Assembly (NCBI RefSeq): GCF_044324875.1 | Contig: NZ_CP172185.1 | Reading direction: 5' to 3' (one strand) | Length of the DNA stretch: 64,000 nucleotides | Source: Escherichia coli | Lineage (GTDB): Bacteria > Pseudomonadota > Gammaproteobacteria > Enterobacterales > Enterobacteriaceae | Program-made: the position numbers and the translations under genes | Notes under the pieces: generated by a model | What the model was told of the DNA's origin: nothing | The model's database searches: none | What the model saw: only the letters and a program-made list of their open reading frames with translations | Shown: piece after piece, positions 1-64,000 of the stretch | How the letters are laid out: every line of letters starts with the position of its first letter | How positions within the stretch are numbered: the first letter of the stretch is position 1

Positions 1-331
1 TGCCATTGAAGCGGAGCGTCCCGTGCCGGAACGTTACCTCACAGCTGATACTGAGGGTTTCCGGGTCCTCTGCGAGCGATTCTGGCTGTTCGGCAGCTGC
101 ATCGAGAGTCACAGGAAGTAGCTGGGGGCTCTCTGAAGAAGGTAATAGCAGCTTTCCCTCGCGCCATTGTTGTCGCCATTTGAACAACAGATTGGCGTTA
201 ATGCCATTTTCAAGAGCAAGTTTTGAGATGGATATCCCGGGTTCACAGGAGGCAGCAACGAGCTGCTGTTTAAATTCGGGAGGATAATTAGGGCAGCCTT
301 TTCGCCTGCCGGGAGTCACATTTTTCTGCAT
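1..331 (-). mobile_element. IS3-family transposase OrfA-like fragment (partial; runs off the window start)
   Basis: Minus-strand translation from the Met at about 331 reads MQKNVTPGRRKGCPNYPPEFKQQLVAASCEPGISISKLALENGINANLLFKWRQQWREGKLLLP.... This is an HTH followed by the L-F-x-W-R-x-Q-x-x-E-G motif typical of IS3-family OrfA. Compare IS2 InsC in this window, which has [11 protein letters not shown]. The plus-strand ORF 6..287 overlaps it and is spurious. Confidence 0.45.
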
Positions 332-420
332 ATCTGACACTTTGGTTCCCACTACTTATTTGGTGGACACCACTTTGTCTAATTCGTCAGATTCTGACCA
401 GACGGTTCAGGCTGTACGCT

Positions 421-842
421 TACTGACCTTATCGGTCACCGCGCGGATGGTGGCTGTGGAAACGCTGAAGGCATATAAATCTTCAATCTCCCGACTGATA
501 TCCTGGTAGCTCATTCCCAGCGCAAACAGGCGAATGATCTTGCGTTCGATCTCATCAGACAACGTGGTCTGGTGCTTCTTCACCAGTTGGGGTTAAAAAG
601 TACCATTACGATCGCGCGGAGTCGCCAGTTCGAAGCTACCGGTCGGGGCTTTAATGGTCTTTTTGCCGGAGCCATTTTTACGATTGGCTTCCACATCCTG
701 AGCCAGATGGGATTCAAGCTCTGCAGACAGGGCAGCCTAAGTTAACTGCTTGATTAATGACGTTAAGATTCCATCTTTGCCCGTTAATGCCTAGCCGGAC
801 TGGAGTGCCTTAAGCGCTTTATCGAAATCGAAGGGTTGGGAC
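421..842 (-). pseudogene. IS256/mutator-family transposase N-terminal fragment, degenerate (in-frame stops and frameshift)
   Basis: Minus-strand translation reads MSQPFDFDKALKALQSG*ALTGKDGILTSLIKQLT*AALSAELESHLAQDVEANRKNGSGKKTIKAPTGSFELATPRDRNGTF* / LVKKHQTTLSDEIERKIIRLFALGMSYQDISREIEDLYAFSVSTATIRAVTDKVSKRTA*. The GMSxxDIS...LISxVTDxV block is the IS256-family N-terminal signature. The fragment is truncated and interrupted. Confidence 0.5.
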
Positions 843-919
843 ATGTGTCATTCCTTTTTGATTGTATATTACTGGAATGACACAGAATTTCTAACACTCC
901 CTTTTTAGATGAAATATAG

Positions 920-1705
920 TTAATCTTCGGTATGAATGTGTTGCAGCCAGTTTTTTATTACTGTATTTACTTCCTTTGCATGAGTGATATTTAGAGCGTG
1001 ATTTGCGTCGGGAATAACTTCAAGCTTGGAGTGTGCAATCACTTTGTGCATTTTAATTGCTTTCTCTAATGGGATTCCCATATCACTGTCACCATGAATA
1101 ATCAGTGTGGGGGTTGTGATTGTGTTAATTTTTTCTGAAATATCGTCACGTTCCAGCATTGCATTCATGGCATTTCTGATATTTTCTGGCTTATGTCCCA
1201 TCCATACTTTTTTCCATTTTTCTGCTTCAGAGACATTATTTCCGAAAAAAATGGGTAATAATAAGGAGATTATATTTTCCTTTATGATTGGGTCTTGCCA
1301 TCCATTACATAACTCCATGTAACTGGACGCGATTTCTGGTGGATCTTGCTCTGCCTGAGTTGCCATAAGGATTAGCCCTGACAAACGTTCTGAATGTGAC
1401 AGAGCAAATCGTAATGATATATATCCGCCCATCGACATTCCCCCTAAAACGAACTTATCCATTTGTAGTGAGTCTGCAACGCTTAAAATATCATCAACGA
1501 TATCATAGAGTGAGAAAGCTTCTGTTTTTTCAGTGTTTTTATCAAAACCCCGAACATTAATACAAACAAACCTGTGTTTTTCTTTTAGTTCGTCAAGTTG
1601 ATATTTAAACATGTCACTATTCATGAAAAATCCATGAACGAGTATGACTGGGGGATTATTTTTGTTTGTTTCAGTGTATCCAGAGTCAGCAAATGAATAT
1701 TTCAT
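920..1705 (-). CDS. alpha/beta-fold hydrolase (GxSxG = GMSMGG), AT-rich accessory gene
   Basis: 261-aa ORF with an HGF oxyanion motif, a GMSMGG nucleophile elbow and a C-terminal HGDSD...H triad pattern. The GC content is clearly lower than the flanking core genes. Confidence 0.7.
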   Translation of the reverse strand: MKYSFADSGYTETNKNNPPVILVHGFFMNSDMFKYQLDELKEKHRFVCINVRGFDKNTEKTEAFSLYDIVDDILSVADSLQMDKFVLGGMSMGGYISLRFALSHSERLSGLILMATQAEQDPPEIASSYMELCNGWQDPIIKENIISLLLPIFFGNNVSEAEKWKKVWMGHKPENIRNAMNAMLERDDISEKINTITTPTLIIHGDSDMGIPLEKAIKMHKVIAHSKLEVIPDANHALNITHAKEVNTVIKNWLQHIHTED

Positions 1706-2780
1706 GGAGCCTCCTTGATTTAGATGAATATATTGTGTGTTTTGTTAGTAATAGTGAAGCATTTCATTATATTGTCGAACTAGGATATATCTGTTGGATA
1801 AATATCCGTTTTAGAGTTTTTCAAATACTCGCCAGTTAAGACTCTTTTGGTGTGTTTACCAGTCTTGAGATATTGTTGTCAAGTATTTAAAAGGATATAA
1901 ACACACTGATTTAATGCTGATACTTATATATCAATAAATATTACCGGATGCCATGGTTAAAACTGGCTTATTTACTTCAGAAGAACAACGGCTAATGGAG
2001 CGATTGAAGTATTGTGGATATACCTATGCGAAGGTGTTTATGCTCGATTGGTTTTAGCAAACACGATAATATCCGAAAATTGCCTACATGGATAGATTTG
2101 TTAATTGCTATTAGCGGATGGGTAAGATTCATTGATGAGGCGGATTGATGGGCAAAGCCCCAGCCTCACGAACTGGTGGTCTTGAAAGCTTACATATTTC
2201 ATTTATTAAAGACGTAAACGTTTTAACTGTGTGGCATAAAAAGCAGAAGAGTGAAAATCCATAAATTACCGAATTATATCGGTGCCAGTCCGAATTTAGC
2301 CTTTGCACGGTTGCACGACTCATTGACTTCTCAGTTCTCACTGGACATGGCGAATTTTCTGTACGTTGATGAGGGATTTTCATATATCGTACAACAGGCA
2401 TTTCTTCCCGGTATTCCCTCAAGCGCAATACATCGGGGATTTTTCTGATTAGTGCCGATCATGCATCGGTGGAAAGGGGAGGTTTGTTCAGTAAGTCAGG
2501 TGGGGATAGTACCGCCAGCATCATCGGCTTCAGACCAGTAAAAAGAGACGCGGAAAAATATACAACAGGCACCACACGTCATGCATGGATTCAGATCGCT
2601 CATTTTTAGTACCATTTTAAAGTTTGACTTTGTATTTTTGCAACGAATCGCTAAAGAGAGCAGAAAAAACTATTCTCCAAAACTTGGTTATAACTACTTG
2701 ATTTTATAGATAGAGGCATGCTGTTTACACAGCAGTAAAAAGCATGCCAAATTTGCTATTAACCTTTTGAATATAAAATA

Positions 2781-3644
2781 CTAATCGTCTATTTCGGAAA
2801 CCTTCTTATTCAGCAGACGAGAAGCGCGCCAGTAAACCAGCAACATCAGGCCCATTACGATAGTCAGCGTAATGCTGGTGGCTGCACCAAACGGCCAGTC
2901 ACGAATATTGAGGAACTGTACCTTGATGACGTTACCGATCAGCAGGTTTTTCGCACCGCCCATCAGGTCGGACACATAGAACAGGCCCATCGCTGGCAGC
3001 ATCACCAGCAGACATCCGGCAATAATTCCCGGCATCGTCAGTGGGATAATGATGCGGATAAAGGTCTGCAACTTGCTGGCACCGAGATCGCGCGCCGCCT
3101 CAAGCAACGGCTTATCCAGTTTTTCGATACTGGAGTACAGCGGCATCACCATAAACGGTAGCAGAATGTAAACCAGACCGATAATCACCGCACTGGGCGT
3201 GAACATGATGCGAATTGGTGTATCAATAACGCCCAGCCAGAGCAAAAACTCGTTGAGATAGCCTTTGGTGCTGAGGAAAATTTTCAGCCCGTAGATACGA
3301 ATCAATGAGTTGGTCCAGAACGGAACAATCAGCAGAAACAGCAGCAGCGGACGCACCTTGTGTGGCAGCTTCGCCAGAAACCAGGCAAAAGGATAGCCCA
3401 GCACCAGGCAGGCGAGGGTGGCGATCAGCGCCATATTCAGCGAGTGCAATAGCACTTCAAAATAGAGCGGATCGAGCAGACGCGTGTAGTTATCCAGCGT
3501 AAAGACCATTTTGACGAAACTGGCGTCGTCGCGGGTCAAAAAGCTGGTGCCAATGATCATCAGGTTGGGCAGAAAGACAAACAACACAAGCCAACCGACA
3601 ATAGTGACAATCACTACATTCTGGAACTTACTTGTGTTCTTCAT
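2781..3644 (-). CDS. potB: spermidine/putrescine ABC transporter permease PotB (C-terminus possibly altered at a rearrangement junction)
   Basis: Multi-TM ABC permease immediately downstream of potA with a 17-bp overlap. The sequence is recognised as PotB. The last residues (…KKVSEIDD) precede an AT-rich non-pot region where potC is expected. Confidence 0.85.
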
Positions 3645-4764
3645 CAGCCAGTACGACCTCCCAGCTTTCTACCCAATTAATGGCCATTTTTTGGTCGAGA
3701 GAGTGGTCAAAGTCAGGATCGTCTTCATTGAAGAATTCGCTGACCATCACCATCTTGCCATTTTCCAGTTCAACAACCGACTCCAGCGTCATGCCTTTGT
3801 AGTTACGCTCGCGAACGTAACCAATCAGCCCTTCAGCGTGGTTGTCGTCGTTAATCTCTTCAACACGTAAGTCTTCCGGGCGCAGCAGAACATGCAGTTT
3901 TTGCCCCGGTTCAACGGCGAAGTTAACGTAGATATTACATTCGCGGCCTTCAACGTTGGCGCGTACGCGCTGCTCGTCTAGACGTTCGATGACAGTGGCG
4001 TTAAACATATTGATTTCGCCAATAAACCCAGCAACAAACAGGTTTTTCGGCTCTTCATAGATTTCACGCGGCGTGCCGTCTTGCTCAATGCGACCATCGC
4101 GCATCACCACAATCCTGTCCGACATGGTGAGTGCTTCTTCCTGGTCGTGAGTCACGAAGACGAATGTAATGCCAAGCTTACGCTGTAACGCTTTCAGCTC
4201 GTTCTGCATTTGCTTGCGCAGTTTGTAATCCAGCGCTGAGAGCGACTCATCCAGCAACAACAGACGAGGCTTGTTAACCACTGCGCGGGCAATGGCGACG
4301 CGTTGCTGTTGACCACCAGAGAGCTGATGCGGTTTGCGTTGAGCGAAGGTTTCCAGCTGCACCATCCGCAGGGCTTCCATCACGCGGGGCGTAATTTCAG
4401 CAGCGGGGGTTTTTTGCATGCGTAACCCAAAGGCCACATTTTCGAACACGGTCATGTGGGGGAAAAGTGCGTAGCTTTGGAAAACAGTGTTCACATAGCG
4501 GTTTTCCGCCGGAACGTGGGTGATGTCCTCGTTATCCAGCATGATGCGTCCGGAATCAACAGTTTCCAGACCTGCAATCAGGCGAAGAACGGTTGTTTTA
4601 CCGCAGCCAGAAGGGCCAAGCAGCGTGAGGAACTCGCCATTGTTGATAGTCAGATCCAGCTGGGGAATGACCTCTTTACCATCAAAGCATTTGCGAATTC
4701 CCGCCAATTGCACCAGCGGTGAAAGCGAACTCGGTTGTTTATTCAATTTTTTACTCTGTCCCAT
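3628..4764 (-). CDS. potA: spermidine/putrescine ABC transporter ATPase PotA
   Basis: 378 aa with Walker [24 protein letters not shown] and a C-terminal TOBE domain. The sequence is recognised as PotA. Confidence 0.92.
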
Positions 4765-5013
4765 GTAAACGCAACGGATGGCTTACCGATGCGGGGTTTG
4801 TGGTTAACCACCTTGGTGACTCTTAATGAGGGCGGTAATTCTACGGCAAACCGCTTGAATCGCCAATCTTTGTTGTGAATTACTGGCTTAGCTTTATATT
4901 CATTAAGGTAATGCTGATAAATATTCCCGCTTGCAGGGGTAAAAGTGACCTGACGCAATATTTGTCTTTTCTTGCTTCTTAATAATGTTGTCACAAAAAG
5001 TGAGGGTGACTAC

Positions 5014-6240
5014 ATGGATAAACTACTTGAGCGATTTTTGAACTACGTGTCTCTGGATACCCAATCAAAGGCAGGGGTGAGACAGGTTCCCAGCACGGAA
5101 GGCCAATGGAAGTTATTGCATCTGCTGAAAGAGCAGCTCGAAGAGATGGGGCTTATCAATGTGACCTTAAGTGAGAAGGGCACTTTGATGGCGACGTTAC
5201 CGGCTAACGTCCCTGGCGATATCCCGGCGATTGGCTTTATTTCTCATGTGGATACCTCACCGGATTGCAGCGGCAAAAATGTGAATCCGCAAATTGTTGA
5301 AAACTATCGCGGTGGCGATATTGCGCTGGGTATCGGCGATGAAGTTTTATCACCGGTTATGTTCCCGGTGCTGCATCAGCTACTGAGTCAGACGCTGATT
5401 ACCACCGATGGTAAAACCTTGTTAGGAGCCGATGACAAAGCAGGTATTGCAGAAATCATGACCGCGCTGGCGGTATTGCAACAGAAAAACATTCCGCATG
5501 GTGATATTCGCGTCGCCTTTACCCCGGATGAAGAAGTGGGCAAAGGGGCGAAACATTTTGATGTTGACGCCTTCGATGCCCGCTGGGCTTACACCGTTGA
5601 TGGTGGTGGCGTAGGCGAACTGGAGTTTGAAAACTTCAACGCTGCGTCGGTCAATATCAAAATTGTAGGCAATAACGTTCACCCAGGCACAGCGAAAGGT
5701 GTAATGGTGAATGCGCTGTCGCTGGCGGCACGTATTCATGCGGAAGTTCCGGCGGATGAAAGCCCGGAAATGACAGAAGGCTATGAAGGTTTCTATCACC
5801 TGGCGAGCATGAAAGGCACCGTTGAACGGGCCGATATGCACTACATCATCCGTGATTTCGACCGTAAACAGTTTGAAGCGCGTAAACGTAAAATGATGGA
5901 GATCGCCAAAAAAGTGGGCAAAGGGTTACATCCTGATTGCTACATTGAATTGGTGATTGAAGACAGTTACTACAATATGCGCGAGAAAGTGGTTGAGCAT
6001 CCGCATATTCTCGATATCGCCCAGCAGGCGATGCGTGACTGCGATATTGAACCGGAACTGAAACCGATCCGCGGCGGTACCGACGGCGCGCAGTTGTCGT
6101 TTATGGGATTACCGTGCCCGAACCTGTTCACTGGCGGTTACAACTATCATGGTAAGCATGAGTTTGTGACTCTGGAAGGTATGGAAAAAGCGGTGCAGGT
6201 GATCGTCCGTATTGCCGAGTTAACGGCGCAACGGAAGTAA
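5014..6240 (+). CDS. pepT: peptidase T (tripeptide aminopeptidase)
   Basis: 408-aa M20 peptidase starting [21 protein letters not shown]. It is divergent from potA as in K-12. Confidence 0.9.
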
Positions 6241-6288
6241 GCGAAAAGGGATGCGGCATGTGATGCCGCATCCGGCTTAAATCCAAAC

Positions 6289-7410
6289 TTACCCTTCGAA
6301 GAACCAATACCCGCTATTGACCAGCGCCGCGAGCATCGCGAGGAATGACGGATCTTCCAGCGCATCGCCAAAATTCTCCGCAGTCAGCGCAATGTTGCTG
6401 GCGAGTGCATCCAGTGCCGGACGGTGCGGGGAATCGATCTTCTCACCATTGGCATACACGTCGTCGCCAATGCGCAATACGCGCAGACCACCCAGACGCA
6501 CCAGCACTTCACCTTGTTTCAGCGCATCGTAGATTTCATCCGGCTGATAAGGCGGCTCTGGCGGCGCGATATCCAGTTCATGGCGTGACTGGGATATAAA
6601 CTCCCCAAACCATTGCTTAAAGTGTTCCGGCTGGTTGATCAATTCGAGCATCATCTCACGCAGTTTATCCATCTCTTGCGGCAGAACATCCGCAGGATGA
6701 GCGCGAGGTGAAACATCAGGATCGCTGTAGTAGTTGCCGCCCAGTTCACGTTGCAGCACATAATCGGCAAATCCGCTAATCAGTTCCCGCGTATTTGGTG
6801 CGCGAAAACCGACGGAATAGTTCATCGCATTTTCCAGCGCGTAGCCTTCATGGGGGAATCCTGGCGGAATATAAAGAATATCGCCTGGCTCCAGTTCTTC
6901 ATCAATGATGGCTTCGAACGGATCAACCTGTAACAGATCCGGGTGCGGGCAGTGCTGTTTCATTTGCAGCTTTTCGCCCACTCGCCAGCGACGACGTCCG
7001 GTACCCTGAATGATAAACACGTCGTACTGATCGAGATGCGGGCCGACGCCGCCGCCAGGTACAGAAAAAGAGATCATCAGATCATCAATACGCCAGTCCG
7101 GTAGTTCACGGAACGGTCGCATCAGCGCGGCGGTCGGCTCATGCCAGTGGTTCACTGCCTGCACTAACAATGACCAGTTAGTTTCACCGAGATGATCGTA
7201 GCTTTCGAACGGGCCGTGGCTGACCTGCCATTTGCCATCCTGGTGGCTGACCAGTCGACTGTCGACTTCGCTTTCCATCGCCAGACCCGCCAACTCGTCT
7301 GGAGAGATCGGGTCAATAAAATTATTAAAGCCGCGTTTTAACACCACCGGACGTTTCTGCCAGTGACGTTCAAGAAAATCGGGCCAGTTAAGAGTGAGTT
7401 GGTATTCCAT
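6289..7410 (-). CDS. roxA: ribosomal protein uL16 arginine hydroxylase RoxA/YcfD (cupin-4 JmjC-like)
   Basis: 373 aa starting MEYQLTLNWPDFLERHW, with an HxD...H Fe(II)-binding pattern. Synteny is with pepT and phoQ. Confidence 0.9.
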   Translation of the reverse strand: MEYQLTLNWPDFLERHWQKRPVVLKRGFNNFIDPISPDELAGLAMESEVDSRLVSHQDGKWQVSHGPFESYDHLGETNWSLLVQAVNHWHEPTAALMRPFRELPDWRIDDLMISFSVPGGGVGPHLDQYDVFIIQGTGRRRWRVGEKLQMKQHCPHPDLLQVDPFEAIIDEELEPGDILYIPPGFPHEGYALENAMNYSVGFRAPNTRELISGFADYVLQRELGGNYYSDPDVSPRAHPADVLPQEMDKLREMMLELINQPEHFKQWFGEFISQSRHELDIAPPEPPYQPDEIYDALKQGEVLVRLGGLRVLRIGDDVYANGEKIDSPHRPALDALASNIALTAENFGDALEDPSFLAMLAALVNSGYWFFEG

Positions 7411-7611
7411 GTTAAGCATCCACAGGCTGGTATCTGCAACCGATTATAACGGATGCTTAACGTAATGCGTGAAGTATGGGCATACTTTATCAATTAGTGT
7501 TTTTTGCCGTTTCATAATGTTTCAGGTTGTGCATTATGTTTTTGATTATAAACAAATTTGTGATTTTTCTTGTTCCAGCTTGTTTCACGTTGTAGCCCTT
7601 TGTGCAACGAT

Positions 7612-7637
7612 CGGTGTAGTTAATGGTGTAGTTAATT
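7612..7637. repeat. attL core (26-bp direct repeat)
   Basis: Identical 26-mer at 18721-18746. The flanking 30 bp are weakly similar, including the motif ttgtt(t/c)cacgttgt. Confidence 0.7.
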
Positions 7638-8888
7638 GTGATGACCGGATTCAAAATTATGAGCAGAGCACTTAACAAGCTGAGCGATACACAGCTAAGG
7701 AAAATCAACGGCACACCCGCCCAAAAAACAGCCTTTCTTAATGACGGTGGAAACTTGAGCGTCAGGCATTCAACCAGCGGCCTTTTAACCTGGTATTTCA
7801 CTTACAGGGCCGGAACGGGAAGGGGGGCATCACCGGAACGCATTAAGCTGGGAAATTATCCTGATCTGAGCCTGAAATCAGCCAGGGAAAAAGCCGCCCA
7901 GTGTCGCGCATGGCTGGCTGAGGGGAAAAATCCACGTCATGAGATGAATTACACCGTACAGGAAGCGTTAAAGCCTGTAACGGTTGGCGATGCGCTCACC
8001 TACTGGCTTGAGTCGTACGCAAAGGAAAACCGTGTGGATTATGACCCACTGAAAAAGCGGCTAAATAATCACGTAATACAGCACATTGGCCCTATGCCGC
8101 TGGATAAATGCGAGCTACGGCACTGGCTGGCCTGTTTTGATCGGGTGGCAAAGCAAGCCCCTGTTTCCGCCGGGTTCCTGCTACAGACATGCAAACAGGC
8201 GCTTAAGTTCTGCCGGAAGCGGCGCTATGCAATCAGCAACGTTCTTGATGATATGAGTGTGGCTGACGTTGGGAAAAAACCGGATATAGGCGAACGTGTC
8301 TTAAGTACCAAAGAACTGGGCGAATTATTGCAGGCACTGGACAAAAAAATATTTTCCCCTTACTACGTCGCACTAATCCGCCTCCTGATTGTTTTCGGAT
8401 GCCGGACAGTAGAACTGAGGTTATCGGAGATCGGCGAGTGGGATTTTACCGAAATGCTCTGGACCGTTCCGAAGGAGCACAGCAAAACGAAGGTAGCCAT
8501 ATTCCGGCCCATACCGGAAGCGATACTGCCGTTCGTCACGCAGCTGATGGAGCAGAACAGGCACACGGGCTTATTGCTGGGGGAAGTGAAACAGGAAACC
8601 AGCGTGTCGCAGTACGGCAGATTAGTGCACAGGAGGCTTAAACACCCTCACTGGTCACTGCATGACATCCGGCGCACCTTTACAACGATGCTGAACGATT
8701 TAGGCGTGGATCCTCACGTCGTGGAGCAGCTTACAGGCCACCAGATGCCAGGAATGCAGCGAGTTTATAATCATTCCCGTTATCTGGATGCGAAACGCAA
8801 TGCGCTGGATATGTGGACGGAGCGGTTAGGGATACTGGCGGGAGCACATGAAAACGTAACCACGCTACCAGTAACCAGAAGAAAATAA
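7638..8888 (+). CDS. int: tyrosine site-specific integrase (P4/CP4-57-type)
   Basis: 416 aa. The C-terminal catalytic region reads ...HDIRRTFTTMLNDLGVDPHVVEQLTGHQ...VYNHSRYLD (R..HxxR..Y). It sits immediately inside attL. Confidence 0.85.
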   Translation: MMTGFKIMSRALNKLSDTQLRKINGTPAQKTAFLNDGGNLSVRHSTSGLLTWYFTYRAGTGRGASPERIKLGNYPDLSLKSAREKAAQCRAWLAEGKNPRHEMNYTVQEALKPVTVGDALTYWLESYAKENRVDYDPLKKRLNNHVIQHIGPMPLDKCELRHWLACFDRVAKQAPVSAGFLLQTCKQALKFCRKRRYAISNVLDDMSVADVGKKPDIGERVLSTKELGELLQALDKKIFSPYYVALIRLLIVFGCRTVELRLSEIGEWDFTEMLWTVPKEHSKTKVAIFRPIPEAILPFVTQLMEQNRHTGLLLGEVKQETSVSQYGRLVHRRLKHPHWSLHDIRRTFTTMLNDLGVDPHVVEQLTGHQMPGMQRVYNHSRYLDAKRNALDMWTERLGILAGAHENVTTLPVTRRK

Positions 8889-8936
8889 TTTTTTTCGTGT
8901 TTTTTCAGTATGCGCATACTGGATAAGTGCACAGAT

Positions 8937-8970
8937 ACAACGTGAAACAATAAGCAACAACGTGAAACAA
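8937..8970 (+). promoter_or_regulatory. tandem copies of a 14-bp motif (acaacgtgaaacaa) that may be integrase arm-type sites
   Basis: The same 14-mer occurs in inverted orientation next to attL (7580-7593). It also occurs with one mismatch next to attR (18689-18702). Confidence 0.4.
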
Positions 8971-9262
8971 CCACGAACAAGAGGTCAAAAAGTATACAGA
9001 TTTATAAGTTGCTGATTTTTAATGCTCAACTGGTTTTTTATACATTAGCGAATAACGCTTTAAATAGTGAGAAAAAAGTCATAAAACGAGATTTTATGCC
9101 TTTGCATAATACTGAATTAAAATGATTTTTATTAAAATCACCCCGTTTCTGTAAAATACCCGCCACCAACATTTGCCAACTCTGAATCACCCTGACACAA
9201 TCAGACACATCCCAACGCAATAGAACACGAAATAACTCTTTAAGAAACGAAAGGGGGCAATA

Positions 9263-9451
9263 GTGTTAAGCACTGATCGGTTTATACGTGAAAAAGAATG
9301 CGAAAAGCTAACAGGCCTTAGCCGCTCATGCCGCTACCGCCTGGAAAAGGCCGGACAATTCCCATCACGGCGTAAGCTGGGCGGTCGTTCCGTTGGCTGG
9401 TCTTTATCCGAAGTTCTGGCATGGAAGGAAAGCTGCGAGGCAGTTCACTAA
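9263..9451 (+). CDS. alpA: AlpA-family phage/satellite transcriptional regulator (excisionase-like HTH)
   Basis: 62 aa reading ...EKECEKLTGLSRSCRYRLEKAGQFPSRRKLGGRSVGWSLSEVLAWKE. This is a typical AlpA/MerR-like HTH. Confidence 0.75.
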   Translation: MLSTDRFIREKECEKLTGLSRSCRYRLEKAGQFPSRRKLGGRSVGWSLSEVLAWKESCEAVH

Positions 9452-9777
9452 AAAGACTGGCGGCACACAGCCGCCACCCATCCACTAATACAGAGATTTA
9501 ACCATGAAGACTGGATATACGCCCGAACAGGGGCGGGGCTTCGTTCGGCCTGGTGAAACTGAAAAACAACAAAATCGCGGTTTTTCAGGCATAAAAAAAG
9601 CGGCCCCGATAAGGAGCCGCCTTTCTGAACAATTAACCTACAGCGCAAAAAATGAATCTGAGCAGTGGGATTATATCAACCGTGCAACGAAGCGCCACAA
9701 TTGCCGGATAACGGGCAAAGAAAAGGCCACCTGTCACGGTGGCCAATGTGATCAGTGTGGTGGCTTGCTGGTGGCTA

Positions 9778-9969
9778 TCAACCTTTGGGTTCTATACCGC
9801 GCCGCTTTAGTTCAGCGCGCCCCAACTCTTTAAGCCAGTTGGCTAGGCTTATGCCGTCGCTCTGCGCTTCTTTGTCGAATTGCTCTTTTAGCTCTGGAGA
9901 AATTCGCATTCTGAATTGTGGGGATTGCCCATCACCCTTAGGGCTTTTATCACGTTTGATTGTTGACAA
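9778..9969 (-). CDS. Arc/MetJ-type ribbon-helix-helix repressor, divergent from the main operon
   Basis: 63 aa reading ...RMRISPELKEQFDKEAQSDGISLANWLKELGRAELKR, which is an Arc-like RHH pattern. It is transcribed away from the downstream operon. Confidence 0.55.
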   Translation of the reverse strand: MSTIKRDKSPKGDGQSPQFRMRISPELKEQFDKEAQSDGISLANWLKELGRAELKRRGIEPKG

Positions 9970-10015
9970 GTGGTCACCTATTAAATTAGCCTTTCTATTG
10001 TTAGGTGGTCACCTT
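9968..10015. promoter_or_regulatory. two copies of an aggtgNNcacct-type palindrome (candidate operators) overlapping a ttgaca -35 hexamer
   Basis: aagtggtcacct at 9968-9979 and aggtggtcacct at 10004-10015, 36 bp apart. They lie in the divergent promoter region between the RHH gene and the rightward operon. Confidence 0.4.
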
Positions 10016-10103
10016 AACACGGGGACACTTAAAAAAGCAAAGCCCGAAGGCGCTAGGAACACCAACGGGCTTCTAACCACAAACCGTTATGAGAGGTAGT
10101 TTT

Positions 10104-10301
10104 ATGGCTGTAAGACAGCATACCCCACGACTAGCGCACACACAAACCGCCTTTGTGTGGCGTTTTCTGGCACTGAGTGCCGGAGAATCTCAAATCATCC
10201 ACGTAACCGCCTGGACGGAACGCGAAGCGCGTAGCCGTTGCCCGTCCGGTTGTGTTGCTGTATTCGCCGCCCGTATTCGTCAGGGGGTGTACCATGATTA
10301 A
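10104..10301 (+). CDS. Icd-like small protein (resembles the host cell-division-inhibitor Icd-like proteins of P4-type elements)
   Basis: ...FVWRFLALSAGESQIIHVTAWTEREARSRCPSGCVAVFAARIRQG matches the YVW.F.A.S...ERxAR...AAR pattern seen after alpA in enterobacterial satellites. Confidence 0.4.
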   Translation: MAVRQHTPRLAHTQTAFVWRFLALSAGESQIIHVTAWTEREARSRCPSGCVAVFAARIRQGVYHD

Positions 10302-10662
10302 CCTGTCACTTACCGATCTTAACCGCGTTCAGTTTCGTGAGAAATTTACCGGACAGCTACTCGTCAATGTGGAGAACGGGCGCATAGTGCGTAATTATCA
10401 CCTGCCGGATGGTGCAATTGCCGGAAGCGTTGAAGCATTGCTGGAACTGGCGGAACGTGCGCGACTGATTAAGCCGTCAACGAGCCATCACGATGATGAT
10501 CTGCATTTTACCGGATGTATGGTGAGTCACTACGAAAACGGCGTCGAGGTATCCTGCGAACGGCTGCGTGATGATTGCTGTTTCGGCACACTGCCGGAAT
10601 TTATCGAATTGCTGACCAGTTGCGGATATCAGGTTATTCAGGGGGTGCGCCATGTGCAATAA
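10294..10662 (+). CDS. hypothetical protein (satellite early region)
   Basis: 123-aa ORF from MINLSLTDL. Its start overlaps the previous gene and its stop overlaps the next gene. No recognisable motif. Confidence 0.4.
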   Translation: MINLSLTDLNRVQFREKFTGQLLVNVENGRIVRNYHLPDGAIAGSVEALLELAERARLIKPSTSHHDDDLHFTGCMVSHYENGVEVSCERLRDDCCFGTLPEFIELLTSCGYQVIQGVRHVQ

Positions 10663-11107
10663 CATCCGTCCGGACGCAGCAGGCGAAGCCATCATAACGC
10701 TAATGCACGCGCTGATTGATATTTCATGCACGGCAGCAACCGCAGAAAAACACATTACCAGAGAGCCGGAATATACAGGGGCAATAATCCCGCATTCGCT
10801 GGCCTACGCACAGCTAACCGCTGATATGGCGCTGAATGAGGCTAAAGCCATCCTGATTGCTGATTGTGAAAATGGGGGGGGGGTTATGCGTGATGATCGT
10901 TTTAATTCCCTGAAACAGGAATTTTCCGGCGTTCCTGATAATGCGGCTGATGCGCTTTCGTCAATATCTGAAATTATGCGGGTGGCTTTTTTCTTTCTTT
11001 GCACTGATGAGCACAGGGATACAGGGCTAAATATTCTTGATATCGCCGCTAATTATGCTGATTTCGTAACGGAAACTGTTTTAAGAAAAACGACGGACGG
11101 GGATTAA
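10652..11107 (+). CDS. hypothetical protein
   Basis: 151-aa ORF translationally coupled to its neighbours. No recognisable motif. Confidence 0.45.
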   Translation: MCNNIRPDAAGEAIITLMHALIDISCTAATAEKHITREPEYTGAIIPHSLAYAQLTADMALNEAKAILIADCENGGGVMRDDRFNSLKQEFSGVPDNAADALSSISEIMRVAFFFLCTDEHRDTGLNILDIAANYADFVTETVLRKTTDGD

Positions 11108-11108
11108 T

Positions 11109-11342
11109 ATGCGTGATATTTACCACGAAACAATAGACCGCGCATTTCTTGCACTTTCTCACAGTGAAAATATGTTGGAAATATTGCGCATATGTCTTGA
11201 AACGCTTGGAGATAATGAACGTGATAAACAGAAATCAATGATTGTCACGGCATTAATAACGCTTCTTGAGCCTGTAATAAATGAGTTGCAGGAAATAGAG
11301 ACATTACACGACCAGTATAAAGCGCCCCACACCGGAGAATAA
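11109..11342 (+). CDS. hypothetical protein
   Basis: 77-aa ORF with tight spacing inside the operon. Confidence 0.4.
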   Translation: MRDIYHETIDRAFLALSHSENMLEILRICLETLGDNERDKQKSMIVTALITLLEPVINELQEIETLHDQYKAPHTGE

Positions 11343-11347
11343 AAAAC

Positions 11348-11635
11348 ATGAAAAATAAAAATTCTGGCGTTAATGCCAGCGGCCCCGCTCGTCCTGAAAT
11401 CCGTCCCGGCGATATTTTCCGTGATAACTACGGCGGCACGGTAATGATTAAGGGCGTGGAAGAACGGCGCGTAACCTACCGCCGTGATGGCTACGAATAT
11501 GACTGCGTTATGCCTGTTTATCAGTTCCGGCGTGATTTCACGCTGGTGGGCCATCGTAAAGCCGTTAATCAGAAACGTGCTGCAAGTTATATCCGCAAAA
11601 TCCGTGAAATGCTGGTCGCAGGGGGTAAGAAATGA
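11348..11635 (+). CDS. hypothetical protein
   Basis: 95-aa ORF overlapping the rep start (ATGA). Confidence 0.45.
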   Translation: MKNKNSGVNASGPARPEIRPGDIFRDNYGGTVMIKGVEERRVTYRRDGYEYDCVMPVYQFRRDFTLVGHRKAVNQKRAASYIRKIREMLVAGGKK

Positions 11636-13038
11636 AACTTGCACCGAACGTAAAACTGTTACCGAAAGATAAACACACTGAGGCGGTTATTTTTGCGGGT
11701 GATAATGCTCACTCCTTTGCAGAACATTACATGATTGCACAGGCCAAAAAAGCAGGCGATCCCATCCCTCCGGTTTACCTGGGCCGTTATCAGTTAAGCG
11801 AACTGGACAACTTACAGATTGTTGATGAAGGACGATACAGGGCAAAGGTCATACGCGCCGGAAACCTGGACGATATGCAGATGCTGACCATTGCCACAAA
11901 ACTGGCGATCGCCGGAGTCCAGGAGGCGCGCCTACTTTCTGAAAATTTCGAACTGCTGGAGGACTGGAGCGACCAGCTACCACGACTACGGGAAACATGG
12001 GAGAGAGGGGAAAGCCTGGTCATGAATGGCGGAAAGCGAAAAATCACACTTCCCATCTCATGGGGTTCTGAGGGATTCGATGCGCAGCAAAGCTACGTCA
12101 TTAAGGGGCTTATTCCGGCTGAGTCATTATGCAGCACCTACGGGGCCAGCGGTTCTTATAAATCGTTCCTCGCCATTTCCTGGTCGTGCCATGTTGCCAC
12201 AGGTATGGCATGGGGAGGCCGCAGGGTAAGTAAGGGTGCGGTTATCTATATCGCTGGCGAAGGCAGCATGGGCGTAAAACGCCGCGTTAAGGCGTGGGAG
12301 ATAACCCACGACAAGGTGGTTACAGATTTGTGCATCATTAACGCGCCTGTTTTCCCTGCATCGCCTGACTATGTGGAGCAGGTTATCAGGACTGCCGGAC
12401 TTGTTAAGAGCAGAACGGGCGAAAATGTGCGGCTGATTGTGATCGACACGCTGGCCCGTTGCTTTGGTGGGAATGATGAAAATGATTCCCGTGATATGGG
12501 CGCATTTATCCAGGGGTGTGACGCGATAAAGCAGGCCACAGGGGCCACGGTGCTGGTGGTTCACCATTCCGGCAAGGATGAAACAAAGGGGGCGCGTGGT
12601 TCCAGTGCATTCCGTGCCGCGCTTGATGCAGAGTACCGAATCAGCCGCGAAAATTCAGACGTTACAGCACTGGTCGCAGCATGTACGAAGATGAAGGACG
12701 CAGAGGAGCCAAAAGAGAGCGCATACGACCTTAAAAGCGTGGAGGTGTTCACCGATACAGATGGCGAAGAAATTGTGTCCATGGTGGTGATTGACGTTCC
12801 CCGCGCCCCTGCTGAACTGGAGCGCATCGAGGAGGCAGGCAACAAGACGGAAAACCATACCGCGCTATGGGGGTGCATCCGTTCACGCACACAGAACGGC
12901 GACAAGTGCACGATCCCGCTGTTACGTGATGACATGAAACGGCTTGGGTATGACGTGAAAAATATGCGGCGATGGTTAGCCAAACTGGAAAAAGACGCCG
13001 TGATTTACATTGATGGTGATGATGTAGGACCACTGTAA
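11632..13038 (+). CDS. replication initiator / RepA-like RecA-fold NTPase (AAA_25-type)
   Basis: 468 aa with Walker A YGASGSYKSFLAI, Walker B LIVIDTLARCF and VLVVHHSGKDETKG. These are typical of RepA/AAA_25 helicase-like satellite and plasmid replication proteins. The iteron array follows immediately. Confidence 0.75.
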   Translation: MKLAPNVKLLPKDKHTEAVIFAGDNAHSFAEHYMIAQAKKAGDPIPPVYLGRYQLSELDNLQIVDEGRYRAKVIRAGNLDDMQMLTIATKLAIAGVQEARLLSENFELLEDWSDQLPRLRETWERGESLVMNGGKRKITLPISWGSEGFDAQQSYVIKGLIPAESLCSTYGASGSYKSFLAISWSCHVATGMAWGGRRVSKGAVIYIAGEGSMGVKRRVKAWEITHDKVVTDLCIINAPVFPASPDYVEQVIRTAGLVKSRTGENVRLIVIDTLARCFGGNDENDSRDMGAFIQGCDAIKQATGATVLVVHHSGKDETKGARGSSAFRAALDAEYRISRENSDVTALVAACTKMKDAEEPKESAYDLKSVEVFTDTDGEEIVSMVVIDVPRAPAELERIEEAGNKTENHTALWGCIRSRTQNGDKCTIPLLRDDMKRLGYDVKNMRRWLAKLEKDAVIYIDGDDVGPL

Positions 13039-13237
13039 AAAGTGAGTAGTAAAAGTGAGTAATGGTGAGGTTTTTACAAAATATTAACACAATTACTCAC
13101 TTTCTCACCTGTATACATGCTCAAAAGTGAGCAGTGAAAAAACACTTATGAAACATGCACATATAAAACACAAAAATCTCAAGTGAGACGAAGTGAGACG
13201 CTTTAAAAAGTGAGTAGTAAAAGTGAGAGATGGTGAG
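13037..13237. repeat. iteron-type replication origin (multiple agtgag-based repeats)
   Basis: The 33-mer aaaaagtgagtagtaaaagtgag(t/a)(a/g)atggtgag occurs at 13037-13069 and 13205-13237. Shorter copies are aggtgagaaagtgagtaa (inverted, 13093-13110), aaaagtgagcagtgaaaa and aagtgagacgaagtgagacg, all in AT-rich surroundings. Confidence 0.6.
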
Positions 13238-13239
13238 CA

Positions 13240-13608
13240 ATGAATAAAAACCGAACAGCAGGACAAAATACCGAAGGTAAATTTATGAACACTGAAATTG
13301 AAACACTGAGCATATCAACTGCCCTTCCTGGCTGGTGGGCTAAGTTCAAAGACGACGACGGCACGGAATGGTATAGCCCAATTGCTGCATGGGCGCTTTG
13401 TGATATCCACCATTTCGGCACCGGAGATACTTACCGCGAAATCTTACCCGTGCTGACCAGTGAGCTGGGCATGAGTCCGCATAGTCCTGATGAGGGAATG
13501 TGCGAGTGCCTTTATCTGCCGGATAAGAAGTTTGTTCACTGTGGTGAATCGATGGTATTTGCCTGGTATCCGGTTAACGACAGCAGCAATAGCGGTACTC
13601 TGGAGTAA
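13240..13608 (+). CDS. hypothetical protein
   Basis: 122-aa ORF starting right after the iterons. Confidence 0.45.
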   Translation: MNKNRTAGQNTEGKFMNTEIETLSISTALPGWWAKFKDDDGTEWYSPIAAWALCDIHHFGTGDTYREILPVLTSELGMSPHSPDEGMCECLYLPDKKFVHCGESMVFAWYPVNDSSNSGTLE

Positions 13609-13611
13609 ATC

Positions 13612-13854
13612 ATGAAGGTAAACCACAAAAAGACAGATCACCGCGCCATTGACCTTACAGAGCACTGGCTGAGGGTGGCGATAAAAATCATCGACCGCAA
13701 CACGGGGGAAGGATACGCGAAAGCACATCCCGAACTGATAAGTGCATTCATGACCACAGCGGCGGCAAACTTTGCCACGCTGACAGAGCGGGATATTGCC
13801 GAAGCAGAACAGGTAACAACCATCAACGTTAAAACCAGTGAGGTGGAATCATGA
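13612..13854 (+). CDS. hypothetical protein
   Basis: 80-aa ORF whose stop overlaps the ssb start. Confidence 0.4.
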   Translation: MKVNHKKTDHRAIDLTEHWLRVAIKIIDRNTGEGYAKAHPELISAFMTTAAANFATLTERDIAEAEQVTTINVKTSEVES

Positions 13855-14261
13855 CAGCACAGATAGCGGCTTACGGGCGGCTGGTGGACGACCCGCAGGT
13901 AAAACAGACCAGTAAGGGTACACCGATGACGCTGGCGCGTATGGCGGTATCTTTACCATGCGGCCAGGCACAGGACGGACAGGCGACGTTATGGTTATCG
14001 GTCATCGCATTTGGCAAACAGGCCGACTTTCTGGCTAAACATCAAAAAGGCGACGTTGCCAGCGTATCCGGCACGATGCAGGTCAGCCAGTGGACCGGAC
14101 AGAACGGGGAAACGCGGCAGGGTTATCAGGTTATTGCAGACAGCGTAATCAGTGCCCGTGCGGCACGTCCTGGCGGGAACAGACGCAAAACCACAGGCAC
14201 ACAGGGTAATCAGCCACCAGCGGGAGGCGATGACCCTTACGGTGATGATATTCCGTTCTGA
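13851..14261 (+). CDS. ssb: single-stranded DNA-binding protein (phage-type SSB)
   Basis: 136 aa with an OB-fold-like N-terminus, a Gly/Pro/Gln-rich linker and the canonical acidic C-terminal tail ...DDPYGDDIPF. Confidence 0.7.
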   Translation: MTAQIAAYGRLVDDPQVKQTSKGTPMTLARMAVSLPCGQAQDGQATLWLSVIAFGKQADFLAKHQKGDVASVSGTMQVSQWTGQNGETRQGYQVIADSVISARAARPGGNRRKTTGTQGNQPPAGGDDPYGDDIPF

Positions 14262-14271
14262 GGGGGTGACG

Positions 14272-14544
14272 ATGGTACATGACCGCATAGCGGAGGAACT
14301 CGAGGCAAAAGGATTTTACCGGAGGGCGGCGGCGCGATGGGGTGAAGTTATGAGGCTGGTGAGCACTGACAAGGAGCGCGAACAGGTGGCAATGCGACGG
14401 CTGGAATGTTCCCTGAAGGCACAGAGGCCACCGGAGCCGCCGGATGATTTAGGCGCTCTGAAAAGGTCAGTTAATCGCACTGAAAAACAAATGGGGATAG
14501 CTGGTATTGGCAAAGCAATATGGCGCAACTACCCGCAGAAGTGA
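14272..14544 (+). CDS. PerC-family-like transcriptional activator
   Basis: MVHDRIAEELEAKGFYRRAAARWGEVM... The N-terminus matches the A.ELE..G.xRRAA.RW motif of PerC-type regulators. The longer ORF 14152..14544 overlaps ssb, so the start at 14272 is preferred. Confidence 0.5.
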   Translation: MVHDRIAEELEAKGFYRRAAARWGEVMRLVSTDKEREQVAMRRLECSLKAQRPPEPPDDLGALKRSVNRTEKQMGIAGIGKAIWRNYPQK

Positions 14545-14551
14545 GCACACA

Positions 14552-14622
14552 GCCGGAGCAATCCGGCTTTTTTACGCCTAAAAAAAGCCCGATAAGGTCA
14601 AAGGGGGCTTATCGGGCTTTTG
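14552..14622 (+). terminator. tandem rho-independent terminators ending the early/replication operon
   Basis: agccggagcaatccggcttttttac and aaaaagcccgataaggtcaaagggggcttatcgggcttttgt. Confidence 0.6.
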
Positions 14623-14784
14623 TAGAGGAGGTTTTTTATGGTGCACTGGCACACATGATCGGGATAATCATTTCATAATTTGCAACATAACTCAATATTG
14701 TTGCGCAAAATGCAATCATGATTATAATCAGGACTGGATGAACATCCAGTTATGATTTTTTAAGTCAAAGAGGAATTTCTGACT

Positions 14785-14991
14785 ATGGCAGAAGAGAAAA
14801 AAGGCGGGGTGACGGTCTACATAAGCCCCGACATCGTGGAGGCGCTCAAGGAACGCCACCAGCAGAATGTAAAAGCAGGCATTGCGGCAGGACTTGATCC
14901 GCTGGCGATGGTTGAGCCGTCAACAGGCTGGCAGGTGCGTACCTATTTACGTGCGGCGCTGGGTATCAATCAGGTTCACGGAGGTGAATAA
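14785..14991 (+). CDS. hypothetical small protein, first gene of the capsid operon
   Basis: 68-aa ORF with an RBS (aagaggaa). Its stop overlaps the MCP start (TAATG). It follows an AT-rich promoter-like region (14630-14784) that contains the partial palindrome ttgcaacat...ttgttgcgcaaaatgcaa. Confidence 0.4.
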   Translation: MAEEKKGGVTVYISPDIVEALKERHQQNVKAGIAAGLDPLAMVEPSTGWQVRTYLRAALGINQVHGGE

Positions 14992-16046
14992 TGACAGGCA
15001 AAGCAAAGGCACTTACAACTAACCAGCTTTTCGCGTACCTGAATCGCGGGGATATTTCGGAATATAAATTTAGTCCGCTGTTTACCACGCTGTTTTTCCC
15101 GAACGTGGCGACCTTCAACACCCAAAACATCATGCTGGACACCCTGGACATTGAAGAGGTTACGATGTCAGCGTTCTGTTCTCCTATGGTGGGTAGTCAG
15201 GTCCAGCGCGATAAAGGGTACGAAACCAGCACGATTAAACCAGGCTACATGAAGCCAAAGCACGAAATCGATCCAACAAAGACCATCATGCGCATGGATG
15301 GAGAAGATCCGGCACAGCTTAACGATCCAACTTACCGCCGTATGCGCCTGATTACTGGCAACATGCGCCGCCAGATAAACGCCATTAAGGCGCGCGTGGA
15401 ATGGCTGGCGGTGAATGCGGTAACGACCGGAAAAAACATCATTGAGGGCGAAGGCATAGAACGCTATGAAATCGACTGGAAAATACCGGAAAACTGCATC
15501 ATACAGCAGGCCAGTGGTAAAAAATGGTCCCAGCAGGATAAAGACATGCACGACCCAATCTATGACATCGAGCTTTATGCTGATCAGGCAGGTTGCCCCG
15601 CCAACGTCATGATTATGGGCGGTGAGGTATGGCGCACATTACGCAGCTTTAAAAAATTCCGTGAACTGTACGATCTTTCCCGTGGATCAGAATCCGCCGC
15701 CGAGCTGGCCTGTAAAAACCTGGGCGAAGTGGTGAGCTTTAAAGGCTATCTTGGTGATCTGGCCCTTATCGTCTATTCCGGCAAATACACTGACAGCGAC
15801 GGGACCGAAAAATATTTCCTTGAGCCTGATTTGCTGGTCCTGGGTAACACCAACAATAAAGGGCTGGTGGCATATGGTGCGATTATGGATCAGGAAGCGG
15901 TAAGAACGGGCGCAACGCAAAACATGTACTACCCGAAAAACTGGATTGAGGACGGCGATCCGGCGATTGAGTACGTGCAGACGCACAGCGCACCGCAGCC
16001 TGTACCGGCAGATATTCGCAAATTTGTTACCGTCAAAATTGCTTAA
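14991..16046 (+). CDS. major capsid protein, lambda gpE family
   Basis: 351 aa, alignable over its full length with lambda gpE. Shared blocks include F.PLF..LFF, KPGYMKPKHEIDP (lambda KPGYVKPKHEVNP), EDPAQLNDPTYRRMR (lambda EDPQNLADPAYRRRR), YSGKY, YPKNW..GDPA and SAP. Confidence 0.85.
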   Translation: MTGKAKALTTNQLFAYLNRGDISEYKFSPLFTTLFFPNVATFNTQNIMLDTLDIEEVTMSAFCSPMVGSQVQRDKGYETSTIKPGYMKPKHEIDPTKTIMRMDGEDPAQLNDPTYRRMRLITGNMRRQINAIKARVEWLAVNAVTTGKNIIEGEGIERYEIDWKIPENCIIQQASGKKWSQQDKDMHDPIYDIELYADQAGCPANVMIMGGEVWRTLRSFKKFRELYDLSRGSESAAELACKNLGEVVSFKGYLGDLALIVYSGKYTDSDGTEKYFLEPDLLVLGNTNNKGLVAYGAIMDQEAVRTGATQNMYYPKNWIEDGDPAIEYVQTHSAPQPVPADIRKFVTVKIA

Positions 16047-16057
16047 CGGGGGATTCT

Positions 16058-16393
16058 ATGGACGCTCCATACATTGAGTTATTTTCAGGCAGCCAACAGG
16101 TATCCACGACGCTGGTACATTTTGCCGCTGATGCTGGCGTTATTCAGGAATTTACCCCGCTGATGCTGGCAGACAATGGCGAGTTTAAGCCGTGGGATGG
16201 TAAGGAATCTGGCAAGGCTGTTTATCTGACCTCGTACCCTGTGGACACGTCAAAGCAGAAATCAGCACAGTGTTACAAGACGGGGATATTCAATATTGCC
16301 GCCGTTAACTGGCCTGACAGCGTCGACACCGATGCGAAAAAATGCGCCGCCTTTGCGGGTTCCGGCGTATCCGTTCAGCCGCTGGCCCGATAA
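16058..16393 (+). CDS. head decoration protein, lambda gpD-like
   Basis: 111 aa, the same size as gpD. ...TPLMLADNGEFKPWDG... resembles lambda TPLMLDTSSRKLVAWDG. ...YKTGIFNIAAVNWPDSVDTDAKKCAAFAGSGVSV resembles lambda [35 protein letters not shown]. Confidence 0.7.
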   Translation: MDAPYIELFSGSQQVSTTLVHFAADAGVIQEFTPLMLADNGEFKPWDGKESGKAVYLTSYPVDTSKQKSAQCYKTGIFNIAAVNWPDSVDTDAKKCAAFAGSGVSVQPLAR

Positions 16394-16460
16394 GCAGGGG
16401 GAACGATGGCACAAACCAGGGCGATGACGGCGACATCTATCGCATACTGAAAACCATCTG

Positions 16461-16493
16461 AGACAAGGCCGGAGAAATCCGGCTTTTTTTGCG
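16461..16493 (+). terminator. rho-independent terminator after the capsid genes
   Basis: gacaaggccggagaaatccggctttttttgcgg. Confidence 0.6.
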
Positions 16494-16521
16494 GGTCCTT
16501 TCCGGCATGTGGACCCGTTAC

Positions 16522-16690
16522 GGGGCGTCGACCTCGCACGTTTTCGCTATTTATGAAAATTTTCCGGGAAAAAGCATGTCAGTTCTTCTTGTTATTAACA
16601 TATTGTTTTTAAAGAAATAACTATCAAGAAAGAAACGACATCATAATGATGAAAAATCTGTTTTTTTTGGCATTTCATGTCGTAACTGAT
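16522..16690. other. lambda-type cos site: cosN (cohesive-end sequence) plus cosB-like R3/I/R2/R1 sites upstream of the Nu1 homologue
   Basis: ggggcgtcgacctcgcacgttttcgctatttatgaaaattttccgg is near-identical to the lambda left end GGGCGGCGACCTCGCGGGTTTTCGCTATTTATGAAAATTTTCCGG. Downstream lie gttcttcttgttattaac (R3-like), aagaaagaaacgacatc (R2-like) and catgtcgtaactg (R1-like), separated by A/T-rich spacers. Confidence 0.7.
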
Positions 16691-16710
16691 TTTTGATAAG
16701 GAATTGCTGA

Positions 16711-17295
16711 ATGAATGTTAATAAAAAGAGGCTTGCCGAAATTTTTAACGTGGACCCGCGGACGATTGAACGCTGGCAGTCACAGGGGCTTCCTTGCGTC
16801 TCCAAAGGCAGTAAGGGCATTGAATCTGTATTTGATACTGCCATGGCAATTCAGTGGTATGCGCGGAGGGAAACTGATATCGAAAACGAAAAGCTCCGCA
16901 AAGAACTGGACGATTTGCGTGCGGCAGCGGAGTCAGATTTACAACCCGGCACCATTGACTATGAACGCTATCGGCTCACAAAAGCGCAGGCAGATGCGCA
17001 GGAACTTAAAAACGAGCGCGATCGCGGTGACGTGATTGATACAGAGTTTTGCATGTACGCGCTTTCAAAACTGGCGAGTCAGATTTCATCAATCATGGAC
17101 AGCCTCCCGCTTACTATGCAAAGGAGCTTCCCACAGATGACCCCCGCCATGCTGGATGGCCTGAAAAAAGAAGTTGTCAGAGCCTGTAACGCATGCACAA
17201 AACTTGATGAAAACATCCCGCGAATGCTGTCCGATTATCTGATGGAAACTACCGGAAATGTGCCTGATAAGTTTCAGCCGGATAAAGACAAGTAA
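16711..17295 (+). CDS. terminase small subunit, lambda Nu1 family
   Basis: [30 protein letters not shown]...[48 protein letters not shown]... closely parallels lambda Nu1 (MEVNKKQLADIFGASIRTIQNWQEQGMPV...[48 protein letters not shown]). A C-terminal segment like the gpA-interacting region is present. Confidence 0.85.
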
Positions 17296-17554
17296 CGTAG
17301 TGCACAATGACCGAAGCCAGTTTACTGACTGGCTTTCAGCGTTGCGCTGGTGGGCGTTATGCGTCAGTGATAAACGTCTCCAATATTACTGATATTCGAC
17401 ATCCCCACCTCTCCACACCAGCTCGAATATCATTTTTCTCATTAAAAACAGGACATTAAAAACTGGTCAGATGTCCCATAAAAAGCCAAATGGGACAGGT
17501 CAAAAGCTTTTTTTGCAGTAATTTTCAATAGGTTACTTGATGTGGTGGTGTCCC

Positions 17555-17935
17555 ATGAAAATTCAAAAATCAGCCGTTTTCCGCGATGCTCCCGCCCCGT
17601 GGCAGGGCACCCCACAAGGAGGACCCGCCATCACTATGGAGGACATGACCATGACCGAGACCGAAGCGCTCGGGATAATCCGCAGTATTACCGGAATCAG
17701 CCAGCAGGCTGGCGAACAGGAGGCCACGCAGCCGGACAGCGTGATCGCCGAAAATTACGTGCGTGTTGTTGCTGATGTAATGCGCCGTGATGGTATTGAG
17801 CTTAACGGCGTGGATATGCGCGACATACGAATCAGAGTACTAGAGTTGCTGGCATACCGTCGACGCGTGGCGATGTATCAGGAGAGCGCGAAAAACACTT
17901 ATCAGTGGAAGAAGCCGGAGCGGTTACGGCGGTAA
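17555..17935 (+). CDS. hypothetical protein downstream of terS
   Basis: About 126 aa from MKIQKSAVF. It is Asp/Glu/Arg-rich with no recognisable motif, and occupies the slot where lambda would encode gpA. Confidence 0.4.
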   Translation: MKIQKSAVFRDAPAPWQGTPQGGPAITMEDMTMTETEALGIIRSITGISQQAGEQEATQPDSVIAENYVRVVADVMRRDGIELNGVDMRDIRIRVLELLAYRRRVAMYQESAKNTYQWKKPERLRR

Positions 17936-17939
17936 CTGG

Positions 17940-18265
17940 TTGATATTTTCGAAATTCGCCAGCGGCGAACATCGGGGAAACCAGCCTAACCAGTTGATTC
18001 TTTCGGAAACAGCCATTGGCGGAATCCGGCGCGGTAACTTGCTGATATTCCCGATAACGCAAAATTGCGCTGGCTACATCCCTCACATCTGAGGACTGAT
18101 AATGCGACATTGCGCTGGCTGGCAAAGTGCAAAATTGCACGATGGCCTAACCCATTGATTATTTCGAAAACCTGCAATGCAGGAAATCGGGGAAGTAAGC
18201 CTAAGCTATTGATTCTTTCGGAAACCTCAATTTGAGGAAGTCGGCGCGGTAACTCGCTGAACTTA
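17940..18265. repeat. two ~110-bp direct repeat units with conserved flanks and variable internal palindromes
   Basis: Unit 1 spans 17940-18050 and unit 2 spans 18152-18262. Each contains ttgat(a/t)tttcgaaa, then a perfect palindrome (ttcgccagcggcgaa or cctgcaatgcagg), then atcggggaa..agcctaa..ttgattctttcggaaac, then a second palindrome (gccattggc or cctcaatttgagg), then ..cggcgcggtaact.gctga. The spacer between units carries more palindromes (gcgcaaaattgcgc, cctcacatctgagg, gtgcaaaattgcac). Confidence 0.6.
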
Positions 18266-18720
18266 AAGCAAACCTCAAAATTGAGCTGGCTGAATAATCA
18301 TTATGATTACGCAGATGATTAAGGAATGACCGAAGGCGGAAATTCGCCTGTGGTTGATGGGGGAGTTGCAGATCTGCAACTCGACCATGAAACTACGGAA
18401 ACTACCCGTAGTTTGGGTAGTAAGAGTAACACCCAGATTTTGGGACTTACTCGTGATACCCAAATTTGGAGTATCGGTGGCAACCATAACGACTTTCGTT
18501 ACGGTTGATGCTTTTACCCCATTGGGGGAAAGGTATTACGATAATCATAACACCTACCGAACAGGTAAAGCCCACCAGCCTGATTGACATTTAACCGGAA
18601 AAAAAGCCAGGTAGCCCCGTTATGTGGATCCCCATATCGACAGCAACGCCCCCTTAAAATTACCCGCCTTTATATTTCTTGTGCCTATTTGTTCCACGTT
18701 GTTTCATACAGTGCGCCGAA

Positions 18721-18746
18721 CGGTGTAGTTAATGGTGTAGTTAATT
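18721..18746. repeat. attR core (26-bp direct repeat)
   Basis: Identical to 7612-7637. Confidence 0.7.
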
Positions 18747-18826
18747 TGCGATTTTTGGCACTTTTGTTTGTGTATATTTTTAATTAAATCAATACATTAA
18801 CTAATATCGGTGATAAAAGGGCATAT

Positions 18827-20287
18827 TTATTCATCTTTCGGCGCAGAATGCTGGCGACCAAAAATCACCTCCATCCGCGCACCGCCCAGCATGCTCTCTC
18901 CGGCGACGATTTTACCCTCATATTGCTCGGTGATTTCGCGGGCTACCGCCAGCCCTACACCTTGCCCAGGGCGTAAAGTATCAACCCGTTGACCACGGTC
19001 GAAAATGACCTCTCGCTTGCTTAATGGAATACCGGGGCCATCATCCTCGACCACAATATAGAGATGCTCGTCGGTTTGCCTTGCAGATATTTCGACAAAC
19101 TCGAGGCAATATTTACAGGCATTATCCAGCACGTTGCCCATCACCTCGACAAAATCGTTCTGCTCACCGACAAAGCTGATCTCTGGCGAAATATCGAGAG
19201 AGATATTGACCCCTTTGCGTTGATACACTTTGTTCAGCGCCGAGGTGAGATTGTCCAGCAGTGGGGCGACCGGATGTAGCTCGCGGCTAAGCAATGTCCC
19301 GCCGCGCATACTGGCACGATGCAGGTAGTAGCCAATTTGCTGTGAAATGCGACTGATTTGCTCCAGCATTACCGGCTCAGCATCACTGACGCTCATCTTC
19401 TCACTACGCAGAGAACGCAGCGTACTTTGCAGCACCGCCAGTGGCGTTTTCAGACTATGGGTCAGGTCGGTGAGCGTTGTACGATATTTGTCGTAACGTT
19501 CGCGTTCACTTTTTAACAATCGGTTCAGGTTTCGTACCAGACTGGTCAGTTCTCGCGTTGTGGCTGGATTGAGCAATTCGCGGTTATGTTCTTCCAGTTC
19601 GCGGACTTCTTTTGCCAGGGCTTCGATGGGGCGTAAACTCCACCTGGCGGCGACCCACAGCAGCGGGATCACTAACAGCAGATTGGCTGAGAGCACATAG
19701 ATAAACCAGCTCCAGACCATATAGGAACTTTTTAGCTCCACCGGAATGGTATCCACCACCACAATGGTCAACTTTGGCATCCGCGATGTTGCCGGGTAGA
19801 CGTTTACCGCCACCGAGTGGGTCATCTCCGCGTCGTCATCATCTTCCCGCACTTCCTGCAACTGTTGCTGTATCGAATGATCTCCACTCAGCAAGAGGCT
19901 GGTATCGTTAACATCCGCTTCAATTTCATGAAAACCATTCGATTTCAGCCAGTCAGGCTGGATCATCTTCATCAGCCAGGGCACGTCACGTTGCGCCCAT
20001 AAAAGCTGCCCGTTCTCATCATAAATTAGCGTCATAGTGGGGCTTTGCTTGTCGATATTTTCGGGTAACTCGACATGCAACTTATTGTTTTCCCACTTCG
20101 CAAGGGTATAGAACAGATTGCTCTCGCCACGTAACAGCCGAAACGTAGTTTTATCGAAACTGACGCTATAACCGATCAGCGCGACCATTCCGTAGGCAAG
20201 CGAAAGCACCAGTACAACCGCTGCCGTTGCCAATAGAAAACGTACCCGCAGCGAGAGCGGGAAAAAAAGACGCAGTAATTTTTTCAT
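18827..20287 (-). CDS. phoQ: sensor histidine kinase PhoQ
   Basis: 486 aa, recognised sequence. It has a periplasmic acidic patch, HAMP domain, H-box and HATPase. Confidence 0.95.
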
Positions 20288-20958
20288 CAGCGCAATTCGA
20301 ACAGATAGCCCTGGCCGCGAACGGTGGTAATCACTTCTTGCGGATATTGTGCCTGAATTTTTTTGCGCAGACGTCCCATCAGTACATCAATGGTATGGCT
20401 TTCCCGCAGCTCCGCATCCGGATAGAGTTGTAGCATTAACGAATCTTTGCTGACCACTTTGCCATTATTGCGTATCAACGTTTCCATAATGGTGTATTCG
20501 AACGCGGTCAGTTTAATCACTTCGTCATTAATAGATAATTCACGGCGGGAGAGATCAACCTGAAACGGGGGTAGCGAAATGACCTGTGAGGCCAGACCGC
20601 TATTACGCCGCATTAATGCCTGCATTCGCGCCATCACCTCTTCAATATGAAACGGTTTAGTCACGTAATCATCAGCACCGGCACTTAATACTTCGACTTT
20701 GTCCTGCCAGCTTTCACGGGCGGTTAATACCAGAATCGGCAGTGAAACATCATTGCTACGCCAGCGGCGAATCAGTGACAGACCGTCCTCGTCAGGCAAA
20801 CCGAGATCGACAATCGCAATATCCGGTAAATGTTCATTGAGATAATAATCGGCTTCTTTGGCATCTTCTGCGTCATCGACCTGATGACCAGCATCCTGAA
20901 TCTGAACTTTAAGATGGTGACGTAACAACGCATTGTCTTCAACAACCAGTACGCGCAT
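20287..20958 (-). CDS. phoP: response regulator PhoP
   Basis: 223-aa OmpR-family regulator. Its stop overlaps the phoQ start. Confidence 0.95.
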
Positions 20959-21018
20959 TTTTTATTTCTCCCTGTCTTAATTATTAAAATAGTGTAACGC
21001 GATTATGTGGTTATGGGG

Positions 21019-21036
21019 GTAAACATTAAATAAACC
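21019..21036 (-). promoter_or_regulatory. PhoP box upstream of phoP
   Basis: The minus strand reads GGTTTATTTAATGTTTAC, a direct repeat (T/G)GTTTA-N5-(T/G)GTTTA. Confidence 0.6.
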
Positions 21037-21127
21037 AGCGGGGAGGGGAGGTAAAGTGAAAAAATAAAAAGTGGATAATCTTAATAAGCAGGCCGGACAG
21101 CATCGCCATCCGGCACTGATTTGAGGC

Positions 21128-22501
<1,374 letters not shown>

Positions 22502-23149
22502 TCACAACTCCGGGGTTAAATGAGCAAGAATTTGTTTTGCCTGAGTGGTCAGGCGATTACGAGAAAACATCAGTTGCAGACGTCCGCCGCCGACCTGGTG
22601 CCAGAGCACGGCGGCGCGAATGCCTGCCAGCAGGGTAGCGCGAACTTTCGCCTGCACCTGTGGGCTTTGCAGTACAGCAGGGGAACCGGTGACCTGAATG
22701 CGCGGGCCAAGCGGGCTGATAACATCAACATAGATAGCAGCCATCGCGCTCATCAGCGTTTCGGACTGTAAATCGAAGTGTTCGAGCTGTCGTTGCAGGC
22801 CGTTGATCCGGTTGCCCAGAGTGTCGAGCGCGCCTTTCGCTGAGGAAAGTTTGCGCTCAAGCACCATCAGGCTGAGTGTGTAGCGGGTTAATTCGGCGTT
22901 TAAGCCCTGGCGACTGCTGGCATTGAGCACGCCGAGCAAGGTTTCCAGCCCGACGCGCAGGTTGGCTTCGCTACCGCCAAAAACCGCCAGCGTCGAGCTG
23001 GGGTTCATATCAATAATACTGTTGAGTGAGACGTGTAGCGCATCGGCATCACAATGCCCCTGGTGAGCGAGTTGTTGCACCAGGCGTGCCGACTGACAAA
23101 TACCGGCCAGGGCGAGGGTGATGTCATAGTAATTCTTTGCCACGTTCAC
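22502..23149 (-). CDS. hflD: lysogenisation regulator HflD
   Basis: About 213 aa, synteny between purB and mnmA. Confidence 0.85.
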
Positions 23150-23178
23150 TGCTTCCTTGTTTTAAGTAAAGATAATAA

Positions 23179-24800
<1,622 letters not shown>

Positions 24801-24809
24801 TTTGCATCC

Positions 24810-25463
24810 TTAATCTGTCACTTCTCGCCATTCGCCATTGGCAAGATTATCCAAAGAGTAATCACCCATCGCATAGCGAATCAGTCGCAGCGTGGGGAAA
24901 CCAACATGGGCGGTCATACGACGCACCTGGCGATTACGTCCTTCATATAAGGTGATCTTCAGCCAGCTGGTGGGAATACTTTTGCGTTCACGAATTGGTG
25001 GATTCCGCGGCCATAACCACGCGGGTTCTTCAACCAGCTCCGCGCCTGCGGGCAGGGTAGGGCCATCATTTAAGGTTACGCCATTGCGCAAGGCTTCAAG
25101 TGCGTCTTGTGTGGGAATACCTTCCACCTGCACATAATAGATTTTTCCGGTGCGTTTACCCGGCTGGGTTAAACGCGCCTGCAACGCGCCGTTATTGGTC
25201 AGCACCAGTAACCCTTCGCTATCGCGGTCAAGACGACCTGCTGCATAAACGCCCTGAACCGGGATGAATTCTTTTAATGTTTTGCGTCCGGCTTCATCGG
25301 TGAACTGCGGAAGAACATCGTAGGGTTTATTGAACAGGATCACACGCGTGGGCTGGTTTTCAGGTTTACGCCTGGTAGAACGTTGCGAGCTGAATCGCTT
25401 AACCTGGTGATTTCTAAAAGAAGTTTTTTGCATGGTATTTTCAGAGATTATGAATTGCCGCAT
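24810..25463 (-). CDS. rluE: 23S rRNA pseudouridine synthase RluE
   Basis: 217 aa with RsuA-family motif [11 protein letters not shown]. Confidence 0.85.
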
Positions 25464-25640
25464 TATAGCCTAATAACGCGCATCTTTCATGACGGCAAAC
25501 AATAGGGTAGTATTGACAAGCCAATTACAAATCATTAACAAAAAATTGCTCTAAAGCATCCGTATCGCAGGACGCAAATGCATATGCATATGCAACGTGG
25601 TGGCAGACGAGCAAACCAGTAGCGCTCGAAGGAGAGGTGA

Positions 25641-26891
25641 ATGGAAAGTAAAGTAGTTGTTCCGGCACAAGGCAAGAAGATCACCCTGCAAAACGGCAAA
25701 CTCAACGTTCCTGAAAATCCGATTATCCCTTACATTGAAGGTGATGGAATCGGTGTAGATGTAACCCCAGCCATGCTGAAAGTGGTCGACGCTGCAGTCG
25801 AGAAAGCCTATAAAGGCGAGCGTAAAATCTCCTGGATGGAAATTTACACCGGTGAAAAATCCACACAGGTTTATGGTCAGGATGTCTGGCTACCTGCTGA
25901 AACCCTTGATCTGATTCGTGAATATCGCGTTGCCATCAAAGGCCCGCTGACCACTCCGGTTGGTGGCGGTATTCGCTCTCTGAACGTTGCCCTGCGCCAG
26001 GAGCTGGATCTCTATATCTGCCTGCGTCCGGTACGTTACTACCAGGGCACCCCAAGCCCGGTTAAACACCCTGAACTGACCGATATGGTTATCTTCCGTG
26101 AAAACTCGGAAGACATTTATGCGGGTATCGAATGGAAAGCAGACTCTGCCGACGCTGAGAAAGTGATTAAATTCCTGCGTGAAGAGATGGGCGTGAAGAA
26201 AATTCGCTTCCCGGAACATTGCGGCATCGGTATTAAGCCGTGTTCTGAAGAAGGCACCAAACGTCTGGTTCGTGCAGCGATCGAATACGCAATTGCTAAC
26301 GATCGTGACTCTGTGACCCTGGTGCACAAAGGCAACATCATGAAATTCACCGAAGGCGCGTTTAAAGACTGGGGCTACCAGCTGGCGCGTGAAGAGTTTG
26401 GCGGTGAACTGATCGACGGCGGCCCGTGGCTGAAAGTTAAAAACCCGAATACCGGCAAAGAGATCGTCATTAAAGACGTGATTGCTGATGCATTCCTGCA
26501 ACAGATCCTGCTGCGTCCGGCTGAATATGACGTTATCGCCTGTATGAACCTGAACGGTGACTACATTTCTGACGCCCTGGCAGCGCAGGTTGGCGGTATC
26601 GGTATCGCCCCTGGCGCAAACATCGGTGATGAATGCGCCCTGTTTGAAGCCACCCACGGTACTGCGCCGAAATATGCCGGTCAGGACAAAGTAAACCCAG
26701 GCTCTATTATTCTCTCCGCTGAGATGATGTTACGCCATATGGGTTGGACTGAAGCCGCAGACCTGATTGTTAAAGGTATGGAAGGCGCGATCAACGCGAA
26801 GACTGTAACCTATGACTTCGAACGTCTGATGGAAGGCGCTAAACTGCTGAAATGTTCAGAGTTTGGTGATGCGATCATCAAGAACATGTAA
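25641..26891 (+). CDS. icd: isocitrate dehydrogenase (NADP)
   Basis: 416 aa, recognised sequence. The 3' end is uninterrupted, so no e14 is present. Confidence 0.95.
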
Positions 26892-26917
26892 TCACTACAT
26901 GTGTTAAATATTGAAAC

Positions 26918-26950
26918 GGGCGTATAACACGCCCGTTGTTTTATTTATGT
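26918..26950 (+). terminator. icd rho-independent terminator hairpin
   Basis: gaaacgggcgtataacacgcccgttgtttt, a GC-rich stem followed by a T-run. Confidence 0.65.
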
Positions 26951-26993
26951 GGATATTATTAATAGCATGTCGAGCATATTTATATGAAGCCCA

Positions 26994-27317
26994 TTACTTG
27001 AGTCCATATGGGCATATTTTTATAATACAACTATTATGCAAACATTTATTTGGTATTTCGCTTTCTCCTGGAGGACACTCTTGACTGCTTTTGAGTAAAC
27101 TCCATAAATCCTTGTTGAATGGTGTTATGTTATAAATAGTAATAGGGTATTCTTTATCCTTAAAGATAATACCAGACTTAACCGGTGTAAATATACTTCC
27201 AGGAGGGAGAAATATAGTAGATTGATACCAGATGATCATTTTCATATCACCCCATATGGCTGAAAAAGATATGCCGCATGTAGGTTGAATTACCGTGTCA
27301 ATTACTATCCACTTCAT
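26994..27317 (-). CDS. iraM: anti-adaptor protein IraM (RssB inhibitor)
   Basis: 107 aa starting [19 protein letters not shown]..., recognised as IraM/YcgW. The region is AT-rich. Confidence 0.7.
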
Positions 27318-27765
27318 TTGTTATGTCTTATCCCACGGTATTTAATATGGTTCATTAGGATGTTTATTTCTTGATTTTGCATATGAGTATATTACCCCCT
27401 CAAAAAACAAATTAATTAAAAATTAAAACCATTGTTTAGATAAAACAAAATTTAAAGCAAGAAATCTCAATAGATATTAAACAAAATGAGATTTAGTGAA
27501 AACATTAAATTATTCACTTCGTTTTAGATTTGTTTAGCTAAAATGTTATACATTCAAATGACTGAACATCCTGTAATTAAAACATAGCCTTTATACTACT
27601 TTGTGCCAATTTGCTAAACATTATGGTTGGCCTTTTATTTAACGATAATGACGAATATAAGCATAACATGAGAATAAGATTTCAGTTTTTTAGTTATATA
27701 GGAATGGTTTAACCCATTCCTGGCTAAAATACATATAACTGGATGATGACTAAACCAAAACACAT

Positions 27766-27805
27766 GTGCGTTAAGTATTGAAACGGGCGTATGGCACGCC
27801 CGTTG
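27766..27805 (+). repeat. second copy of the icd-terminator segment (direct repeat of 26909-26948)
   Basis: gtgcgttaagtattgaaacgggcgtatggcacgcccgttg is paired with gtgttaaatattgaaacgggcgtataacacgcccgttg. The T-run resumes after the IS2 (cgttgtttttt). Confidence 0.55.
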
Positions 27806-27896
27806 TAGACTGGCCCCCTGAATCTCCAGACAACCAGTATCACTTAAATAAGTGATAGTCTTAATACTAGTTTTTAGACTAGTCATTGGAGAACAG

Positions 27897-28262
27897 ATGA
27901 TTGATGTCTTAGGGCCGGAGAAACGCAGACGGCGTACCACACAGGAAAAGATCGCAATTGTTCAGCAGAGCTTTGAACCGGGGATGACGGTCTCCCTCGT
28001 TGCCCGGCAACATGGTGTAGCAGCCAGCCAGTTATTTCTCTGGCGTAAGCAATACCAGGAAGGAAGTCTTACTGCTGTCGCCGCCGGAGAACAGGTTGTT
28101 CCTGCCTCTGAACTTGCTGCCGCCATGAAGCAGATTAAAGAACTCCAGCGCCTGCTCGGCAAGAAAACGATGGAAAATGAACTCCTCAAAGAAGCCGTTG
28201 AATATGGACGGGCAAAAAAGTGGATAGCGCACGCGCCCTTATTGCCCGGGGATGGGGAGTAA
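27897..28262 (+). CDS. insC: IS2 transposase OrfA (InsC)
   Basis: [56 protein letters not shown]..., recognised InsC. Confidence 0.9.
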
Positions 28263-29125
28263 GCTTAGTCAGCCGTTGTCTCCGGGTGTCGCGTGCGCAG
28301 TTGCACGTCATTCTCAGACGAACCGATGACTGGATGGATGGCCGCCGCAGTCGTCACACTGATGATACGGATGTGCTTCTCCGTATACACCATGTTATCG
28401 GAGAGCTGCCAACGTATGGTTATCGTCGGGTATGGGCGCTGCTTCGCAGACAGGCAGAACTTGATGGTATGCCTGCGATCAATGCCAAACGTGTTTACCG
28501 GATCATGCGCCAGAATGCGCTGTTGCTTGAGCGAAAACCTGCTGTACCGCCATCGAAACGGGCACATACAGGCAGAGTGGCTGTGAAAGAAAGTAATCAG
28601 CGATGGTGCTCTGACGGGTTCGAGTTCCGCTGTGATAACGGAGAAAAACTGCGAGTCACGTTCGCGCTGGACTGCTGTGACCGTGAGGCACTGCACTGGG
28701 CGGTCACTACGGGCGGCTTCAACAGTGAAACAGTACAGGACGTCATGCTGGGAGCGGTGGAACGCCGCTTCGGCAACGAGCTTCCGGCGTCTCCAGTAGA
28801 GTGGCTGACGGATAATGGTTCATGCTACCGGGCTAATGAAACACGGCAGTTTGCCCGGATGTTGGGGCTTGAACCGAAGAGCACGGCGGTGCGGAGTCCG
28901 GAGAGTAACGGCATAGCAGAGAGCTTCGTGAAAACGATAAAGCGTGACTACATCAGTGTCATGCCCAAACCAGACGGGTTAACGGCAGCAAAGAACCTTG
29001 CAGAGGCGTTCGAGCATTATAACGAATGGCATCCGCATAGTGCACTGGGTTATCGCTCGCCACGGGAATATCTACGGCAGCAAGCCAGTAATGGGTTAAG
29101 TGATAACAGGTGTCTGGAAATATAG
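28220..29125 (+). CDS. insD: IS2 transposase OrfB (InsD), DDE integrase fold
   Basis: 301 aa, recognised InsD. It overlaps insC in the -1 frame. Confidence 0.9.
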
Positions 29126-29356
29126 GGGCAAATCCACGTTGTTTTTTATAAATATGTTAACCGCTATAAAATAACGTATAGAAAGTCAAGTGATCACATT
29201 TCAAATATCAAGTTGATAGTATTGATCTGGTGATTATTTATGGGTGGCAATAAAAAGATAGTATTACTCATCCATATGAATAGTCTCTGCACTTTTATTT
29301 CCATTATGCTAATGCCTTACTGAATTATGAAGCATTTTTTAAGCGTCCAACTTTAG

Positions 29357-29761
29357 CTAGATTAATGGTTTATTATTTTCTACATCTTCAATATATAAAA
29401 GCGTATTATCAATGGTGTAGTAACTGCGTTTGTTATGATTAACATCAGTAACCCACCGGAAAACGCCCGCGTCTGCCAGTGTTGAACAGTATTCCCGAAA
29501 TGTTGATTTTCCGCAAATATGAAGCAATGCGGCCTCTTTTATTTTAGCAGGGTTCTTGGTCGTACTAACTTTTAACAGGTTCCTGGTTCCTCTTAATAAC
29601 AAAACCGTGTCATCGTGAGTAATAATTCTGATGTTATCCGTAGCCAGATAATAAATGTAATGTGCAATACGGTGATGTTTTAATTCTGAATAAAACCAGG
29701 AGAAGTTTTGCTCTTTTCTCACTTGCTCAAACATCTTTTGAAAAACAACAACCTGATCCAT
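29357..29761 (-). CDS. ycgX: DUF1398 protein YcgX
   Basis: 134 aa starting MDQVVVFQKMFEQVRKEQNF. Synteny is with bluR. Confidence 0.75.
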   Translation of the reverse strand: MDQVVVFQKMFEQVRKEQNFSWFYSELKHHRIAHYIYYLATDNIRIITHDDTVLLLRGTRNLLKVSTTKNPAKIKEAALLHICGKSTFREYCSTLADAGVFRWVTDVNHNKRSYYTIDNTLLYIEDVENNKPLI

Positions 29762-29981
29762 CAGGATAATAACCTCTTGTTAGTTGTGAGACTGCGTAGT
29801 GTGCACGATCGGTTTTACCACTTCAATCTGGTCTGTCCTTTGGCTGTGATATGTACAAAGTGTGAAAGGGGAATTACCTGAATTCTCCCGGTGAGCATTT
29901 TGCAACGGACCAGCTCCGGTACAAACGCTGTTGTGGGTTCAGATTATAACATTCTGTCTAAGGGGCGGGATAAAGGTGAAA

Positions 29982-30713
29982 TTAGGGGGTATGAAAGATG
30001 ACTTTATAACCTTGCTCACCCCAATGTTGTAAAAGTTCGTTTTGCCTTCTCGTTGGTGCCATGCCTGTCCAGACAATCAATGTTTGCGTCGGGAACAGTT
30101 CCGGGCGCGGCGATTCAATGGGATCAGCAAGAACAGAAATGTGCCATCCTGATAATGATAAACGCCATGCTTCCAGCCACAATCGGGCTCTCTCTTCAAC
30201 ATTCCACGCCATCAGAATGGCTTCTTTACCGGGCTTACGACGCATTTCGAAAAGCGAGGCTGCTGCGTATTCAATTAATGCGCCGTCAAACATACTGCTC
30301 ATAATGCGGGAGGTGTTGTGATCAAGCACGAGACGCTGACGAACAGGAAGGTAAACATGATTAATCAATTGATCTACCGGGTACTCTCGACCCAGTGAAA
30401 TAATTCTCGCGCGTAGTTTGGCAGGATTAGCCATACGAAGAATTGACATCATCTCTTCTTGCAGGCGGCTCCAGTCATCTTCCGTATCCTGGCTGGTGGT
30501 TTCCAGTAATGCTTTAACTTTGCCTACAGGGACGCCATTACTTATCCAACGCTTGATCTCTTCGATGCGTTGTATGTCTTCTTCATCAAAGAGTCGGTGT
30601 CCGCCTTCACTGCGCTGTGGTTTTAACAAACCGTAGCGGCGTTGCCAGGCCCGGAGAGTGACAGGATTAATCCCGCAACGTTCAGCAACATCACCAATGC
30701 TGTAATAAGCCAC
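29982..30713 (-). CDS. bluR: MerR-family repressor BluR (YcgE)
   Basis: 243 aa with an N-terminal MerR HTH ([28 protein letters not shown]). Confidence 0.85.
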
Positions 30714-30917
30714 AATTCCTCCTTGCGGTCATAAATCTCCGTCGCCTGTACACGACCCAATAATACTTTGTACAATATACGCTAAAATTGTACAAAGTAT
30801 AAATAAGATTTCAGCTAAATTGGATGAAACATTATTTTTAATGTGGATTAAATTAAAACATAACGTATTCATTTTCACGATGATTTCCAGAAATCATGCG
30901 AAATAATGTGCTGAAAA

Positions 30918-32129
30918 TTATTTTTTCTCCGGCCACGCAACTGAAGGGATACCATTCAATTTAGCTTTGGCAAACAGATCTCCCTGAAACATCTCAATTC
31001 CTGCAGATTCAAGCCACATCCACTCTTCTGGTGTTGTCACACCCATAGCAGAGACTTGAATTTCAAGTGATGTACAGCATTTTATGATCGCCTGAATAAT
31101 TGCCTGCCGTGGCCCGCTTTTATGAACGTTGGTAATCAATTCCTGACTGATTTTAATTCTGTCAGGCTGGAAGCGTGACAGGAGTAACAAACCGGCAAAA
31201 CCTGCGCCAAAATGATCAATTGCTACACTGATACCGGCAGCCTTTAGCGATTTAACCGCTTCGGCAAACTCATCAAACCGAGATATGACTTCACTTTCAG
31301 TAAATTCAACGATGATTTGTTCCGGCACCAGACCATTGGCCTTTATTTCATCAAGTAAAAAAGAGACTGCGTCAGGCTCGTTAACCAGGGTCATAGGTAA
31401 TAGATTGATTGAAATCATTTTATCACCGAGGTCAAGTGCGTGTGCCATCGCGAATGCAAGCGCCTTACTTTTGAGATCCGCTGTGTAGATTTCCCCTTCT
31501 TTACGCTGCCCAACCGCTATAGCTGACGGGCTGTCTTCATTTTTTTGCACAATGGCTTCAAAAGCGATTATCCGCCGCGATAAGGGATCGACAATAGGAT
31601 GAAAGGCAAAGTGGTCGTTTATATTTGGTGAAAGGGTGCAGGAATCAAGTTCTTTATCAGATCCGTCAGCGATAAAAAGCCAGGAGTCTTCAGCAGGGAT
31701 CTCGAAATAGGTTGATTGTTCGGTTGCAAGGACAAAAGTACGAAAAAATTGTAGCGCTCTGTCATCATAGGTTAGCTGAAATTTTGATGTACCCTTGTCG
31801 AATACGGCCTGTAAAACGTCATCTCGCTCGTGCAGGCGTAAATCAAATAATTCCATTCCTGCTTTGCCAAAACGGCGAGCAGGCGCGTAATCGCACAACA
31901 GTTCAACAATATTATAGTGCCGTGGATCCTGACATATAGCCCGATATATCAGTTGAACCTGTTCTTCCGGACCTTCCAAAAGCTGGAAAAAATGGGAACC
32001 ATTAAACAGTAAGATCCCTGTTACGTCAGACTGCATGTTTCTGCGATTTGCTATCGAAACCATTTCTTCGATTTTTTTGACAGGTTCGTCGTCACGTATA
32101 TGGCTACGATAAATAAGGGTGGTAAGCAT
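30918..32129 (-). CDS. bluF: blue-light sensor BluF (YcgF), BLUF plus degenerate EAL
   Basis: Starts MLTTLIYRSHIRDDEP, a BLUF N-terminus. It is divergent from ycgZ. Confidence 0.85.
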   Translation of the reverse strand: MLTTLIYRSHIRDDEPVKKIEEMVSIANRRNMQSDVTGILLFNGSHFFQLLEGPEEQVQLIYRAICQDPRHYNIVELLCDYAPARRFGKAGMELFDLRLHERDDVLQAVFDKGTSKFQLTYDDRALQFFRTFVLATEQSTYFEIPAEDSWLFIADGSDKELDSCTLSPNINDHFAFHPIVDPLSRRIIAFEAIVQKNEDSPSAIAVGQRKEGEIYTADLKSKALAFAMAHALDLGDKMISINLLPMTLVNEPDAVSFLLDEIKANGLVPEQIIVEFTESEVISRFDEFAEAVKSLKAAGISVAIDHFGAGFAGLLLLSRFQPDRIKISQELITNVHKSGPRQAIIQAIIKCCTSLEIQVSAMGVTTPEEWMWLESAGIEMFQGDLFAKAKLNGIPSVAWPEKK

Positions 32130-32442
32130 TAACAATCCAGGGTAATGGGCGAGGCGAGAGTAAGACGGTAACAGACATATCTTCTTGTGTCTTTCTTTTA
32201 ATACCAAAAGATAACCGTTTCTTTACATTAATGAAAAGTGGAAAAAGTTGAAGACGATTTGTCGAAAATTCTTGTATAGGTTGTCATTTAAATGATGCAA
32301 TATTTTTTATCATAAGTTGTTGTTTTATATGTATTAGCACTAAATGCAAAAAATTAATTTATCATTCTGTACACATATTTCGTACAAGTTTGCTATTGTT
32401 ACCTCACTTAACATTGATTAACATTTTTAACAGAGGCGTAGC

Positions 32443-32679
32443 ATGCATCAAAATTCAGTGACTTCAGATTCTGCGGGAGCAATCACTCGTTACTTTGCAA
32501 AAGCTAACTTGCCTACTCAGCAGGAAACTCTCGGGGAAATTGTGACTGAGATTTTGAAAGATGGACGTAATCTGAGTCGAAAGTCGCTTTGTGCCAAACT
32601 TCTTTGCCGACTGGAACAAGCGACAGGGGAAGAGGAACAGAAACATTATAATGCACTAATTGGGTTGCTTTTTGAATAA
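32443..32679 (+). CDS. ycgZ: two-component connector YcgZ
   Basis: 78 aa. It is the first gene of the ycgZ-ymgA-ariR-ymgC operon. Confidence 0.8.
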   Translation: MHQNSVTSDSAGAITRYFAKANLPTQQETLGEIVTEILKDGRNLSRKSLCAKLLCRLEQATGEEEQKHYNALIGLLFE

Positions 32680-32721
32680 TGCAACAGCCTGATTATTTAA
32701 CAGGTTAGCTATGAAGTCGTT

Positions 32722-32994
32722 ATGAAGACATCTGATAATGAAAGTATAAAATATGAAATTACTGGCCAGGCGGTGCTCCATATACTGCGCATGAAGATAA
32801 ATTTTTCGTTGCAGACTCTTATTAAGCAATTACTCGTAATGAAATCGGCTGAGGAAAATGCTTTCCGACGAGATTTAATTGACAGCATAATTCGTGATTT
32901 TAGCAACAGTGATACAGGAGGGCCAAACAGAAGAACAGCGATAGCTGACAATAAAAGTATGTTCAATGGTAAGAAAATAAACAGAATACATTAA
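32722..32994 (+). CDS. ymgA: connector protein YmgA
   Basis: 90 aa, synteny. Confidence 0.8.
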   Translation: MKTSDNESIKYEITGQAVLHILRMKINFSLQTLIKQLLVMKSAEENAFRRDLIDSIIRDFSNSDTGGPNRRTAIADNKSMFNGKKINRIH

Positions 32995-33022
32995 AATTTC
33001 ATAAGTAAGATGAGAGGTTACC

Positions 33023-33289
33023 ATGCTTGAAGATACTACTATTCATAATGCAATAACTGATAAAGCGTTATCAAGTTACTTTCGTAGTTCAGGTAATTTG
33101 TTAGAAGAAGAGTCAGCTGTGTTAGGGCAGGCTGTGACCAATTTAATGCTTTCAGGCGATAATGTTAATAATAAAAATATTATCTTAAGTCTGATACACT
33201 CCCTGGAAACAACAAATGATATTCTTAAAGCTGATGTGATTAGAAAAACACTGGAAATCGTGTTGCGATACACAGCTGATGATATGTAA
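33023..33289 (+). CDS. ariR: acid-resistance/biofilm regulator AriR (YmgB)
   Basis: 88 aa, synteny. Confidence 0.8.
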
Positions 33290-33401
33290 CTTTTAATTGT
33301 TAAGTATAAGTTTTTAGAAAACTCATTCATCTTATTTTTGTCTGTCGCTTTAGACTATACACAGCATAATTTTATTGGGTCACTATTCCTACGAGGCTGA
33401 C

Positions 33402-33650
33402 ATGAATAATTCAATCCCAGAGAGATTTATTTTTCAATGTGCTTTGTTTAAAAATCTCGAGAGGGAGGTGTTCATGACGCATGGATATGTTGATAGTCAT
33501 ATAATTGATCAGGCTTTACGCTTGCGTTTAAAAGATGAAACCAGTGTGATTCTTTCTGATCTCTATCTGCAAATCTTGCAGTACATTGAAATGCATAAGA
33601 CTACACTAACGGATATCATTATTAATGACAGGGAATCCGTGCTCTCTTAG
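33402..33650 (+). CDS. ymgC: YmgC
   Basis: 82 aa from MNNSIPERF. The ORF extends upstream. Confidence 0.7.
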   Translation: MNNSIPERFIFQCALFKNLEREVFMTHGYVDSHIIDQALRLRLKDETSVILSDLYLQILQYIEMHKTTLTDIIINDRESVLS

Positions 33651-33985
33651 AACTTGTGGAAGGTTTTAGAATAAAGATCAGATGTCTCATCATGCTGGTG
33701 CAAAGTGAGCATTTCAGGCGTTATGCTTTCTTAATATATACGCAATATCAGGGAGCAAACAAGAATGGAGAGCGCTCGGTTTCCATTCTTGACGCCTGAT
33801 TTCCCGCCTAATTTGTTTAATTCTGCCTACATTATGCTCAATAATTAATAGGTTAGATGAAGATGGAGAAAATTTTATCTTCGGCGTGGATATTTGTGAT
33901 GCTCTCTACCATGCTCTCTGTAGACGCCAGCGCGAGCGAATGAATGTCATTTTTATGTATTAAACCCTTTGGCCGGGACAAGTGA

Positions 33986-35509
33986 ATGCGCAATACACTC
34001 ATACCCATCCTCATTGCGATATGCTTGTTTATAACCGGTGTCGCTATTTTGAACATCCAGCTCTGGTATTCCGCAAAAGCAGAGTACCTGGCGGGAGCAA
34101 GATATGCCGCCAACAATATCAATCATATACTTGAAGAAGCGTCACAGGCGACTCAAACGGCGGTTAACATTGCCGGGAAGGAATGCGACCTCGAGGAGCA
34201 ATATCAGCTTGGCACTGAAGCAGCTCTGAAACCTCACCTGCGCACAATCATCATTCTCAAACAGGGAACGGTCTGGTGTACATCCTTACCGGGGAATCGG
34301 GTCCTGCTGTCTCGTATTCCTGTTTTCCCGGACAGTAATTTACTGCTGGCTCCGGCAATCGACACCGTTAATAGATTACCTATCCTGCTCTATCAGAGCC
34401 AATTTGCAGATACGCGCATTTTGGTTACGATAAGTGATCAGCATATTCGCGGGGCGCTTAATGTACCCTTGAAAGGGGTAAGGTATGTATTACGCGTGGC
34501 AGATGACATTATTGGACCTACGGGTGATGTGATGACGCTTAATGGACACTATCCCTATACCGAGAAGGTTCACTCCACAAAATATCATTTCACTATTATC
34601 TTTAACCCGCCGCCACTCTTTAGCTTCTACAGACTTATCGATAAAGGCTTTGGGATTTTGATATTTATTCTGTTAATCGCCTGCGCCGCTGCCTTCCTGC
34701 TTGATAGGTATTTCAATAAAAGCGCAACGCCTGAAGAGATCCTGCGACGGGCTATAAATAATGGAGAGATCGTCCCATTTTACCAACCTGTGGTAAATGG
34801 TCGGGAAGGGACATTGCGGGGAGTTGAGGTGTTAGCCCGCTGGAAACAACCTCACGGTGGATATATATCACCCGCGGCATTTATTCCACTTGCTGAAAAA
34901 TCCGGATTAATCGTTCCGCTTACGCAAAGCCTGATGAATCAGGTTGCCAGACAGATGAACGCTATCGCGAGTAAACTGCCGGAAGGTTTTCATATTGGGA
35001 TTAATTTTAGCGCCTCGCATATTATTTCGCCGACATTTGTCGACGAGTGCTTAAATTACCGTGACAGTTTTACCCGTCGCGATTTAAACCTCGTTCTGGA
35101 AGTTACCGAGCGTGAGCCATTAAATGTTGATGAGAGTCTGGTTCAGCGGTTGAACATTCTGCATGAAAATGGTTTTGTCATCGCGCTGGATGATTTCGGT
35201 ACTGGCTACTCAGGGCTTTCTTATCTGCATGACCTGCATATTGATTATATCAAAATTGATCACAGTTTCGTTGGCCGCGTAAACGCAGACCCAGAATCAA
35301 CTCGGATTCTGGATTGTGTATTGGATCTGGCGCGTAAACTTTCGATTAGTATCGTCGCTGAAGGTGTCGAAACGAAAGAACAACTTGACTATCTGAATCA
35401 AAATAATATCACATTTCAGCAGGGTTATTATTTCTATAAACCGGTAACATACATCGACCTGGTCAAAATTATCCTTTCTAAACCGAAGGTGAAGGTTGTG
35501 GTTGAGTAA
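33986..35509 (+). CDS. pdeG: c-di-GMP phosphodiesterase PdeG (YcgG), CSS-EAL type
   Basis: 507 aa with an N-terminal TM and periplasmic CSS domain, then a C-terminal EAL domain (EVLARW...ALDDFGTGYS). Confidence 0.85.
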   Translation: MRNTLIPILIAICLFITGVAILNIQLWYSAKAEYLAGARYAANNINHILEEASQATQTAVNIAGKECDLEEQYQLGTEAALKPHLRTIIILKQGTVWCTSLPGNRVLLSRIPVFPDSNLLLAPAIDTVNRLPILLYQSQFADTRILVTISDQHIRGALNVPLKGVRYVLRVADDIIGPTGDVMTLNGHYPYTEKVHSTKYHFTIIFNPPPLFSFYRLIDKGFGILIFILLIACAAAFLLDRYFNKSATPEEILRRAINNGEIVPFYQPVVNGREGTLRGVEVLARWKQPHGGYISPAAFIPLAEKSGLIVPLTQSLMNQVARQMNAIASKLPEGFHIGINFSASHIISPTFVDECLNYRDSFTRRDLNLVLEVTEREPLNVDESLVQRLNILHENGFVIALDDFGTGYSGLSYLHDLHIDYIKIDHSFVGRVNADPESTRILDCVLDLARKLSISIVAEGVETKEQLDYLNQNNITFQQGYYFYKPVTYIDLVKIILSKPKVKVVVE

Positions 35510-35640
35510 AAATTGATCAGTAAGGCCATGGTGCGGTGTAATTATAGACAGCTAATTAGCTCGTTGCCTCTTGTTACTATTGTTCATTATTTTGTTTGCT
35601 ATAATTGTTTGAAAGTTTTGACAGGATTGCCATTAGTAGC

Positions 35641-35859
35641 ATGAACAATAGTAATAATCTGGATTATTTCACTCTCTATATCATCTTTTCCATTGCATTT
35701 ATGCTGATCACTCTCCTGGTCATCCTTATTGCAAAACCCAGTACCGGGCTGGGAGAAGTGCTTGTGACGATAAATTTGCTTAATGCCCTTGTTTGGCTGG
35801 CGATCAATCTGGTTAATCGATTAAGGGAAAGACTCGTAAGCCACAGGGAGCAGCAATAA
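35641..35859 (+). CDS. ymgF: small inner-membrane protein YmgF
   Basis: 72 aa from MNNSNNLDYF, two TM helices. Confidence 0.6.
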   Translation: MNNSNNLDYFTLYIIFSIAFMLITLLVILIAKPSTGLGEVLVTINLLNALVWLAINLVNRLRERLVSHREQQ

Positions 35860-36258
35860 TCTTTCAGTTTCTCACTGTCAGTATGCGGCTGAATGGGTTG
35901 CTGGCAGTGAACGCCTGGATCATTGAAGGAAAGGTATTATTGCGCAAATAGTTGTCAACCCTGGTGTTATCACAGTTGTTTTTATATATCATCGAAATAA
36001 TTCCCATGGCAACTATCAACAATTTTGATGTCGAAGAGTTATTTGTTAAACAAAATCGTCACTCCAAAGTGATCAATGTCATGAAAATAAGGTGAAAAAT
36101 GATAATGCCGACTTATTTATCATTTATGTATTGTCGCTGTTTATCTATTTAAATTTCTTGTGCTTTTGTTTTTGTCTTTACCCTCCGTTTTGGTAATCTG
36201 AACTCATAGGTTATTTGACCAGGAATGTTTGTTAATCCAATGAATGGATGGTTAATCT

Positions 36259-38475
36259 ATGAAACTGAAAAAACTCCCCGGGTTTAGTTTAGGACTTATT
36301 GCTTTGGCGGTGGGTAATGCATATGCAACACAATTATTGGATGATTATAGTATAATTTCCTATATAACTGATGAAGAATCGCCGATTGAAATCAAAGATA
36401 ATAATCCGATAAGTAATGGAGAGTATCTAACCACTAAAGACGAAAGCCATGCTGTGAAAGTGGATGACGGTGTAACTGGATATATAAATAATGCCAGTGT
36501 GATGACTAGTGGTGATGGATCTTATGGTATTTCTGTTGATAGTCAAAACAAAGTATTATATATAAGCGATAGCGATATTAAGACCTCTGGAAGCGTATCT
36601 GACAAAGGAAATAACCAAGGTGTTAATGGAGGGATAACAGCCAGCGCAGTAGTCAGTGAATTTGGTGGCACCATCGTTATGAATGGTGATAATTCAGTCG
36701 AGACGAGGGGGGCATATTCAGCGGGACTTTTAAGTCAGGTTAATGATTCTGGTATTGTGGAAAATAACACCCGTCTTGAAACCACAGATAAAACGAACAT
36801 TGTTACCTATGGGGAAAATGCAGTAGGTGTTCTTGCATGTTCAAGTCCTGGAGAGTCTCGAACATGTGTCGATGCTGTAGATGATGAAGTTAGTGATTCT
36901 AACAGTTACGAAGTTATTAGCCGTGCTGATTTAAAAATGAATGGTGGTTCCATAACAACTAATGGCACTAATAGCTATGGTGCTTATGCTAATGGGGAAA
37001 AAGCATATATTAATTTAGATTATGTGGCACTTGAAACCGGGGAGCATGGAAGTTATGCAGTTGCTATTCGACAAGGTAACATTGATATAAAAAATAGTTC
37101 TATTACAACAAAAGGCACTAAAGCCCCCATTGCAAAAATATACAATGGTGGAAAGTTATTTTTTTCCAATGTCACCGCGGTATCAGAACAAGATAAAGGA
37201 ATATCAATTGATGCATCAAATATCGATTCTCAAGCCAAAATAGCACTATCAAGTGTCGAACTTTCAAGTGCTTTGGATAGTATTAATGTTAACAAAACTT
37301 CAACGGATGTAAGCATCCTTAATCGAAGTATTATCACGCCTGGTAATAATATTCTGGTTAATAATACTGGAGGTGGCTTAAACATAATTTCGTCCGACTC
37401 TACTCTAAATGGAGCGACTAAACTCGTTAGCGGCACAACTACACTGAAGCTTTCAGAAAACACAATCTGGAATATGAAAGATGACTCCGTTGTTACCCAT
37501 CTGACTAATTCAGACAGTATTATCAATCTTTCGTATGATGATGGTCAAACATTTACCCAGGGAAAAACGTTAACCGTAAAAGGTAATTATGTCGGTAATA
37601 ATGGTCAGCTTAATATCCGCACCGTATTAGGTGATGATAAATCGGCTACTGACAGACTTATTGTTGAGGGTAATACTTCGGGTTCAACTACCGTCTATGT
37701 GAAAAATGCTGGAGGAAGCGGCGCGGCCACGCTAAATGGGATCGAACTCATAACTGTGAATGGCGATGAATCTCCAGCAGATGCCTTCAGACAAGGTGAT
37801 GCAAGGATTGCAGCTGGAGCTTTCGAATATCAACTAAAACAACAAGGCAAAACTGGTATTTGACAAGTTATCAGTCAGTGAATGAGGAGGATAACAGCTC
37901 AGAGGGAAATTCAGAATCAACAGAAACGCCTACCCCCGTTCTGCGCCCCGAAGCTGGAAGTTACGTCGCCAACCTGGCAGCCGCTAACACTCTTTTTGTT
38001 ATGCGTCTGAACGATCGTGCAGGTGAAACGCGCTACATCGATCCTGTAACTGAACAGGAGCGTTCAAGCCGACTTTGGCTACGTCAAATTGGCGGGCATA
38101 ATGCCTGGCGTGACAGCAACGGACAGTTGAGAACGACCTCGCATCGCTACGTCTCGCAGTTAGGGGCGGATCTGTTAACCGGTGGTTTTACCGACAGTGA
38201 CAGTTGGCGTTTGGGAGTGATGGCTGGTTATGCCCGCGACTACAACTCAACTCATTCCAGCGTGTCGGATTATCGTTCGAAAGGGAGTGTCAGAGGCTAT
38301 AGCGCAGGGCTGTATGCCACCTGGTTTGCCGATGACATCAGTAAAAAAGGCGCATACATTGACGCCTGGGCGCAATATAGCTGGTTTAAAAACTCGGTGA
38401 AAGGAGATGAATTAGCCTATGAATCCTATAGCGCGAAAGGTGCAACCGTCTCGCTTGCGTATTCCGCTCTATTCG
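36259..38475 (+). pseudogene. ycgH: ycgH autotransporter passenger region (N-terminal part), with a frameshift at ~37860 and truncated by an IS
   Basis: A signal peptide, then Gly/Asn/Thr-rich beta-helix repeats split over two frames (36259-37863 and 37860 onward). The beta-barrel C-terminus resumes at 41093. Confidence 0.7.
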
Positions 38476-38554
38476 ATCACGGATTGGCATCGAAGTCCGA
38501 TCAGCGATTCGCATCCATTCGATCAACCGGGAACTTAACTTTTTCTACCGCTTT

Positions 38555-39313
38555 TTAACGCGTTTTTTCGCTGCTTTCCACTACCGGGGGATTTTTCCTC
38601 AGTGACTCTCCCTGAAGGACCACTCGGTGTGAGTTATGTACCAGTCTGTCCAGGATGGCATCTGCTGTTGTTGGGTTCTCCATCAGACCATGCCATTTAT
38701 CTACCGGGAACTGGCTTACCACTATCGTGCTGCTTTGTCCGTAACGATCCTCTATGAGCTCCAGAAGGTCATTACACTGGGCGTTACTTAACTGTTCCAG
38801 CCCCAGATCGTCCAGGATTAGAACCTGTATTTTTTGCAACTGTTTCAGATATTTCAGCCAGCTGCCATCAACACGTCCCTGAGCCAGTTGTTCCAGTAAT
38901 CGCCCGGTTCTACAGTACCGGACGCTGTGTTTCTGTCGACATGCCTGTTCGCCCAGCGCATTGGCTATCCAGCTCTTGCCACATCCTGTCGGACCGGTTA
39001 TCAGCAGGTTTTTCCTGTGGGTTATGTAGTGGCCGTTCAGCAGTTCTCTCATCTGTTCAGCCCGCAGACCTCTTGAGGCCGGATAGCGCAGCCCTTCCGG
39101 TGTTGCCTGGTATTTCAGGCCGGCATTTTTTCTCAACCGTGCCACACGGCTGTTTTCCCTGCTCAGAAGCTCGTCATCAACCAGCAGCGTCAGCCTTTCC
39201 TCGAACGACAGTTCGTCGTAGGTCTGAGGCGTTTCCCGCTGCCGTATCAGGCTCCCGGCCATCGCCGGGAGTTTCAGTTGGGTCAGTTTGTTTAACAGGT
39301 TATCACTCATACT
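38555..39313 (-). CDS. istB: IS21-family helper ATPase IstB
   Basis: 252 aa from MSDNLLNKL, with Walker A GPTGCGKSW and a DnaA/IstB-like AAA+ fold. Confidence 0.8.
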   Translation of the reverse strand, partial: SMSDNLLNKLTQLKLPAMAGSLIRQRETPQTYDELSFEERLTLLVDDELLSRENSRVARLRKNAGLKYQATPEGLRYPASRGLRAEQMRELLNGHYITHRKNLLITGPTGCGKSWIANALGEQACRQKHSVRYCRTGRLLEQLAQGRVDGSWLKYLKQLQKIQVLILDDLGLEQLSNAQCNDLLELIEDRYGQSSTIVVSQFPVDKWHGLMENPTTADAILDRLVHNSHRVVLQGESLRKNPPVVESSEKTR

Positions 39314-39326
39314 GTTGTTCCTTCTG

Positions 39327-40862
39327 TCAGTGGTAGTAGCCCGGACCACGCAGGTTTTCATGCTCTGAAGCATATGCCGGATGTTGTTCGCCCTGGCGGG
39401 ATAATGGAAGCTCCAGGTTCTCCCGATGGTGACGCAGCAGATTGTCGATAAAGCGTCTGTCAGGGGCGTTATAGTGCAGGGCAACGTAACAGGCCTTTTC
39501 CAGCCGTTCCGGGCCGTATTTTTTCTGAAGTGCCAGCAGCCCCAGAACTGCACGATAAGCCAGTTCCGGATGGGGTTTTGCCTTCAGCATGGATTCAACC
39601 ACCCGGCCTGTGGACGGGCCCGTACGTTTTCCCTGCTCGATCAGGCGTTCCGGTGTCCATGTCCCGTGCTGCCGGTGGCGCTCTGGCATGTGAAGCGGAT
39701 TGGTTGTGTGTTTATATTCATGTGTGCTGCGCGGATGTTGCGCCACACACTGCCCCTTGTGCCAGAGCTGTACCACCGACTGCCCCGCCTTCAGTGACAG
39801 ACGCTGACCGACCAGTTCGTGTGGAACGGAGTACCAGTGACGGGCATATTCAACGTGGTAGTCAGGGCCAACCTTCACAGCTTTGTATTCCGTGTATTCA
39901 TAAGGTGCCAGAGGCAGCGGAGAGAGTGCTGGCGCATCCAGTATGCGGAAGCGTTCTGCACGGGTTTGATTGCCGTACCCCTTCATTGGCCGGTTATTCA
40001 TGTCTGTCAGTAACTCCCTAAGGCGCGCATTCAGCGCCCTGAGCGTGTGGAAGGTTTCATTACGGATGCGGGCAAGAAGCCATCGTTCAACGATGAGGAC
40101 GCCGTTTTCTGCTTTTGGTTTATCTTTAGGTTTGCGTGGTCGGGCCGGGATGATAACCGTGCCATAGTGCTCAGCCAGTGCCTGATAACTGTCGTTGATG
40201 ACAGGCTCATATCGATCGGCCTTTTTCACTGCGCTTCTGAGGTTATCGGGGATGAGCAGCTTCGGTACGCCGCCCAGGAAGGTCAGGCAACGGCTGTGGG
40301 CATTTAACCATGACATCATGTCCTGACCTTCGCACGCTTCAACGTAGGTATAGTTGGACGCCCCCATTACGGCCACGAAGATTGCCACGCGGCGTATCTC
40401 ACCGGTGTCCGGATTAATAACAGGAACCGTAGGACCACAGAAGTCGATAAAAAGCTTTTCGCCGGCACGATGCTCCTGGCGCATGGAGAGACGTCGCGTT
40501 TTTTTCCACTCCCGGTAGCAACGGCAGAAGTGCGAGTATCCCATCGCTTTGTTACCCGCCTGTGCCTTGTATTCCATCCACAACAGTTGCCGCGTCACAC
40601 CTGGTTTTCTCATTTCCGTATCGAAGTACAACATGTCAGGCATTACAAGCTCTGATGCAAAGGTGTCTTTGGGCGGAAAAATGAGTTTCTCCAGCGTGTC
40701 ATGGGATATATCAGCAGGTAATGGCCATGACAGAGAAGAGGCTTTGAAGCGGGCAAGAACCTCAAAAACGGTTGAGGCGCTGATGTGTAACGTCAGTCCG
40801 ATACAACGGTTAGTCAGCTTCTTGTCGAACTTGAGCTGAAGGATCTTAAAACAGGTTTCCAT
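39327..40862 (-). CDS. istA: IS21-family transposase IstA
   Basis: About 511 aa from METCFKILQL, with an N-terminal HTH and a DDE integrase core. The start is ambiguous because upstream in-frame Met codons run into the terminal repeats. Confidence 0.8.
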   Translation of the reverse strand: METCFKILQLKFDKKLTNRCIGLTLHISASTVFEVLARFKASSLSWPLPADISHDTLEKLIFPPKDTFASELVMPDMLYFDTEMRKPGVTRQLLWMEYKAQAGNKAMGYSHFCRCYREWKKTRRLSMRQEHRAGEKLFIDFCGPTVPVINPDTGEIRRVAIFVAVMGASNYTYVEACEGQDMMSWLNAHSRCLTFLGGVPKLLIPDNLRSAVKKADRYEPVINDSYQALAEHYGTVIIPARPRKPKDKPKAENGVLIVERWLLARIRNETFHTLRALNARLRELLTDMNNRPMKGYGNQTRAERFRILDAPALSPLPLAPYEYTEYKAVKVGPDYHVEYARHWYSVPHELVGQRLSLKAGQSVVQLWHKGQCVAQHPRSTHEYKHTTNPLHMPERHRQHGTWTPERLIEQGKRTGPSTGRVVESMLKAKPHPELAYRAVLGLLALQKKYGPERLEKACYVALHYNAPDRRFIDNLLRHHRENLELPLSRQGEQHPAYASEHENLRGPGYYH

Positions 40863-41092
40863 AGTGCTCCTGGATTTTCTCTTTCTGGACATTGACGTCT
40901 CCACTGGTTTAAACACGGCAATGGAGACTGTGGTGAAAAGAGTTAATTCCCGGAGTGACTGGCAGGATGCCAATCAATGATCGGAAGCATGCCAAATCGT
41001 GATCGATTGTGATGCCAAACTGTGATCGGAGATGGATGCCAAATCATGATCGATTCGAATGCCAAACTGCGATCGATTCAGATGCCATTTTG

Positions 41093-41566
41093 CACTCGCT
41101 GGAAGCGGGTTACGGTTTTGCCCTGAATAAATCCTTTGGTCTGGAAGCGGCGAAATATACGTGGATCTTCCAGCCACAGGCACAGGCTATCTGGATGGGC
41201 GTCGATCATAATGCGCACACGGAAGCCAATGGCTCACGTATTGAGAATGACGCAAATAACAACATCCAGACCCGACTTGGTTTCCGCTCCTTTATTCGTA
41301 CTCAGGAGAAAAACAGCGGTCCGCACGGTGACGACTTTGAACCTTTTGTTGAAATGAACTGGATCCATAACAGTAAAGATTTTGCTGTCTCAATGAACGG
41401 TGTGAAAGTCGAACAAGACGGGGCGCGTAATCTGGGGGAAATTAAACTTGGCGTAAATGGCAATCTGAATCCGGCGGCCAGCGTCTGGGGTAATGTGGGC
41501 GTGCAGCTGGGTGATAATGGCTACAATGACACCGCAGTGATGGTGGGCCTGAAATATAAGTTCTGA
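41093..41566 (+). pseudogene. ycgH: ycgH autotransporter beta-barrel C-terminal fragment
   Basis: ...GFALNKSFGLEAAKYTWIFQPQAQ...VGLKYKF is a typical autotransporter translocator ending in an aromatic residue. Confidence 0.7.
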
Positions 41567-41621
41567 TCCCCGTTAGCTAAAATACCGCGTCGAATTCATC
41601 GACGCGGTAACATATTAAATA

Positions 41622-41957
41622 TTATTTTTTGCCGATAGCACGCATGGTGTCATCAATTGCCGTGATCAACAGCATTTGCGGGTCTTTAGCGCAAACCTGA
41701 TTCAGTTTTTCTACCACTTTGGCGCTCAGTTCCGGAGATTGCTCAATTTTTAAATCACGGCTGGCAACGCTGGCATTACCCATTACCGCAACAATTTCTG
41801 CAACCTGTGCGCTGTCAGTTTTTGCCATTTCGTTGGCTTCTGCGCAAGTAATATAGGTTTCTGACGGCAAACCGTTTTTAATATTGTAGTCCTGCGCCCA
41901 GGTCATTGGTGCGAAAACAAACAGACCCGCCAGTAAAGCAAATTTTTTCATCATCAT
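41622..41957 (-). CDS. ymgD: periplasmic protein YmgD
   Basis: About 109 aa with a signal peptide, synteny. Confidence 0.75.
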   Translation of the reverse strand: MMMKKFALLAGLFVFAPMTWAQDYNIKNGLPSETYITCAEANEMAKTDSAQVAEIVAVMGNASVASRDLKIEQSPELSAKVVEKLNQVCAKDPQMLLITAIDDTMRAIGKK

Positions 41958-41960
41958 TCC

Positions 41961-42305
41961 TTATTTCATTTTACCCAGAATTGCACCACCCGTACCGCCA
42001 ATCACGGCACCTTTAATCGCCCCTTCGAGGCCATTGCCGGTCAGAACGCCAGTGACAGCACCAACAGCGGCACCCACTTTTGCACCTTTACGCGCATTTT
42101 TACCGTCGCGGCCTTTTTCTGTTACTGCACCAACACCAGCGCCAACAGCTGCACCTTTCAGTACGCCATTAACACCATTGCCAGTAAGTAAACCAACGCC
42201 TGCGCCTAGCAATGCACCTTTCGTGGTGCGATTCATATCCGCCATCGCTGGCGTGGAGCAGAACAATGCTGAGATAAGCCCGAAGGCAAGTATTTTTTTC
42301 TTCAA
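41961..42305 (-). CDS. ymgG: glycine-zipper protein YmgG
   Basis: 114 aa with a signal peptide and GxxxG repeats. Confidence 0.75.
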
Positions 42306-42780
42306 CTTAGATGTCCGGTATTAAGTAAGTTGCACACACAATAATTTCGTCTTCAATTAAGATCTGCTTAACTAAAGAACGCTCGCTATTATTCAGATAA
42401 TTCAAAATGAGCGTGACTGTGATGATAGGAATTATGTTTTTTACGGGAATGAGAATAATCTCAAATGAGAAATAACTCATTGATTGACAATATTTTTATT
42501 CAAGAAGTGTCATTGACTGTTAATACAATGTTGTAAAGGTAAGATAATCTGATTTATCAATATTATTGTGTGATTTTTATGTGAGCAGAAGATATTCATC
42601 AGCAACGATTACATTAGTCATTTTATTTTGCCGACGGCCTCATTGTCGAAAAATAAGCGTACGACAGTATTATCAGAAAAGAGTGTTTTATATCCAACCA
42701 CACCTCAGCGCACAGCGTTTAAAAAATGCCTCTTTCTTATGCGGGATATCATCATTTCATCATAATGTCTTTGATGAGCG

Positions 42781-43224
42781 GTGAACATAATACACTTGCG
42801 CTGTCTCTTCAGAATCAATCCCCTGGTCTGGTGCCTGCGGGCTGATGTTGCAGCAGAGCTAAGGTCGCTTAGAGGCTACTATCATTTATCCAATGGCATG
42901 GAATCGAAATTATTCGATACCCGCAGTATATATCGTGAACTGGGCGCAACGCTGAGTTACAACATGCGTCTGGGTAACGGTATGGAAGTTGAGCCGTGGC
43001 TGAAGGCGGCTGTGCGCAAAGAATTTGTCGATGATAACCGGGTGAAAGTGAATAATGACGGTAATTTTGTCAATGATTTGTCGGACAGACGTGGAATATA
43101 CCAGGCAGGTATTAAAGTCTCATTCAGCAGTTCGTTAAGCGGGCATCTCGGGGTGGGGTATAGCCATGGTGCCGGTGTGGAATCCCCGTGGAACGCGGTG
43201 GCTGGTGCGAACTGGTCGTTCTGA
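42781..43224 (+). pseudogene. ycgI: ycgI autotransporter beta-domain remnant
   Basis: C-terminal barrel-like sequence ...GVGYSHGAGVESPWNAVAGANWSF with no passenger or signal peptide. Confidence 0.6.
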
Positions 43225-43589
43225 CCATCAACGATTAAACTGCGCTTCGGCGCAGTTTCCGTTTACAGGATGTTAAAAGAGAAAATTCTGCGGCAAAAAA
43301 AGCCCGCCAGTTACGGCGGGAAACCTCATCCTATGGGAGAACAATGAATAATGAAATTGCGGGGTTATCATCTCCCAGTATACCCATACTAACAATAAGG
43401 TTATTTACTCAGCCAGGTATAAACAATTTGTTCTGTGTGGGGGGAACGGCATTAAGGTGTAAAGGGGGGGAAGCAATGAGTAGCATCAGCAAGAATACTC
43501 GCCGCTCTTATCAAACGTGGATGAGGGGGATGAAAAACTCAAGGCAGAGATAACTCTGCCTTGAAGATAAATGCGCTTTTACAGCGGGC

Positions 43590-43856
43590 TTATTTCAGCT
43601 CTTCTGCTTCCGGCAAGGTCACGTTCAGCTCAAGAATAGAAATATCGCCATCTTTTTGCTCAAGCTGTACGGTTACCATCTCAGGATCAATTTGTACGTA
43701 TTTACAAATGACCTCAAGAATATCTTTACGCAACTGCGGCAGATAATGCGGTTCTGCATCGCTGCGACGGCGTTCAGCAACAATAATCTGCAGCCGTTCT
43801 TTTGCAATGTTGGCCGTGTTTTTCTTCCGCGAGAGAAAGAAATCGAGTAATGCCAT
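43590..43856 (-). CDS. minE: cell-division topological specificity factor MinE
   Basis: 88 aa, recognised. Confidence 0.95.
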
Positions 43857-43859
43857 AAC

Positions 43860-64000: not shown

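Follow-up and report, generated by a model that had tools for sequence, protein, structure and literature searches.

The island beside phoQ in an Escherichia coli genome is very probably a classical Gram-negative PICI of the EcCICFT073 lineage

Introduction

EcCICFT073, the prototype Gram-negative PICI (GN-PICI; Fillol-Salom 2018, 2019), is located between roxA and phoQ and presents the gene order int, alpA, ..., DUF4222, rep, a hypothetical gene, SSB, PerC, a 68-aa gene, the major capsid protein (MCP) gene, gpD, c1501, rppA and c1504. Its capsid protein is c1499 and its head decoration protein is c1500, and its induction and transfer need AlpA (Fillol-Salom 2018, PMC6092414). In the PICI model of SatelliteFinder, the core comprises an integrase, a regulator, a primase-replicase, a capsid-morphogenesis gene and terS; a PICI that has all of them is termed 'Type A', and 97% of these are from E. 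coli (de Sousa 2023, PMC10085698). PerC-like genes are reported as common among GN-PICIs. Among the 29 reference GN-PICIs, 21 have a major capsid gene (Mageeney 2023, PMC10111431), so the statement in the initial annotation of the DNA studied here, that published classes either lack capsid genes or encode a nearly full set of head genes, does not hold.

Results and discussion

Gene content and relatives of the island

The island lies at the same roxA-phoQ site in a 64-kb window, the whole stretch of DNA that was analysed, and is very probably a classical GN-PICI of the EcCICFT073 lineage, integrated at the 3' end of phoQ. It encodes an integrase, AlpA, an Arc-like repressor, an Icd-like protein, a RepA/AAA_25 helicase followed by iterons, SSB and PerC, and then a gpE-like capsid protein, a gpD-like decoration protein, a lambda-type cos and a Nu1-type small terminase (TerS). 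Judged from this gene content against the published core, the island would be a 'Type A' PICI in SatelliteFinder terms. Capsid, decoration and small-terminase genes like those of the island are already described in the literature as characteristic of EcCICFT073-type PICIs and do not define a new intermediate class.

The Gram-negative PICI architecture recognized in the initial annotation (int, alpA, RepA, SSB) was confirmed with Pfam and PHROG, and each of its domain calls (AlpA, AAA_25, SSB, PerC, Phage_cap_E, gpD, Nu1) is supported by Pfam. As it also stated, Pfam and PHROG searches of the island found no portal, protease, scaffold, large terminase (TerL), tail or lysis genes; the remaining ORFs have at most 151 aa and match only PHROGs of unknown function. 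Its view that the island belongs to no described family is wrong, since EcCICFT073, with c1499 and c1500, occupies the same site and the published PICI core bears a capsid gene; in substance, the island matches a known family from end to end (EcCICFT073 and O157:H7 EC4115). Within the 64-kb window, neither a lambdoid helper nor a second Nu1 or MCP homolog was found.

The blastn comparison of EcCICFT073 with the window gave 92-93% identity over the roxA/int/alpA and SSB-gpD stretches, and the Int, AlpA, SSB, 68-aa protein, MCP and gpD of both islands are about 93-98% identical. Both present the same backbone gene order, including PerC, a common att core type, arm repeats and a lambda-type cosN at the same position, in about 11.45 kb (EcCICFT073) and 11.34 kb. 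On the other hand, the island has a RepA/AAA_25 helicase where EcCICFT073 has a D5-type primase, an early regulatory/Icd region unlike that of EcCICFT073, a deletion of c1501, a full-length Nu1-type TerS and phage-21-type cosB in place of RppA and an unrelated cosB, and one cosN (with a G-to-T change) instead of two.

The roxA-phoQ island of O157:H7 EC4115 (NC_011353.1, ~1,535.5-1,546.7 kb) is collinear with the island end to end. It contains int, alpA, Icd-like, DUF4222, RepA helicase, SSB, PerC, 68-aa protein, MCP, gpD, c1501, TerS and a last hypothetical gene. The C-terminal halves of the two TerS share a lineage (84% nucleotide identity), but the O157 island retains c1501, its cosB and the N-terminal domain of its TerS belong to another type than that of phage 21, and its RepA gene has only ~76% nucleotide identity.

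Integration site and island ends

7478..7490, plus strand: attL core GGGCATACTTTAT at the left junction, a copy of the phoQ 3' end (empty-site alignment)
18819..18830, plus strand: attR core GGGCATATTTAT, overlapping the phoQ stop codon at 18827-18829 (empty-site alignment)
7613..7636, plus strand: left tandem 12-mer pair, GGTGTAGTTAAT twice, probable integrase arm-type site
18722..18745, plus strand: right tandem 12-mer pair, GGTGTAGTTAAT, probable integrase arm-type site
8937..8968, minus strand: two GTTTCACGTTGT motifs in the int-alpA interval, with further copies near both ends (7582, 18691)

The search for an empty roxA-phoQ site, proposed in the initial annotation for defining the exact boundaries, identified strain 720632 and defined the core. 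The empty site and the window align as far as 7490 and then from 18819 onwards, the two aligned parts overlapping by 12 nt; as the alignment breaks at these positions, the insertion is flanked by GGGCATACTTTAT and GGGCATATTTAT. The junction core has 12-13 bp, with an equivalent in CFT073 and O157, and the element measures 11,341 bp from core to core. The earlier placement of an 11.1-kb island between roxA and phoQ was therefore right for the site and too short for the extent. The perfect 26-bp direct repeats that had been taken as its limits are real (CGGTGTAGTTAATGGTGTAGTTAATT, 7612-7637 and 18721-18746; 0 expected by chance), but they sit ~125 bp (left) and ~75 bp (right) inside the element.

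Each 26-bp repeat is formed by two tandem GGTGTAGTTAAT 12-mers, and such pairs are kept at both ends of the CFT073, O157 and TUM1886 islands, the last of them integrated in tqsA. The repeats are probably binding sites of the integrase arm type, a reading to which the Arm-DNA-bind_3 domain of the integrase also points. The GTTTCACGTTGT motifs are candidate sites for Int, AlpA or an accessory factor.

Early genes and replication module

7638..8888, plus strand: tyrosine integrase (Pfam Arm-DNA-bind_3 and Phage_integrase)
9263..9451, plus strand: AlpA regulator (Pfam Phage_AlpA, E 5e-18)
9778..9969, minus strand: divergent ribbon-helix-helix (Arc/HicB-like) protein, 63 aa (phrog_228 Arc-like repressor, E 4.6e-7)
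9963-9979 and 9998-10014, no strand assigned: two copies of a 17-nt GGTCACC-centred motif (TTGACAAGTGGTCACCT, TTGTTAGGTGGTCACCT), putative operators in the divergent region
10089..10301, plus strand: Icd-like/small repressor-family protein, 70 aa (phrog_1743, phrog_6196)
10294-10662, 10652-11107, 11109-11342 and 11348-11635, plus strand: four small conserved genes (PHROGs of unknown function only)
11632..13038, plus strand: RepA-family replicative helicase (AAA_25), which initiates replication of the island (Pfam AAA_25, E 8.5e-43)
13033..13251, no strand assigned: replication origin, iterons with a AAAGTGAG core (37-nt and 17-nt repeat families) directly 3' of repA
13285-13608 and 13612-13854, plus strand: two small conserved hypothetical genes (phrog_27268, phrog_1231)
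13851..14261, plus strand: single-strand DNA-binding protein, SSB (Pfam SSB, E 9e-17)
14272..14544, plus strand: PerC-family regulator (Pfam PerC, E 1.2e-37)
14551..14573, plus strand: intrinsic-terminator-like hairpin after perC, with a near-copy at 16463-16489 after the capsid module

The integrase likely starts at the ATG at 7659, which gives 409 aa, and has 94.6% amino acid identity to that of EcCICFT073; AlpA is 95.2% identical to its counterpart. The divergent Arc-like repressor and the Icd-like gene of the initial annotation correspond to the 63-aa and 70-aa ORFs, both with PHROG matches, and the paired operators that it proposed correspond to the two 17-nt motif copies. The 63-aa protein also matches Pfam HicB (E 4.8e-4), and homologs of the 70-aa protein are named 'host cell division inhibitor Icd-like' in RefSeq. 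Gene calls for the four small genes at 10294-11635 are identical in draft assemblies, and PADLOC gave no match for them; the last one is a DUF4222 gene (Pfam, E 5.6e-26).

The RepA helicase matches phrog_2850 over its full length, as well as helicase-primase PHROGs. Iterons downstream of RepA had been predicted correctly, and in the published PICI layout the ori is likewise just 3' of rep (PMC6092414). SSB is 98.5% identical to that of EcCICFT073.

Capsid module

14785..14991, plus strand: 68-aa protein, always upstream of the capsid gene (phrog_3255)
14991..16046, plus strand: lambda gpE-family MCP homolog, c1499 ortholog (Pfam Phage_cap_E, E 2e-49)
16058..16393, plus strand: lambda gpD-family head decoration homolog, c1500 ortholog (Pfam HDPD, E 1.2e-17)
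16406..16450, plus strand: remnant of a c1501-type gene, 14 codons (blastn coordinate jump)

The capsid module, in which the 68-aa gene is found together with MCP and gpD, is carried by 597 of 5426 complete E. coli genomes. The MCP (phrog_29, E 2e-108) presents 95.2% identity to c1499, 42.8% to lambda E and 47% to its best match in any phage, and its dN/dS (0.08-0.13) is similar to those of int and SSB; the gpD homolog presents 96.4% identity to c1500 and 31.7% to lambda D. These homologs are a conserved, selectively maintained module of the family. The c1501 region has lost ~350 bp in relation to CFT073, O157 and TUM1886 (junction 16403-16411), and both intact and deleted forms accompany an identical TerS in other assemblies. 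The loss is probably harmless, since EcCICFT073 with c1501::tetA remains transferable (Fillol-Salom 2018, PMC6092414).

It is very unlikely that the island represents a new satellite class, intermediate between classical PICIs and cf-PICIs, which would build its own MCP/decoration shell on the portal, scaffold and protease of a helper. The gene set is already the published E. coli PICI core, found also in EcCICFT073 at the same site, and c1501, the third gene of the module, has been lost. Deletions of c1499 and c1500 in EcCICFT073 left transfer and interference unchanged, and with lambda as the helper the packaged DNA was of phage size (Fillol-Salom 2018, PMC6092414). In favor of such a class, both the MCP and the gpD homolog remain intact and evolve under purifying selection (dN/dS ~0.1), and their lineage is separate from that of any phage (no more than 47% identity), so they would have to do something, and the literature assigns no function to them. 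PmCI172, another MCP-carrying GN-PICI, makes small capsids (PMC6092414). PmCI172 and SaPIbov5, with its Ccm, resemble the island in encoding a homolog of the helper major capsid protein; theirs give small capsids, whereas the EcCICFT073 orthologs gave no size redirection.

The MCP-gpD module shares 92-95% identity with its counterpart in EcCICFT073, a classical PICI, and published phylogenies separate PICIs from cf-PICIs almost perfectly by their capsid and terS genes (de Sousa 2023, PMC10085698). Both observations argue against a cf-PICI of the EcCIEDL933 type from which the portal, protease, connectors, HNH and TerL were deleted, which is barely conceivable. The int, alpA and rep types and some attB sites are indeed common to cf-PICIs and classical E. 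coli PICIs, EcCIEDL933 has capsid-related and terS genes as well, and one deletion (c1501) is seen in the island. However, the packaging module of cf-PICIs comprises capsid, protease, portal, head-tail connectors, hnh, terS and terL, with which they build their own small capsids, and the island has neither the additional genes nor remnants of them.

The cos site and the small terminase

16492..16688, plus strand: full lambda-family cos (aligned, like its subsites below, to the annotated phage 21 cos)
16492-16503, plus strand: R4/cosQ-proximal box
16523-16534, plus strand: cosN GGGCGTCGACCT
16552-16566, plus strand: I2
16572-16587, plus strand: R3
16594-16608, plus strand: I1
16630-16645, plus strand: R2
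16673-16688, plus strand: R1
16711..17295, plus strand: Nu1-type small terminase TerS (Pfam Phage_Nu1, E 1.4e-71)

The lambda-type cos of the initial annotation proved to be a full site, with its subsites in phage-21 register. The cos and gene 1 of phage 21 have ~85% nucleotide identity to the island, and the predicted cosN is one base off those of lambda and 21. In TerS, the N-terminal ~100 aa are 96.9% identical to 21 gp1, while the C-terminal ~93 aa are 34.6% identical to 21, 43.8% to lambda, 54% to the best phage match and 100% to the TUM1886 PICI TerS. By these identities, TerS is a natural chimera of a phage-21-type N-terminal half and a PICI-lineage C-terminal half, beside a 21-type cosB. 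At least 109 collection blocks contain an identical TerS, and the five places listed (for 24 contigs) are all in this PICI at the roxA-phoQ site.

The N-terminal domain presumably binds DNA and the C-terminal domain TerL; a model of N-terminal cosB binding and C-terminal TerL binding, with the lambda-21 hybrid, has been reviewed (PMC9026076; PMC6739421). That laboratory hybrid terminase (Feiss laboratory; PMC9026076) is similar in its 21-type N-terminal half (cosB-21 binding), in a TerS C-terminal half from another lineage that sets TerL-binding specificity, and in a crossover within a conserved 10-residue stretch. Unlike the hybrid, the island TerS is natural and satellite-borne, and its C-terminal half is PICI-specific (44% to lambda) rather than that of lambda.

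The identity of cos and of the first 300 nt of terS to phage 21 (~85-97%), together with the lambdoid MCP, gpD and Nu1 families, could suggest a decayed lambdoid prophage with leftover head-gene fragments (E, D, cos, Nu1). This origin is extremely unlikely, as the phage-like part is only a ~470-bp cassette from cosB to the terS N-terminus, and the MCP and gpD are just 43-47% and 32% identical to the phage versions. The order E, D, cos, Nu1 also differs from that of lambda (cos, Nu1, A, W, B, C, Nu3, D, E). Besides, the same compact element, of 11.0-11.5 kb, is found again in hundreds of genomes, its genes intact and under purifying selection. It bears its own AlpA, RepA and iteron replicon, and remnants of lambdoid immunity, replication, tail and lysis genes are absent.

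Proposed mobilization and packaging

For the island as a PICI of the EcCICFT073 lineage, we propose a cycle whose first steps follow the published EcCICFT073 work. A lambdoid helper phage would turn on alpA, and Int would excise the element by recombination at the 12-bp core, via the arm sites formed by the tandem 12-mers. Its amplification into concatemers would then rely on RepA, SSB and the iteron ori, and the helper terminase would cut the island cos and package the element into helper-made heads and tails. The island would supply its own TerS, whereas EcCICFT073 re-targets the helper TerS via Rpp: the 21-type N-terminal domain would bind the 21-type cosB R boxes of the island and the PICI-lineage C-terminal domain would recruit the helper TerL, diverting packaging to the island. 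Four 11.34-kb copies, 45.4 kb in total, would be enough to fill a head of lambda size.

Such packaging would apply the TerS strategy of SaPIs to a cos system, and its TerS would be the natural equivalent of the lambda-21 hybrid made in the laboratory. The TerS-S of Staphylococcus aureus SaPIs likewise recognizes its own packaging site and borrows the helper TerL, as proposed for the island. SaPI TerS acts with pac/headful phages, often with Ppi and capsid-size remodelling, whereas the island system is of cos type and Nu1 family.

Right end of the island

17651..17935, plus strand: 94-aa conserved hypothetical protein, ortholog of the last EcCICFT073 gene (phrog_1561, E 4e-49)
17933..18291, no strand assigned: non-coding repeat region with a 113-nt direct repeat (74% identity) and three 23-nt repeats

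The repeat region gave no match in Rfam. The 94-aa protein that precedes it has 74% identity to its CFT073 homolog.

Gene content of the island

The domain assignments of the initial annotation (integrase, AlpA, AAA_25, SSB, PerC, capsid, gpD and Nu1) are all borne out by Pfam, and the iterons placed downstream of repA were found at the predicted side of the gene. The island includes the following features:

7638-8888, tyrosine integrase with Arm-DNA-bind_3 and Phage_integrase domains (Pfam), 94.6% identical to Int of EcCICFT073, the prototype Gram-negative PICI of E. coli CFT073
9263-9451, AlpA regulator adjoining int (Pfam Phage_AlpA, E 5e-18)
11348-11635, DUF4222 protein (Pfam)
11632-13038, AAA_25 RepA helicase (Pfam, E 8.5e-43)
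13033-13251, iterons (origin) directly 3' of repA (repeat search)
13851-14261, SSB (Pfam)
14272-14544, PerC (Pfam)
14991-16046, Phage_cap_E major capsid protein, MCP (Pfam, E 2e-49)
16058-16393, lambda gpD-family decoration protein (Pfam)
16711-17295, Phage_Nu1 small terminase, TerS (Pfam, E 1.4e-71)

A 63-aa minus-strand ORF encodes an Arc-like protein and a 70-aa ORF an Icd-like or repressor protein (PHROGs); the divergent region holds a 17-nt motif, centred on GGTCACC, in two copies. The Arc-like repressor, the paired operator-like motifs and the Icd-like gene proposed earlier are supported. The other ORFs have at most 151 aa, and their PHROG matches are solely to families of unknown function. 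As had been stated from the sequence, Pfam and PHROG scans of every island ORF found no portal, protease, scaffold, large terminase (TerL), tail or lysis gene. PADLOC and Rfam scans of the island returned no defence cargo and no RNA family, respectively, and a search for a second Nu1 or MCP homolog detected no helper prophage within the 64-kb window.

At 9504-10099 (+), the corresponding region of the PICI of E. coli TUM1886 (locus L001, 4521-5117) is annotated as one 198-aa plus-strand ORF, which a 1-nt indel in the window breaks into ORFs of 109 and 114 aa. The plus-strand ORFs have no family match in either version and are overlapped by the minus-strand Arc-like ORF. They were rejected as a gene and the Arc-like ORF was preferred because of this lack of family support; for the same reasons, the RefSeq call of the 198-aa ORF may be spurious. 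The right end of the island (17933-18720) is formed by about 800 bp of non-coding DNA, where a 113-nt stretch is directly repeated at 74% identity and a 23-nt repeat resembling GATAAYGCRAMATTGCGCTGGCT occurs three times, along with several short hairpins. This DNA is conserved only in part in the CFT073 and O157 islands and has no match in Rfam.

Classification of the island

The initial annotation regarded this gene set as intermediate and as belonging to no described family, assuming that capsid genes are missing from classical PICIs. The assumption is incorrect. EcCICFT073 encodes a capsid protein (c1499) and a decoration protein (c1500) (Fillol-Salom 2018, PMC6092414); 21 of the 29 reference GN-PICIs carry a gene for a major capsid protein (Mageeney 2023, PMC10111431); and the PICI core is composed of integrase, regulator, primase-replicase, capsid-morphogenesis gene and terS, the elements with all five components ('Type A') being 97% in E. 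coli (de Sousa 2023, PMC10085698).

The same backbone is found in EcCICFT073, also at roxA-phoQ, in the order int, alpA, small genes, DUF4222, rep, hypothetical gene, SSB, PerC, 68-aa gene, MCP (351 aa), decoration (111 aa), c1501, rppA and a last small gene. Nucleotide identity between the window and EcCICFT073 is 92-93% across roxA/int/alpA and across SSB through gpD, and protein identity is 94.6% for Int, 95.2% for AlpA, 98.5% for SSB, 95.2% for MCP (c1499) and 96.4% for gpD. In addition, the same-site island of E. coli O157:H7 EC4115 is collinear with the window throughout; a helicase of the RepA family and a 'terminase small subunit' are among its genes. The 68-aa/MCP/gpD module occurs, at a coverage of at least 80%, in 597 of the 5426 complete E. 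coli genomes. As far as classification goes, literature and prototype comparison exclude a new intermediate satellite class.

The island was compared with the PICI criteria of Fillol-Salom 2018 and of the SatelliteFinder PICI model (de Sousa 2023). The integrase is at one end, with an AlpA regulator (the alternatives being MerR or Stl) beside it. The island has its own replicase module, an AAA_25 RepA helicase (a type of gene shared with the O157 PICI) followed by an iteron origin; a capsid-morphogenesis component typical of proteobacterial PICIs (Phage_cap_E); and, where a TerS homolog (or Rpp), a helper-type packaging site or both are expected, a Phage_Nu1 protein and a complete cos. Its 11,341 bp lie within the range of about 10-15 kb, phage genes for structure or lysis are otherwise lacking, and its PICI-specific att site, roxA-phoQ, is common to EcCICFT073 and the O157 island. 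The island therefore fits the described PICI family on every sequence-testable criterion. Helper-dependent induction, packaging, high-frequency transfer and interference with the helper have been shown for the relative EcCICFT073 alone (Fillol-Salom 2018, PMC6092414).

A prophage remnant is excluded by gene order, divergence from phage versions, recurrence of the element, purifying selection and the possession of its own replicon. The order E, D, cos, Nu1 departs from that of lambda; MCP and gpD are 32-47% identical to the phage versions; and Pfam and PHROGs revealed no lambdoid tail, lysis, immunity or replication module, nor fragments of them, in the island. A degraded capsid-forming PICI (cf-PICI) would have to derive from an element with protease, portal, connectors, HNH and TerL, which cf-PICIs need in addition. 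No domain of protease, portal, head-tail adaptor/connector, HNH or TerL was found in any ORF, the largest unassigned one having 151 aa, and this absence of remnants, together with a capsid module nearly identical to that of a classical PICI, excludes such an origin. With P4-like satellites only int and alpA are shared; the psu-delta-sid operon, epsilon/ash and the alpha primase-helicase have no Pfam or PHROG match in the island. The published EcCIEDL933 was rejected as a name for the O157 roxA-phoQ island, because in the literature it is the prototype of the cf-PICIs and its genes differ.

The island is a new mosaic member of the known and well-characterised EcCICFT073-family PICIs. The correct annotation is an EcCICFT073-family PICI with true att boundaries, not a new satellite class, and has little significance beyond that. 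Three features alone are mildly notable: the att structure as corrected here, the TerS/cosB cassette with its chimeric TerS, and the missing c1501.

Integration site and recombination sequences

The 26-bp sequence CGGTGTAGTTAATGGTGTAGTTAATT is perfectly repeated, at 7612-7637 and at 18721-18746 (chance expectation 0), with an imperfect extension to about 75 nt. The initial annotation had these repeats bracket the island and looked to an empty roxA-phoQ site for the exact boundaries. Such a site was found in strain 720632 (75-bp intergenic region); it aligns with the window to 7490 and resumes at 18819, with a 12-nt overlap. Therefore, the insertion is flanked by GGGCATACTTTAT at 7478-7490 (left) and GGGCATATTTAT at 18819-18830 (right), the phoQ stop codon lying inside the right copy, and the element between the cores has 11,341 bp. 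The repeats are indeed perfect and both present, but they lie inside the element, and the alignment rejects them as att core.

Each 26-bp repeat is a tandem pair of the 12-mer GGTGTAGTTAAT, about 125 bp inward of the left end and about 75 bp inward of the right end. The same pairs are kept at both ends of the CFT073, O157:H7 and TUM1886 islands, the last of which is integrated elsewhere, in the gene tqsA, with a different core. From this pattern, we infer that the pairs are arm-type sites of the integrase and not the crossover core.

The arm repeats and element ends of TUM1886 (L001, 2490-2510 and 13480-13515) are identical to those of the window (7478-7495 and 18795-18830), its integrase is 94% identical, and its integration in tqsA uses the core ATAACAGCA. 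At the right ends, the difference between the two is confined to the last ~25 bp of the element; it looks as if a swap of the attP core had retargeted integration. A further motif, GTTYCACGTTGT, occurs as a single copy near each element end (7582 and 18691, +) and as two inverted copies between int and alpA (8937 and 8957, -), and is also kept in the islands of CFT073, O157 and TUM1886. AlpA/Xis, or another factor of recombination or regulation, could bind to these copies.

Packaging module

The cos subsites R4, cosN, I2, R3, I1, R2 and R1 align in register with the annotated cos of phage 21, and the R4 box matches it at 12/12 positions. The cosN, GGGCGTCGACCT (16523-16534), has a single G-to-T change in relation to lambda and 21. 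This change is common to the TUM1886 PICI (L001, 11459) and is not found in EcCICFT073 (locus L003, 11159 and 11898).

EcCICFT073 presents two inverted cosN copies and RppA, whereas the island has one cosN and, in the rppA position, a Nu1-type TerS of full length that follows a complete lambda-family cos. Rpp proteins heterodimerise with the helper TerS, alongside a non-phage cosB (Fillol-Salom 2019). A cos PICI of the Rpp type (RppA/B/C) is rejected here, given this full-length TerS and the phage-21-like cosB. Neither the 94-aa nor the 132-aa ORF after terS matched the solved Rpp structures in a sequence search against PDB, and alignment and PDB search gave no convincing similarity of the N-terminal domain of the O157/TUM-type PICI TerS to Rpp.

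Over residues 1-96, TerS has 96.9% identity to phage 21 gp1. Residues 102-194 show 34.6% identity to 21, 43.8% to lambda Nu1 and 100% to the TUM1886 PICI TerS; the best phage match of this C-terminal half is 54%, with no close phage relative. Judged by its sequence, TerS is a natural 21/PICI chimera beside a matching 21-type cosB. This exact arrangement is absent from all 5426 complete genomes. At least 109 draft-assembly blocks carry the identical protein, which indicates that the island is a circulating lineage and not a one-off; the five places shown, standing for 24 contigs read, are all within this PICI at roxA-phoQ.

In the domain model of TerS, established with lambda-21 hybrid phages, the N-terminal half sets the cosB specificity and the C-terminal half the TerL specificity (PMC6739421, PMC9026076). 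On this basis, the 21-type N-terminal domain would bind the 21-type R boxes of the island, and the PICI-lineage C-terminal domain would recruit the helper TerL. This would be a functional equivalent, in a cos system, of the SaPI TerS strategy and an alternative to Rpp. The chimeric TerS and 21-type cosB offer a ready test case for orthogonal packaging specificity of cos satellites without Rpp.

Capsid genes

The MCP presents dN/dS values of 0.08-0.13, close to those of int and SSB. Its lineage is apart from every phage in the collection (identity of at most 47%), and the E-then-D gene order is the reverse of that of lambda. The capsid genes are not decaying and are under strong purifying selection. 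For EcCICFT073, deletion of c1499 or c1500 left transfer and interference unchanged ('no phenotype'), and with lambda as helper the DNA that had been packaged was of phage size (Fillol-Salom 2018, PMC6092414). PICI capsid and decoration genes, with no known phenotype since 2018, are carried by ~11% of complete E. coli genomes; this frequency and the strong purifying selection make the question on their function a real one. It belongs to the whole PICI family and not to the roxA-phoQ locus, which adds no new handle.

It is rather unlikely that this sub-lineage shows both a re-tuning of packaging by cos satellites through cassette swap and a helper-specific capsid role of the 68-aa/MCP/gpD module that has been missed. 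In the former, a cassette of ~470 bp, with cosB and the terS N-terminal domain, may be exchanged with helper-type phages while the TerL-recruiting C-terminal domain of the satellite is kept. The latter, which the experiments with lambda, phi80 and the CFT073 prophage would have missed, may for example be co-assembly into heads or an escape from defences that sense capsids. Either result, if true, would add to the biology of a family already known and bring no new one.

Replication gene and c1501

EcCICFT073 carries a D5-type primase, while the island encodes a RepA/AAA_25 helicase, as does the O157 island. The c1501 gene is reduced in the window to a 14-codon fusion of its start and end (16406-16450; junction 16403-16411), and the assemblies with the identical TerS include both c1501-bearing and c1501-less forms. 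The intact c1501-type gene (137 aa; L001, 10984-11397; L003, 10684-11097) belongs to phrog_1999 and is sometimes labelled 'head-tail connector' by PGAP. Residues 45-120 match the C-terminal end of the head-maturation-protease family phrog_53 (E 5.5e-9). Since the corresponding region in lambda is the nested scaffold Nu3, c1501 may be scaffold-like. A c1501::tetA derivative of EcCICFT073 still transfers (Fillol-Salom 2018, PMC6092414).

Proposed cycle and element length

By homology with EcCICFT073, a lambdoid helper would switch on alpA, and Int would then excise the element; RepA, SSB and the iteron origin would generate concatemers, to be packaged and delivered by the helper terminase and virion proteins. 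Four copies of the 11.34-kb element have 45.4 kb, which is within the packageable range of lambda. From core to core, the island has 11.34 kb (7478-18830), that of CFT073 ~11.45 kb (L003, 1350-12802) and that of O157 ~11.21 kb (locus L007, 1204-12414), and four copies of the latter two give 44.8-45.8 kb. These lengths fit the phage-sized packaged DNA that has been reported. The three roxA-phoQ islands cluster tightly in length despite module swaps and the c1501 deletion, which suggests that length is under selection for cos packaging into lambda-sized heads.

In two draft genomes with an identical island, a lambda-type integrase (Arm-DNA-bind_1) lies directly after icd (L009, 18975-19265; L010, 15092-15382), ~8 kb from the PICI. 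The helper prophage of CFT073 has this layout; what follows icd in the window and in other assemblies is chromosomal genes.

What the first reader, a model, noticed from the sequence alone, without database searches (positions are those of the whole stretch)
9778..10104. Divergent Arc-like repressor with paired aggtgNNcacct operators, a candidate master switch for the satellite
Classical SaPIs use Stl, and Gram-negative PICIs are usually described as AlpA-activated without a dedicated repressor. Here a 63-aa RHH protein is encoded on the opposite strand between alpA and the replication operon. Two copies of its probable operator, 36 bp apart, overlap a ttgaca -35 element. A helper-phage-encoded antirepressor or an SOS-dependent mechanism might lift the repression.
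Basis: inference. Interest (0 to 1): 0.5.

Follow-up and report, generated by a model that had tools for sequence, protein, structure and literature searches.

The report
Hidden Arc-like repressor cassette in PICI
A phage-satellite island in E. coli carries a small, usually mis-annotated Arc-type repressor gene, two matching operators and a previously unnoticed antisense RNA. Together they very probably keep the island's early cell-division-inhibitor and replication operon silent, in a class of satellites thought to lack a dedicated repressor.

Summary
Window 9778-9969 (-) encodes a real 63-aa ribbon-helix-helix protein. Its closest solved relative is P22 Arc. The palindromes O1 (9968-9979) and O2 (10003-10014) are its likely operators.

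Evidence comes from 79 genomic and 53 distinct viral relatives. The two sites keep their positions and match each other within each locus. Their core changes together with the DNA-reading residues of the beta-strand, giving at least five specificity classes. Two overlapping face-to-face promoters are conserved. The rightward TTGACA is built from RHH codons 1-3.

A SymR-like antisense sRNA of about 79 nt (10109-10031, -) covers the ribosome site and start of the Icd-like first gene. A long stop-free frame runs antisense through the RHH gene, as in P4 eta/kil.

The same cassette sits in the EcCIEDL933-type cf-PICI, where annotation shows a hypothetical plus-strand gene.

"Master switch" is only partly supported. 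AlpA is necessary and its overexpression sufficient for that island. The cassette also guards unrelated genes such as SymE outside satellites. No binding or expression was measured.

Verdict: a new variant of a known kind, namely an immI/P4-immunity-like lock. Interest 0.62.

The parts
9778..9969 (-). RHH (Arc-like) repressor gene, 63 aa, TTG start. Beta-strand is P17-Q-F-R-M-R-I23, followed by helices 25-37 and 42-56.
   Evidence: ORF. 55 homologues. N-terminal conservation. PHROG 228 'Arc-like repressor', 4.6e-7. Profile hit to Arc in the PDB, E 0.0044. AF2 pLDDT 80.6. Foldseek top hits are all Arc, probability 0.95-1.0.
9968..9979 (.). Operator O1. On the RHH strand it reads AGGTGACCACTT. 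It contains the RHH Shine-Dalgarno sequence (AGGTGA) and the first two bases of the TTG start codon. It lies in the spacer of the rightward promoter.
   Evidence: In locus L008 the half-site is perfect and the start codon is CTG.
10003..10014 (.). Operator O2, AGGTGACCACCT. It overlaps the -10 element of the RHH promoter and lies just downstream of the predicted rightward transcription start.
9963..9992 (+). Predicted rightward promoter P_R for the Icd-like/replication operon. -35 TTGACA at 9963-9968, 18-bp spacer, -10 TAGCCT at 9987-9992.
   Evidence: The -35 is the reverse complement of RHH codons 1-3 and is present in 52 of 79 genomic and 53 of 53 viral modules. The TA...T positions of the -10 are conserved in the consensus of 30 canonical modules. 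The generic promoter scan does not flag it. This part is inferred.
10011..10040 (-). Predicted RHH promoter P_L. Extended -10 TGTTAAGGT at 10019-10011, -35 TTGCTT at 10040-10035.
   Evidence: The consensus of 30 canonical modules reads TGtTAagGT. Inferred; no transcription start data.
9716..9744 (-). Intrinsic terminator of the RHH gene (hairpin GGCCACC...GGTGGCC followed by a T-run).
10031..10109 (-). Predicted SymR-like cis-antisense sRNA of about 79 nt. The 5' hairpin has the anti-Shine-Dalgarno sequence in its loop. A 3' terminator hairpin and U-run follow. It is complementary to the leader, ribosome site and first two codons of the Icd-like gene.
   Evidence: The covariance model finds it next to the RHH gene in 40 loci (41 hits) that were not used to build it. 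The antisense strand folds better than its complement in 40 of 40 cases (-32.4 against -20.6 kcal/mol). 5' hairpin: 89.9% of cells paired, 6 of 11 pairs changed on both sides.
10117..10122 (-). -10 hexamer TATGCT of the sRNA promoter, lying inside codons 5-7 of the Icd-like gene.
   Evidence: The T, A and final T are invariant in 37 of 37 aligned loci, although the overlapping gene belongs to unrelated protein families.
10104..10301 (+). Icd-like (host cell division inhibitor-like) gene, first gene of the rightward operon. The first strong plus-strand terminator downstream is at 14551-14568.
   Evidence: NF033153, 7.8e-18. Terminators. The P4 'cI'/eta-kil ORF carries the same domain.
9263..9451 (+). 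alpA, convergent with the RHH gene.
   Evidence: PF05930, 5e-18.
9504..10099 (+). Plus-strand frame antisense to the RHH gene. It is annotated as a hypothetical protein in relatives. Here a 1-nt deletion near 9773 splits it into 9504-9833 and 9755-10099.
9458..9624 (-). Two further leftward terminators, at 9624-9598 and 9476-9458, between the RHH gene and alpA.
   Evidence: z-scores -3.9 and -3.6.

Best explanation
The locus is a three-part lock on the early operon of a phage-inducible chromosomal island (11.1 kb, att repeats at 7563-7637 and 18672-18746).

(1) A 63-aa Arc-like RHH dimer binds two 12-bp pseudo-palindromes, O1 and O2, whose starts are 35 bp apart. O1 fills the spacer of the rightward promoter P_R (TTGACA-18-TAGCCT). 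O2 covers the start region of P_R and the extended -10 of the repressor's own promoter P_L. The protein would therefore repress the Icd-like/replication operon and also repress its own gene. P_R and P_L overlap face to face, so RNA polymerase can occupy only one at a time.

(2) A constitutive SymR-like antisense sRNA of about 79 nt pairs with the ribosome site and start codon of the Icd-like gene. This blocks translation of any transcript that escapes. It probably also causes polarity on the downstream replication genes.

(3) Induction does not need the repressor to be destroyed. Helper-activated, AlpA-dependent transcription from upstream of alpA runs convergently through the repressor gene into the operon. 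It is probably translated along a frame kept free of stop codons.

Functionally the RHH is the counterpart of P4's immunity factor at the early promoter inside eta/kil. It shuts the early promoter after establishment and gives type-specific immunity, which would explain the multiple co-evolving repressor/operator specificities.

What is shown and what is inferred:
- Shown by computation: the gene, its fold, operator conservation and covariation, conserved promoter motifs, and the sRNA structure and its strand bias.
- Inferred: binding, repression, transcription start points, sRNA expression, the AlpA read-through, and the immunity role.
For: The gene is real and Arc-like. Arc aligns as KGMSKMPQFNLRW against KGDGQSPQFRMRI. 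This puts RHH Q18, R20 and R22 on Arc Q9, N11 and R13, which are the base-contacting residues of Arc (established knowledge of the 1PAR structure).

Operators:
- O1 and O2 of one locus match at a mean of 7.96 of 10 positions, against 5.73 across loci. None of 100,000 permutations reaches the observed sum.
- Beta-strand sequence tracks the operator core: QFRMR/QFKMR with GTG(A/G)(C/T)CAC, PFHMR with GTGTACAC, xFQ(I/V)R with GTAC(G/A)(T/C)AC, MFNVR with GTCTATAC, IFSVR with GTCCATAC.
- The pattern is replicated in 53 distinct IMG/VR modules.

Promoter consensus and the TCA codon bias.

Terminator directly after the gene.

sRNA. The K-12 symR region has the same layout. The best model hit there falls exactly on the annotated symR 5' end. 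SymE toxin genes head some of the related modules.

Operon continuity to 14551.

P4 parallel: an Icd-like domain at the C-terminus of the ORF downstream of vis, and the description of eta/kil in PMC10111431.

Stop-free antisense frame: present in 19 of 20 alpA-linked loci against 11 of 56 others, Fisher p = 2e-9.

AlpA is necessary and its overexpression sufficient in the EcCIEDL933-type island that carries this same cassette.
Against: No experiment shows binding, repression or expression of the sRNA.

Both promoters are weak by consensus (3 of 6 in each -10 hexamer), and the generic scan misses them.

The outer AGGT of each operator also serves as Shine-Dalgarno sequence (O1) or as part of a -10 element (O2). 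Part of its conservation therefore has another cause.

The 35-bp spacing puts the two sites about 120 degrees apart on the helix, which does not obviously favour cooperative binding.

Only 218 of 5426 E. coli genomes carry this RHH, whereas 1449 match some part of the alpA-to-icd query. It is therefore one of several alternatives, not a universal PICI feature.

The Pantoea clade of homologues has no recognisable O1/O2.

The similarity of the sRNA to K-12 SymR is marginal (8.3 bits, E 0.047).

In this window the read-through frame is broken by a frameshift.
Confidence: 0.65

Rival explanations
1. The cassette is a portable toxin guard: a type I toxin-antitoxin-like module with an added transcriptional repressor. 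Its job is only to keep a toxic first gene (Icd-like here, SymE elsewhere) silent for the host's sake, or to stabilise the element. On this reading it does not decide the satellite's life cycle.
For: The same RHH, operators and sRNA head SymE_toxin genes, a 176-aa family and other genes in loci where no alpA or integrase was detected. K-12 symE/symR has the same leader and antisense layout, with a LexA box in place of the RHH operators. Kawano et al. noted RHH genes next to some symE family genes (PMC1891008). AlpA alone controls induction of EcCIEDL933.
Against: In satellites the guarded gene is the first cistron of an operon with no strong terminator before 14551, so replication genes lie under the same promoter. 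The diversification into several repressor/operator specificities looks like immunity-type selection between competing elements. The position equals that of the P4 immunity region. The two readings are not mutually exclusive.
Confidence: 0.2
2. The protein is a HicB-family antitoxin of a type II toxin-antitoxin pair, as NCBI annotation and a recent satellite survey list it.
For: Homologues are named 'toxin-antitoxin system HicB family antitoxin'. Pfam HicB scores 20.4 bits. PMC13612085 lists HicB among toxin-antitoxin accessory genes of PICIs and P4-like elements.
Against: The Pfam score is below the gathering cut-off of 21 and covers only the RHH portion of the protein. The protein is 63 aa with no HicB N-terminal domain. 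There is no HicA gene; the gene is followed at once by a terminator. The best structural and profile matches are to Arc.
Confidence: 0.04
3. The plus-strand ORF annotated by PGAP is the only real gene here, and the 63-aa minus-strand ORF is a shadow of it.
For: PGAP calls a 198-aa or 247-aa plus-strand protein in TUM1886 and O157:H7. Substitutions between the window and O157 are silent in both frames. That frame is kept stop-free more often than synonymous shuffles predict (32 against 18.8 +/- 3.0).
Against: The minus-strand product is conserved down to 34% identity across genera as a recognisable RHH fold. It has its own Shine-Dalgarno sequence, terminator and co-varying operators. The plus-strand product matches no Pfam, NCBIfam or PHROG family. 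Upstream of the overlap it differs completely between close relatives. It is frameshifted in this window, where the RHH gene is intact.
Confidence: 0.02
4. The RHH is a CopG-like copy-number controller of the island replicon. On this reading it is a rheostat on rep expression after induction, not a maintenance repressor.
For: CopG-type RHH proteins are among the structural matches. The regulated operon contains DUF4222, a RepA-type helicase and SSB, with iterons at 13033-13237. Autoregulation would make repressor level track gene dosage.
Against: CopG is co-transcribed with rep, whereas this gene is divergent. Arc, not CopG, is the nearest relative. The same cassette controls operons with no replication genes.
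Confidence: 0.08

Closest known systems
Phage P22 immI region (Mnt and Arc RHH repressors, overlapping Pant/Pmnt promoters, sar antisense RNA)
   Same: A small RHH repressor whose nearest solved relative is Arc itself. The repressor gene is divergent from the regulated operon, as mnt is. Operators sit inside two overlapping opposed promoters. A short cis-antisense RNA covers the ribosome site of a gene in the regulated operon. The P22 details are from established knowledge, not tested here.
   Different: One repressor instead of two. There are two separated 12-bp palindromes rather than adjacent Omnt and Oarc. The regulated first gene is Icd-like, not arc/ant. The antisense RNA is SymR-like and targets the first cistron. 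The host element is a satellite, not a phage.
Satellite P4 immunity region (vis - eta/kil - CI RNA - eps - alpha)
   Same: Same place in the element: downstream of the alpA/vis homologue and at the head of the replication operon. The P4 ORF there ends in an Icd-like domain. An internal early promoter lies within a longer frame that is read from an upstream late promoter (PMC10111431). A comparable long stop-free frame exists here.
   Different: P4 immunity is an RNA (CI) acting by premature termination. No C4, isrK or CI-like RNA is found here, and the sRNA model does not hit P4. Here the factor is a DNA-binding protein plus a cis-antisense RNA.
E. coli K-12 symE/symR type I toxin-antitoxin locus
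   Same: An antisense RNA of about 77 nt starts a few bases inside the ORF. Its 5' hairpin holds the anti-Shine-Dalgarno sequence. A GTG(A/G)TTAG linker and a terminator hairpin follow. A TAGAAT-type -10 sits 7 nt upstream. SymE-family genes head some modules. The logic of multi-level repression is the same (PMC1891008).
   Different: The transcriptional repressor is LexA in K-12 and the RHH here. The target in the window is Icd-like, not SymE. Sequence similarity of the RNAs is marginal (E 0.047).
SaPI Stl / Gram-positive PICI Rpr master repressor
   Same: A leftward repressor gene lies between int and the rightward excision/replication operon, with a divergent regulatory region (PMC6092414).
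   Different: Stl is described as an SOS-insensitive master repressor that is lifted by binding a specific helper-phage protein. This is a 63-aa RHH with no evidence for an antirepressor, and it is subordinate to AlpA in the one tested relative.

Membership tests
Arc/MetJ ribbon-helix-helix repressors (Arc-like) | Beta-alpha-alpha fold of about 45-50 residues | tested here: met
   The AF2 model has helices 25-37 and 42-56 after an extended 18-24 segment, pLDDT 80.6. Foldseek top hits are Arc chains with target-normalised TM 0.75-0.86 and probability 0.95-1.0.
Arc/MetJ ribbon-helix-helix repressors (Arc-like) | Sequence or profile similarity to characterised members | tested here: met
   The profile of 32 homologues hits Arc in the PDB at E 0.0044 over residues 11-58. 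PHROG 228 'Arc-like repressor', 4.6e-7.
Arc/MetJ ribbon-helix-helix repressors (Arc-like) | Beta-strand side chains read bases of a symmetric operator | tested here: inconclusive
   Residues 18 and 20 co-vary with the operator core across five or more classes in two independent collections. This is strong indirect support, but no binding was measured.
Arc/MetJ ribbon-helix-helix repressors (Arc-like) | Dimerisation through the paired beta-strands | not testable with these tools
   Only a monomer could be modelled.
HicB antitoxin (HicAB type II toxin-antitoxin) | HicB N-terminal domain that neutralises HicA | tested here: not met
   The protein is 63 aa. The Pfam HicB match covers residues 17-47 only, at 20.4 bits against a cut-off of 21.
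HicB antitoxin (HicAB type II toxin-antitoxin) | Adjacent co-transcribed HicA toxin gene | tested here: not met
   A terminator follows the stop codon, and no HicA-like ORF is present. In the EcCIEDL933-type island the next leftward ORF belongs to PHROG 21027, of unknown function.
SaPI Stl-type PICI master repressor | Leftward gene between int and the rightward xis/rep operon, with a divergent promoter region | tested here: met
   Gene order is int, alpA, RHH (leftward), then icd through repA (rightward).
SaPI Stl-type PICI master repressor | Repression lifted by complex formation with a specific helper-phage protein | not testable with these tools
   No helper is known for this island.
SaPI Stl-type PICI master repressor | Sole control point: loss of the repressor, not gain of an activator, induces the island | tested here: not met
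   Published work on the EcCIEDL933-type island carrying the same cassette shows alpA is required, and its overexpression suffices (cassette identity).
SymR-like type I antitoxin RNA | Cis-antisense RNA of about 77 nt starting just inside the target ORF and covering its ribosome site, ending at an intrinsic terminator | tested here: met
   Predicted RNA 10109-10031 with an invariant -10 seven nt upstream, two hairpins and a U-run. Expression was not measured.
SymR-like type I antitoxin RNA | Detectable homology to E. coli SymR | tested here: inconclusive
   The best hit of model R1 in the K-12 region lies at 2336-2377, which is exactly the symR 5' end, but scores only 8.3 bits (E 0.047). There is no Rfam match in the window.
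SymR-like type I antitoxin RNA | Target is a SymE-family toxin | tested here: not met
   In the window the target is Icd-like. The feature is met in related loci such as L036 (PF08845, 1.7e-16).
P4-type RNA immunity (CI / C4 / isrK) | C4 or isrK family RNA in the zone downstream of alpA | tested here: not met
   No Rfam hit at E <= 1 in window 7000-19500. None in 17 related loci at gathering score.

The most novel reading that the evidence does not exclude
The repressor gene lies wholly inside, and antisense to, a longer frame that is really translated, like P4 eta. That frame starts by translational coupling to the alpA-side genes, and in many elements it runs in frame into the Icd-like gene. 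On this reading, helper-triggered AlpA-driven transcription and translation through the repressor gene silences the repressor by collision and antisense pairing. The same act delivers ribosome-protected transcripts, and a long Icd isoform, to the replication operon. That would be a convergent-transcription toggle built from a bidirectionally coding gene pair. It would also be the missing link between AlpA activation and derepression in Gram-negative PICIs and cf-PICIs.
Probability: 0.3. Interest if true: 0.8.

Novelty: new variant of a known kind. Interest (0 to 1): 0.62.

Why it matters
Gram-negative PICIs and capsid-forming PICIs are described as AlpA-activated, with no known repressor. The stretch after alpA is called a variable gene of unknown function, or is listed as a HicB or YlcI/YnfO accessory gene.

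This analysis says that stretch holds a compact immunity-type cassette: an Arc-like repressor, two operators and an antisense RNA. The cassette is present in the EcCIEDL933-type cf-PICI. It exists in several mutually distinct specificities, and an analogous YlcI/YnfO-type cassette sits in the same slot of another island.

If confirmed, it would explain several things:
- how these islands stay silent and avoid expressing a cell-division inhibitor;
- why the region is so variable (heteroimmunity between co-resident satellites);
- how P4, PICI and symE/symR regulation are related.

It also gives a ready-made set of natural repressor/operator pairs with a readable recognition code at two residues. 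Every step can be tested directly with reporters, EMSA and existing EcCIEDL933 genetics.

Tried and rejected
- Rfam scans of the island and of 17 related loci found no C4, isrK or SymR family at the switch. They found only tRNA-Sec and the int-alpA RNA elsewhere.
- The generic promoter scan flagged neither P_R nor P_L. These promoters rest on comparative conservation only.
- A LexA-box search found nothing at 9900-10110, so SOS control was rejected.
- RNAalifold on a wide MAFFT alignment mis-aligned the terminator hairpin. I therefore used per-sequence folds, a narrower alignment and a covariance model. Covariation was counted formally only for the 5' hairpin.
- Homology of the sRNA to K-12 SymR stayed marginal, and the model does not hit P4.
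- BLASTP of the window Icd-like protein against the P4 'cI' ORF found nothing. The link to P4 rests on both proteins matching NF033153.
- tblastn of the Icd-like protein and of the RHH against GenBank phages gave 1 and 5 records. The cassette is therefore rare in deposited phage genomes but common in IMG/VR contigs, many of them short.
- The plus-strand ORF as the sole gene, and the HicB antitoxin reading, were considered and rejected (see rival explanations).
- I did not locate EcCICFT073 itself to see what occupies its slot.
Full report
**Setting.** The window is E. coli chromosome (pepT, roxA/ycfD ... phoQ) with an 11.1-kb island between direct repeats at 7563-7637 and 18672-18746.
- The island encodes an integrase (7638-8888), AlpA (9263-9451) and the minus-strand ORF in question (9778-9969).
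- Rightward from there it encodes an Icd-like protein (10104-10301), small ORFs, DUF4222 and a RepA-type helicase (11632-13038).
- It then has iterons (13033-13237), SSB, PerC, a lambda E-type capsid protein, a D-type decoration protein and a Nu1-type small terminase.
- This is the four-zone Gram-negative PICI layout described in PMC10111431.
- The first strong plus-strand terminator after 10104 is at 14551-14568. The Icd-like gene through perC can therefore be one transcription unit.

- The 63-aa ORF with a TTG start is there. The palindrome pattern matches at 9968-9979 (one mismatch) and 10003-10014 (perfect), 35 bp apart. TTGACA lies at 9963-9968.
- The window-wide count (4 against 1.08 expected; 3 of 100 shuffles reach 4) is not impressive alone.
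- A complication arises in the two closest records. These are TUM1886 (97.6% identical) and O157:H7 ATCC 35150. PGAP does not call this gene there. It annotates a 198- or 247-aa hypothetical protein on the opposite strand.
- In the window that plus-strand frame is split by a 1-nt deletion near 9773 into 9504-9833 and 9755-10099.
- The few substitutions between the window and O157 are silent in both frames. That pair therefore cannot decide which strand codes.

**Which strand codes?** The minus-strand product is a real protein.
- It has 55 homologues at 63-92% identity in at least ten genera, most of them 63-64 aa. The N-terminal arm MSTIKRDKSPKGDGQSPQF is conserved.
- It matches PHROG 228 'Arc-like repressor' (4.6e-7). 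A profile of 32 homologues finds P22 Arc as the best solved relative (E 0.0044).
- The AF2 model (pLDDT 80.6) has the strand-helix-helix layout. Foldseek returns Arc chains first (probability 0.95-1.0), followed by NikA, AmrZ, CopG, ParG and RHH antitoxins.
- The plus-strand product matches nothing in Pfam, NCBIfam or PHROGs. Upstream of the overlap it is unrelated between the window and O157.
- The NCBI name 'HicB family antitoxin' is not justified. The Pfam score is below the cut-off and covers only the RHH part. There is no HicB N-terminal domain and no HicA gene. A terminator (9744-9725) follows the stop codon.

**Are the palindromes operators?**
- I fetched 77 loci from one-genome-per-species contigs and 80 from IMG/VR.
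- Aligned on the RHH start codon, the same architecture recurs. One 12-bp pseudo-palindrome sits at -10..+2 and a second at about -45..-34.
- The sequence of the pair differs between clades: GGTGACCACC, GGTGGCCACC, GGTGTACACC, GGTACGTACC, GGTATAGACC, GGTCCATAC, GGCATATAC. The two copies in a locus nevertheless match each other. The mean is 7.96 of 10 within loci against 5.73 across loci. None of 100,000 permutations of the pairing reaches the observed sum.
- The core also tracks the protein. The Arc alignment places Q18, R20 and R22 on Arc Q9, N11 and R13. Those are Arc's base-contacting residues (established knowledge of the 1PAR structure, which is among the hits).
- R22 is invariant. Residues 18 and 20 change with the operator:

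| Beta-strand | Operator core |
|---|---|
| QF(R/K)MR | GTG(A/G)(C/T)CAC |
| PFHMR | GTGTACAC |
| (T/A)FQ(I/V)R | GTAC(G/A)(T/C)AC |
| MFN(V/I)R | GTCTATAC |
| IFS(V/I)R | GTCCATAC |

- This table holds in the genomic set. It also holds in 53 distinct viral modules, all 53 of which have both sites.
- This is as good as sequence evidence for a cognate repressor-operator pair can be. It is still not a binding assay.

**Promoters.** The consensus of 30 distinct canonical modules, in RHH orientation from -80 to +9, is: GGGGCgTT..ttTt ... TGtTAagGT....ACCT ... A...Ta ... aTAGGT....AC aTGTCAA.
- Read leftward, this gives an extended -10 (TGnTAAGGT, window 10019-10011) overlapping O2. A TTG-type -35 lies at 10040-10035.
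- Read rightward, the first three RHH codons (xTG TCA Axx) spell TTGACA. Ser codon 2 is TCA in 52 of 53 genes that have Ser at codon 2. TCA makes up only 15% of Ser codons elsewhere in these genes. Codon 3 starts with A in 72 of 79.
- Eighteen bp downstream of TTGACA lies a conserved TA...T (window TAGCCT, 9987-9992).
- So O1 lies in the P_R spacer. O1 also contains the Shine-Dalgarno sequence and start codon of the RHH gene. This explains the unusual TTG start, which is CTG in L008 where the half-site is perfect.
- The predicted transcription starts (about 9999 rightward, about 10004 leftward) make the two promoters overlap face to face. These assignments are inferences. The generic scan does not call either promoter.

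**A third component.** Upstream of P_L on the same strand there is a stable hairpin followed by a U-run, and it is conserved in most loci.
- Extending the alignment shows an invariant TA...T (37 of 37 loci). It lies 7 nt before the complement of the start codon of the divergent gene, inside that gene's codons 5-7. The gene belongs to unrelated families: Icd-like, SymE_toxin, a 176-aa family and others. Only their first ten or so codons are alike.
- The predicted RNA (window 10109-10031, 79 nt) has two hairpins. The 5' hairpin pairs AGCCA with UGGUU and holds the anti-Shine-Dalgarno CUCC in its loop. The 3' hairpin is a terminator.
- The antisense strand folds better than its complement in 40 of 40 cases (-32.4 against -20.6 kcal/mol). 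It contains 187 G-U pairs, and its mean z-score against shuffles is -5.0.
- The 5' hairpin is 89.9% paired, against 19-49% when one arm is slid. Six of 11 pairs show changes on both sides, and 0 of 500 shuffles reach the covariation score.
- A covariance model built from 28 sequences gave 41 matches in 40 further loci. In the genome loci, where the RHH gene starts near position 4001, they lie just upstream of it on the same strand. The YlcI/YnfO-type island L081 is among these loci.
- The E. coli K-12 symE/symR locus has the same layout: TAGAAT, 7 nt, AGUCAU..., an anti-Shine-Dalgarno loop, GUGAUUAG and a terminator hairpin. It has a LexA box where these modules have RHH operators.
- The best model hit in that region falls exactly on the annotated symR 5' end, but only at 8.3 bits (E 0.047). 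I call the RNA SymR-like and leave homology open. Rfam has no match.

**The plus-strand frame.**
- One antisense frame of the RHH gene is stop-free in 32 of 79 loci. Synonymous-codon shuffles give 18.8 +/- 3.0.
- The excess is concentrated in elements with alpA downstream: 19 of 20 against 11 of 56 (Fisher p = 2e-9; 17 of 18 against 11 of 53 after collapsing identical proteins). In IMG/VR contigs it is 67 of 76.
- In several loci the frame begins by a 1-4 nt overlap with the preceding Bro/Ant-type gene. It then continues in frame through the operators into the Icd-like gene.
- P4 has the same arrangement. The ORF downstream of vis ends in an Icd-like domain. PMC10111431 summarises that full-length Eta is translated only from the upstream late promoter, and that its translation prevents termination.
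- I therefore think the frame is kept open so that AlpA-side transcripts can be translated through the repressor gene into the operon. This is inference. Relatedness among loci inflates the statistics.

**Relation to what is known about PICIs.**
- The O157:H7 island at the same site has capsid, protease, portal, connector, HNH, TerS and TerL genes. This fits the published description of EcCIEDL933. I did not verify the name directly.
- Its RHH is 98% identical and its operators are identical.
- For that island, alpA mutation abolishes induction. An alpA-overexpressing strain is used to drive its reproduction.
- The 2018 paper states that a global repressor in Gram-negative PICIs is unclear. 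The 2025 preprint calls the gene downstream of alpA variable and of unknown function. A 2026 survey lists HicB and YlcI/YnfO as accessory or toxin-antitoxin genes of PICIs, cf-PICIs and P4-like elements.
- I found no paper describing an RHH repressor or this sRNA in these satellites. The library searched is incomplete.
- Another E. coli PICI has, in the same slot and orientation, a YlcI/YnfO-family gene of 59 aa. I read its sequence as strand-helix-helix. It has its own inverted repeats (GTGTAAGACAC) and the same sRNA. The slot thus seems to hold interchangeable small repressors.
- This RHH type is in 218 of 5426 complete E. coli genomes.

**Conclusion.**
- The gene, its Arc-like fold and its two operators are confirmed, with strong comparative support.
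- The most likely function is an autoregulated repressor of the early promoter of the Icd-like/replication operon. A SymR-like antisense RNA backs it up.
- Together these are the satellite's counterpart of P22 immI and of P4 immunity.
- It is probably not the master switch in the Stl sense, because AlpA overrides it. The cassette is also a portable unit used in front of other toxic genes.
- The multiple co-evolving specificities point to immunity-type selection.
- None of the regulatory steps has been measured.

Noticed in passing
window 9504-10099 (+); L004-L079 and L084-L163 around the RHH gene: One frame antisense to the RHH gene is kept free of stop codons far more often when alpA lies downstream (19 of 20 against 11 of 56 loci). 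It often starts by overlapping the stop of the preceding Bro/Ant gene and runs in frame into the Icd-like gene, like P4 eta/kil. In this window a 1-nt deletion near 9773 breaks it.
   Followed up: partly
window 9458-9476, 9598-9624, 9725-9744 (-): Three leftward intrinsic terminators lie in a row between the RHH gene and alpA. The two distal ones have no obvious gene of their own. In the O157 island a 62-aa leftward ORF (PHROG 21027) sits in this interval.
   Followed up: partly
window 12743-12754 and 14933-14944: Two further one-mismatch matches to AGGTGNNCACCT lie inside the island. One is in the helicase gene. The other is about 50 bp upstream of the capsid gene. Their central bases differ from O1 and O2, so binding is doubtful.
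   Followed up: no
L081 2240-2640 (E. coli AST216 PICI): A YlcI/YnfO-family 59-aa gene occupies the same slot and orientation between alpA and an Icd-like gene. It has three copies of GTGTAAGACAC-type repeats upstream and the same antisense sRNA (model hit 2555-2631, E 3.7e-13).
   Followed up: partly
L083 2290-2440 (E. coli K-12 symE/symR): The K-12 symR promoter, 5' end, anti-Shine-Dalgarno hairpin and terminator mirror the sRNA of this cassette. A LexA box (CTGTATATATCATCAG) stands where the cassette has RHH operators. This suggests the chromosomal symE/symR locus and the satellite cassette share an origin.
   Followed up: partly
L036, L038-L041, L044, L051 and similar loci, about 135 bp upstream of the RHH gene on the other strand: In these loci the gene under the RHH/sRNA cassette is a SymE-family toxin (tested for L036: PF08845, 1.7e-16). 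In another group it is a conserved 176-aa protein with no family match. Several of these elements sit next to tRNA-Sec.
   Followed up: partly
L048-L061 and L068-L070 (Pantoea clade): RHH homologues that start MPKTKDR lack recognisable O1/O2 palindromes. The sRNA terminator ends only about 37 nt before the RHH start, which suggests a different arrangement (perhaps read-through expression).
   Followed up: no
window 13033-13237; 17933-18291; 14547-14573 and 16463-16489: Iteron-like repeats follow the helicase gene (probable ori). Repeats follow the Nu1-type terminase gene (possibly a cos region). Two near-identical terminators bracket the capsid module.
   Followed up: no
L008 6889-6957, L015 7090-7158, L079 7143-7212: The Rfam int-alpA RNA motif (RF02996) is present between int and alpA in these related elements. 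It is not detected in the window island.
   Followed up: no
window 10139-10159 (+): A hairpin with a short T-run lies on the plus strand 35 nt inside the Icd-like gene, just upstream (on the other strand) of the sRNA promoter. It is a possible attenuator and is conserved only in the closest relatives.
   Followed up: no

Follow-up and report, generated by a model that had tools for sequence, protein, structure and literature searches.

A satellite island of about 11.1 kb, of the PICI type and inserted between roxA and phoQ in Escherichia coli, carries a complete lambda-family cos site with the gene for its own full-length small terminase (TerS) directly behind it. The explanation that we favour is that this is a TerS-bearing PICI whose TerS would bring the large terminase (TerL) of a helper phage to the island cos. 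Taken whole, we would give it about an even chance of being right, and to judge from the sequence recruitment of helper TerL to the island cos is what the satellite TerS most likely does.

The island was analysed in a window of 64,000 nucleotides, which is the whole stretch of DNA at our disposal, and its flanks are E. coli roxA, phoQ and purB at 97–100% identity, which rules out a species other than E. coli as the source of the window. For Gram-negative PICIs we looked for a length of 10–20 kb, int, alpA, pri/rep and an origin, unidirectional genes, an att site of their own and the absence of lysis and tail genes. The island answers to this description: 11.1 kb lie between its att repeats, it has an integrase, an AlpA-family regulator (a hallmark of PICIs), SSB, PerC and a RepA-like helicase with iterons next to it, every gene is on the plus strand, and each ORF is intact (Table 1). 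The att site is the island's own, and related islands use others, at tqsA and near clpS. The gpE homologue belongs to a satellite lineage whose identity to phage major capsid proteins nowhere exceeds 47% (tblastn against phages), and the 94-aa ORF lies 3' of TerS in every satellite examined; a 137-aa ORF of the relatives is missing from the present copy. Neither the island nor the rest of the window contains a gpA-family TerL, and there is no TerL remnant 3' of terS and no helper prophage in the window, so that TerL would have to come from outside.

Table 1. Features of the island and its packaging module (positions in the 64-kb window)
Feature	Positions	Strand	Remarks
attL	7563..7637	+	left copy of the 75-nt direct repeat bounding the island; last 26 nt identical
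Tyrosine integrase	7638..8888	+	Pfam Arm-DNA-bind_3 and Phage_integrase
AlpA-family regulator	9263..9451	+	Pfam Phage_AlpA, E=5e-18
DUF4222	11348-11635		precedes the RepA-like helicase
RepA-like AAA_25 replicative helicase	11632..13038	+	replication module; annotated 'helicase RepA family' in related islands
Iteron-like repeats (AAAGTGAG...)	13033..13237	.	directly 3' of the helicase; probable replication origin
Lambda gpE-family major capsid protein homologue	14991..16046	+	Pfam Phage_cap_E, E=2e-49
Lambda gpD-family head decoration protein homologue	16058..16393	+	Pfam HDPD, E=1.2e-17; phrog_49
Terminator-like hairpin and T-run	16466..16491	+	directly 5' of cosQ; kept in related satellites
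cosQ, GGGTCCT	16493..16499	+	packaging termination subsite; -30..-24, position as annotated in phage 21
cosN, GGGCGTCGACCT	16523..16534	+	G6T variant; conserved CG flanks on both sides (CG, GGGCGTCGACCT, CG; 16521-16536)
cosB R3, AAGCATGTCAGTTCTT	16572..16587	+	PhiR5_1 type; bp 56 = G, bp 59 = A
I1, IHF-site homologue, TAACATATTGTTT	16596..16608	+	in register with annotated phage 21 I1
cosB R2, inverted	16629..16644	-	reverse complement ATGATGTCGTTTCTTT
cosB R1, ATTTCATGTCGTAACTG	16672..16688	+	in register with annotated phage 21 subsites
terS	16711..17295	+	194 aa; Nu1 family; RBS AAGGA 7 nt upstream
terS 5' half (aa 1-100)	16711..17010	+	winged-HTH DNA-binding and dimerisation domain, phage 21 type
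terS 3' half (aa 101-194)	17011..17295	+	satellite-specific homologue of the TerL-binding half; 13-aa C-terminal extension
Conserved 94-aa ORF	17651..17935	+	phrog_1561, a family label without a function
attR	18672..18746	+	right copy of the 75-nt direct repeat

The cos site runs from 16493 to 16688 and contains cosQ, cosN and the series R3-I1-R2-R1. Its cosN differs from that of lambda and phage 21 (GGGCGGCGACCT) at one of 12 positions, the change from G6 to T, and it is the only copy with a single mismatch in the 64-kb window, which also holds no second cos of the kind seen in EcCICFT073. A preliminary description of this DNA had proposed near-identity to the lambda cohesive-end region over 46 bp and three R-site-like elements with IHF-like spacers, and both proposals stand: 42 of the 46 positions from 16523 agree, and R3 (at its expected bp 50–65), I1, the inverted R2 and R1 all match the annotated subsites of phage 21 in register. 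Symmetry at the nick site is largely preserved as well, with four of the five symmetric pairs of lambda kept and the central G6:C7 pair lost. [quoted passage not shown] Counts of the short R-core motif are not significant by themselves, and it is position and alignment that support the R sites. The distance from cosN to the ATG, 188 bp, is the same in phage 21, and the homology goes well past what chance could give, blastn finding phage 21 cos/gene 1 at E=6e-162 and PhiR5_1 at E=2e-156.

As had been proposed, the first gene after the R sites encodes a Nu1 homologue, an intact ORF of 194 aa that covers positions 1–161 of the 164 in the Pfam profile Phage_Nu1 (PF07471; E=1.4e-71) and has the layout of that family, with a winged HTH at the N-terminus, the conserved helix in the centre and a homologue of the TerL-binding half at the C-terminus. 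Its matches in the PDB are to the DNA-binding domains (DBDs) of lambda and phage 21 TerS, and none of them is a solved structure that spans the C-terminal half. The overlapping gpA-family terL that is a trait of the Nu1 family directly 3' is missing at the island gene, as TerL is downstream of all relatives of 193–194 aa; phage loci with the 21-type recognition helix, where they extend far enough, continue into a large ORF (up to 662 residues) that would fit terL.

Judged by these alignments, the packaging module is of the phage-21 group and not of the lambda type, and it is a mosaic of four pieces with sharp breakpoints, namely cosQ/cosN, cosB, TerS residues 1–100 and TerS residues 101–194. 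The first piece matches the satellite backbone, and the second is 92–94% identical to phage PhiR5_1, with an identical R3. The third shares 97 of 100 residues with phage 21 gp1 (95–98% identity in DNA, and 51 of 54 residues against the phage 21 TerS DBD in PDB 7LWR), its residues 55–100 hardly varying between lambda, 21, PhiR5_1 and the island, and the fourth is 99–100% identical in DNA to the TUM1886 satellite. The winged helix-turn-helix that had been called highly similar to Nu1 is so with respect to phage 21 gp1 (57/60), but reaches only 32/60 with respect to lambda Nu1, and the idea that divergent R sites and DNA-binding residues give the satellite a private specificity has to be given up, both being of known phage types. 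The breakpoint at residue 100/101 coincides with the start of the TerL-interacting portion of TerS, reported as residues 100–181 (PMC6739421).

The C-terminal 94 residues match positions 101–161 of the Nu1 profile on their own (E=1.3e-13), and the last helix agrees with LDELIPGLLSEYIEQS of lambda at 10 of 16 positions. The earlier view of this end as a gpA-binding segment is thus sound as to homology with the TerL-binding half of Nu1, but the half forms a distinct lineage, confined to satellites, with 35 of 80 residues identical to the lambda gpA-binding segment and 29 of 81 to phage 21. In 50,697 phage genomes tblastn finds at most 54% identity to it; HMMER, run against 1.84e9 cluster representatives, finds three with at least 65%, all of them satellite-type or partial, and a word-indexed search returns E. 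coli fragments only. Neither the HMMER nor the tblastn search yielded a phage TerS that shares this half and would name the helper TerL, and the TerL partner therefore cannot be named; that the half binds TerL at all is something we purely infer. Between subtypes it is under purifying selection, including the extension motif that ends in (D/E)K (dN/dS 0.11–0.19, dS 0.85–2). TerS proteins of 193–194 aa with this half are confined to PICI-like islands, across which it is joined to at least seven DBD types with different cosB sites; a TUM1886-type member has an unrelated N-terminus in front of the same C-terminal half.

Whether the DNA-binding half and the R sites belong together is a more delicate matter. 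Comparison of the recognition helices gives RTIERWQS for the island, identical to phage 21, with E and S at residues 20 and 24, and RTIDRWQT (D20/T24) for the PhiR5_1 type; these two residues and bp 56 and 59 are reported as the determinants of specificity (PMC4669245). An R3 of the phage 21 class has G at both base pairs and a TGTCGG core, and the island R3 has the G at bp 56 but an A at bp 59 (TGTCAG). In R2 and R1 the base equivalent to bp 59 is a G, so that their cores read TGTCG as in 21, and the G at bp 56 is retained in every one of the three R sites. Among phages, RTIERWQS was paired exclusively with TGTCGG (80/80 loci and 13 further contigs) and the island's R3 exclusively with RTIDRWQT (7/7 cos-linked matches and PhiR5_1), so the island alone combines RTIERWQS with TGTCAG, a combination absent from all phages surveyed. 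Of the TerS and cos that had been presented as cognate, terS does lie directly 3' of a complete cos, but that the two are cognate is doubtful, since DBD and cosB come from different phage lineages and form a pairing unseen in phages. Because the A at bp 59 and the 21-type helix both sit at reported determinants, the island TerS may bind its own R3 only weakly; given the cores of R2 and R1 and the G at bp 56 throughout, a 21-type DBD may well bind.

This mismatch is what gives weight to an unlikely, if substantial, alternative, in which the island mimics a helper cos and its TerS is a decoy. With a cosB so close to PhiR5_1, and an R3 that in phages never accompanies RTIERWQS, the TerS of a PhiR5_1-like helper (RTIDRWQT) could package the island without the island TerS, which would instead occupy phage-21-like cosB, or poison 21-type TerS dimers, without delivering TerL, and so serve as an interference or defence factor. 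A DBD this near to phage 21 gp1 should indeed recognise cosB-21 and form heterodimers with the TerS of 21-type phages, while the C-terminal half is distant from phage 21, and pairing between the TerS C-terminus and TerL is specific in lambda/21 hybrids (PMC9026076). However, in the seven other satellite types DBD helix and R sites co-vary as they do in phages (one type carries a lambda helix with a lambda cosB), and such matched pairs fit self-recognition better, although the co-variation could stem from linkage, the two lying less than 200 bp apart, and not from function. Moreover, a 21-type DBD may bind the island's own cosB through the features just described, and a plain decoy needs no strong purifying selection on its C-terminal half. 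A more speculative idea, which we consider rather improbable, is a modular system of 'address label plus private handle', in which DBD/cosB cassettes from whichever lambdoids are available are plugged onto a private C-terminal handle. Here the TerS, with its phage 21 label, may act as a decoy against phage-21-like phages while the island, with a PhiR5_1-like label in its DNA, rides a PhiR5_1-like helper, a union of hijack and defence distinct from Rpp.

The TerS is thus modular: its exchangeable N-terminal half has been swapped in from lambdoid phages by recombination, mostly with the adjacent cosB in this family, and is fused at a conserved 10-residue junction to the satellite-specific C-terminal half. 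Under the explanation that we favour, in which the satellite TerS brings helper TerL to the island cos, TerS dimers formed after induction and replication would bind the island R sites across an IHF-bent I1, and the C-terminal half, as a homologue of the gpA-binding region of Nu1, would recruit the TerL of a lambdoid helper. The helper TerL would then nick cosN and move island concatemers into helper-derived capsids, possibly altered by the island gpE and gpD homologues. Candidate helpers would be PhiR5_1/PhiR12-like or phage-21-like lambdoids, and there are precedents for satellite-encoded TerS in SaPIs, cf-PICIs and PLE (PMC6739421; bioRxiv 10.1101/2022.09.08.507074; PMC11417361).

One might also ask if the module has any present role in packaging, or is an inert relic, a recombination scar left by lambdoid prophages in an immobile island. 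The unprecedented DBD/cosB combination and the missing 137-aa ORF would suit such a history, and the sole published test, on a pair of E. coli PICIs with a terS, saw no mobilisation by their resident prophages (PMC6092414), a result that also speaks against the explanation we favour. We nevertheless think a relic very improbable, given the intact ORFs, the wholly preserved cos subsites and spacing, and the purifying selection on the C-terminal half. An identical TerS is present in about 109 assemblies, and the 2,285-bp segment of cos, terS and right arm is 100% identical, with zero SNPs, in another host, where the neighbouring core genes show differences at 109 of 6,500 sites (1.7%), an identity from which we conclude that the cos/terS segment has spread recently between lineages by horizontal transfer.

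Among known systems, the obvious comparison is with the Rpp-type cos PICIs, EcCICFT073 and its relatives (Fillol-Salom 2018/2019; Murialdo & Feiss 2022), which resemble the island in architecture: both have int, alpA and a replication module, and a capsid gene like gpE is frequent among them. Their cosQ/cosN is of the lambda type too, their helpers are lambdoid, and the packaging module likewise encodes a protein with a winged HTH. The Rpp-type islands have a single novel R3-PICI without I1, R2 or R1, whereas the island has the full phage-type series, and Rpp, at 144–153 aa, lacks a TerL-binding region and needs the helper TerS, whereas the island protein is a full-length Nu1-family TerS of 194 aa. 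We therefore reject the label of Rpp PICI, and of the island ORFs tested none matched RppC beyond the TerS DBD (E=0.16), three others being negative. A related route is still conceivable, though doubtful, in which the island TerS heterodimerises with helper TerS through its first 100 residues, the helper subunit delivers TerL, and the C-terminal half has another task, for example contact with the 94-aa protein or with the satellite's own capsid proteins, or obstruction of TerL. Rpp, a remote homologue of the TerS DBD, acts in this manner (PMC6739421), its weak alignment to the island DBD and the near-invariance of residues 55–100 are compatible with such pairing, and a partner specific to satellites is suggested by the conserved 13-aa extension and the ever-adjacent 94-aa ORF. 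Yet Rpp is 30–40 residues shorter and without the TerL-binding region (PMC9026076) of which the island TerS retains a full-length homologue, and the unrelated N-terminus of the TUM1886 type would allow no like pairing with a Nu1-type helper DBD, even though the C-terminal half is shared.

Rpp, which borrows the helper TerS, is the only packaging hijack worked out for E. coli cos satellites, and to that extent the preliminary description was right to say that the known ones use Rpp instead; TerS-encoding Gram-negative PICIs had, however, been reported, uncharacterised, in 2018 (PMC6092414), so that Rpp is not the sole arrangement known to exist. Those PICIs, two of them tested E. coli islands, are likened to ours by the presence of a terS homologue alone, and in the literature that we searched we found no analysis of their mechanism, cos or domains. 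The present family points to a second route, with a full-length satellite-encoded Nu1-type TerS, a private TerL-binding half and swapped DBD/cosB. Should helper TerL indeed be bound by the C-terminal half, this half would set which phages can be helpers, and the family would offer naturally occurring chimeras with which to map how TerS and TerL meet in lambda-like terminases, an interface that is still poorly understood. Such packaging modules govern the spread of islands with capsid, defence or virulence cargo among E. coli lineages.

Further afield, the pac-type SaPIs (TerS-S with Ppi) and the TerS of PLE also redirect a helper large terminase to satellite DNA with a small terminase of their own, but they package by the headful (pac) mode with unrelated TerS families, whereas the island TerS is a chimera of the Nu1 family beside a cos in which the R sites are defined; no Ppi-like partner was identified in the island. 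With cf-PICIs (bioRxiv 10.1101/2022.09.08.507074) the island shares genes for capsid proteins and for a TerS, but cf-PICIs carry all that is needed for head and packaging (TerL, HNH, portal and protease included) and use HNH-cos helpers; with gpE and gpD homologues and TerS only, and no TerL, the island is not a cf-PICI. P4 and SaPIbov5 carry a helper cos and encode no TerS, and with a cosB about 94% identical to PhiR5_1 the island could practise cos mimicry too. The same domain logic is seen in the chimeric TerS of laboratory-made lambda-21 hybrid phages from the Feiss group (PMC9026076), which join a DNA-binding N-terminal half of phage 21 to a foreign C-terminal half that sets TerL specificity, in the conserved middle of the protein and at a similar crossover region. 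The island chimera, by contrast, arose in nature, its C-terminal half is satellite-only and neither lambda nor 21, and its cosB is from a third, PhiR5_1-like source. The mismatch between the island DBD and R3 is a natural test of the rule for residue 20 and bp 59 that came from lambda/21 genetics.

The island is flanked by E. coli genes, roxA to its left and phoQ-phoP-purB to its right, spans ~11.1 kb between direct repeats (see table) and has all its genes on the + strand. Its left part holds a tyrosine integrase, AlpA, DUF4222, a RepA-like helicase followed by iterons, SSB and PerC; it also has a 68-aa ORF, a gpE-family major capsid protein (best phage match by tblastn against phage genomes, 47%) and a gpD-family decoration protein; and its packaging end consists of cos, TerS and a 94-aa ORF that is conserved. 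Gram-negative PICIs have their genes laid out in this way (PMC6092414); capsid genes are frequent among them, and were dispensable in the single case tested (bioRxiv 10.1101/2022.07.18.500453). With four gpA-family TerL queries, tblastn found no gpA-family TerL anywhere in the window, the island included, so that any packaging requires an external TerL. As for repeats, the iteron-like series is probably the replication origin, and the repeats beside the integrase gene, which GTTTCACGTTGT motifs within the att repeats resemble, may be where integrase or AlpA binds. In L001, L011, L101 and L222, four compared loci, a 137-aa ORF (annotated in some genomes as a head-tail connector) separates the decoration gene from cos; this island copy keeps just the 3' end of that ORF.

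Features of the island and of its cos-terS mosaic (block identities are at DNA level)
Feature	Position	Observation
att direct repeat, 75 nt	7563-7637 and 18672-18746	bounds the island
Tandem 20-nt repeat	8937-8976	ACAACGTGAAACAA...; directly downstream of integrase gene
Iteron-like direct repeats	13033-13237	CT.TAAAAAGTGAGTAGTAAAAGTGAG...; directly 3' of helicase gene
Remnant of 137-aa ORF	16403-16491	3' end and terminator-like hairpin
cosQ	16493-16499	GGGTCCT; spacing to cosN equals that of annotated phage 21 cosQ
cosN	16523-16534	GGGCGTCGACCT; lambda/21 cohesive-end sequence with single change G6T; conserved CG dinucleotides on both flanks
R3 (cosB)	16572-16587	in exact register with subsites annotated in phage 21 record
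I1, IHF-site homologue	16596-16608	TAACATATTGTTT; exact phage 21 register
R2 (cosB), inverted	16629-16644	exact phage 21 register
R1 (cosB)	16672-16688	exact phage 21 register
terS	16711-17295	194 aa; good RBS
Block: cosQ side and cosN	16463-16534	TUM1886 satellite, 100%
Block: spacer and cosB	16535-16710	PhiR5_1, 92-94% (phage 21: 63-81%)
Block: terS codons 1-100	16711-17010	phage 21, 95-98% (PhiR5_1: 71-76%)
Block: terS codons 101-194	17011-17295	TUM1886 satellite, 99-100% (any phage: 43-62%)
94-aa ORF	17651-17935	phrog_1561; no Pfam or PDB match; adjoins TerS gene downstream in every satellite examined
Repeats between 94-aa ORF and attR	17933-18291	near right end of island; 113-nt direct repeat, two copies, 74% identical; 23-nt repeat GATAACGCAAAATTGCGCTGGCT, three copies

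The preliminary description had proposed a lambda-type cos beside a cognate Nu1-family small terminase gene, and both cos and gene are indeed present. The cosN is the sole 1-mismatch copy within the 64-kb window and opens a stretch matching lambda at 42/46 bp; cosQ and R3-I1-R2-R1 keep the phage 21 register, as do the 188 bp from cosN to the terS start codon; and the terS product matches Pfam PF07471 from position 1 to 161 of a 164-position profile (E=1.4e-71). Phage cos/terS regions match the island at blastn E ~1e-156 to 1e-162, a homology far above chance; the 7-bp R core, counted on its own, gave no support beyond chance for the island cosB. The lambda label did not survive, since the module belongs to the phage-21 group: TerS residues 1-100, the DNA-binding half (DBD), match phage 21 gp1 at 97/100 and lambda Nu1 at 62/100.

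Natural variation in lambda-like cosN is usually limited to bp 7-12, with the left half conserved (PMC4669245), and G6T abolishes the central symmetric pair while leaving the symmetry flanking the nicks intact. It was absent from all ~160 viral contigs with readable cosN (the 21-type-DBD set plus the helix/R3 survey), and is rare in IMG/VR, where an exact scan recovered 11 contigs. However, it also occurs in contigs encoding TerS and TerL of several types, and in a phage-21-like prophage of E. coli TUM1886 (L093), for which reason we think that the island cosN is probably cleavable.

Segment-wise DNA identities resolve the region into four blocks, and the last joint falls at a conserved 10-residue motif of TerS, at the boundary of the TerL-interacting portion (residues 100-181; PMC6739421). 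Beyond it, residues 101-194 agree with phage 21 gp1 at 28/94 and lambda Nu1 at 34/94, and with the TerS of a TUM1886 island (L001, in tqsA), whose DBD and cosB are unrelated, at 94/94. This half alone matches the Nu1 profile (E=1.3e-13), and 10/16 positions of its last helix agree with lambda's; that this half has some other job, with packaging following an Rpp-like heterodimer route, we regard as improbable. The L093 prophage shares the DBD variants V30 and R52 and the G6T cosN with its CGCACG flank, but its cosB is of phage-21 type. The TUM1886 genome (NZ_CP128970.1; L093 at 3030933-3037457) thus holds a satellite and a prophage both with G6T; the two may be satellite and helper, or partners in recombination.

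How well the DBD suits its cosB is a subtler matter. The critical lambda/21 specificity determinants are two base pairs of R3, 56 and 59, together with residues 20 and 24 of TerS (Feiss laboratory; PMC4669245), and across phage contigs recognition helix and R3 types co-vary strictly: RTIERWQS (phage 21) with TGTCGG, RTIQNWQE (lambda) with TTTCC, RTIT[A/G]WQS with AGATCC, and RTIDRWQT (PhiR5_1) with TGTCAG, the exact island R3 AAGCATGTCAGTTCTT, in 7/7 cos-linked matches plus PhiR5_1. All 80 RTIERWQS loci have phage-21-type cosB, sharing 86-100% identity with phage 21, or 94-100% among the 78 whose cosN was located, and 13 further contigs carry TGTCGG. The seven other satellite types keep the rule; E20/S24 with A at bp 59 is found only in this island type, in 6/6 loci examined, so that "cognate" was an overstatement. 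The island nevertheless keeps G at bp 56, the position telling 21 from lambda, its R2 and R1 have a 21-like TGTCG core, and the RTIERWQS and RTIDRWQT helices differ only conservatively (E/D and S/T), which together make binding of its own cosB plausible. That the island's cos instead mimics that of a PhiR5_1-like helper, while its TerS works against 21-type phages as a decoy, seems to us unlikely, if the least unlikely of the alternatives.

Homologues of 193-194 aa with the island-type C-terminal half form two subtypes, A (including L001) and B (~70% identical to A), joined to at least seven N-terminal types, among them RTIQNWQE, RTISTWQN, RTIERWQ[S/T/M] and an unrelated HTH. Every context examined was a PICI-like island, with the 94-aa ORF always next downstream and never TerL; replication modules differ (RepA, D5-type primase, DUF927 primase), and gpE/gpD genes occur in some islands only. 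In contrast, the TerS genes of the 80 viral contigs with 21-type DBD specify proteins of 182 aa or truncations of these, and contigs that reach far enough have a long ORF downstream (662 residues at most) that would fit terL. An exhaustive HMMER search of 1.84e9 cluster representatives found the C-terminal half at >=65% identity in just three entries, all satellite-type or partial, and the best match in 50,697 phage genomes was 54% (PhiR5_1). Between A and B this half is under purifying selection (dN/dS 0.11-0.19 at dS 0.85-2), which covers a C-terminal extension motif ending (D/E)K, missing from phage TerS.

Some satellites vary the theme. In subtype-B loci L098, L095 and L225, the cosN variants GGGCGGCAGACG, GGGCGGCAGCTG and GGGCGGCAGCGG upstream of TerS change only within bp 8-12, the mutation-tolerant right half, and imply cohesive ends unlike lambda's. 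A K88-type fimbrial subunit or ProQ-domain gene replaces gpE/gpD in some members (L095, L098), indicating that several island backbones carry the TerS/cos module. One further satellite TerS (P0013) is shared by L100 (GCA_043990165.1, locus ~3400-5300) and L101, but relative to the gpE/gpD/137-aa genes it has opposite orientations in the two; the cos-terS segment of L100 appears inverted and its cosQ flank is also different.

The exact island TerS occurs in ~109 assemblies, at an identical chromosomal site wherever examined. In six, the 2,285 bp of cos, terS, 94-aa ORF and right arm are 100% identical, although the adjacent phoQ-mnmA core genes of one (L011) differ from the other five at 109/6,500 sites, a divergence that would predict ~38 differences in the segment had it kept pace with them. 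The segment has therefore moved recently between lineages, which counts against a decaying relic; an inert relic we regard as very improbable.

We place about even confidence in the following reading: satellite TerS, with IHF, would assemble on the island's cosB, its satellite-private C-terminal half would recruit the TerL of a helper lambdoid, and that TerL would cut cosN and package island concatemers. What the sequence shows ends short of the protein-DNA and protein-protein contacts, which, like the helper's identity, we infer. [quoted passage not shown]

A satellite-encoded small terminase as such is already known, a terS homologue having been stated for some Gram-negative PICIs (PMC6092414), so the contrast drawn earlier with Rpp is only partly right; our literature search found no paper analysing a Nu1-type TerS of a PICI, the cos beside it or the mosaic make-up of the module. 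What we consider worth taking to experiment is the satellite-private lineage of TerL-binding halves with swappable DBD/cosB cassettes, and the naturally heterologous DBD/R3 pair in this island. Rpp-type PICIs, unlike the island, have just one R3, of a novel kind, and a shortened mimic of the DBD that relies on helper TerS (PMC6739421, PMC9026076), and cf-PICIs, again unlike it, have the complete gene set for head and packaging. SaPIs and PLEs do encode their own TerS, as here, but in non-cos systems. The chimeric TerS of laboratory lambda-21 hybrids likewise joins an N-terminal 21 DBD to a C-terminal TerL-binding specificity (PMC9026076).

Follow-up and report, generated by a model that had tools for sequence, protein, structure and literature searches.

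The window analysed here is a stretch of 64,000 nucleotides from Escherichia coli, in which a phage satellite (a PICI-like or cf-PICI-type island) lies between roxA and phoQ. The feature under study is an array that forms the non-coding right end of this island, with head and packaging genes and phoQ as its neighbours. The last ORF of the island (plus strand, 17537-17935, with a likely ATG start at 17636) belongs to the phrog_1561 family of unknown function, and its 943 homologues include, among the 120 listed, only Escherichia or Shigella sequences wherever a name is given. As a candidate binder of the array, its product (17636-17932) gave no Pfam match and no PDB sequence match; its AF2 model is all-helical with a pLDDT of 70 and no fold match (best Foldseek E 4.3), and some satellites that retain the array lack the ORF or carry a truncated version of it.

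We located a cosN-like sequence, GGGCGTCGACCT, on the plus strand at 16523-16534, upstream of the Nu1-like gene (16711-17295), which places cos elsewhere than in the array and argues against cosB as the identity of the latter. As its integrase the island encodes a tyrosine recombinase of the usual phage type, which has an arm-binding domain, and a 26-nt segment beside int (7612-7637) is directly repeated on the plus strand as CGGTGTAGTTAATGGTGTAGTTAATT at 18721-18746, at least ~435 bp from the array. This end-shared repeat probably holds the recombination (arm-type) sites that mark the end of the island, so that att and its arms were likewise rejected. A repeat scan of 17700-18500 detected no iteron-like family. 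The original prediction, which had set the feature apart from cos, att and ori, is borne out for cos and att, and the scan gave no sign of an ori.

That prediction had described a duplicated unit of ~110 bp, with conserved blocks and interspersed palindromes of variable sequence. The repeat scan recovered the duplication as two 113-nt direct repeats, at 17933-18045 and 18148-18260 (start-to-start spacing 215), which contain the named blocks and are identical at 84 of 113 positions (74%; binomial P 3e-22 with the background match rate set at 0.3). The block TTGATWNTTTCGRAA occurs four times, at 17940, 17994, 18155 and 18209 (0.14 expected), and GGCGCGGTAACTNNNTGA twice (0.11 expected). The first palindrome of the repeat is TTCGCCAGCGGCGAA (17955-17969) in one copy and CCTGCAATGCAGG (18171-18183) in the other, and the second is GCCATTGGC (18012-18020) and CCTCAATTTGAGG (18225-18237), respectively. 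Three further palindromes had been claimed for the inter-repeat spacer, and are present as CGCAAAATTGCG (18058-18069), CCTCACATCTGAGG (18081-18094) and GTGCAAAATTGCAC (18127-18140), as is a degenerate copy, TGCGACATTGCG (18103-18114). With arms of 5 or more and a gap of up to 3, 8 perfect palindromes were counted in 17930-18330 (1.6 +/- 1.4 after dinucleotide shuffling) and 13 in 17930-18600 (2.3 +/- 1.5 after shuffling). The feature extends beyond 17940-18265, with a sixth module reaching 18285 and additional palindromes continuing to ~18527.

Although the 113-nt repeats exist, the basic unit is shorter, at ~50 nt, and is read on the minus strand as a palindrome of 9-15 nt, a spacer of ~11 nt and a core of the form TCAR-NNNN-TTA. 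Across the window and the collected related loci, 41 distinct core clusters bear a palindrome (a few of them by chance co-occurrence); in these, the centre of the palindrome lies 17.5-19 bp upstream of the core, and the distance is 17.5-18.5 bp in all clusters except the TTCCACAG type. The whole array (17933-18285), which runs roi-sense on the minus strand, comprises six complete modules and some truncated ones, with successive cores spaced by 48, 54, 113, 48 and 54 bp. The four sub-units of the 113-nt repeats are antisense matches to the same codons (~40-48 nt) of different alleles of the roi/rha family of lambdoid phages, modules 6 and 5 being the halves of the first repeat and modules 3 and 2 those of the second. 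In module 2 (18202-18237; core TCAATAGCTTA at 18202-18212, palindrome CCTCAAATTGAGG at 18225-18237), 45 of 48 nt (18197-18244; E 1e-10) agree, in antisense, with codons ~41-57 of roi from HK620, H-19B, HK75, Kapi1 and many Stx phages, with a perfect run of ~34 nt (counted by eye) against the HK620-type gene. Module 3 (18148-18183; core TCAATGGGTTA at 18148-18158, palindrome CCTGCATTGCAGG at 18171-18183) is 87.8% identical over 41 nt to the roi gene of CP-1639, also in antisense, and its palindrome is identical in the phage, where it encodes PALQV. Module 5 (17987-18020; core TCAACTGGTTA at 17987-17997, palindrome GCCAATGGC at 18012-18020) matches L14/'Ant' of phage phiP27 in antisense (88.9% over 36 nt). 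Module 6 (17933-17969; core TCAACCAGTTA at 17933-17943, palindrome TTCGCCGCTGGCGAA at 17955-17969), whose core takes in the stop codon (TAA) of the last ORF, is closest in antisense to the 'DNA-binding protein' (Rha-family) gene of Stx2a phages (81.4% over 43 nt), which has CGCCAATGGCG at the equivalent codons.

Module 4 (18035-18069; core TCAGCAAGTTA at 18035-18045, palindrome CGCAATTTTGCG at 18058-18069) occurs in related satellites in a AGCGCAATTTTGCGCT form, which together with its 3' flank matches the Rha-family regulator gene of phi191/Stx2a phages at 21 of 21 nt (E ~1 alone), a match that was lengthened by eye, on the sequence of the gene, to ~41 nt. Module 1 occupies 18250-18285 (core TCAGCGAGTTA at 18250-18260, palindrome CTCAATTTTGAG at 18274-18285). 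The spacer palindromes CCTCACATCTGAGG, TGCGACATTGCG and GTGCAAAATTGCAC represent truncated or degenerate minus-strand modules (18081-18140) lacking an IHF core, and rightward of module 1 the perfect palindromes TAATCATTATGATTA, GAGTTGCAGATCTGCAACTC, AAACTACCCGTAGTTT, CCAAATTTGG, TAACGACTTTCGTTA and CCCCATTGGGG (18294-18527) likewise have no core. A search of 18245-18830 for phage matches returned none, and several palindromes, in the array as well as past its end, are without counterpart in phages. Three more module types found in satellites match the roi gene of VT2-Sakai, the phi191 Rha-family regulator gene and a 'DNA-binding protein' gene of an Stx1 phage, with a product that is Roi-like in its N-terminal sequence.

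The HK620 Roi protein combines Phage_pRha and ANT/KilAC domains, and by sequence the modules are homologous to one intragenic segment of such genes that contains a palindrome and an IHF-consensus site. The satellite copies are non-coding, given that they carry stop codons and a frame-breaking 4-nt insertion relative to the gene, and they differ in this from the intragenic operator of the HK022 roi type, which lies inside its own regulator gene. No Pfam domain was detected in the minus-strand ORFs of the array, and the island ORFs scanned contain no Phage_pRha match, the satellite encoding no recognisable Rha-domain protein. In the phage genes the palindromes are allele-specific, with PQIEV encoded by CCTCAAATTGAGG, PALQV by CCTGCATTGCAGG, PPMEV by CCTCCAATGGAGG and APMAN by CGCCAATGGCG, and their symmetry is kept by compensatory changes that alter the encoded amino acids. 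The claim that symmetry and position are kept while the sequence varies is confirmed over 34 phage and satellite copies, in which 95.1% of cells are paired against 70.7% in shuffles, a percentage inflated by the pre-selection of sequences with at least 4 of 6 pairs, which leaves the compensatory changes unaffected. Double changes occur at all six of the six palindrome pairs, a level that none of 500 shuffles reached. The covariation that had been proposed as a check is also evident among these copies (score 0.581 against 0.168 in shuffles, and at most 0.128 in slid controls). The diversity of phage alleles was gathered with a degenerate DNA pattern, a search with the Roi N-domain having returned only near-identical HK620-type genes. 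Alleles sharing the presumed recognition helix RTIETL bear different palindromes, CCTCAAATTGAGG and TTTCCACAGACTGTGGAAA, so that a simple co-variation of helix-turn-helix and operator is not evident. Imperfect palindromes offered too few informative cases of wobble asymmetry (G-T versus A-C), most of which fell at the centre.

The strict IHF consensus, WATCARNNNNTTR, which commonly follows an A/T-rich stretch, has five minus-strand matches, at 18214, 18160, 18047, 17999 and 17945, and the sixth core, TTCAGCGAGTTA, is one base off it. These five, out of 18 matches in the 64-kb window, fall in a ~270-bp part of the array (Poisson P 2e-8). The cores thus conform to the consensus, and we infer that IHF would bind and bend the modules. 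In HK620 roi the order is CCTCAAATTGAGG, 11 nt and AATCAATAACTTA, the last being the sole WATCARNNNNTTR match within the gene; in HK022 roi it is CTGCATTGCAG, 11 nt and AATCAATGATTTA, the sole match in the 3.9-kb P-Q interval. The 25 distinct satellite copies collected by an HMM, for which the modules of the window itself served as seed, all have TCA and GTTA unchanged, and the intervening NNNN drifts (TAGC, TGGG, CTGG, CCAG, CAAG and CGAG, among others). Compared with the phage TAAC/CAAC, 1-4 of the 4 NNNN positions are changed, and the other flanks have diverged as well, to 81-89% identity. The core is better in the satellite than in the closest phage allele for one module type (AATCAACGGTTTA versus AAACAATCACTTG) and for a second (TTCAGCGAGTTA or ATCAGCAAGTTA versus AACAATGAGTTA). 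The palindromes too are longer or more perfect in the satellites, as seen in CCCCCAATGGGGG versus CCCCCAATGGTGG, the 15-nt TTCGCCGCTGGCGAA versus CGCCAATGGCG, and the 25-nt CGACCTCCTCAAATTGAGGAGGTCG. Conservation in the array tracks the IHF DNA consensus, and not pairing or complementarity. Neither the IHF-consensus cores nor an origin in the phage roi/rha intragenic site had figured in the original prediction.

The conservation in related islands that the prediction called for was found, in that satellites at phoQ, dinD, clpS, fis and hpt, five sites in the chromosome, end on the right with similar arrays, which are always placed between the last gene of the packaging module and the flanking chromosome. 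These satellites differ in their head and packaging modules, and include both lambda-type and HK97-type packaging. The order of modules is mosaic among them, some modules are truncated, and direct repeats of ~100 nt bracket the array of one satellite. All the observed arrays have one orientation relative to the satellite operon, which may reflect common descent, although a role as RNA would fit as well. Part of 17930-18600 was matched in 1,914 of 5,426 complete E. coli genomes, some of the matches being prophage roi genes, and the array, which is found also in the O157:H7 cf-PICI adjoining phoQ, may be common. In a genome set with one genome per species it was not found beyond Escherichia, the protein query giving no relatives and the DNA pattern 7 chance matches in unrelated MAGs. 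A scan of viral contigs for three consecutive cores drew in mostly tandem repeats of unrelated viruses. In one such unrelated contig, three IHF-consensus sites follow one another at 48-bp intervals beside iterons. A literature search on the array found no description of it, and the cf-PICI and cos papers contain no mention of the region.

Several known classes of repeats were compared with the array and rejected. An integron attC site would pair an inverse core RYYYAAC with a core GTTRRRY around an imperfect palindrome and would come with an IntI integrase; here GCCTAAC (RYYYAAC) is present in one orientation only, within the flank of the IHF core, and has no inverted partner. CRISPR/TIGR guide arrays and type III antitoxin repeats consist of nearly identical repeats between variable spacers that are not palindromic, with cas, tas or toxin genes close by, whereas here the variable parts are themselves palindromes, the repeats are 74% identical, and the neighbours are the head and packaging genes and phoQ. 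The Pas/Esr41 prophage sRNAs are unrelated, and map to the lysis/late regions of prophages. The REP (PU) consensus describes palindromes of ~35-40 nt in alternating orientation; those of the array are 9-15 nt long, varied and in one orientation relative to the cores, and inspection of the sequence by eye showed no REP consensus.

In hosts deficient in IHF, the growth of phage is inhibited by rha (of phi80 and P22) and by roi (of HK022), and rha is itself under IHF regulation. Clerget and Boccard reportedly found in 1996 that Roi and host IHF bind at adjacent positions within the roi gene of HK022, and we take the site copied by the array modules to be this intragenic Roi/IHF site. The 1996 Roi paper appears as an entry in the reference list of PMC3430580. 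The homologous sequences in HK022 roi and in the IHF-regulated rha of phi80 and P22 share with the satellite modules the layout of palindrome, spacer and IHF site. They differ in that the phage genes have a single copy, which is coding and in sense, whereas the satellite has at least 6 non-coding tandem copies of different alleles, with improved palindromes and cores.

Given these features, we propose, with a probability of roughly 45%, that the feature is a DNA-level, multi-allele binding array for IHF and the Roi/Rha proteins of helper phages, serving as a decoy or sensor. Each module would be a non-coding, 'improved' copy of the one intragenic site of Phage_pRha (roi/rha-family) genes, with different modules copying different phage alleles. 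Host IHF would bend every module, and any helper or co-resident phage in the cell would contribute its own Roi/Rha protein, which would bind the palindrome cognate to it. The satellite, especially once replicating, could then act as a trap for several alleles of these phage regulators, or as a sensor of them. Between the options originally offered, protein-binding hairpins or cruciforms and a structured RNA, binding by protein is the best supported, and the latter received no specific support from Rfam, folding z-scores or RNAalifold. The binders then suggested (AlpA and the Arc-like, PerC and Nu1 proteins) gained no support, IHF and phage Roi/Rha being indicated instead. A more specific and doubtful version is that satellites keep a recombination-updated DNA 'library' of roi/rha operator copies from the phages they have encountered, tuned for tighter IHF-assisted binding, with which they trap or detect the regulators. 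If so, Phage_pRha genes would carry a self-encoded operator, the palindrome of which co-evolves with the encoded amino acids.

Along the satellite operon the modules run antisense to the phage genes, which permits a different explanation, in which plus-strand RNA from read-through of the late operon would form a library pairing with the roi/rha mRNAs of several helpers. Complementary hairpin loops would nucleate pairing, and the duplex would silence or cleave the phage message. The 45/48-nt match of module 2 with its long perfect run, the central hairpin of each unit, typical of antisense RNAs, and the coverage of several alleles by one array are in line with this. Against it, conservation follows the IHF consensus, with the NNNN positions and other flanks diverging from the phage gene, and some palindromes are extended with sequence missing from that gene. 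A terminator-like hairpin with a T-run lies at the array entrance (17921-17948), although such sites are no more frequent than chance in the region, and the promoter and terminator scan, whose counts did not exceed chance, placed no promoter-like site within the array. On balance we regard antisense action as unlikely. Action by shape alone, as a structured non-coding RNA or as DNA cruciforms, appears far less credible still. The folding check yielded strong z-scores, which together with the compensatory changes in the stems would suit such a role, but the values are practically equal on the two strands (-6.83 and -6.84) and carry no strand information. RNAalifold on six 106-nt units recovered only the local palindromes with invariant U-G extensions, and the predicted hairpins are local, of 4-7 bp, many with a centre of 1-2 nt, too small for an RNA loop. 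Stable cruciform extrusion would likewise need arms longer than 4-7 bp. A search of Rfam 15 over the region gave nothing at the gathering score, and even at E<=10 nothing relevant, the matches being weak and to three unrelated families (best manA, 15.9 bits versus a gathering score of 55.2). Furthermore, the adjoining conserved element is the consensus of a DNA-binding protein.

If the array acts as DNA, a phage protein need not be its partner. An architectural element of IHF sites and palindromes, like BIME-1/RIP at the 3' ends of operons, could be bound by IHF, perhaps together with gyrase or some protein of the host or the satellite, and provide insulation, a block to read-through, supercoiling, compaction or bending. 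The array always lies 3' of the last operon of the satellite, beside the chromosomal junction, its IHF-consensus cores are dense and regularly spaced, palindromes without phage counterparts continue rightward, and IHF-site arrays are known elsewhere, as in the viral contig noted above. BIME-1/RIP (REP-IHF-REP) elements similarly combine palindromes with an IHF site and are extragenic, at the 3' ends of transcription units. They differ from the array in having conserved palindromes of ~35 nt, as opposed to short and variable ones without REP consensus that originate from phage genes and occur only in satellites; in addition, no iterons adjoin the array as they do the sites of the viral contig. 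A purely architectural role leaves unexplained why the palindromes track specific roi/rha alleles, several to an array, and we consider it rather improbable, if somewhat less so than antisense action. The modules might also be non-functional scars under no constraint, either debris of recombination between satellite and prophage roi/rha genes or the decayed remains of a duplicated ancestral rha. The mosaic order, the truncated modules and the direct repeats around one array would be expected of such debris, and 40-50 bp of homology is enough for exchange mediated by phage recombinases. Nevertheless, what is kept of the gene is always the same ~50 nt, the drift at unconstrained positions contrasts with palindromes and IHF cores that have improved and not decayed, and satellites of differing gene content still carry the array at five integration sites, all of which makes this origin quite improbable.

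The proposed binding array for IHF and Roi/Rha has parallels in other clusters of regulator sites. The E. coli datA locus, with its DnaA boxes and essential IHF site, and the incA iterons of plasmids are IHF-assisted and act by sequestration of the protein, not through control of a neighbouring gene, which is the working principle we propose for the satellite array. In those systems identical sites serve the cell's or plasmid's own protein, whereas the sites of the array differ from each other and the candidate proteins come from helper phages. In lambdoid cosB (R3-I1-R2-R1) and the attP arms, IHF bends DNA beside the sites of a sequence-specific protein (PMC9026076). The cos of the island and its arm-type/att repeats both lie outside the array, in contrast to these arrangements. 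The known mechanisms by which satellites of Gram-negative bacteria interact with their helpers are protein-protein (Rpp-TerS, capsid redirection) or transcriptional (AlpA), and both recognition and interference are only partly understood. A cis-acting array of copies of helper regulatory sites, if real, would add a layer of DNA decoys or sensors to this interplay, and would assign a concrete and testable role to the Roi/Rha proteins, whose function is obscure although lambdoid and Stx phages commonly encode them. Should the sites indeed be accumulated from successive partners, the array would be a multi-specific decoy storing samples of partner sequences, a logic without a described counterpart among satellites. 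The comparison also exposes an unusual constraint in the Phage_pRha genes themselves, in which a palindrome beside an IHF consensus is held by compensatory substitutions that change amino acids.

The original prediction, that this region holds two repeat units with conserved blocks and variable palindromes kept in position, was borne out: direct repeats at 17933-18045 and 18148-18260 are identical at 84 of 113 positions, the named blocks and position-matched palindromes all occur in both, and the spacer between them does contain three more palindromes, together with one degenerate copy. Perfect palindromes are 5-6 times commoner here than in dinucleotide shuffles, and the region folds far more strongly than shuffles, equally on both strands (z = -6.83 and -6.84). 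Each 113-nt unit comprises two homologous sub-units of ~54 nt, and it is the minus-strand reading that is informative, revealing six modules in a row (17933-18285). Each consists of a perfect palindrome of 9-15 nt, a spacer of ~11 nt (often TTTCGAAA-like) and a TCAR-NNNN-TTA core. Five module cores meet the strict consensus of the host DNA-bending protein IHF (WATCARNNNNTTR), which has only 18 matches across the whole 64-kb window (P 2e-8 for the clustering in the array). Successive cores lie 48, 54, 113, 48 and 54 bp apart, with truncated modules filling the 113-bp gap. This window and the other loci collected gave 41 distinct core clusters with a palindrome, a few being chance co-occurrences; in these the centre of the palindrome lies 17.5-19 bp from the core, and only the TTCCACAG type exceeds 17.5-18.5 bp.

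The array lies in ~890 bp of non-coding E. coli chromosome that separate the last ORF of an island from phoQ (18827-20287, minus strand); roxA (6289-7419, minus strand) is the left chromosomal neighbour. By its gene content the island is a PICI-like phage satellite: its products are a tyrosine integrase (7638-8888), a protein with DUF4222, a helicase of the RepA/AAA_25 type (11632-13038), SSB and PerC, a major capsid protein resembling lambda E (14991-16046), a decoration protein resembling D (16058-16393), a small terminase resembling Nu1 (16711-17295) with a cosN-like GGGCGTCGACCT ahead of its gene at 16523, and a last small ORF of the phrog_1561 family, of unknown function (17537-17935). 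Portal, protease and large terminase were absent from ORF and Pfam scans of the island, and a partial head module such as that at 14991-17295 is unusual for a PICI-like satellite.

BLAST against phage genomes showed 18197-18244 to be identical at 45 of 48 positions, in antisense, to codons ~41-57 of roi in HK620, H-19B, HK75, Kapi1 and many Stx phages, where annotations of the gene vary between DNA-binding protein Roi, anti-repressor and KilA; HK620 Roi combines Phage_pRha and ANT/KilAC domains. The remaining three sub-units match the same gene position in other alleles, namely CP-1639 roi (87.8% over 41 nt), phiP27 L14 (88.9% over 36 nt) and a Stx2a-phage 'DNA-binding protein' (81.4% over 43 nt), and module types of other satellites match VT2-Sakai roi, a Stx1-phage allele and the phi191 Rha-family regulator. 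The weaker matches are unconvincing singly; what convinces is that every match lands on the same codons within a single gene family.

Scanning with a degenerate pattern gave 39 distinct sequences around the E-x-INNLG codons, which are conserved; a few come from coding contexts that are unrelated, at least one is possibly a non-coding satellite unit, and most have a palindrome at the same codons. This palindrome differs between alleles through compensatory substitutions that also alter the protein, with CCTCAAATTGAGG encoding PQIEV, CCTGCATTGCAGG PALQV, CCTCCAATGGAGG PPMEV, CGCCAATGGCG APMAN, GCCAATGGC PPMAV and TTTCCACAGACTGTGGAAA FPQTVE. When 34 phage and satellite copies, all chosen beforehand for having at least 4/6 pairs, are aligned, 95.1% of cells are paired versus 70.7 +/- 2.1% in shuffles (0/500), double-sided changes occur in all six pairs (41 cells), and covariation scores 0.581, compared with 0.168 when shuffled and at most 0.128 in slid controls. 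Phage_pRha genes at many phage loci (L058, L060-L062, L143-L262, L270, L271, L275) keep the palindrome by such residue-changing compensation; it lies within the gene's own codons, and therefore the site and the encoded protein segment are the same DNA. Read by eye, the encoded residues fall after the predicted helix-turn-helix region. HK620 roi and the 3 kb around it contain no IHF-consensus match other than AATCAAYAAYTTA, which lies 11 nt downstream of the phage palindrome; HK022 roi has CTGCATTGCAG, 11 nt and then AATCAATGATTTA, the sole match in the whole P-Q interval. Clerget & Boccard (1996) reportedly found HK022 Roi to bind within its own gene beside an IHF site, with IHF stabilising the binding. 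The rha genes of phi80 and P22 are inhibitory in IHF-deficient hosts.

The satellite copies are non-coding, with a 4-nt insertion relative to the gene and stop codons, and their minus-strand ORFs contain no Pfam domain. Across 25 distinct copies, gathered by HMM and not by regular expression, TCA and GTTA are invariant (25/25), and the core's four N positions have moved away from the phage TAAC/CAAC. In two module types the core is better than that of the nearest phage allele, and satellite palindromes are perfected or lengthened relative to phage, up to 25 nt. These copies are probably not decaying gene fragments; their conservation pattern fits selection on a DNA site for IHF and a symmetric partner, and agrees less well with selection for complementarity to phage mRNA.

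From the observed anatomy, homology, compensatory evolution, IHF-consensus retention and satellite location, we infer binding of the array and its consequence. We tentatively favour, with a probability of about 0.45, a DNA-level array whose modules would be bound by host IHF, and each palindrome by the Roi/Rha protein of a helper (the phage exploited by the satellite) or co-resident phage, so that the whole may act as a multi-allele decoy or sensor. A library of antisense RNAs, to which the array orientation and the 45/48 identity of module 2 (with a perfect run of ~34 nt, counted by eye) lend themselves, is unlikely in the face of the conservation pattern and of a terminator-like hairpin at the array entrance. 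It is doubtful that the IHF cores and palindromes form a purely architectural element of the BIME-1/RIP type, quite improbable that the modules are recombination scars, and very improbable that only shape matters, as RNA or cruciforms.

Among known elements the array comes closest to the one Roi/IHF site lying inside HK022 roi, and in working principle to IHF-assisted titration loci of the datA type. A more novel reading, also plausible, would make it a library, carried by the satellite, of operators copied from helper phages. The array failed membership tests for REP/BIME, attC, CRISPR-like arrays, cos (the cosN-like site is elsewhere, at 16523), att (the island-end repeat is at 18721-18746) and every Rfam family; the Pas/Esr41 prophage sRNAs are located elsewhere, and no description of the array came to light in literature searches.

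Matches to parts of the region occur in 1,914 of 5,426 complete E. coli genomes, some of these matches being prophage roi genes, and probing one genome per species did not turn up the array outside Escherichia. Array-bearing satellites sit at phoQ, dinD, clpS, fis and hpt and have lambda-type, HK97-type or minimal head modules, and the array position is constant: it follows the last gene of the packaging module and precedes the chromosomal flank. In the clpS-site satellite (L004) the whole array is bracketed by a ~100-nt direct repeat (~3868-3965 and ~4418-4510) containing …cctgaatcatcattaccgtgatcaagggtatgtaaag.ccaccagcctgattaac.tttaaccggaaaaaaagccaggta, which hints that the array may move or be duplicated as a cassette. 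The dinD-site satellite (L002), which also encodes a ProQ/FinO-family protein, has a ~3-kb non-coding right end (3000-6100) in which a gene for a Q-family antiterminator lies between groups of modules; a TACGAAAATTTCGTA-type palindrome recurs there in several copies, of which three are exact and one has the centre AAATTTT.

A 26-nt direct repeat, CGGTGTAGTTAATGGTGTAGTTAATT, itself a tandem of two GGTGTAGTTAAT, stands at both island ends (7612-7637 and 18721-18746), marking the recombination region at least 435 bp right of the array; it probably represents arm-type sites for the integrase, and similar sequence occurs in L004 and another satellite, L003. Between array and att region lie five further perfect palindromes (18363-18527: GAGTTGCAGATCTGCAACTC, AAACTACCCGTAGTTT, CCAAATTTGG, TAACGACTTTCGTTA, CCCCATTGGGG), with no IHF core at module distance and no phage homologue. 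A 31-nt motif at 18296-18326, ATAATCATTATGATTACGCAGATGATTAAGG, has no phage match; its counterparts in L003 (~4462-4492), L004 (~4332-4362) and L002 (~4892-4922) read ATGGTCATAATGACCACGCAGACCATCAAGG, with AA/TT replaced by GG/CC in a compensatory fashion within the palindrome. At 17921-17948 a hairpin, CGGTTACGGCGGTAACTG, with GTTGATATTTT after it, overlaps the last-ORF stop codon and the first IHF core, and the same stretch encodes the invariant C-terminus …YQWKKPERLRR of the phrog_1561-family protein. The C0299 sRNA (Rfam RF00119, 107.7 bits) at 49954-50032 is a normal feature of the chromosome with no relation to the array. In an unrelated viral contig (L281, 500-740) three IHF-consensus sites (AATCAAYGAGTTA) are spaced at exactly 48 bp, with five cgctatttgcaactt iterons after them, an arrangement that looks like a replication origin.

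Follow-up and report, generated by a model that had tools for sequence, protein, structure and literature searches.

The nearest described relatives of the locus analysed here are found among the lambdoid phages. In phage HK022, Roi and IHF reportedly bind together at a site within the roi gene, where IHF is said to stabilise the binding, and related rha genes have reportedly been described in phi80 and P22. The role of the Roi/Rha/Ant family and its dependence upon IHF have been a loose end since the 1990s. The intragenic roi site is similar to the units of the array described below (up to 94% over ~48 bp), and both consist of an IHF consensus, an 11-bp spacer and an 11-13-bp palindrome that is centred on A-N-T. 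However, whereas the phage roi/rha genes contain one copy of this site, which lies within the coding sequence (gene nt 131-165) and serves the gene's own product, the array contains up to five non-coding copies that differ in specificity and are mixed with unrelated palindromic modules.

Non-coding clusters in which an IHF site is combined with palindromes are also known from the BIME-1/RIP (RIB) elements, and datA contains multiple DnaA boxes that titrate or inactivate DnaA. The array is likewise a non-coding cluster, comparable to BIME-1 in its predicted IHF sites with palindromes and to datA in its candidate regulator boxes, but it shows no similarity to REP or DnaA boxes, its palindromes are heterogeneous and phage-derived, and it is carried by a mobile satellite. 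Small structured antisense regulators that act in immunity, viz. the P4 CI RNA (seqA/seqB/seqC) and P22 sar, whose target is the antirepressor gene, offer another comparison. Although the array resembles sar in being antisense to ant/roi genes, it differs from both regulators in that it has no C4-type match in Rfam, lacks a defined promoter and terminator, has no cis targets elsewhere in the island and shows no sign of wobble pairing. Lastly, satellites such as P4, the cos-SaPIs and EcCICFT073 (cos1/cos2) carry the cos sites of their helpers (PMC6092414, PMC6739421). In these satellites, as apparently in the array, cis-acting DNA of the helper has been copied to capture helper proteins; the sites captured by the array are, however, candidate regulator/IHF sites and not terminase sites, and the cos of the island is located elsewhere. 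To our knowledge, little is known about how Gram-negative phage-inducible chromosomal islands (PICIs) sense or manipulate their helpers beyond Rpp and cos, and literature searches for any description of such an array found nothing relevant.

The island and its hairpin cluster

The window (the whole 64-kb stretch of E. coli DNA that was analysed) contains an 11-kb mobile island (7590-18745), which is an EcCICFT073-like PICI that adjoins phoQ, the EcCICFT073 site. All of its genes are on the + strand, and they include int, a primase, lambda-type capsid and decoration genes (lambda E/D), a Nu1-like gene and orf94; no Rha/Roi/Ant protein was found when this gene content was inspected. The lambda E/D capsid, the Nu1-like gene, the lambda-type cos, the AAA_25 primase-helicase, DUF4222 and the integration site identify the island as a PICI and not a P4-like satellite. 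Its att direct repeat (GGTGTAGTTAATGGTGTAGTTAAT) is present at 7613-7636 and 18722-18745, the iterons of its ori (13033-13240) adjoin the primase gene, and a lambda-like cosQ-cosN-cosB (16490-16700), in which cosN (GGGCGTCGACCT, 16523-16534) has lambda-like flanks, is located upstream of the Nu1-like gene; the lambda-type cosN (GGGCGGCGACCT) had no match within 17900-18700. As each of these elements is found elsewhere in the island, cos, ori and att all lie outside the array.

The array is a non-coding region of ~670 bp (17933-18600) with ~17 stems, which consists of a mosaic of modules of 35-130 nt (Table 1). It starts where orf94, the last gene in the + strand operon, terminates; the TAA stop codon of orf94 is also the TAA of the first IHF-consensus match. 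The array lies between this operon and att/int/phoQ with no + strand gene between the array and att. In a species-wide scan orf94 was found in Escherichia/Shigella only, at a single locus, and its relatives are 74-91% identical at the amino-acid level. None of its 948 homologous clusters contains a Pfam domain, and a fold search with its predicted structure, a three-helix model (pLDDT 72), gave no informative match. The cassette formed by orf94 and the array is conserved and is at present unannotated or called 'hypothetical protein'.

Table 1. Positions of orf94, the array modules and the adjoining attP arm in the window
Feature	Position	Strand	Remarks
orf94, conserved 94-aa hypothetical protein	17651-17935	+	always precedes array
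Unit 1: IHF consensus TAACTGGTTGATA (17933-17945) + palindrome TTCGCC-AGC-GGCGAA (17955-17969)	17929-17982	+	
Unit 2: IHF consensus TAACCAGTTGATT (17987-17999) + palindrome CAGCCATTGGCGG (18010-18022)	17983-18038	+	
c-type unit TAACTTGCTGATA + CGCAAAATTGCG (18058-18069)	within 18030-18147	+	
Palindromes CCTCA-CATC-TGAGG (18081-18094), GCGACATTGCGC, GTGCAAAATTGCAC (18127-18140)	within 18030-18147	+	
Unit 4: IHF consensus TAACCCATTGATT (18148-18160) + palindrome CCTGCAATGCAGG (18171-18183)	18141-18200	+	
Unit 5: IHF consensus TAAGCTATTGATT (18202-18214) + palindrome CCTCAATTTGAGG (18225-18237)	18196-18254	+	
c-type unit TAACTCGCTGAAC + CTCAAAATTGAG (18274-18285)	within 18251-18350	+	
Palindrome TAATCAT-T-ATGATTA (18295-18309); hairpin AGGCG-GAAATT-CGCCT (18334-18349)	within 18251-18350	+	
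Module X, core of hairpin cluster	18351-18480	+	20-bp palindrome; exclusive hairpins 18390-18421; hairpins 18419-18451 and 18455-18475
Hairpin CAACC-A-TAACGA-CTT-TCGTTA-C-GGTTG	18481-18507	+	antisense homologue of Stx-phage ant segment
Degenerate roi-type unit: TTGAT + two-tier hairpin CTTT(TA)CCCCA-T-TGGGG(G)AAAG	18503-18532	+	
Chi, CCACCAGC as read on + strand	18572-18579	-	conserved where array meets attP arm
attP arm	18600-18745	.	array boundary, outside array proper; contains att core repeat 18722-18745
Conserved palindrome ATG(T/G)GGATCCCCAT	18622-18635		within attP arm

The initial annotation had described a dense cluster of stem-loops at 18340-18545, just inside attR, and all of the elements that it listed were found; the region is 180-400 nt inside attR and constitutes only the distal third of the array. 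The 16-bp perfect palindrome GTTGCAGATCTGCAAC (18365-18380) grows to a perfect palindrome of 20 bp (GAGTTGCAGATCTGCAACTC, 18363-18382). The hairpin AAACTACGG/CCGTAGTTT (18390-18414; 9 bp, 7-nt loop, -11.5 kcal/mol) overlaps with ACTACCC/GGGTAGT (18401-18421; 7 bp, 7-nt loop, -10.4 kcal/mol), so that the two are mutually exclusive and nearly isoenergetic. They are followed by AGTAAG/CTTACT (18419-18451) with the inner stem CCCA/TGGG, by GATACCCAAATTTGGAGTATC (18455-18475), which is imperfect in this island but reads GATACCC-N7-GGGTATC in relatives, by CAACCATAACGA...TCGTTACGGTTG (18481-18507), and by CCCCATTGGGG (18517-18527) with the outer stem CTTT/AAAG. Relatives swap the palindrome of this last unit for others, including CCGCCATTGGTGG and TCGTCCG-GCATT-CGGACGA. 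The region contains seven distinct perfect stems of at least 5 bp, compared to 1.6±1.3 (maximum 5) in 300 dinucleotide-preserving shuffles. Folding of both strands as RNA gave minimum free energies of -89.0 kcal/mol (z=-8.9) for the + strand and -75.7 kcal/mol (z=-8.1) for the - strand, a difference of 13 kcal/mol in favour of the former; for the whole array, the z-score is -6.8 on both strands. The view that no ORF of significance covers the region was also borne out: the overlapping ORFs (54-77 aa) have no Pfam match, tblastn of the 70-aa minus-strand ORF of module X gave no match, and the variable sites (40 variants) are distributed 11/14/15 over the codon positions, i.e., with no codon periodicity in any of the three candidate frames.

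Homology to antirepressor genes, the IHF consensus and module shuffling

Five modules within 17929-18254 match, in antisense, nt ~130-165 of lambdoid roi/rha genes with up to 94% identity, and all phage matches of the array units are antisense to the + strand. Among them, 18197-18244 shows 93.8% identity (E=1e-10) to nt ~120-170 of roi from H-19B, HK620 and Stx phages. Of the other units, 18146-18185 matches CP-1639 roi, and the unit 4 palindrome CCTGCAATGCAGG is present in the roi genes of both CP-1639 and HK022; 17994-18029 matches phiP27, whose 'Ant'/Rha-type gene has a palindrome identical to CAGCCATTGGCGG of unit 2; and 17939-17975, in unit 1, matches the gene for a Rha-type 'DNA-binding protein' of Stx2_EH2201. 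Three palindromes of the window have an identical counterpart in a specific phage gene, and the homology ends sharply at the borders of a module of ~48 bp. In HK022 roi, AATCAATGATTTA is located at gene nt 153 and CTGCATTGCAG at nt 131, a layout that is common to other roi/rha genes. Further downstream, 18481-18507 corresponds to a hairpin-forming segment of the Stx-phage ant gene (P22_AR_N) that codes for ...STITEIVMVA...; the identity is 84% over 258 records with a weak E-value, and for another copy of it (L010) the identity is 93.5%. A link to KilA-N consists of a 16-20-bp palindrome only, and chance alone should yield ~13 exact matches to the 16-mer in the viral collection (an estimate). 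Because module X contains no IHF consensus and has no phage homologue in the sequence collections searched, it is assigned to the candidate binding-site library proposed below by association only.

An alignment of 23 distinct PICI units with five phage genes has invariant columns only at T18 and at exactly TAA....TGAT; read as its reverse complement, the latter is the IHF consensus WATCAANNNNTTR. The four nucleotides between TAA and TGAT vary in the PICI units and depart from the GTTA that is under coding constraint in the phage genes; the invariance of the flanking positions fits IHF binding and not complementarity to a target. Perfect matches to the consensus occur 13 times in the window, and four of them (starting at 17933, 17987, 18148 and 18202) are clustered on one strand within 17933-18214. 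In the best-resolved modules, the consensus is followed after 11 bp by the palindrome. The segment 17929-18254 thus contains predicted IHF sites, and its roi/rha homology, together with a palindrome placed 11 bp from the IHF core, marks its units as putative Roi/Rha intragenic operator modules. Within 18340-18545, which contains only the TTGAT half of the consensus (at 18354 and 18503), such a module is resembled, in degenerate form, only by 18503-18532.

The palindromes of the units are maintained by compensatory changes. Double changes were observed in five of the six pairs, 91.7% of the cells are paired, and the covariation score of 0.466 (0.217 in shuffles) was reached in none of 500 shuffles. 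Palindromy is also kept through PICI-specific changes, as in TTCGCCAGCGGCGAA versus the phage TTCGCCATTGGCGCA. Compensatory pairing across homologous islands, which the initial annotation had offered as a check, is therefore strong for the roi-type units, whereas module X, being ~95% conserved, offers few changes that could be scored. Only one of 120 cells in the unit palindromes is a G.U pair. An outer helix of the units relies upon T.G pairs. The single mismatches in the array hairpins (nine G.T, eight A.C and 12 others) show no strand-specific wobble bias.

The array is highly mosaic with recurrent breakpoints, and its modules have been shuffled among PICIs that differ in packaging type and integration site. 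The same modules are found in PICIs whose terminases are of the Nu1 type or of the P27/HK97 type and whose att sites are at phoQ, clpS or tqsA-mdtJ, while islands that share the same att differ in their units or have none. The number of units per array ranges from 0 to 5, and 20 of 57 arrays lack a roi-type unit. Module X travels between PICIs as one non-coding block, which is more conserved than the adjacent protein gene. Chi or Chi-like sequences are found at several module junctions. In other PICIs the same 3' region contains phiP27/SfV-type cos, iterons and GTGACA repeats, i.e., cis sites that work at the DNA level. The orientation antisense to the phage genes is shared by 82 of 83 units; a pure DNA decoy does not require such uniformity, which would, however, be maintained if gene conversion proceeded via conserved flanks.

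Explanations considered for the array

The features established by these analyses are the phage-gene homology of the units, the conservation of the IHF consensus, the covariation of the palindromes, the shuffling of the modules, the lack of a coding signature and the apparent lack of an RNA signature. The explanation that we favour, tentatively and with somewhat less than even confidence, is that the array serves, at the level of DNA, as a landing pad or decoy for IHF and for helper regulators of the antirepressor family. With the same reservation, its hairpins may be palindromes of DNA rather than structures of RNA, forming part of a 'binding-site library' that does not code for protein and that E. 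coli PICIs carry at their 3' end. Several of the modules would have been copied from palindromic sites in the 5' part of helper antirepressor-family genes (Rha/Roi, P22_AR_N Ant and possibly KilA-N), and each unit palindrome is identical or nearly so to the one found in a different lambdoid roi/rha gene. In the presence of an active helper, the Roi/Rha/Ant-type DNA-binding proteins of the phage would load, together with IHF, onto the array of the replicating satellite. The satellite may thereby titrate these regulators away from the autoregulatory sites of the phage, or the bound regulators may act as a signal of helper presence or as a roadblock beside attP-int.

The cluster had initially been compared to the P4 CI immunity RNA and to a terminator/antiterminator switch, and neither comparison was supported. 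A cis- or trans-acting riboregulator, or an attenuator that switches termination through the two exclusive hairpins, would be consistent with alternative pairings that are real and nearly isoenergetic, and with a common C-to-T variant (AAATTACGG) that retains the first of the hairpins through a + strand G.U pair. However, no U tract follows the hairpins (the 12 nt after the alternative pairings are GAGTAACACCCA), no terminator-like site is present inside 18340-18545, the first of the two 9-nt direct repeats behind the exclusive hairpins is deleted in some otherwise intact copies, and there is no downstream + strand gene before att. An Infernal/Rfam scan of this region found nothing at the gathering score, the C4/CI family included, and at a relaxed threshold (E<=10) it gave noise, viz. 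manA (15.9 bits versus a gathering score of 55.2), K_chan_RES and TMV_UPD-PK1. No seqA/seqC-like partners were found in the island, where the region has three direct or inverted 10-mer matches compared to 4.3 expected, and the host element is not P4-like. The hairpin cluster is most likely not an RNA switch, and a riboregulator of this kind, being largely refuted, is extremely improbable. What stands of the initial reading is a conserved, non-coding and structured cluster of cis elements at the attR end of a mobile island.

It is unlikely, but worth weighing at some length, that the array encodes antisense RNAs. In that case the 3' UTR of the late operon, or a transcript from a promoter upstream of orf94, would carry modules complementary to 35-48 nt of helper roi/rha/ant mRNA and would silence or destabilise it, in a multi-target version of P22 sar. 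All of the phage matches are antisense to the strand that carries every PICI gene, the units share one orientation, the cluster folds better as + strand RNA, the T.G pairs of the unit outer helix work on the + strand only, no terminator separates orf94 from the array, and antisense transcripts over the Q-roi region of phage Gally have been reported (PMC9928086). Against this, the four nucleotides within the IHF consensus no longer follow the phage sequence, whereas TAA and TGAT are invariant, the palindrome pairs are nearly all Watson-Crick with no excess of + strand wobble among the single mismatches (9 vs. 8), the loops have a length of just 1-4 nt and are palindromic in their own right, no phage target of module X was found in the collections searched, and no promoter or terminator delimits an sRNA. 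Rather less weight is given to the possibility that the array is functionless debris, i.e., scars left where PICIs and lambdoid prophages repeatedly exchanged DNA by illegitimate or short-homology recombination and by gene conversion, with hairpins inherited from the phage genes. The extreme mosaicism, the recurrent breakpoints, the variable unit number and the Chi or Chi-like junctions all fit this account, as do the many modules with no identifiable partner and the great differences among other PICIs at the same place. However, debris does not explain why a single ~48-bp segment of the ~720-bp roi gene was captured repeatedly, from at least four different alleles, why the IHF-consensus positions are invariant in a non-coding context while their neighbours drift, why palindromy is kept through PICI-specific changes, or why module X (~95%) outdoes the adjacent protein gene (74-91% at the amino-acid level) in conservation.

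An element similar to REP/BIME that shields the 3' end of the late-operon mRNA from exonucleases, or that in combination with IHF blocks read-through into attP-int in the excised circle and into the convergent phoQ in the prophage, would be well placed directly behind the stop codon of orf94, before att/int/phoQ; the fold z-scores are strong, and BIME-1/RIP elements likewise combine an IHF site with palindromes. We nevertheless consider these two variants, taken jointly, improbable, as they leave the allele-specific copying of phage roi/ant palindromes unexplained, G.U pairs are not enriched, the array does not resemble REP in sequence, and its 670 bp and ~17 stems are far more than a stabiliser would need. 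An enhancer of packaging or site-specific recombination, as the initial annotation had also suggested, would make the array an accessory part of cos or attP with sites for terminase or for integrase/IHF/Xis. Both cosB and the arms of attP classically include IHF sites, the attP arm borders on the array, and phiP27/SfV-type cos sites occupy the same region in other PICIs. In the form proposed this is very improbable: a complete lambda-like cos and the att core are located elsewhere, the modules are common to different terminase types, including HK97-type packaging, and to different att sites, islands with the same att carry different units or none, and the distance between the array and the core, 150-800 bp, exceeds the usual arm length. 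The part of this suggestion that is retained is a cis role at the DNA level, which is favoured here.

Several other identities were considered and rejected. ARAGORN found no genes in the window, and the loops are of 1-4 nt, contrary to an array of tRNA-like/tmRNA or anticodon stem-loop mimics; mimicry of lambda ori iterons had been suggested by a resemblance to TCCCTCAAAACGAGGGA-type iterons, but the direct matches of the array fell in roi/ant genes instead; the island's own ori is located elsewhere, as noted above; no matching partner gene or repeat architecture was found for type III toxin-antitoxin RNA repeats, a CRISPR-like array, integron attC or REP; and the GGA count (by eye) is near expectation for a CsrA sponge. 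The sole Rfam match in the entire window is C0299 (49954-50032).

Prospects of the landing-pad or decoy reading

If the array is a landing pad or decoy for helper regulators, it points to a hitherto undescribed means by which a satellite interacts with its helper phage, and the theft of helper cis-sites by satellites would extend from packaging (cos) to regulation. As a satellite-borne array of candidate sites, it offers a handle on which helper proteins land, and on titration as opposed to reporting. We consider it rather doubtful, though worth stating, that E. coli PICIs in general, both cos-type and capsid-forming, carry behind orf94 an evolvable 'operator library' that captures the intragenic sites of many regulators by gene conversion. 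Should this be so, a satellite could bind, and thus sense or sponge, the regulators (Roi/Rha, Ant, KilA) of whichever helper is present; the array would be a DNA-level record of helper exposure, similar to CRISPR in its logic but not in its mechanism; and phage antirepressor-family genes would generally autoregulate through palindromes within their own N-terminal coding sequence. The 52-nt unit was found in 933 of 5426 E. coli genomes, either within CDSs annotated as 'antirepressor KilAC' or 'Rha family' or in non-coding DNA, and the roi-type unit by itself has a match in ~17% of complete E. coli genomes, where it lies in the arrays of PICIs and in antirepressor genes of prophages.

The hairpin cluster and the array to which it belongs

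The region 18340-18545 contains all of the hairpins listed for it in the initial annotation. The 16-bp palindrome described there lies within a perfect 20-bp palindrome (GAGTTGCAGATCTGCAACTC, 18363-18382), and the overlapping hairpin pair was likewise recovered, AAACTACGG/CCGTAGTTT (18390-18414) overlapping ACTACCC/GGGTAGT (18401-18421); as RNA, these two are nearly isoenergetic (-11.5 vs. -10.4 kcal/mol). The stem density of this cluster is far above chance, with seven perfect stems of 5 bp or longer as against 1.6±1.3 in dinucleotide-preserving shuffles, and folding of both strands gave RNA-fold z-scores of -8.9 (+) and -8.1 (-). The region was also rightly described as devoid of significant ORFs: the overlapping ORFs of 54-77 aa matched no family and, in 40 sequence variants, the 40 variable sites were spread 11/14/15 over the codon positions, which indicates that it is non-coding. 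A minus-strand open frame of ~85 codons (18275-18535; ...LSPNGVKASTVTKVVMVATDTPNLG...ELQICNSP...), antisense across the cluster, for which neither homologues nor a codon-position signal were found, looks like a side effect of antisense gene fragments having been stitched together.

This cluster is the last part of a longer array, which starts at the orf94 stop codon (17933), runs to ~18600 and contains ~17 perfect stems (fold z-score -6.8 on both strands). The array is part of an 11-kb island (7590-18745) of the E. coli chromosome that neighbours phoQ-phoP-purB, is bounded by direct repeats and shares its site and gene order with EcCICFT073, the prototype phage-inducible chromosomal island (PICI). 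The island genes encode a tyrosine integrase, DUF4222, an AAA_25 primase-helicase, SSB, lambda-type major capsid (E) and decoration (D) proteins, a Nu1-like small terminase and a conserved 94-aa protein of unknown function, and no Rha, Ant or KilA protein is encoded. An AT-rich segment (34% GC) directly 3' of the primase-helicase gene, with iterons AAAAGTGAG(T/C)AGT(A/G)AAA and AAGTGAGACG repeats, is presumably the ori. The cos-like region (GGGTCCTTTCCGG...ACGGGGCGTCGACCTCGCACGTTTTCGCTATTTATGAAAATTTTCCGG), immediately 5' of the Nu1-like gene, is nearly identical to that of lambda, its cosN being one base off and its cosB part divergent. These known cis-sites (ori, cos, att) are all outside the cluster.

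Some other features of the window were also noted. Chi octamers occur ten times in the 11 kb of the island, with seven in the same orientation, a density that we estimate to be several-fold over the E. coli average. In the attP arm, a palindrome (ATGTGGATCCCCAT, 18618-18639), seen as the perfect 14-mer ATGGGGATCCCCAT in most relatives, is conserved in PICIs with differing arrays and may be a candidate site for Int, Xis or AlpA. The sole gathering-score Rfam match in the window, the C0299 sRNA (RF00119, 107.7 bits, 49954-50032), is unrelated to the cluster.

Coordinates of features of the island, with array segments matched in phage genes and loci of other PICIs
Feature	Coordinates	Remark
Direct repeat GGTGTAGTTAATGGTGTAGTTAAT	7613-7636, 18722-18745	second copy: att core
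ori iterons AAAAGTGAGTAGTAAAA	13033-13240	beside primase gene
Lambda-like cosQ-cosN-cosB	16490-16700	cosN GGGCGTCGACCT at 16523
Nu1-like small terminase gene	16711-17295	
orf94 (+)	17651-17935	
Match to Stx2_EH2201 "DNA-binding protein" gene	17939-17975	
Match to phiP27 "Ant" gene	17994-18029	
Match to CP-1639 roi	18146-18185	
Match to roi of H-19B, HK620 and many Stx phages	18197-18244	93.8% identity, E=1e-10
Other hairpins of the cluster	18419-18451, 18455-18475, 18481-18507, 18511-18532	
Chi (+)	9767, 11542, 12552, 13331, 13880, 15863, 17346	
Chi (-)	14214, 14856, 18572	
Other cis-sites at the 3' position, PICI locus L017	2783-3330	also in L009, L011, L019, L021, L003

Repeat units shared with phage roi, rha and ant genes

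A repeat unit consists of TAA-N4-(T/C)TGAT-W followed by 11 bp and then an 11-15-bp palindrome centred on A-N-T; the array of the window contains five such units (17929-18254). When a profile made from repeat units was run on 57 distinct arrays, one to five units were found in 37 of them, 82 copies being on the + strand and one on the - strand. When 23 distinct PICI units and five phage genes were aligned, no column was invariant apart from T18 and exactly TAA....TGAT, the IHF consensus WATCAANNNNTTR in reverse complement; at the first of these sites, the TAA also terminates orf94. This consensus has 13 perfect matches in the 64-kb window, four of which are located at 17933-18214, on one strand. 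Covariation in the unit palindrome is strong: both sides change in five of six pairs, 91.7% of cells are paired (G.U in 1 of 120) and the covariation score of 0.466, as against 0.217 in shuffles, was reached by none of 500 shuffles.

In BLAST searches against 50,697 phage records, the array matched only genes annotated as roi, "DNA-binding protein Roi", Rha or anti-repressor Ant, always antisense to its + strand. Three of four unit palindromes are identical to that of the phage partner, and the homology stops abruptly at the edges of ~48-bp modules. In the matched genes, including HK022 roi, the IHF consensus (gene nt 153-165) and the palindrome (~nt 131) fall in the region coding for the Phage_pRha domain. 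HK022 Roi reportedly binds within roi itself, at a site that lies close to an IHF site, and IHF is said to stabilise the complex. A 52-nt unit is present in 933 of 5426 complete E. coli genomes, either in prophage CDSs annotated as "antirepressor KilAC" or "Rha family" or in unannotated DNA. In phage roi/rha genes (L182, L264, L265, L266, L267; nt ~131-165) the palindrome is embedded in Rha-domain coding sequence, where it differs by allele and changes the encoded peptide (LPQIEV, LPALQV, KPPMAV, SAPMAN). Outer-helix positions covary too (e.g., CGG...TCCGAA vs. CAA...TTCGAA), and these patterns suggest that a nucleic-acid element within the ORF is under selection.

Mosaic structure of the array and module X

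Comparison of the homologous regions in over 50 distinct PICI loci reveals an extreme mosaic, in which blocks of 35-130 nt recur in differing orders with recurrent breakpoints near 18035, 18075, 18098, 18210, 18250, 18351, 18480, and 18541. The same blocks are found 3' of orf94 in lambda-cos PICIs (L001, L003, L004) and in capsid-forming PICIs with HK97/P27-type portal, protease and TerS/TerL (L002, L005), and at att sites beside phoQ, clpS, and tqsA-mdtJ. At the same position other PICIs carry different cis-sites: a segment that shares 89-92% identity with the annotated phiP27 cos-site and with the genome ends of SfV, SfII, SfIV, and ST64B, six GCGGGTTAT/ATAACCCGC iterons surrounding an AT-rich core, and five GTGACA repeats with ~11-bp spacing. 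These sites are indisputably DNA-level, so that the 3' region of PICIs seems to function as a store of cis-acting DNA sites.

Module X (18351-18480), the core of the cluster, moves between PICIs as one block and is ~95% conserved in 40 variants, exceeding the neighbouring orf94 (74-91% amino-acid identity); no homologue of it was found in the phage collection. The arms of its GATACCC-N7-GGGTATC are kept while the loop varies freely, and one copy of the 9-nt repeat that makes the mutually exclusive hairpins possible is deleted in some module X copies. Its 16-bp palindrome core, GTTGCAGATCTGCAAC, is also present in two diverged KilA-N genes, as codons for LQICNS (L097 5335-6108; L101 46-789), and in three tandem operator-like copies of GTTGCAG(A/T)TCTGCAAC, ~26 bp apart, in an unrelated viral contig (L118, ~5900-5990). 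Because exact 16-mer matches are expected by chance in a collection of that size, a link of this palindrome to KilA-N genes is tentative. Some PICI contigs (L093, L105, L120, L142) contain two copies of module X ~434 bp apart. Chi (GCTGGTGG) lies directly upstream of module X in most other PICIs, and several module junctions end in ...GGTGG.

Of the remaining parts of the cluster, the hairpin 18481-18507 matches a segment of Stx-phage ant, also hairpin-forming, that codes for ...STITEIVMVA... in the P22_AR_N domain; the identity is 84% with a weak E-value, but 258 records match, and for its counterpart in another PICI the identity is 93.5%. The region 18503-18532 is a degenerate roi-type unit (TTGAT, then a two-tier hairpin), whose palindrome CCCCATTGGGG is swapped in relatives for CCGCCATTGGTGG or TCGTCCG-GCATT-CGGACGA.

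Possible roles of the array

From the observed homology, conservation pattern, covariation and modular spread we infer, tentatively and at somewhat less than even odds, that the array is a library of DNA binding sites. IHF and helper-encoded DNA-binding proteins of the antirepressor family (Roi/Rha, probably also Ant and KilA types) would assemble on it and, because it sits on a replicating satellite, it would either titrate these proteins off their autoregulatory sites in the phage or form, beside attP-int, a nucleoprotein signal or roadblock that depends on the helper. Unit conservation peaks on the IHF consensus while N4 drifts from the phage sequence, a pattern that reads as a signature of IHF binding and not of complementarity. 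The carriage of copies of helper cis-sites such as cos is a known strategy of satellites, which the array would extend to regulatory sites; no description of this array was found in the satellite literature searched. The anatomy of the array is surprising and directly testable, and its function is a proposal, especially for module X, which makes up most of 18340-18545.

An unlikely but serious competitor is a 3'-UTR array of antisense RNA directed against roi/ant mRNAs, for which the uniform antisense orientation of the units, the 13 kcal/mol better folding of the + strand in the cluster region and the T.G pairs in the outer helix of the units can be cited. However, gene conversion via the conserved unit flanks could also keep the orientation, and the palindromes run on through their "loops", G.U is nearly absent from the covarying unit stem and, of 29 distinct array hairpins that have a single internal mismatch, 9 carry G.T, 8 A.C and 12 another mismatch, hence there is no strand-specific wobble excess. 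No Rfam family, U tract, or promoter or terminator delimiting an sRNA was found for this region, which speaks against an RNA structure in general, and the small regulatory RNA of P4-CI type, or terminator/antiterminator, envisaged in the initial annotation is very improbable. Its other suggestion, a packaging or recombination enhancer, fares little better: the blocks are independent of terminase type and att site, which argues against a packaging or integration role, and a cos/att accessory is quite unlikely. Non-functional recombination debris is somewhat less probable than the antisense array, and a REP-like transcript-end or insulator element, in an array that begins at a stop codon, is less probable again.

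The orf94 gene, with 948 homologous clusters almost solely in Escherichia/Shigella, is always the last gene ahead of the array, in cos-PICIs and capsid-forming PICIs alike. Its protein is without a Pfam domain and is predicted to form three helices, with a basic WKKPERLRR tail. When post-ori genes of EcCICFT073 were cloned singly, only c1503 inhibited lambda, in a set of clones that may or may not include the orf94 homologue (PMC6739421). Between the Nu1-like gene and orf94 lies a 355-nt gap (17296-17650) with a Chi, a GTCCCAT...ATGGGAC hairpin and a AAAAGCTTTTTTT motif, for which reason orf94 may be transcribed, together with the array, as a unit of its own.
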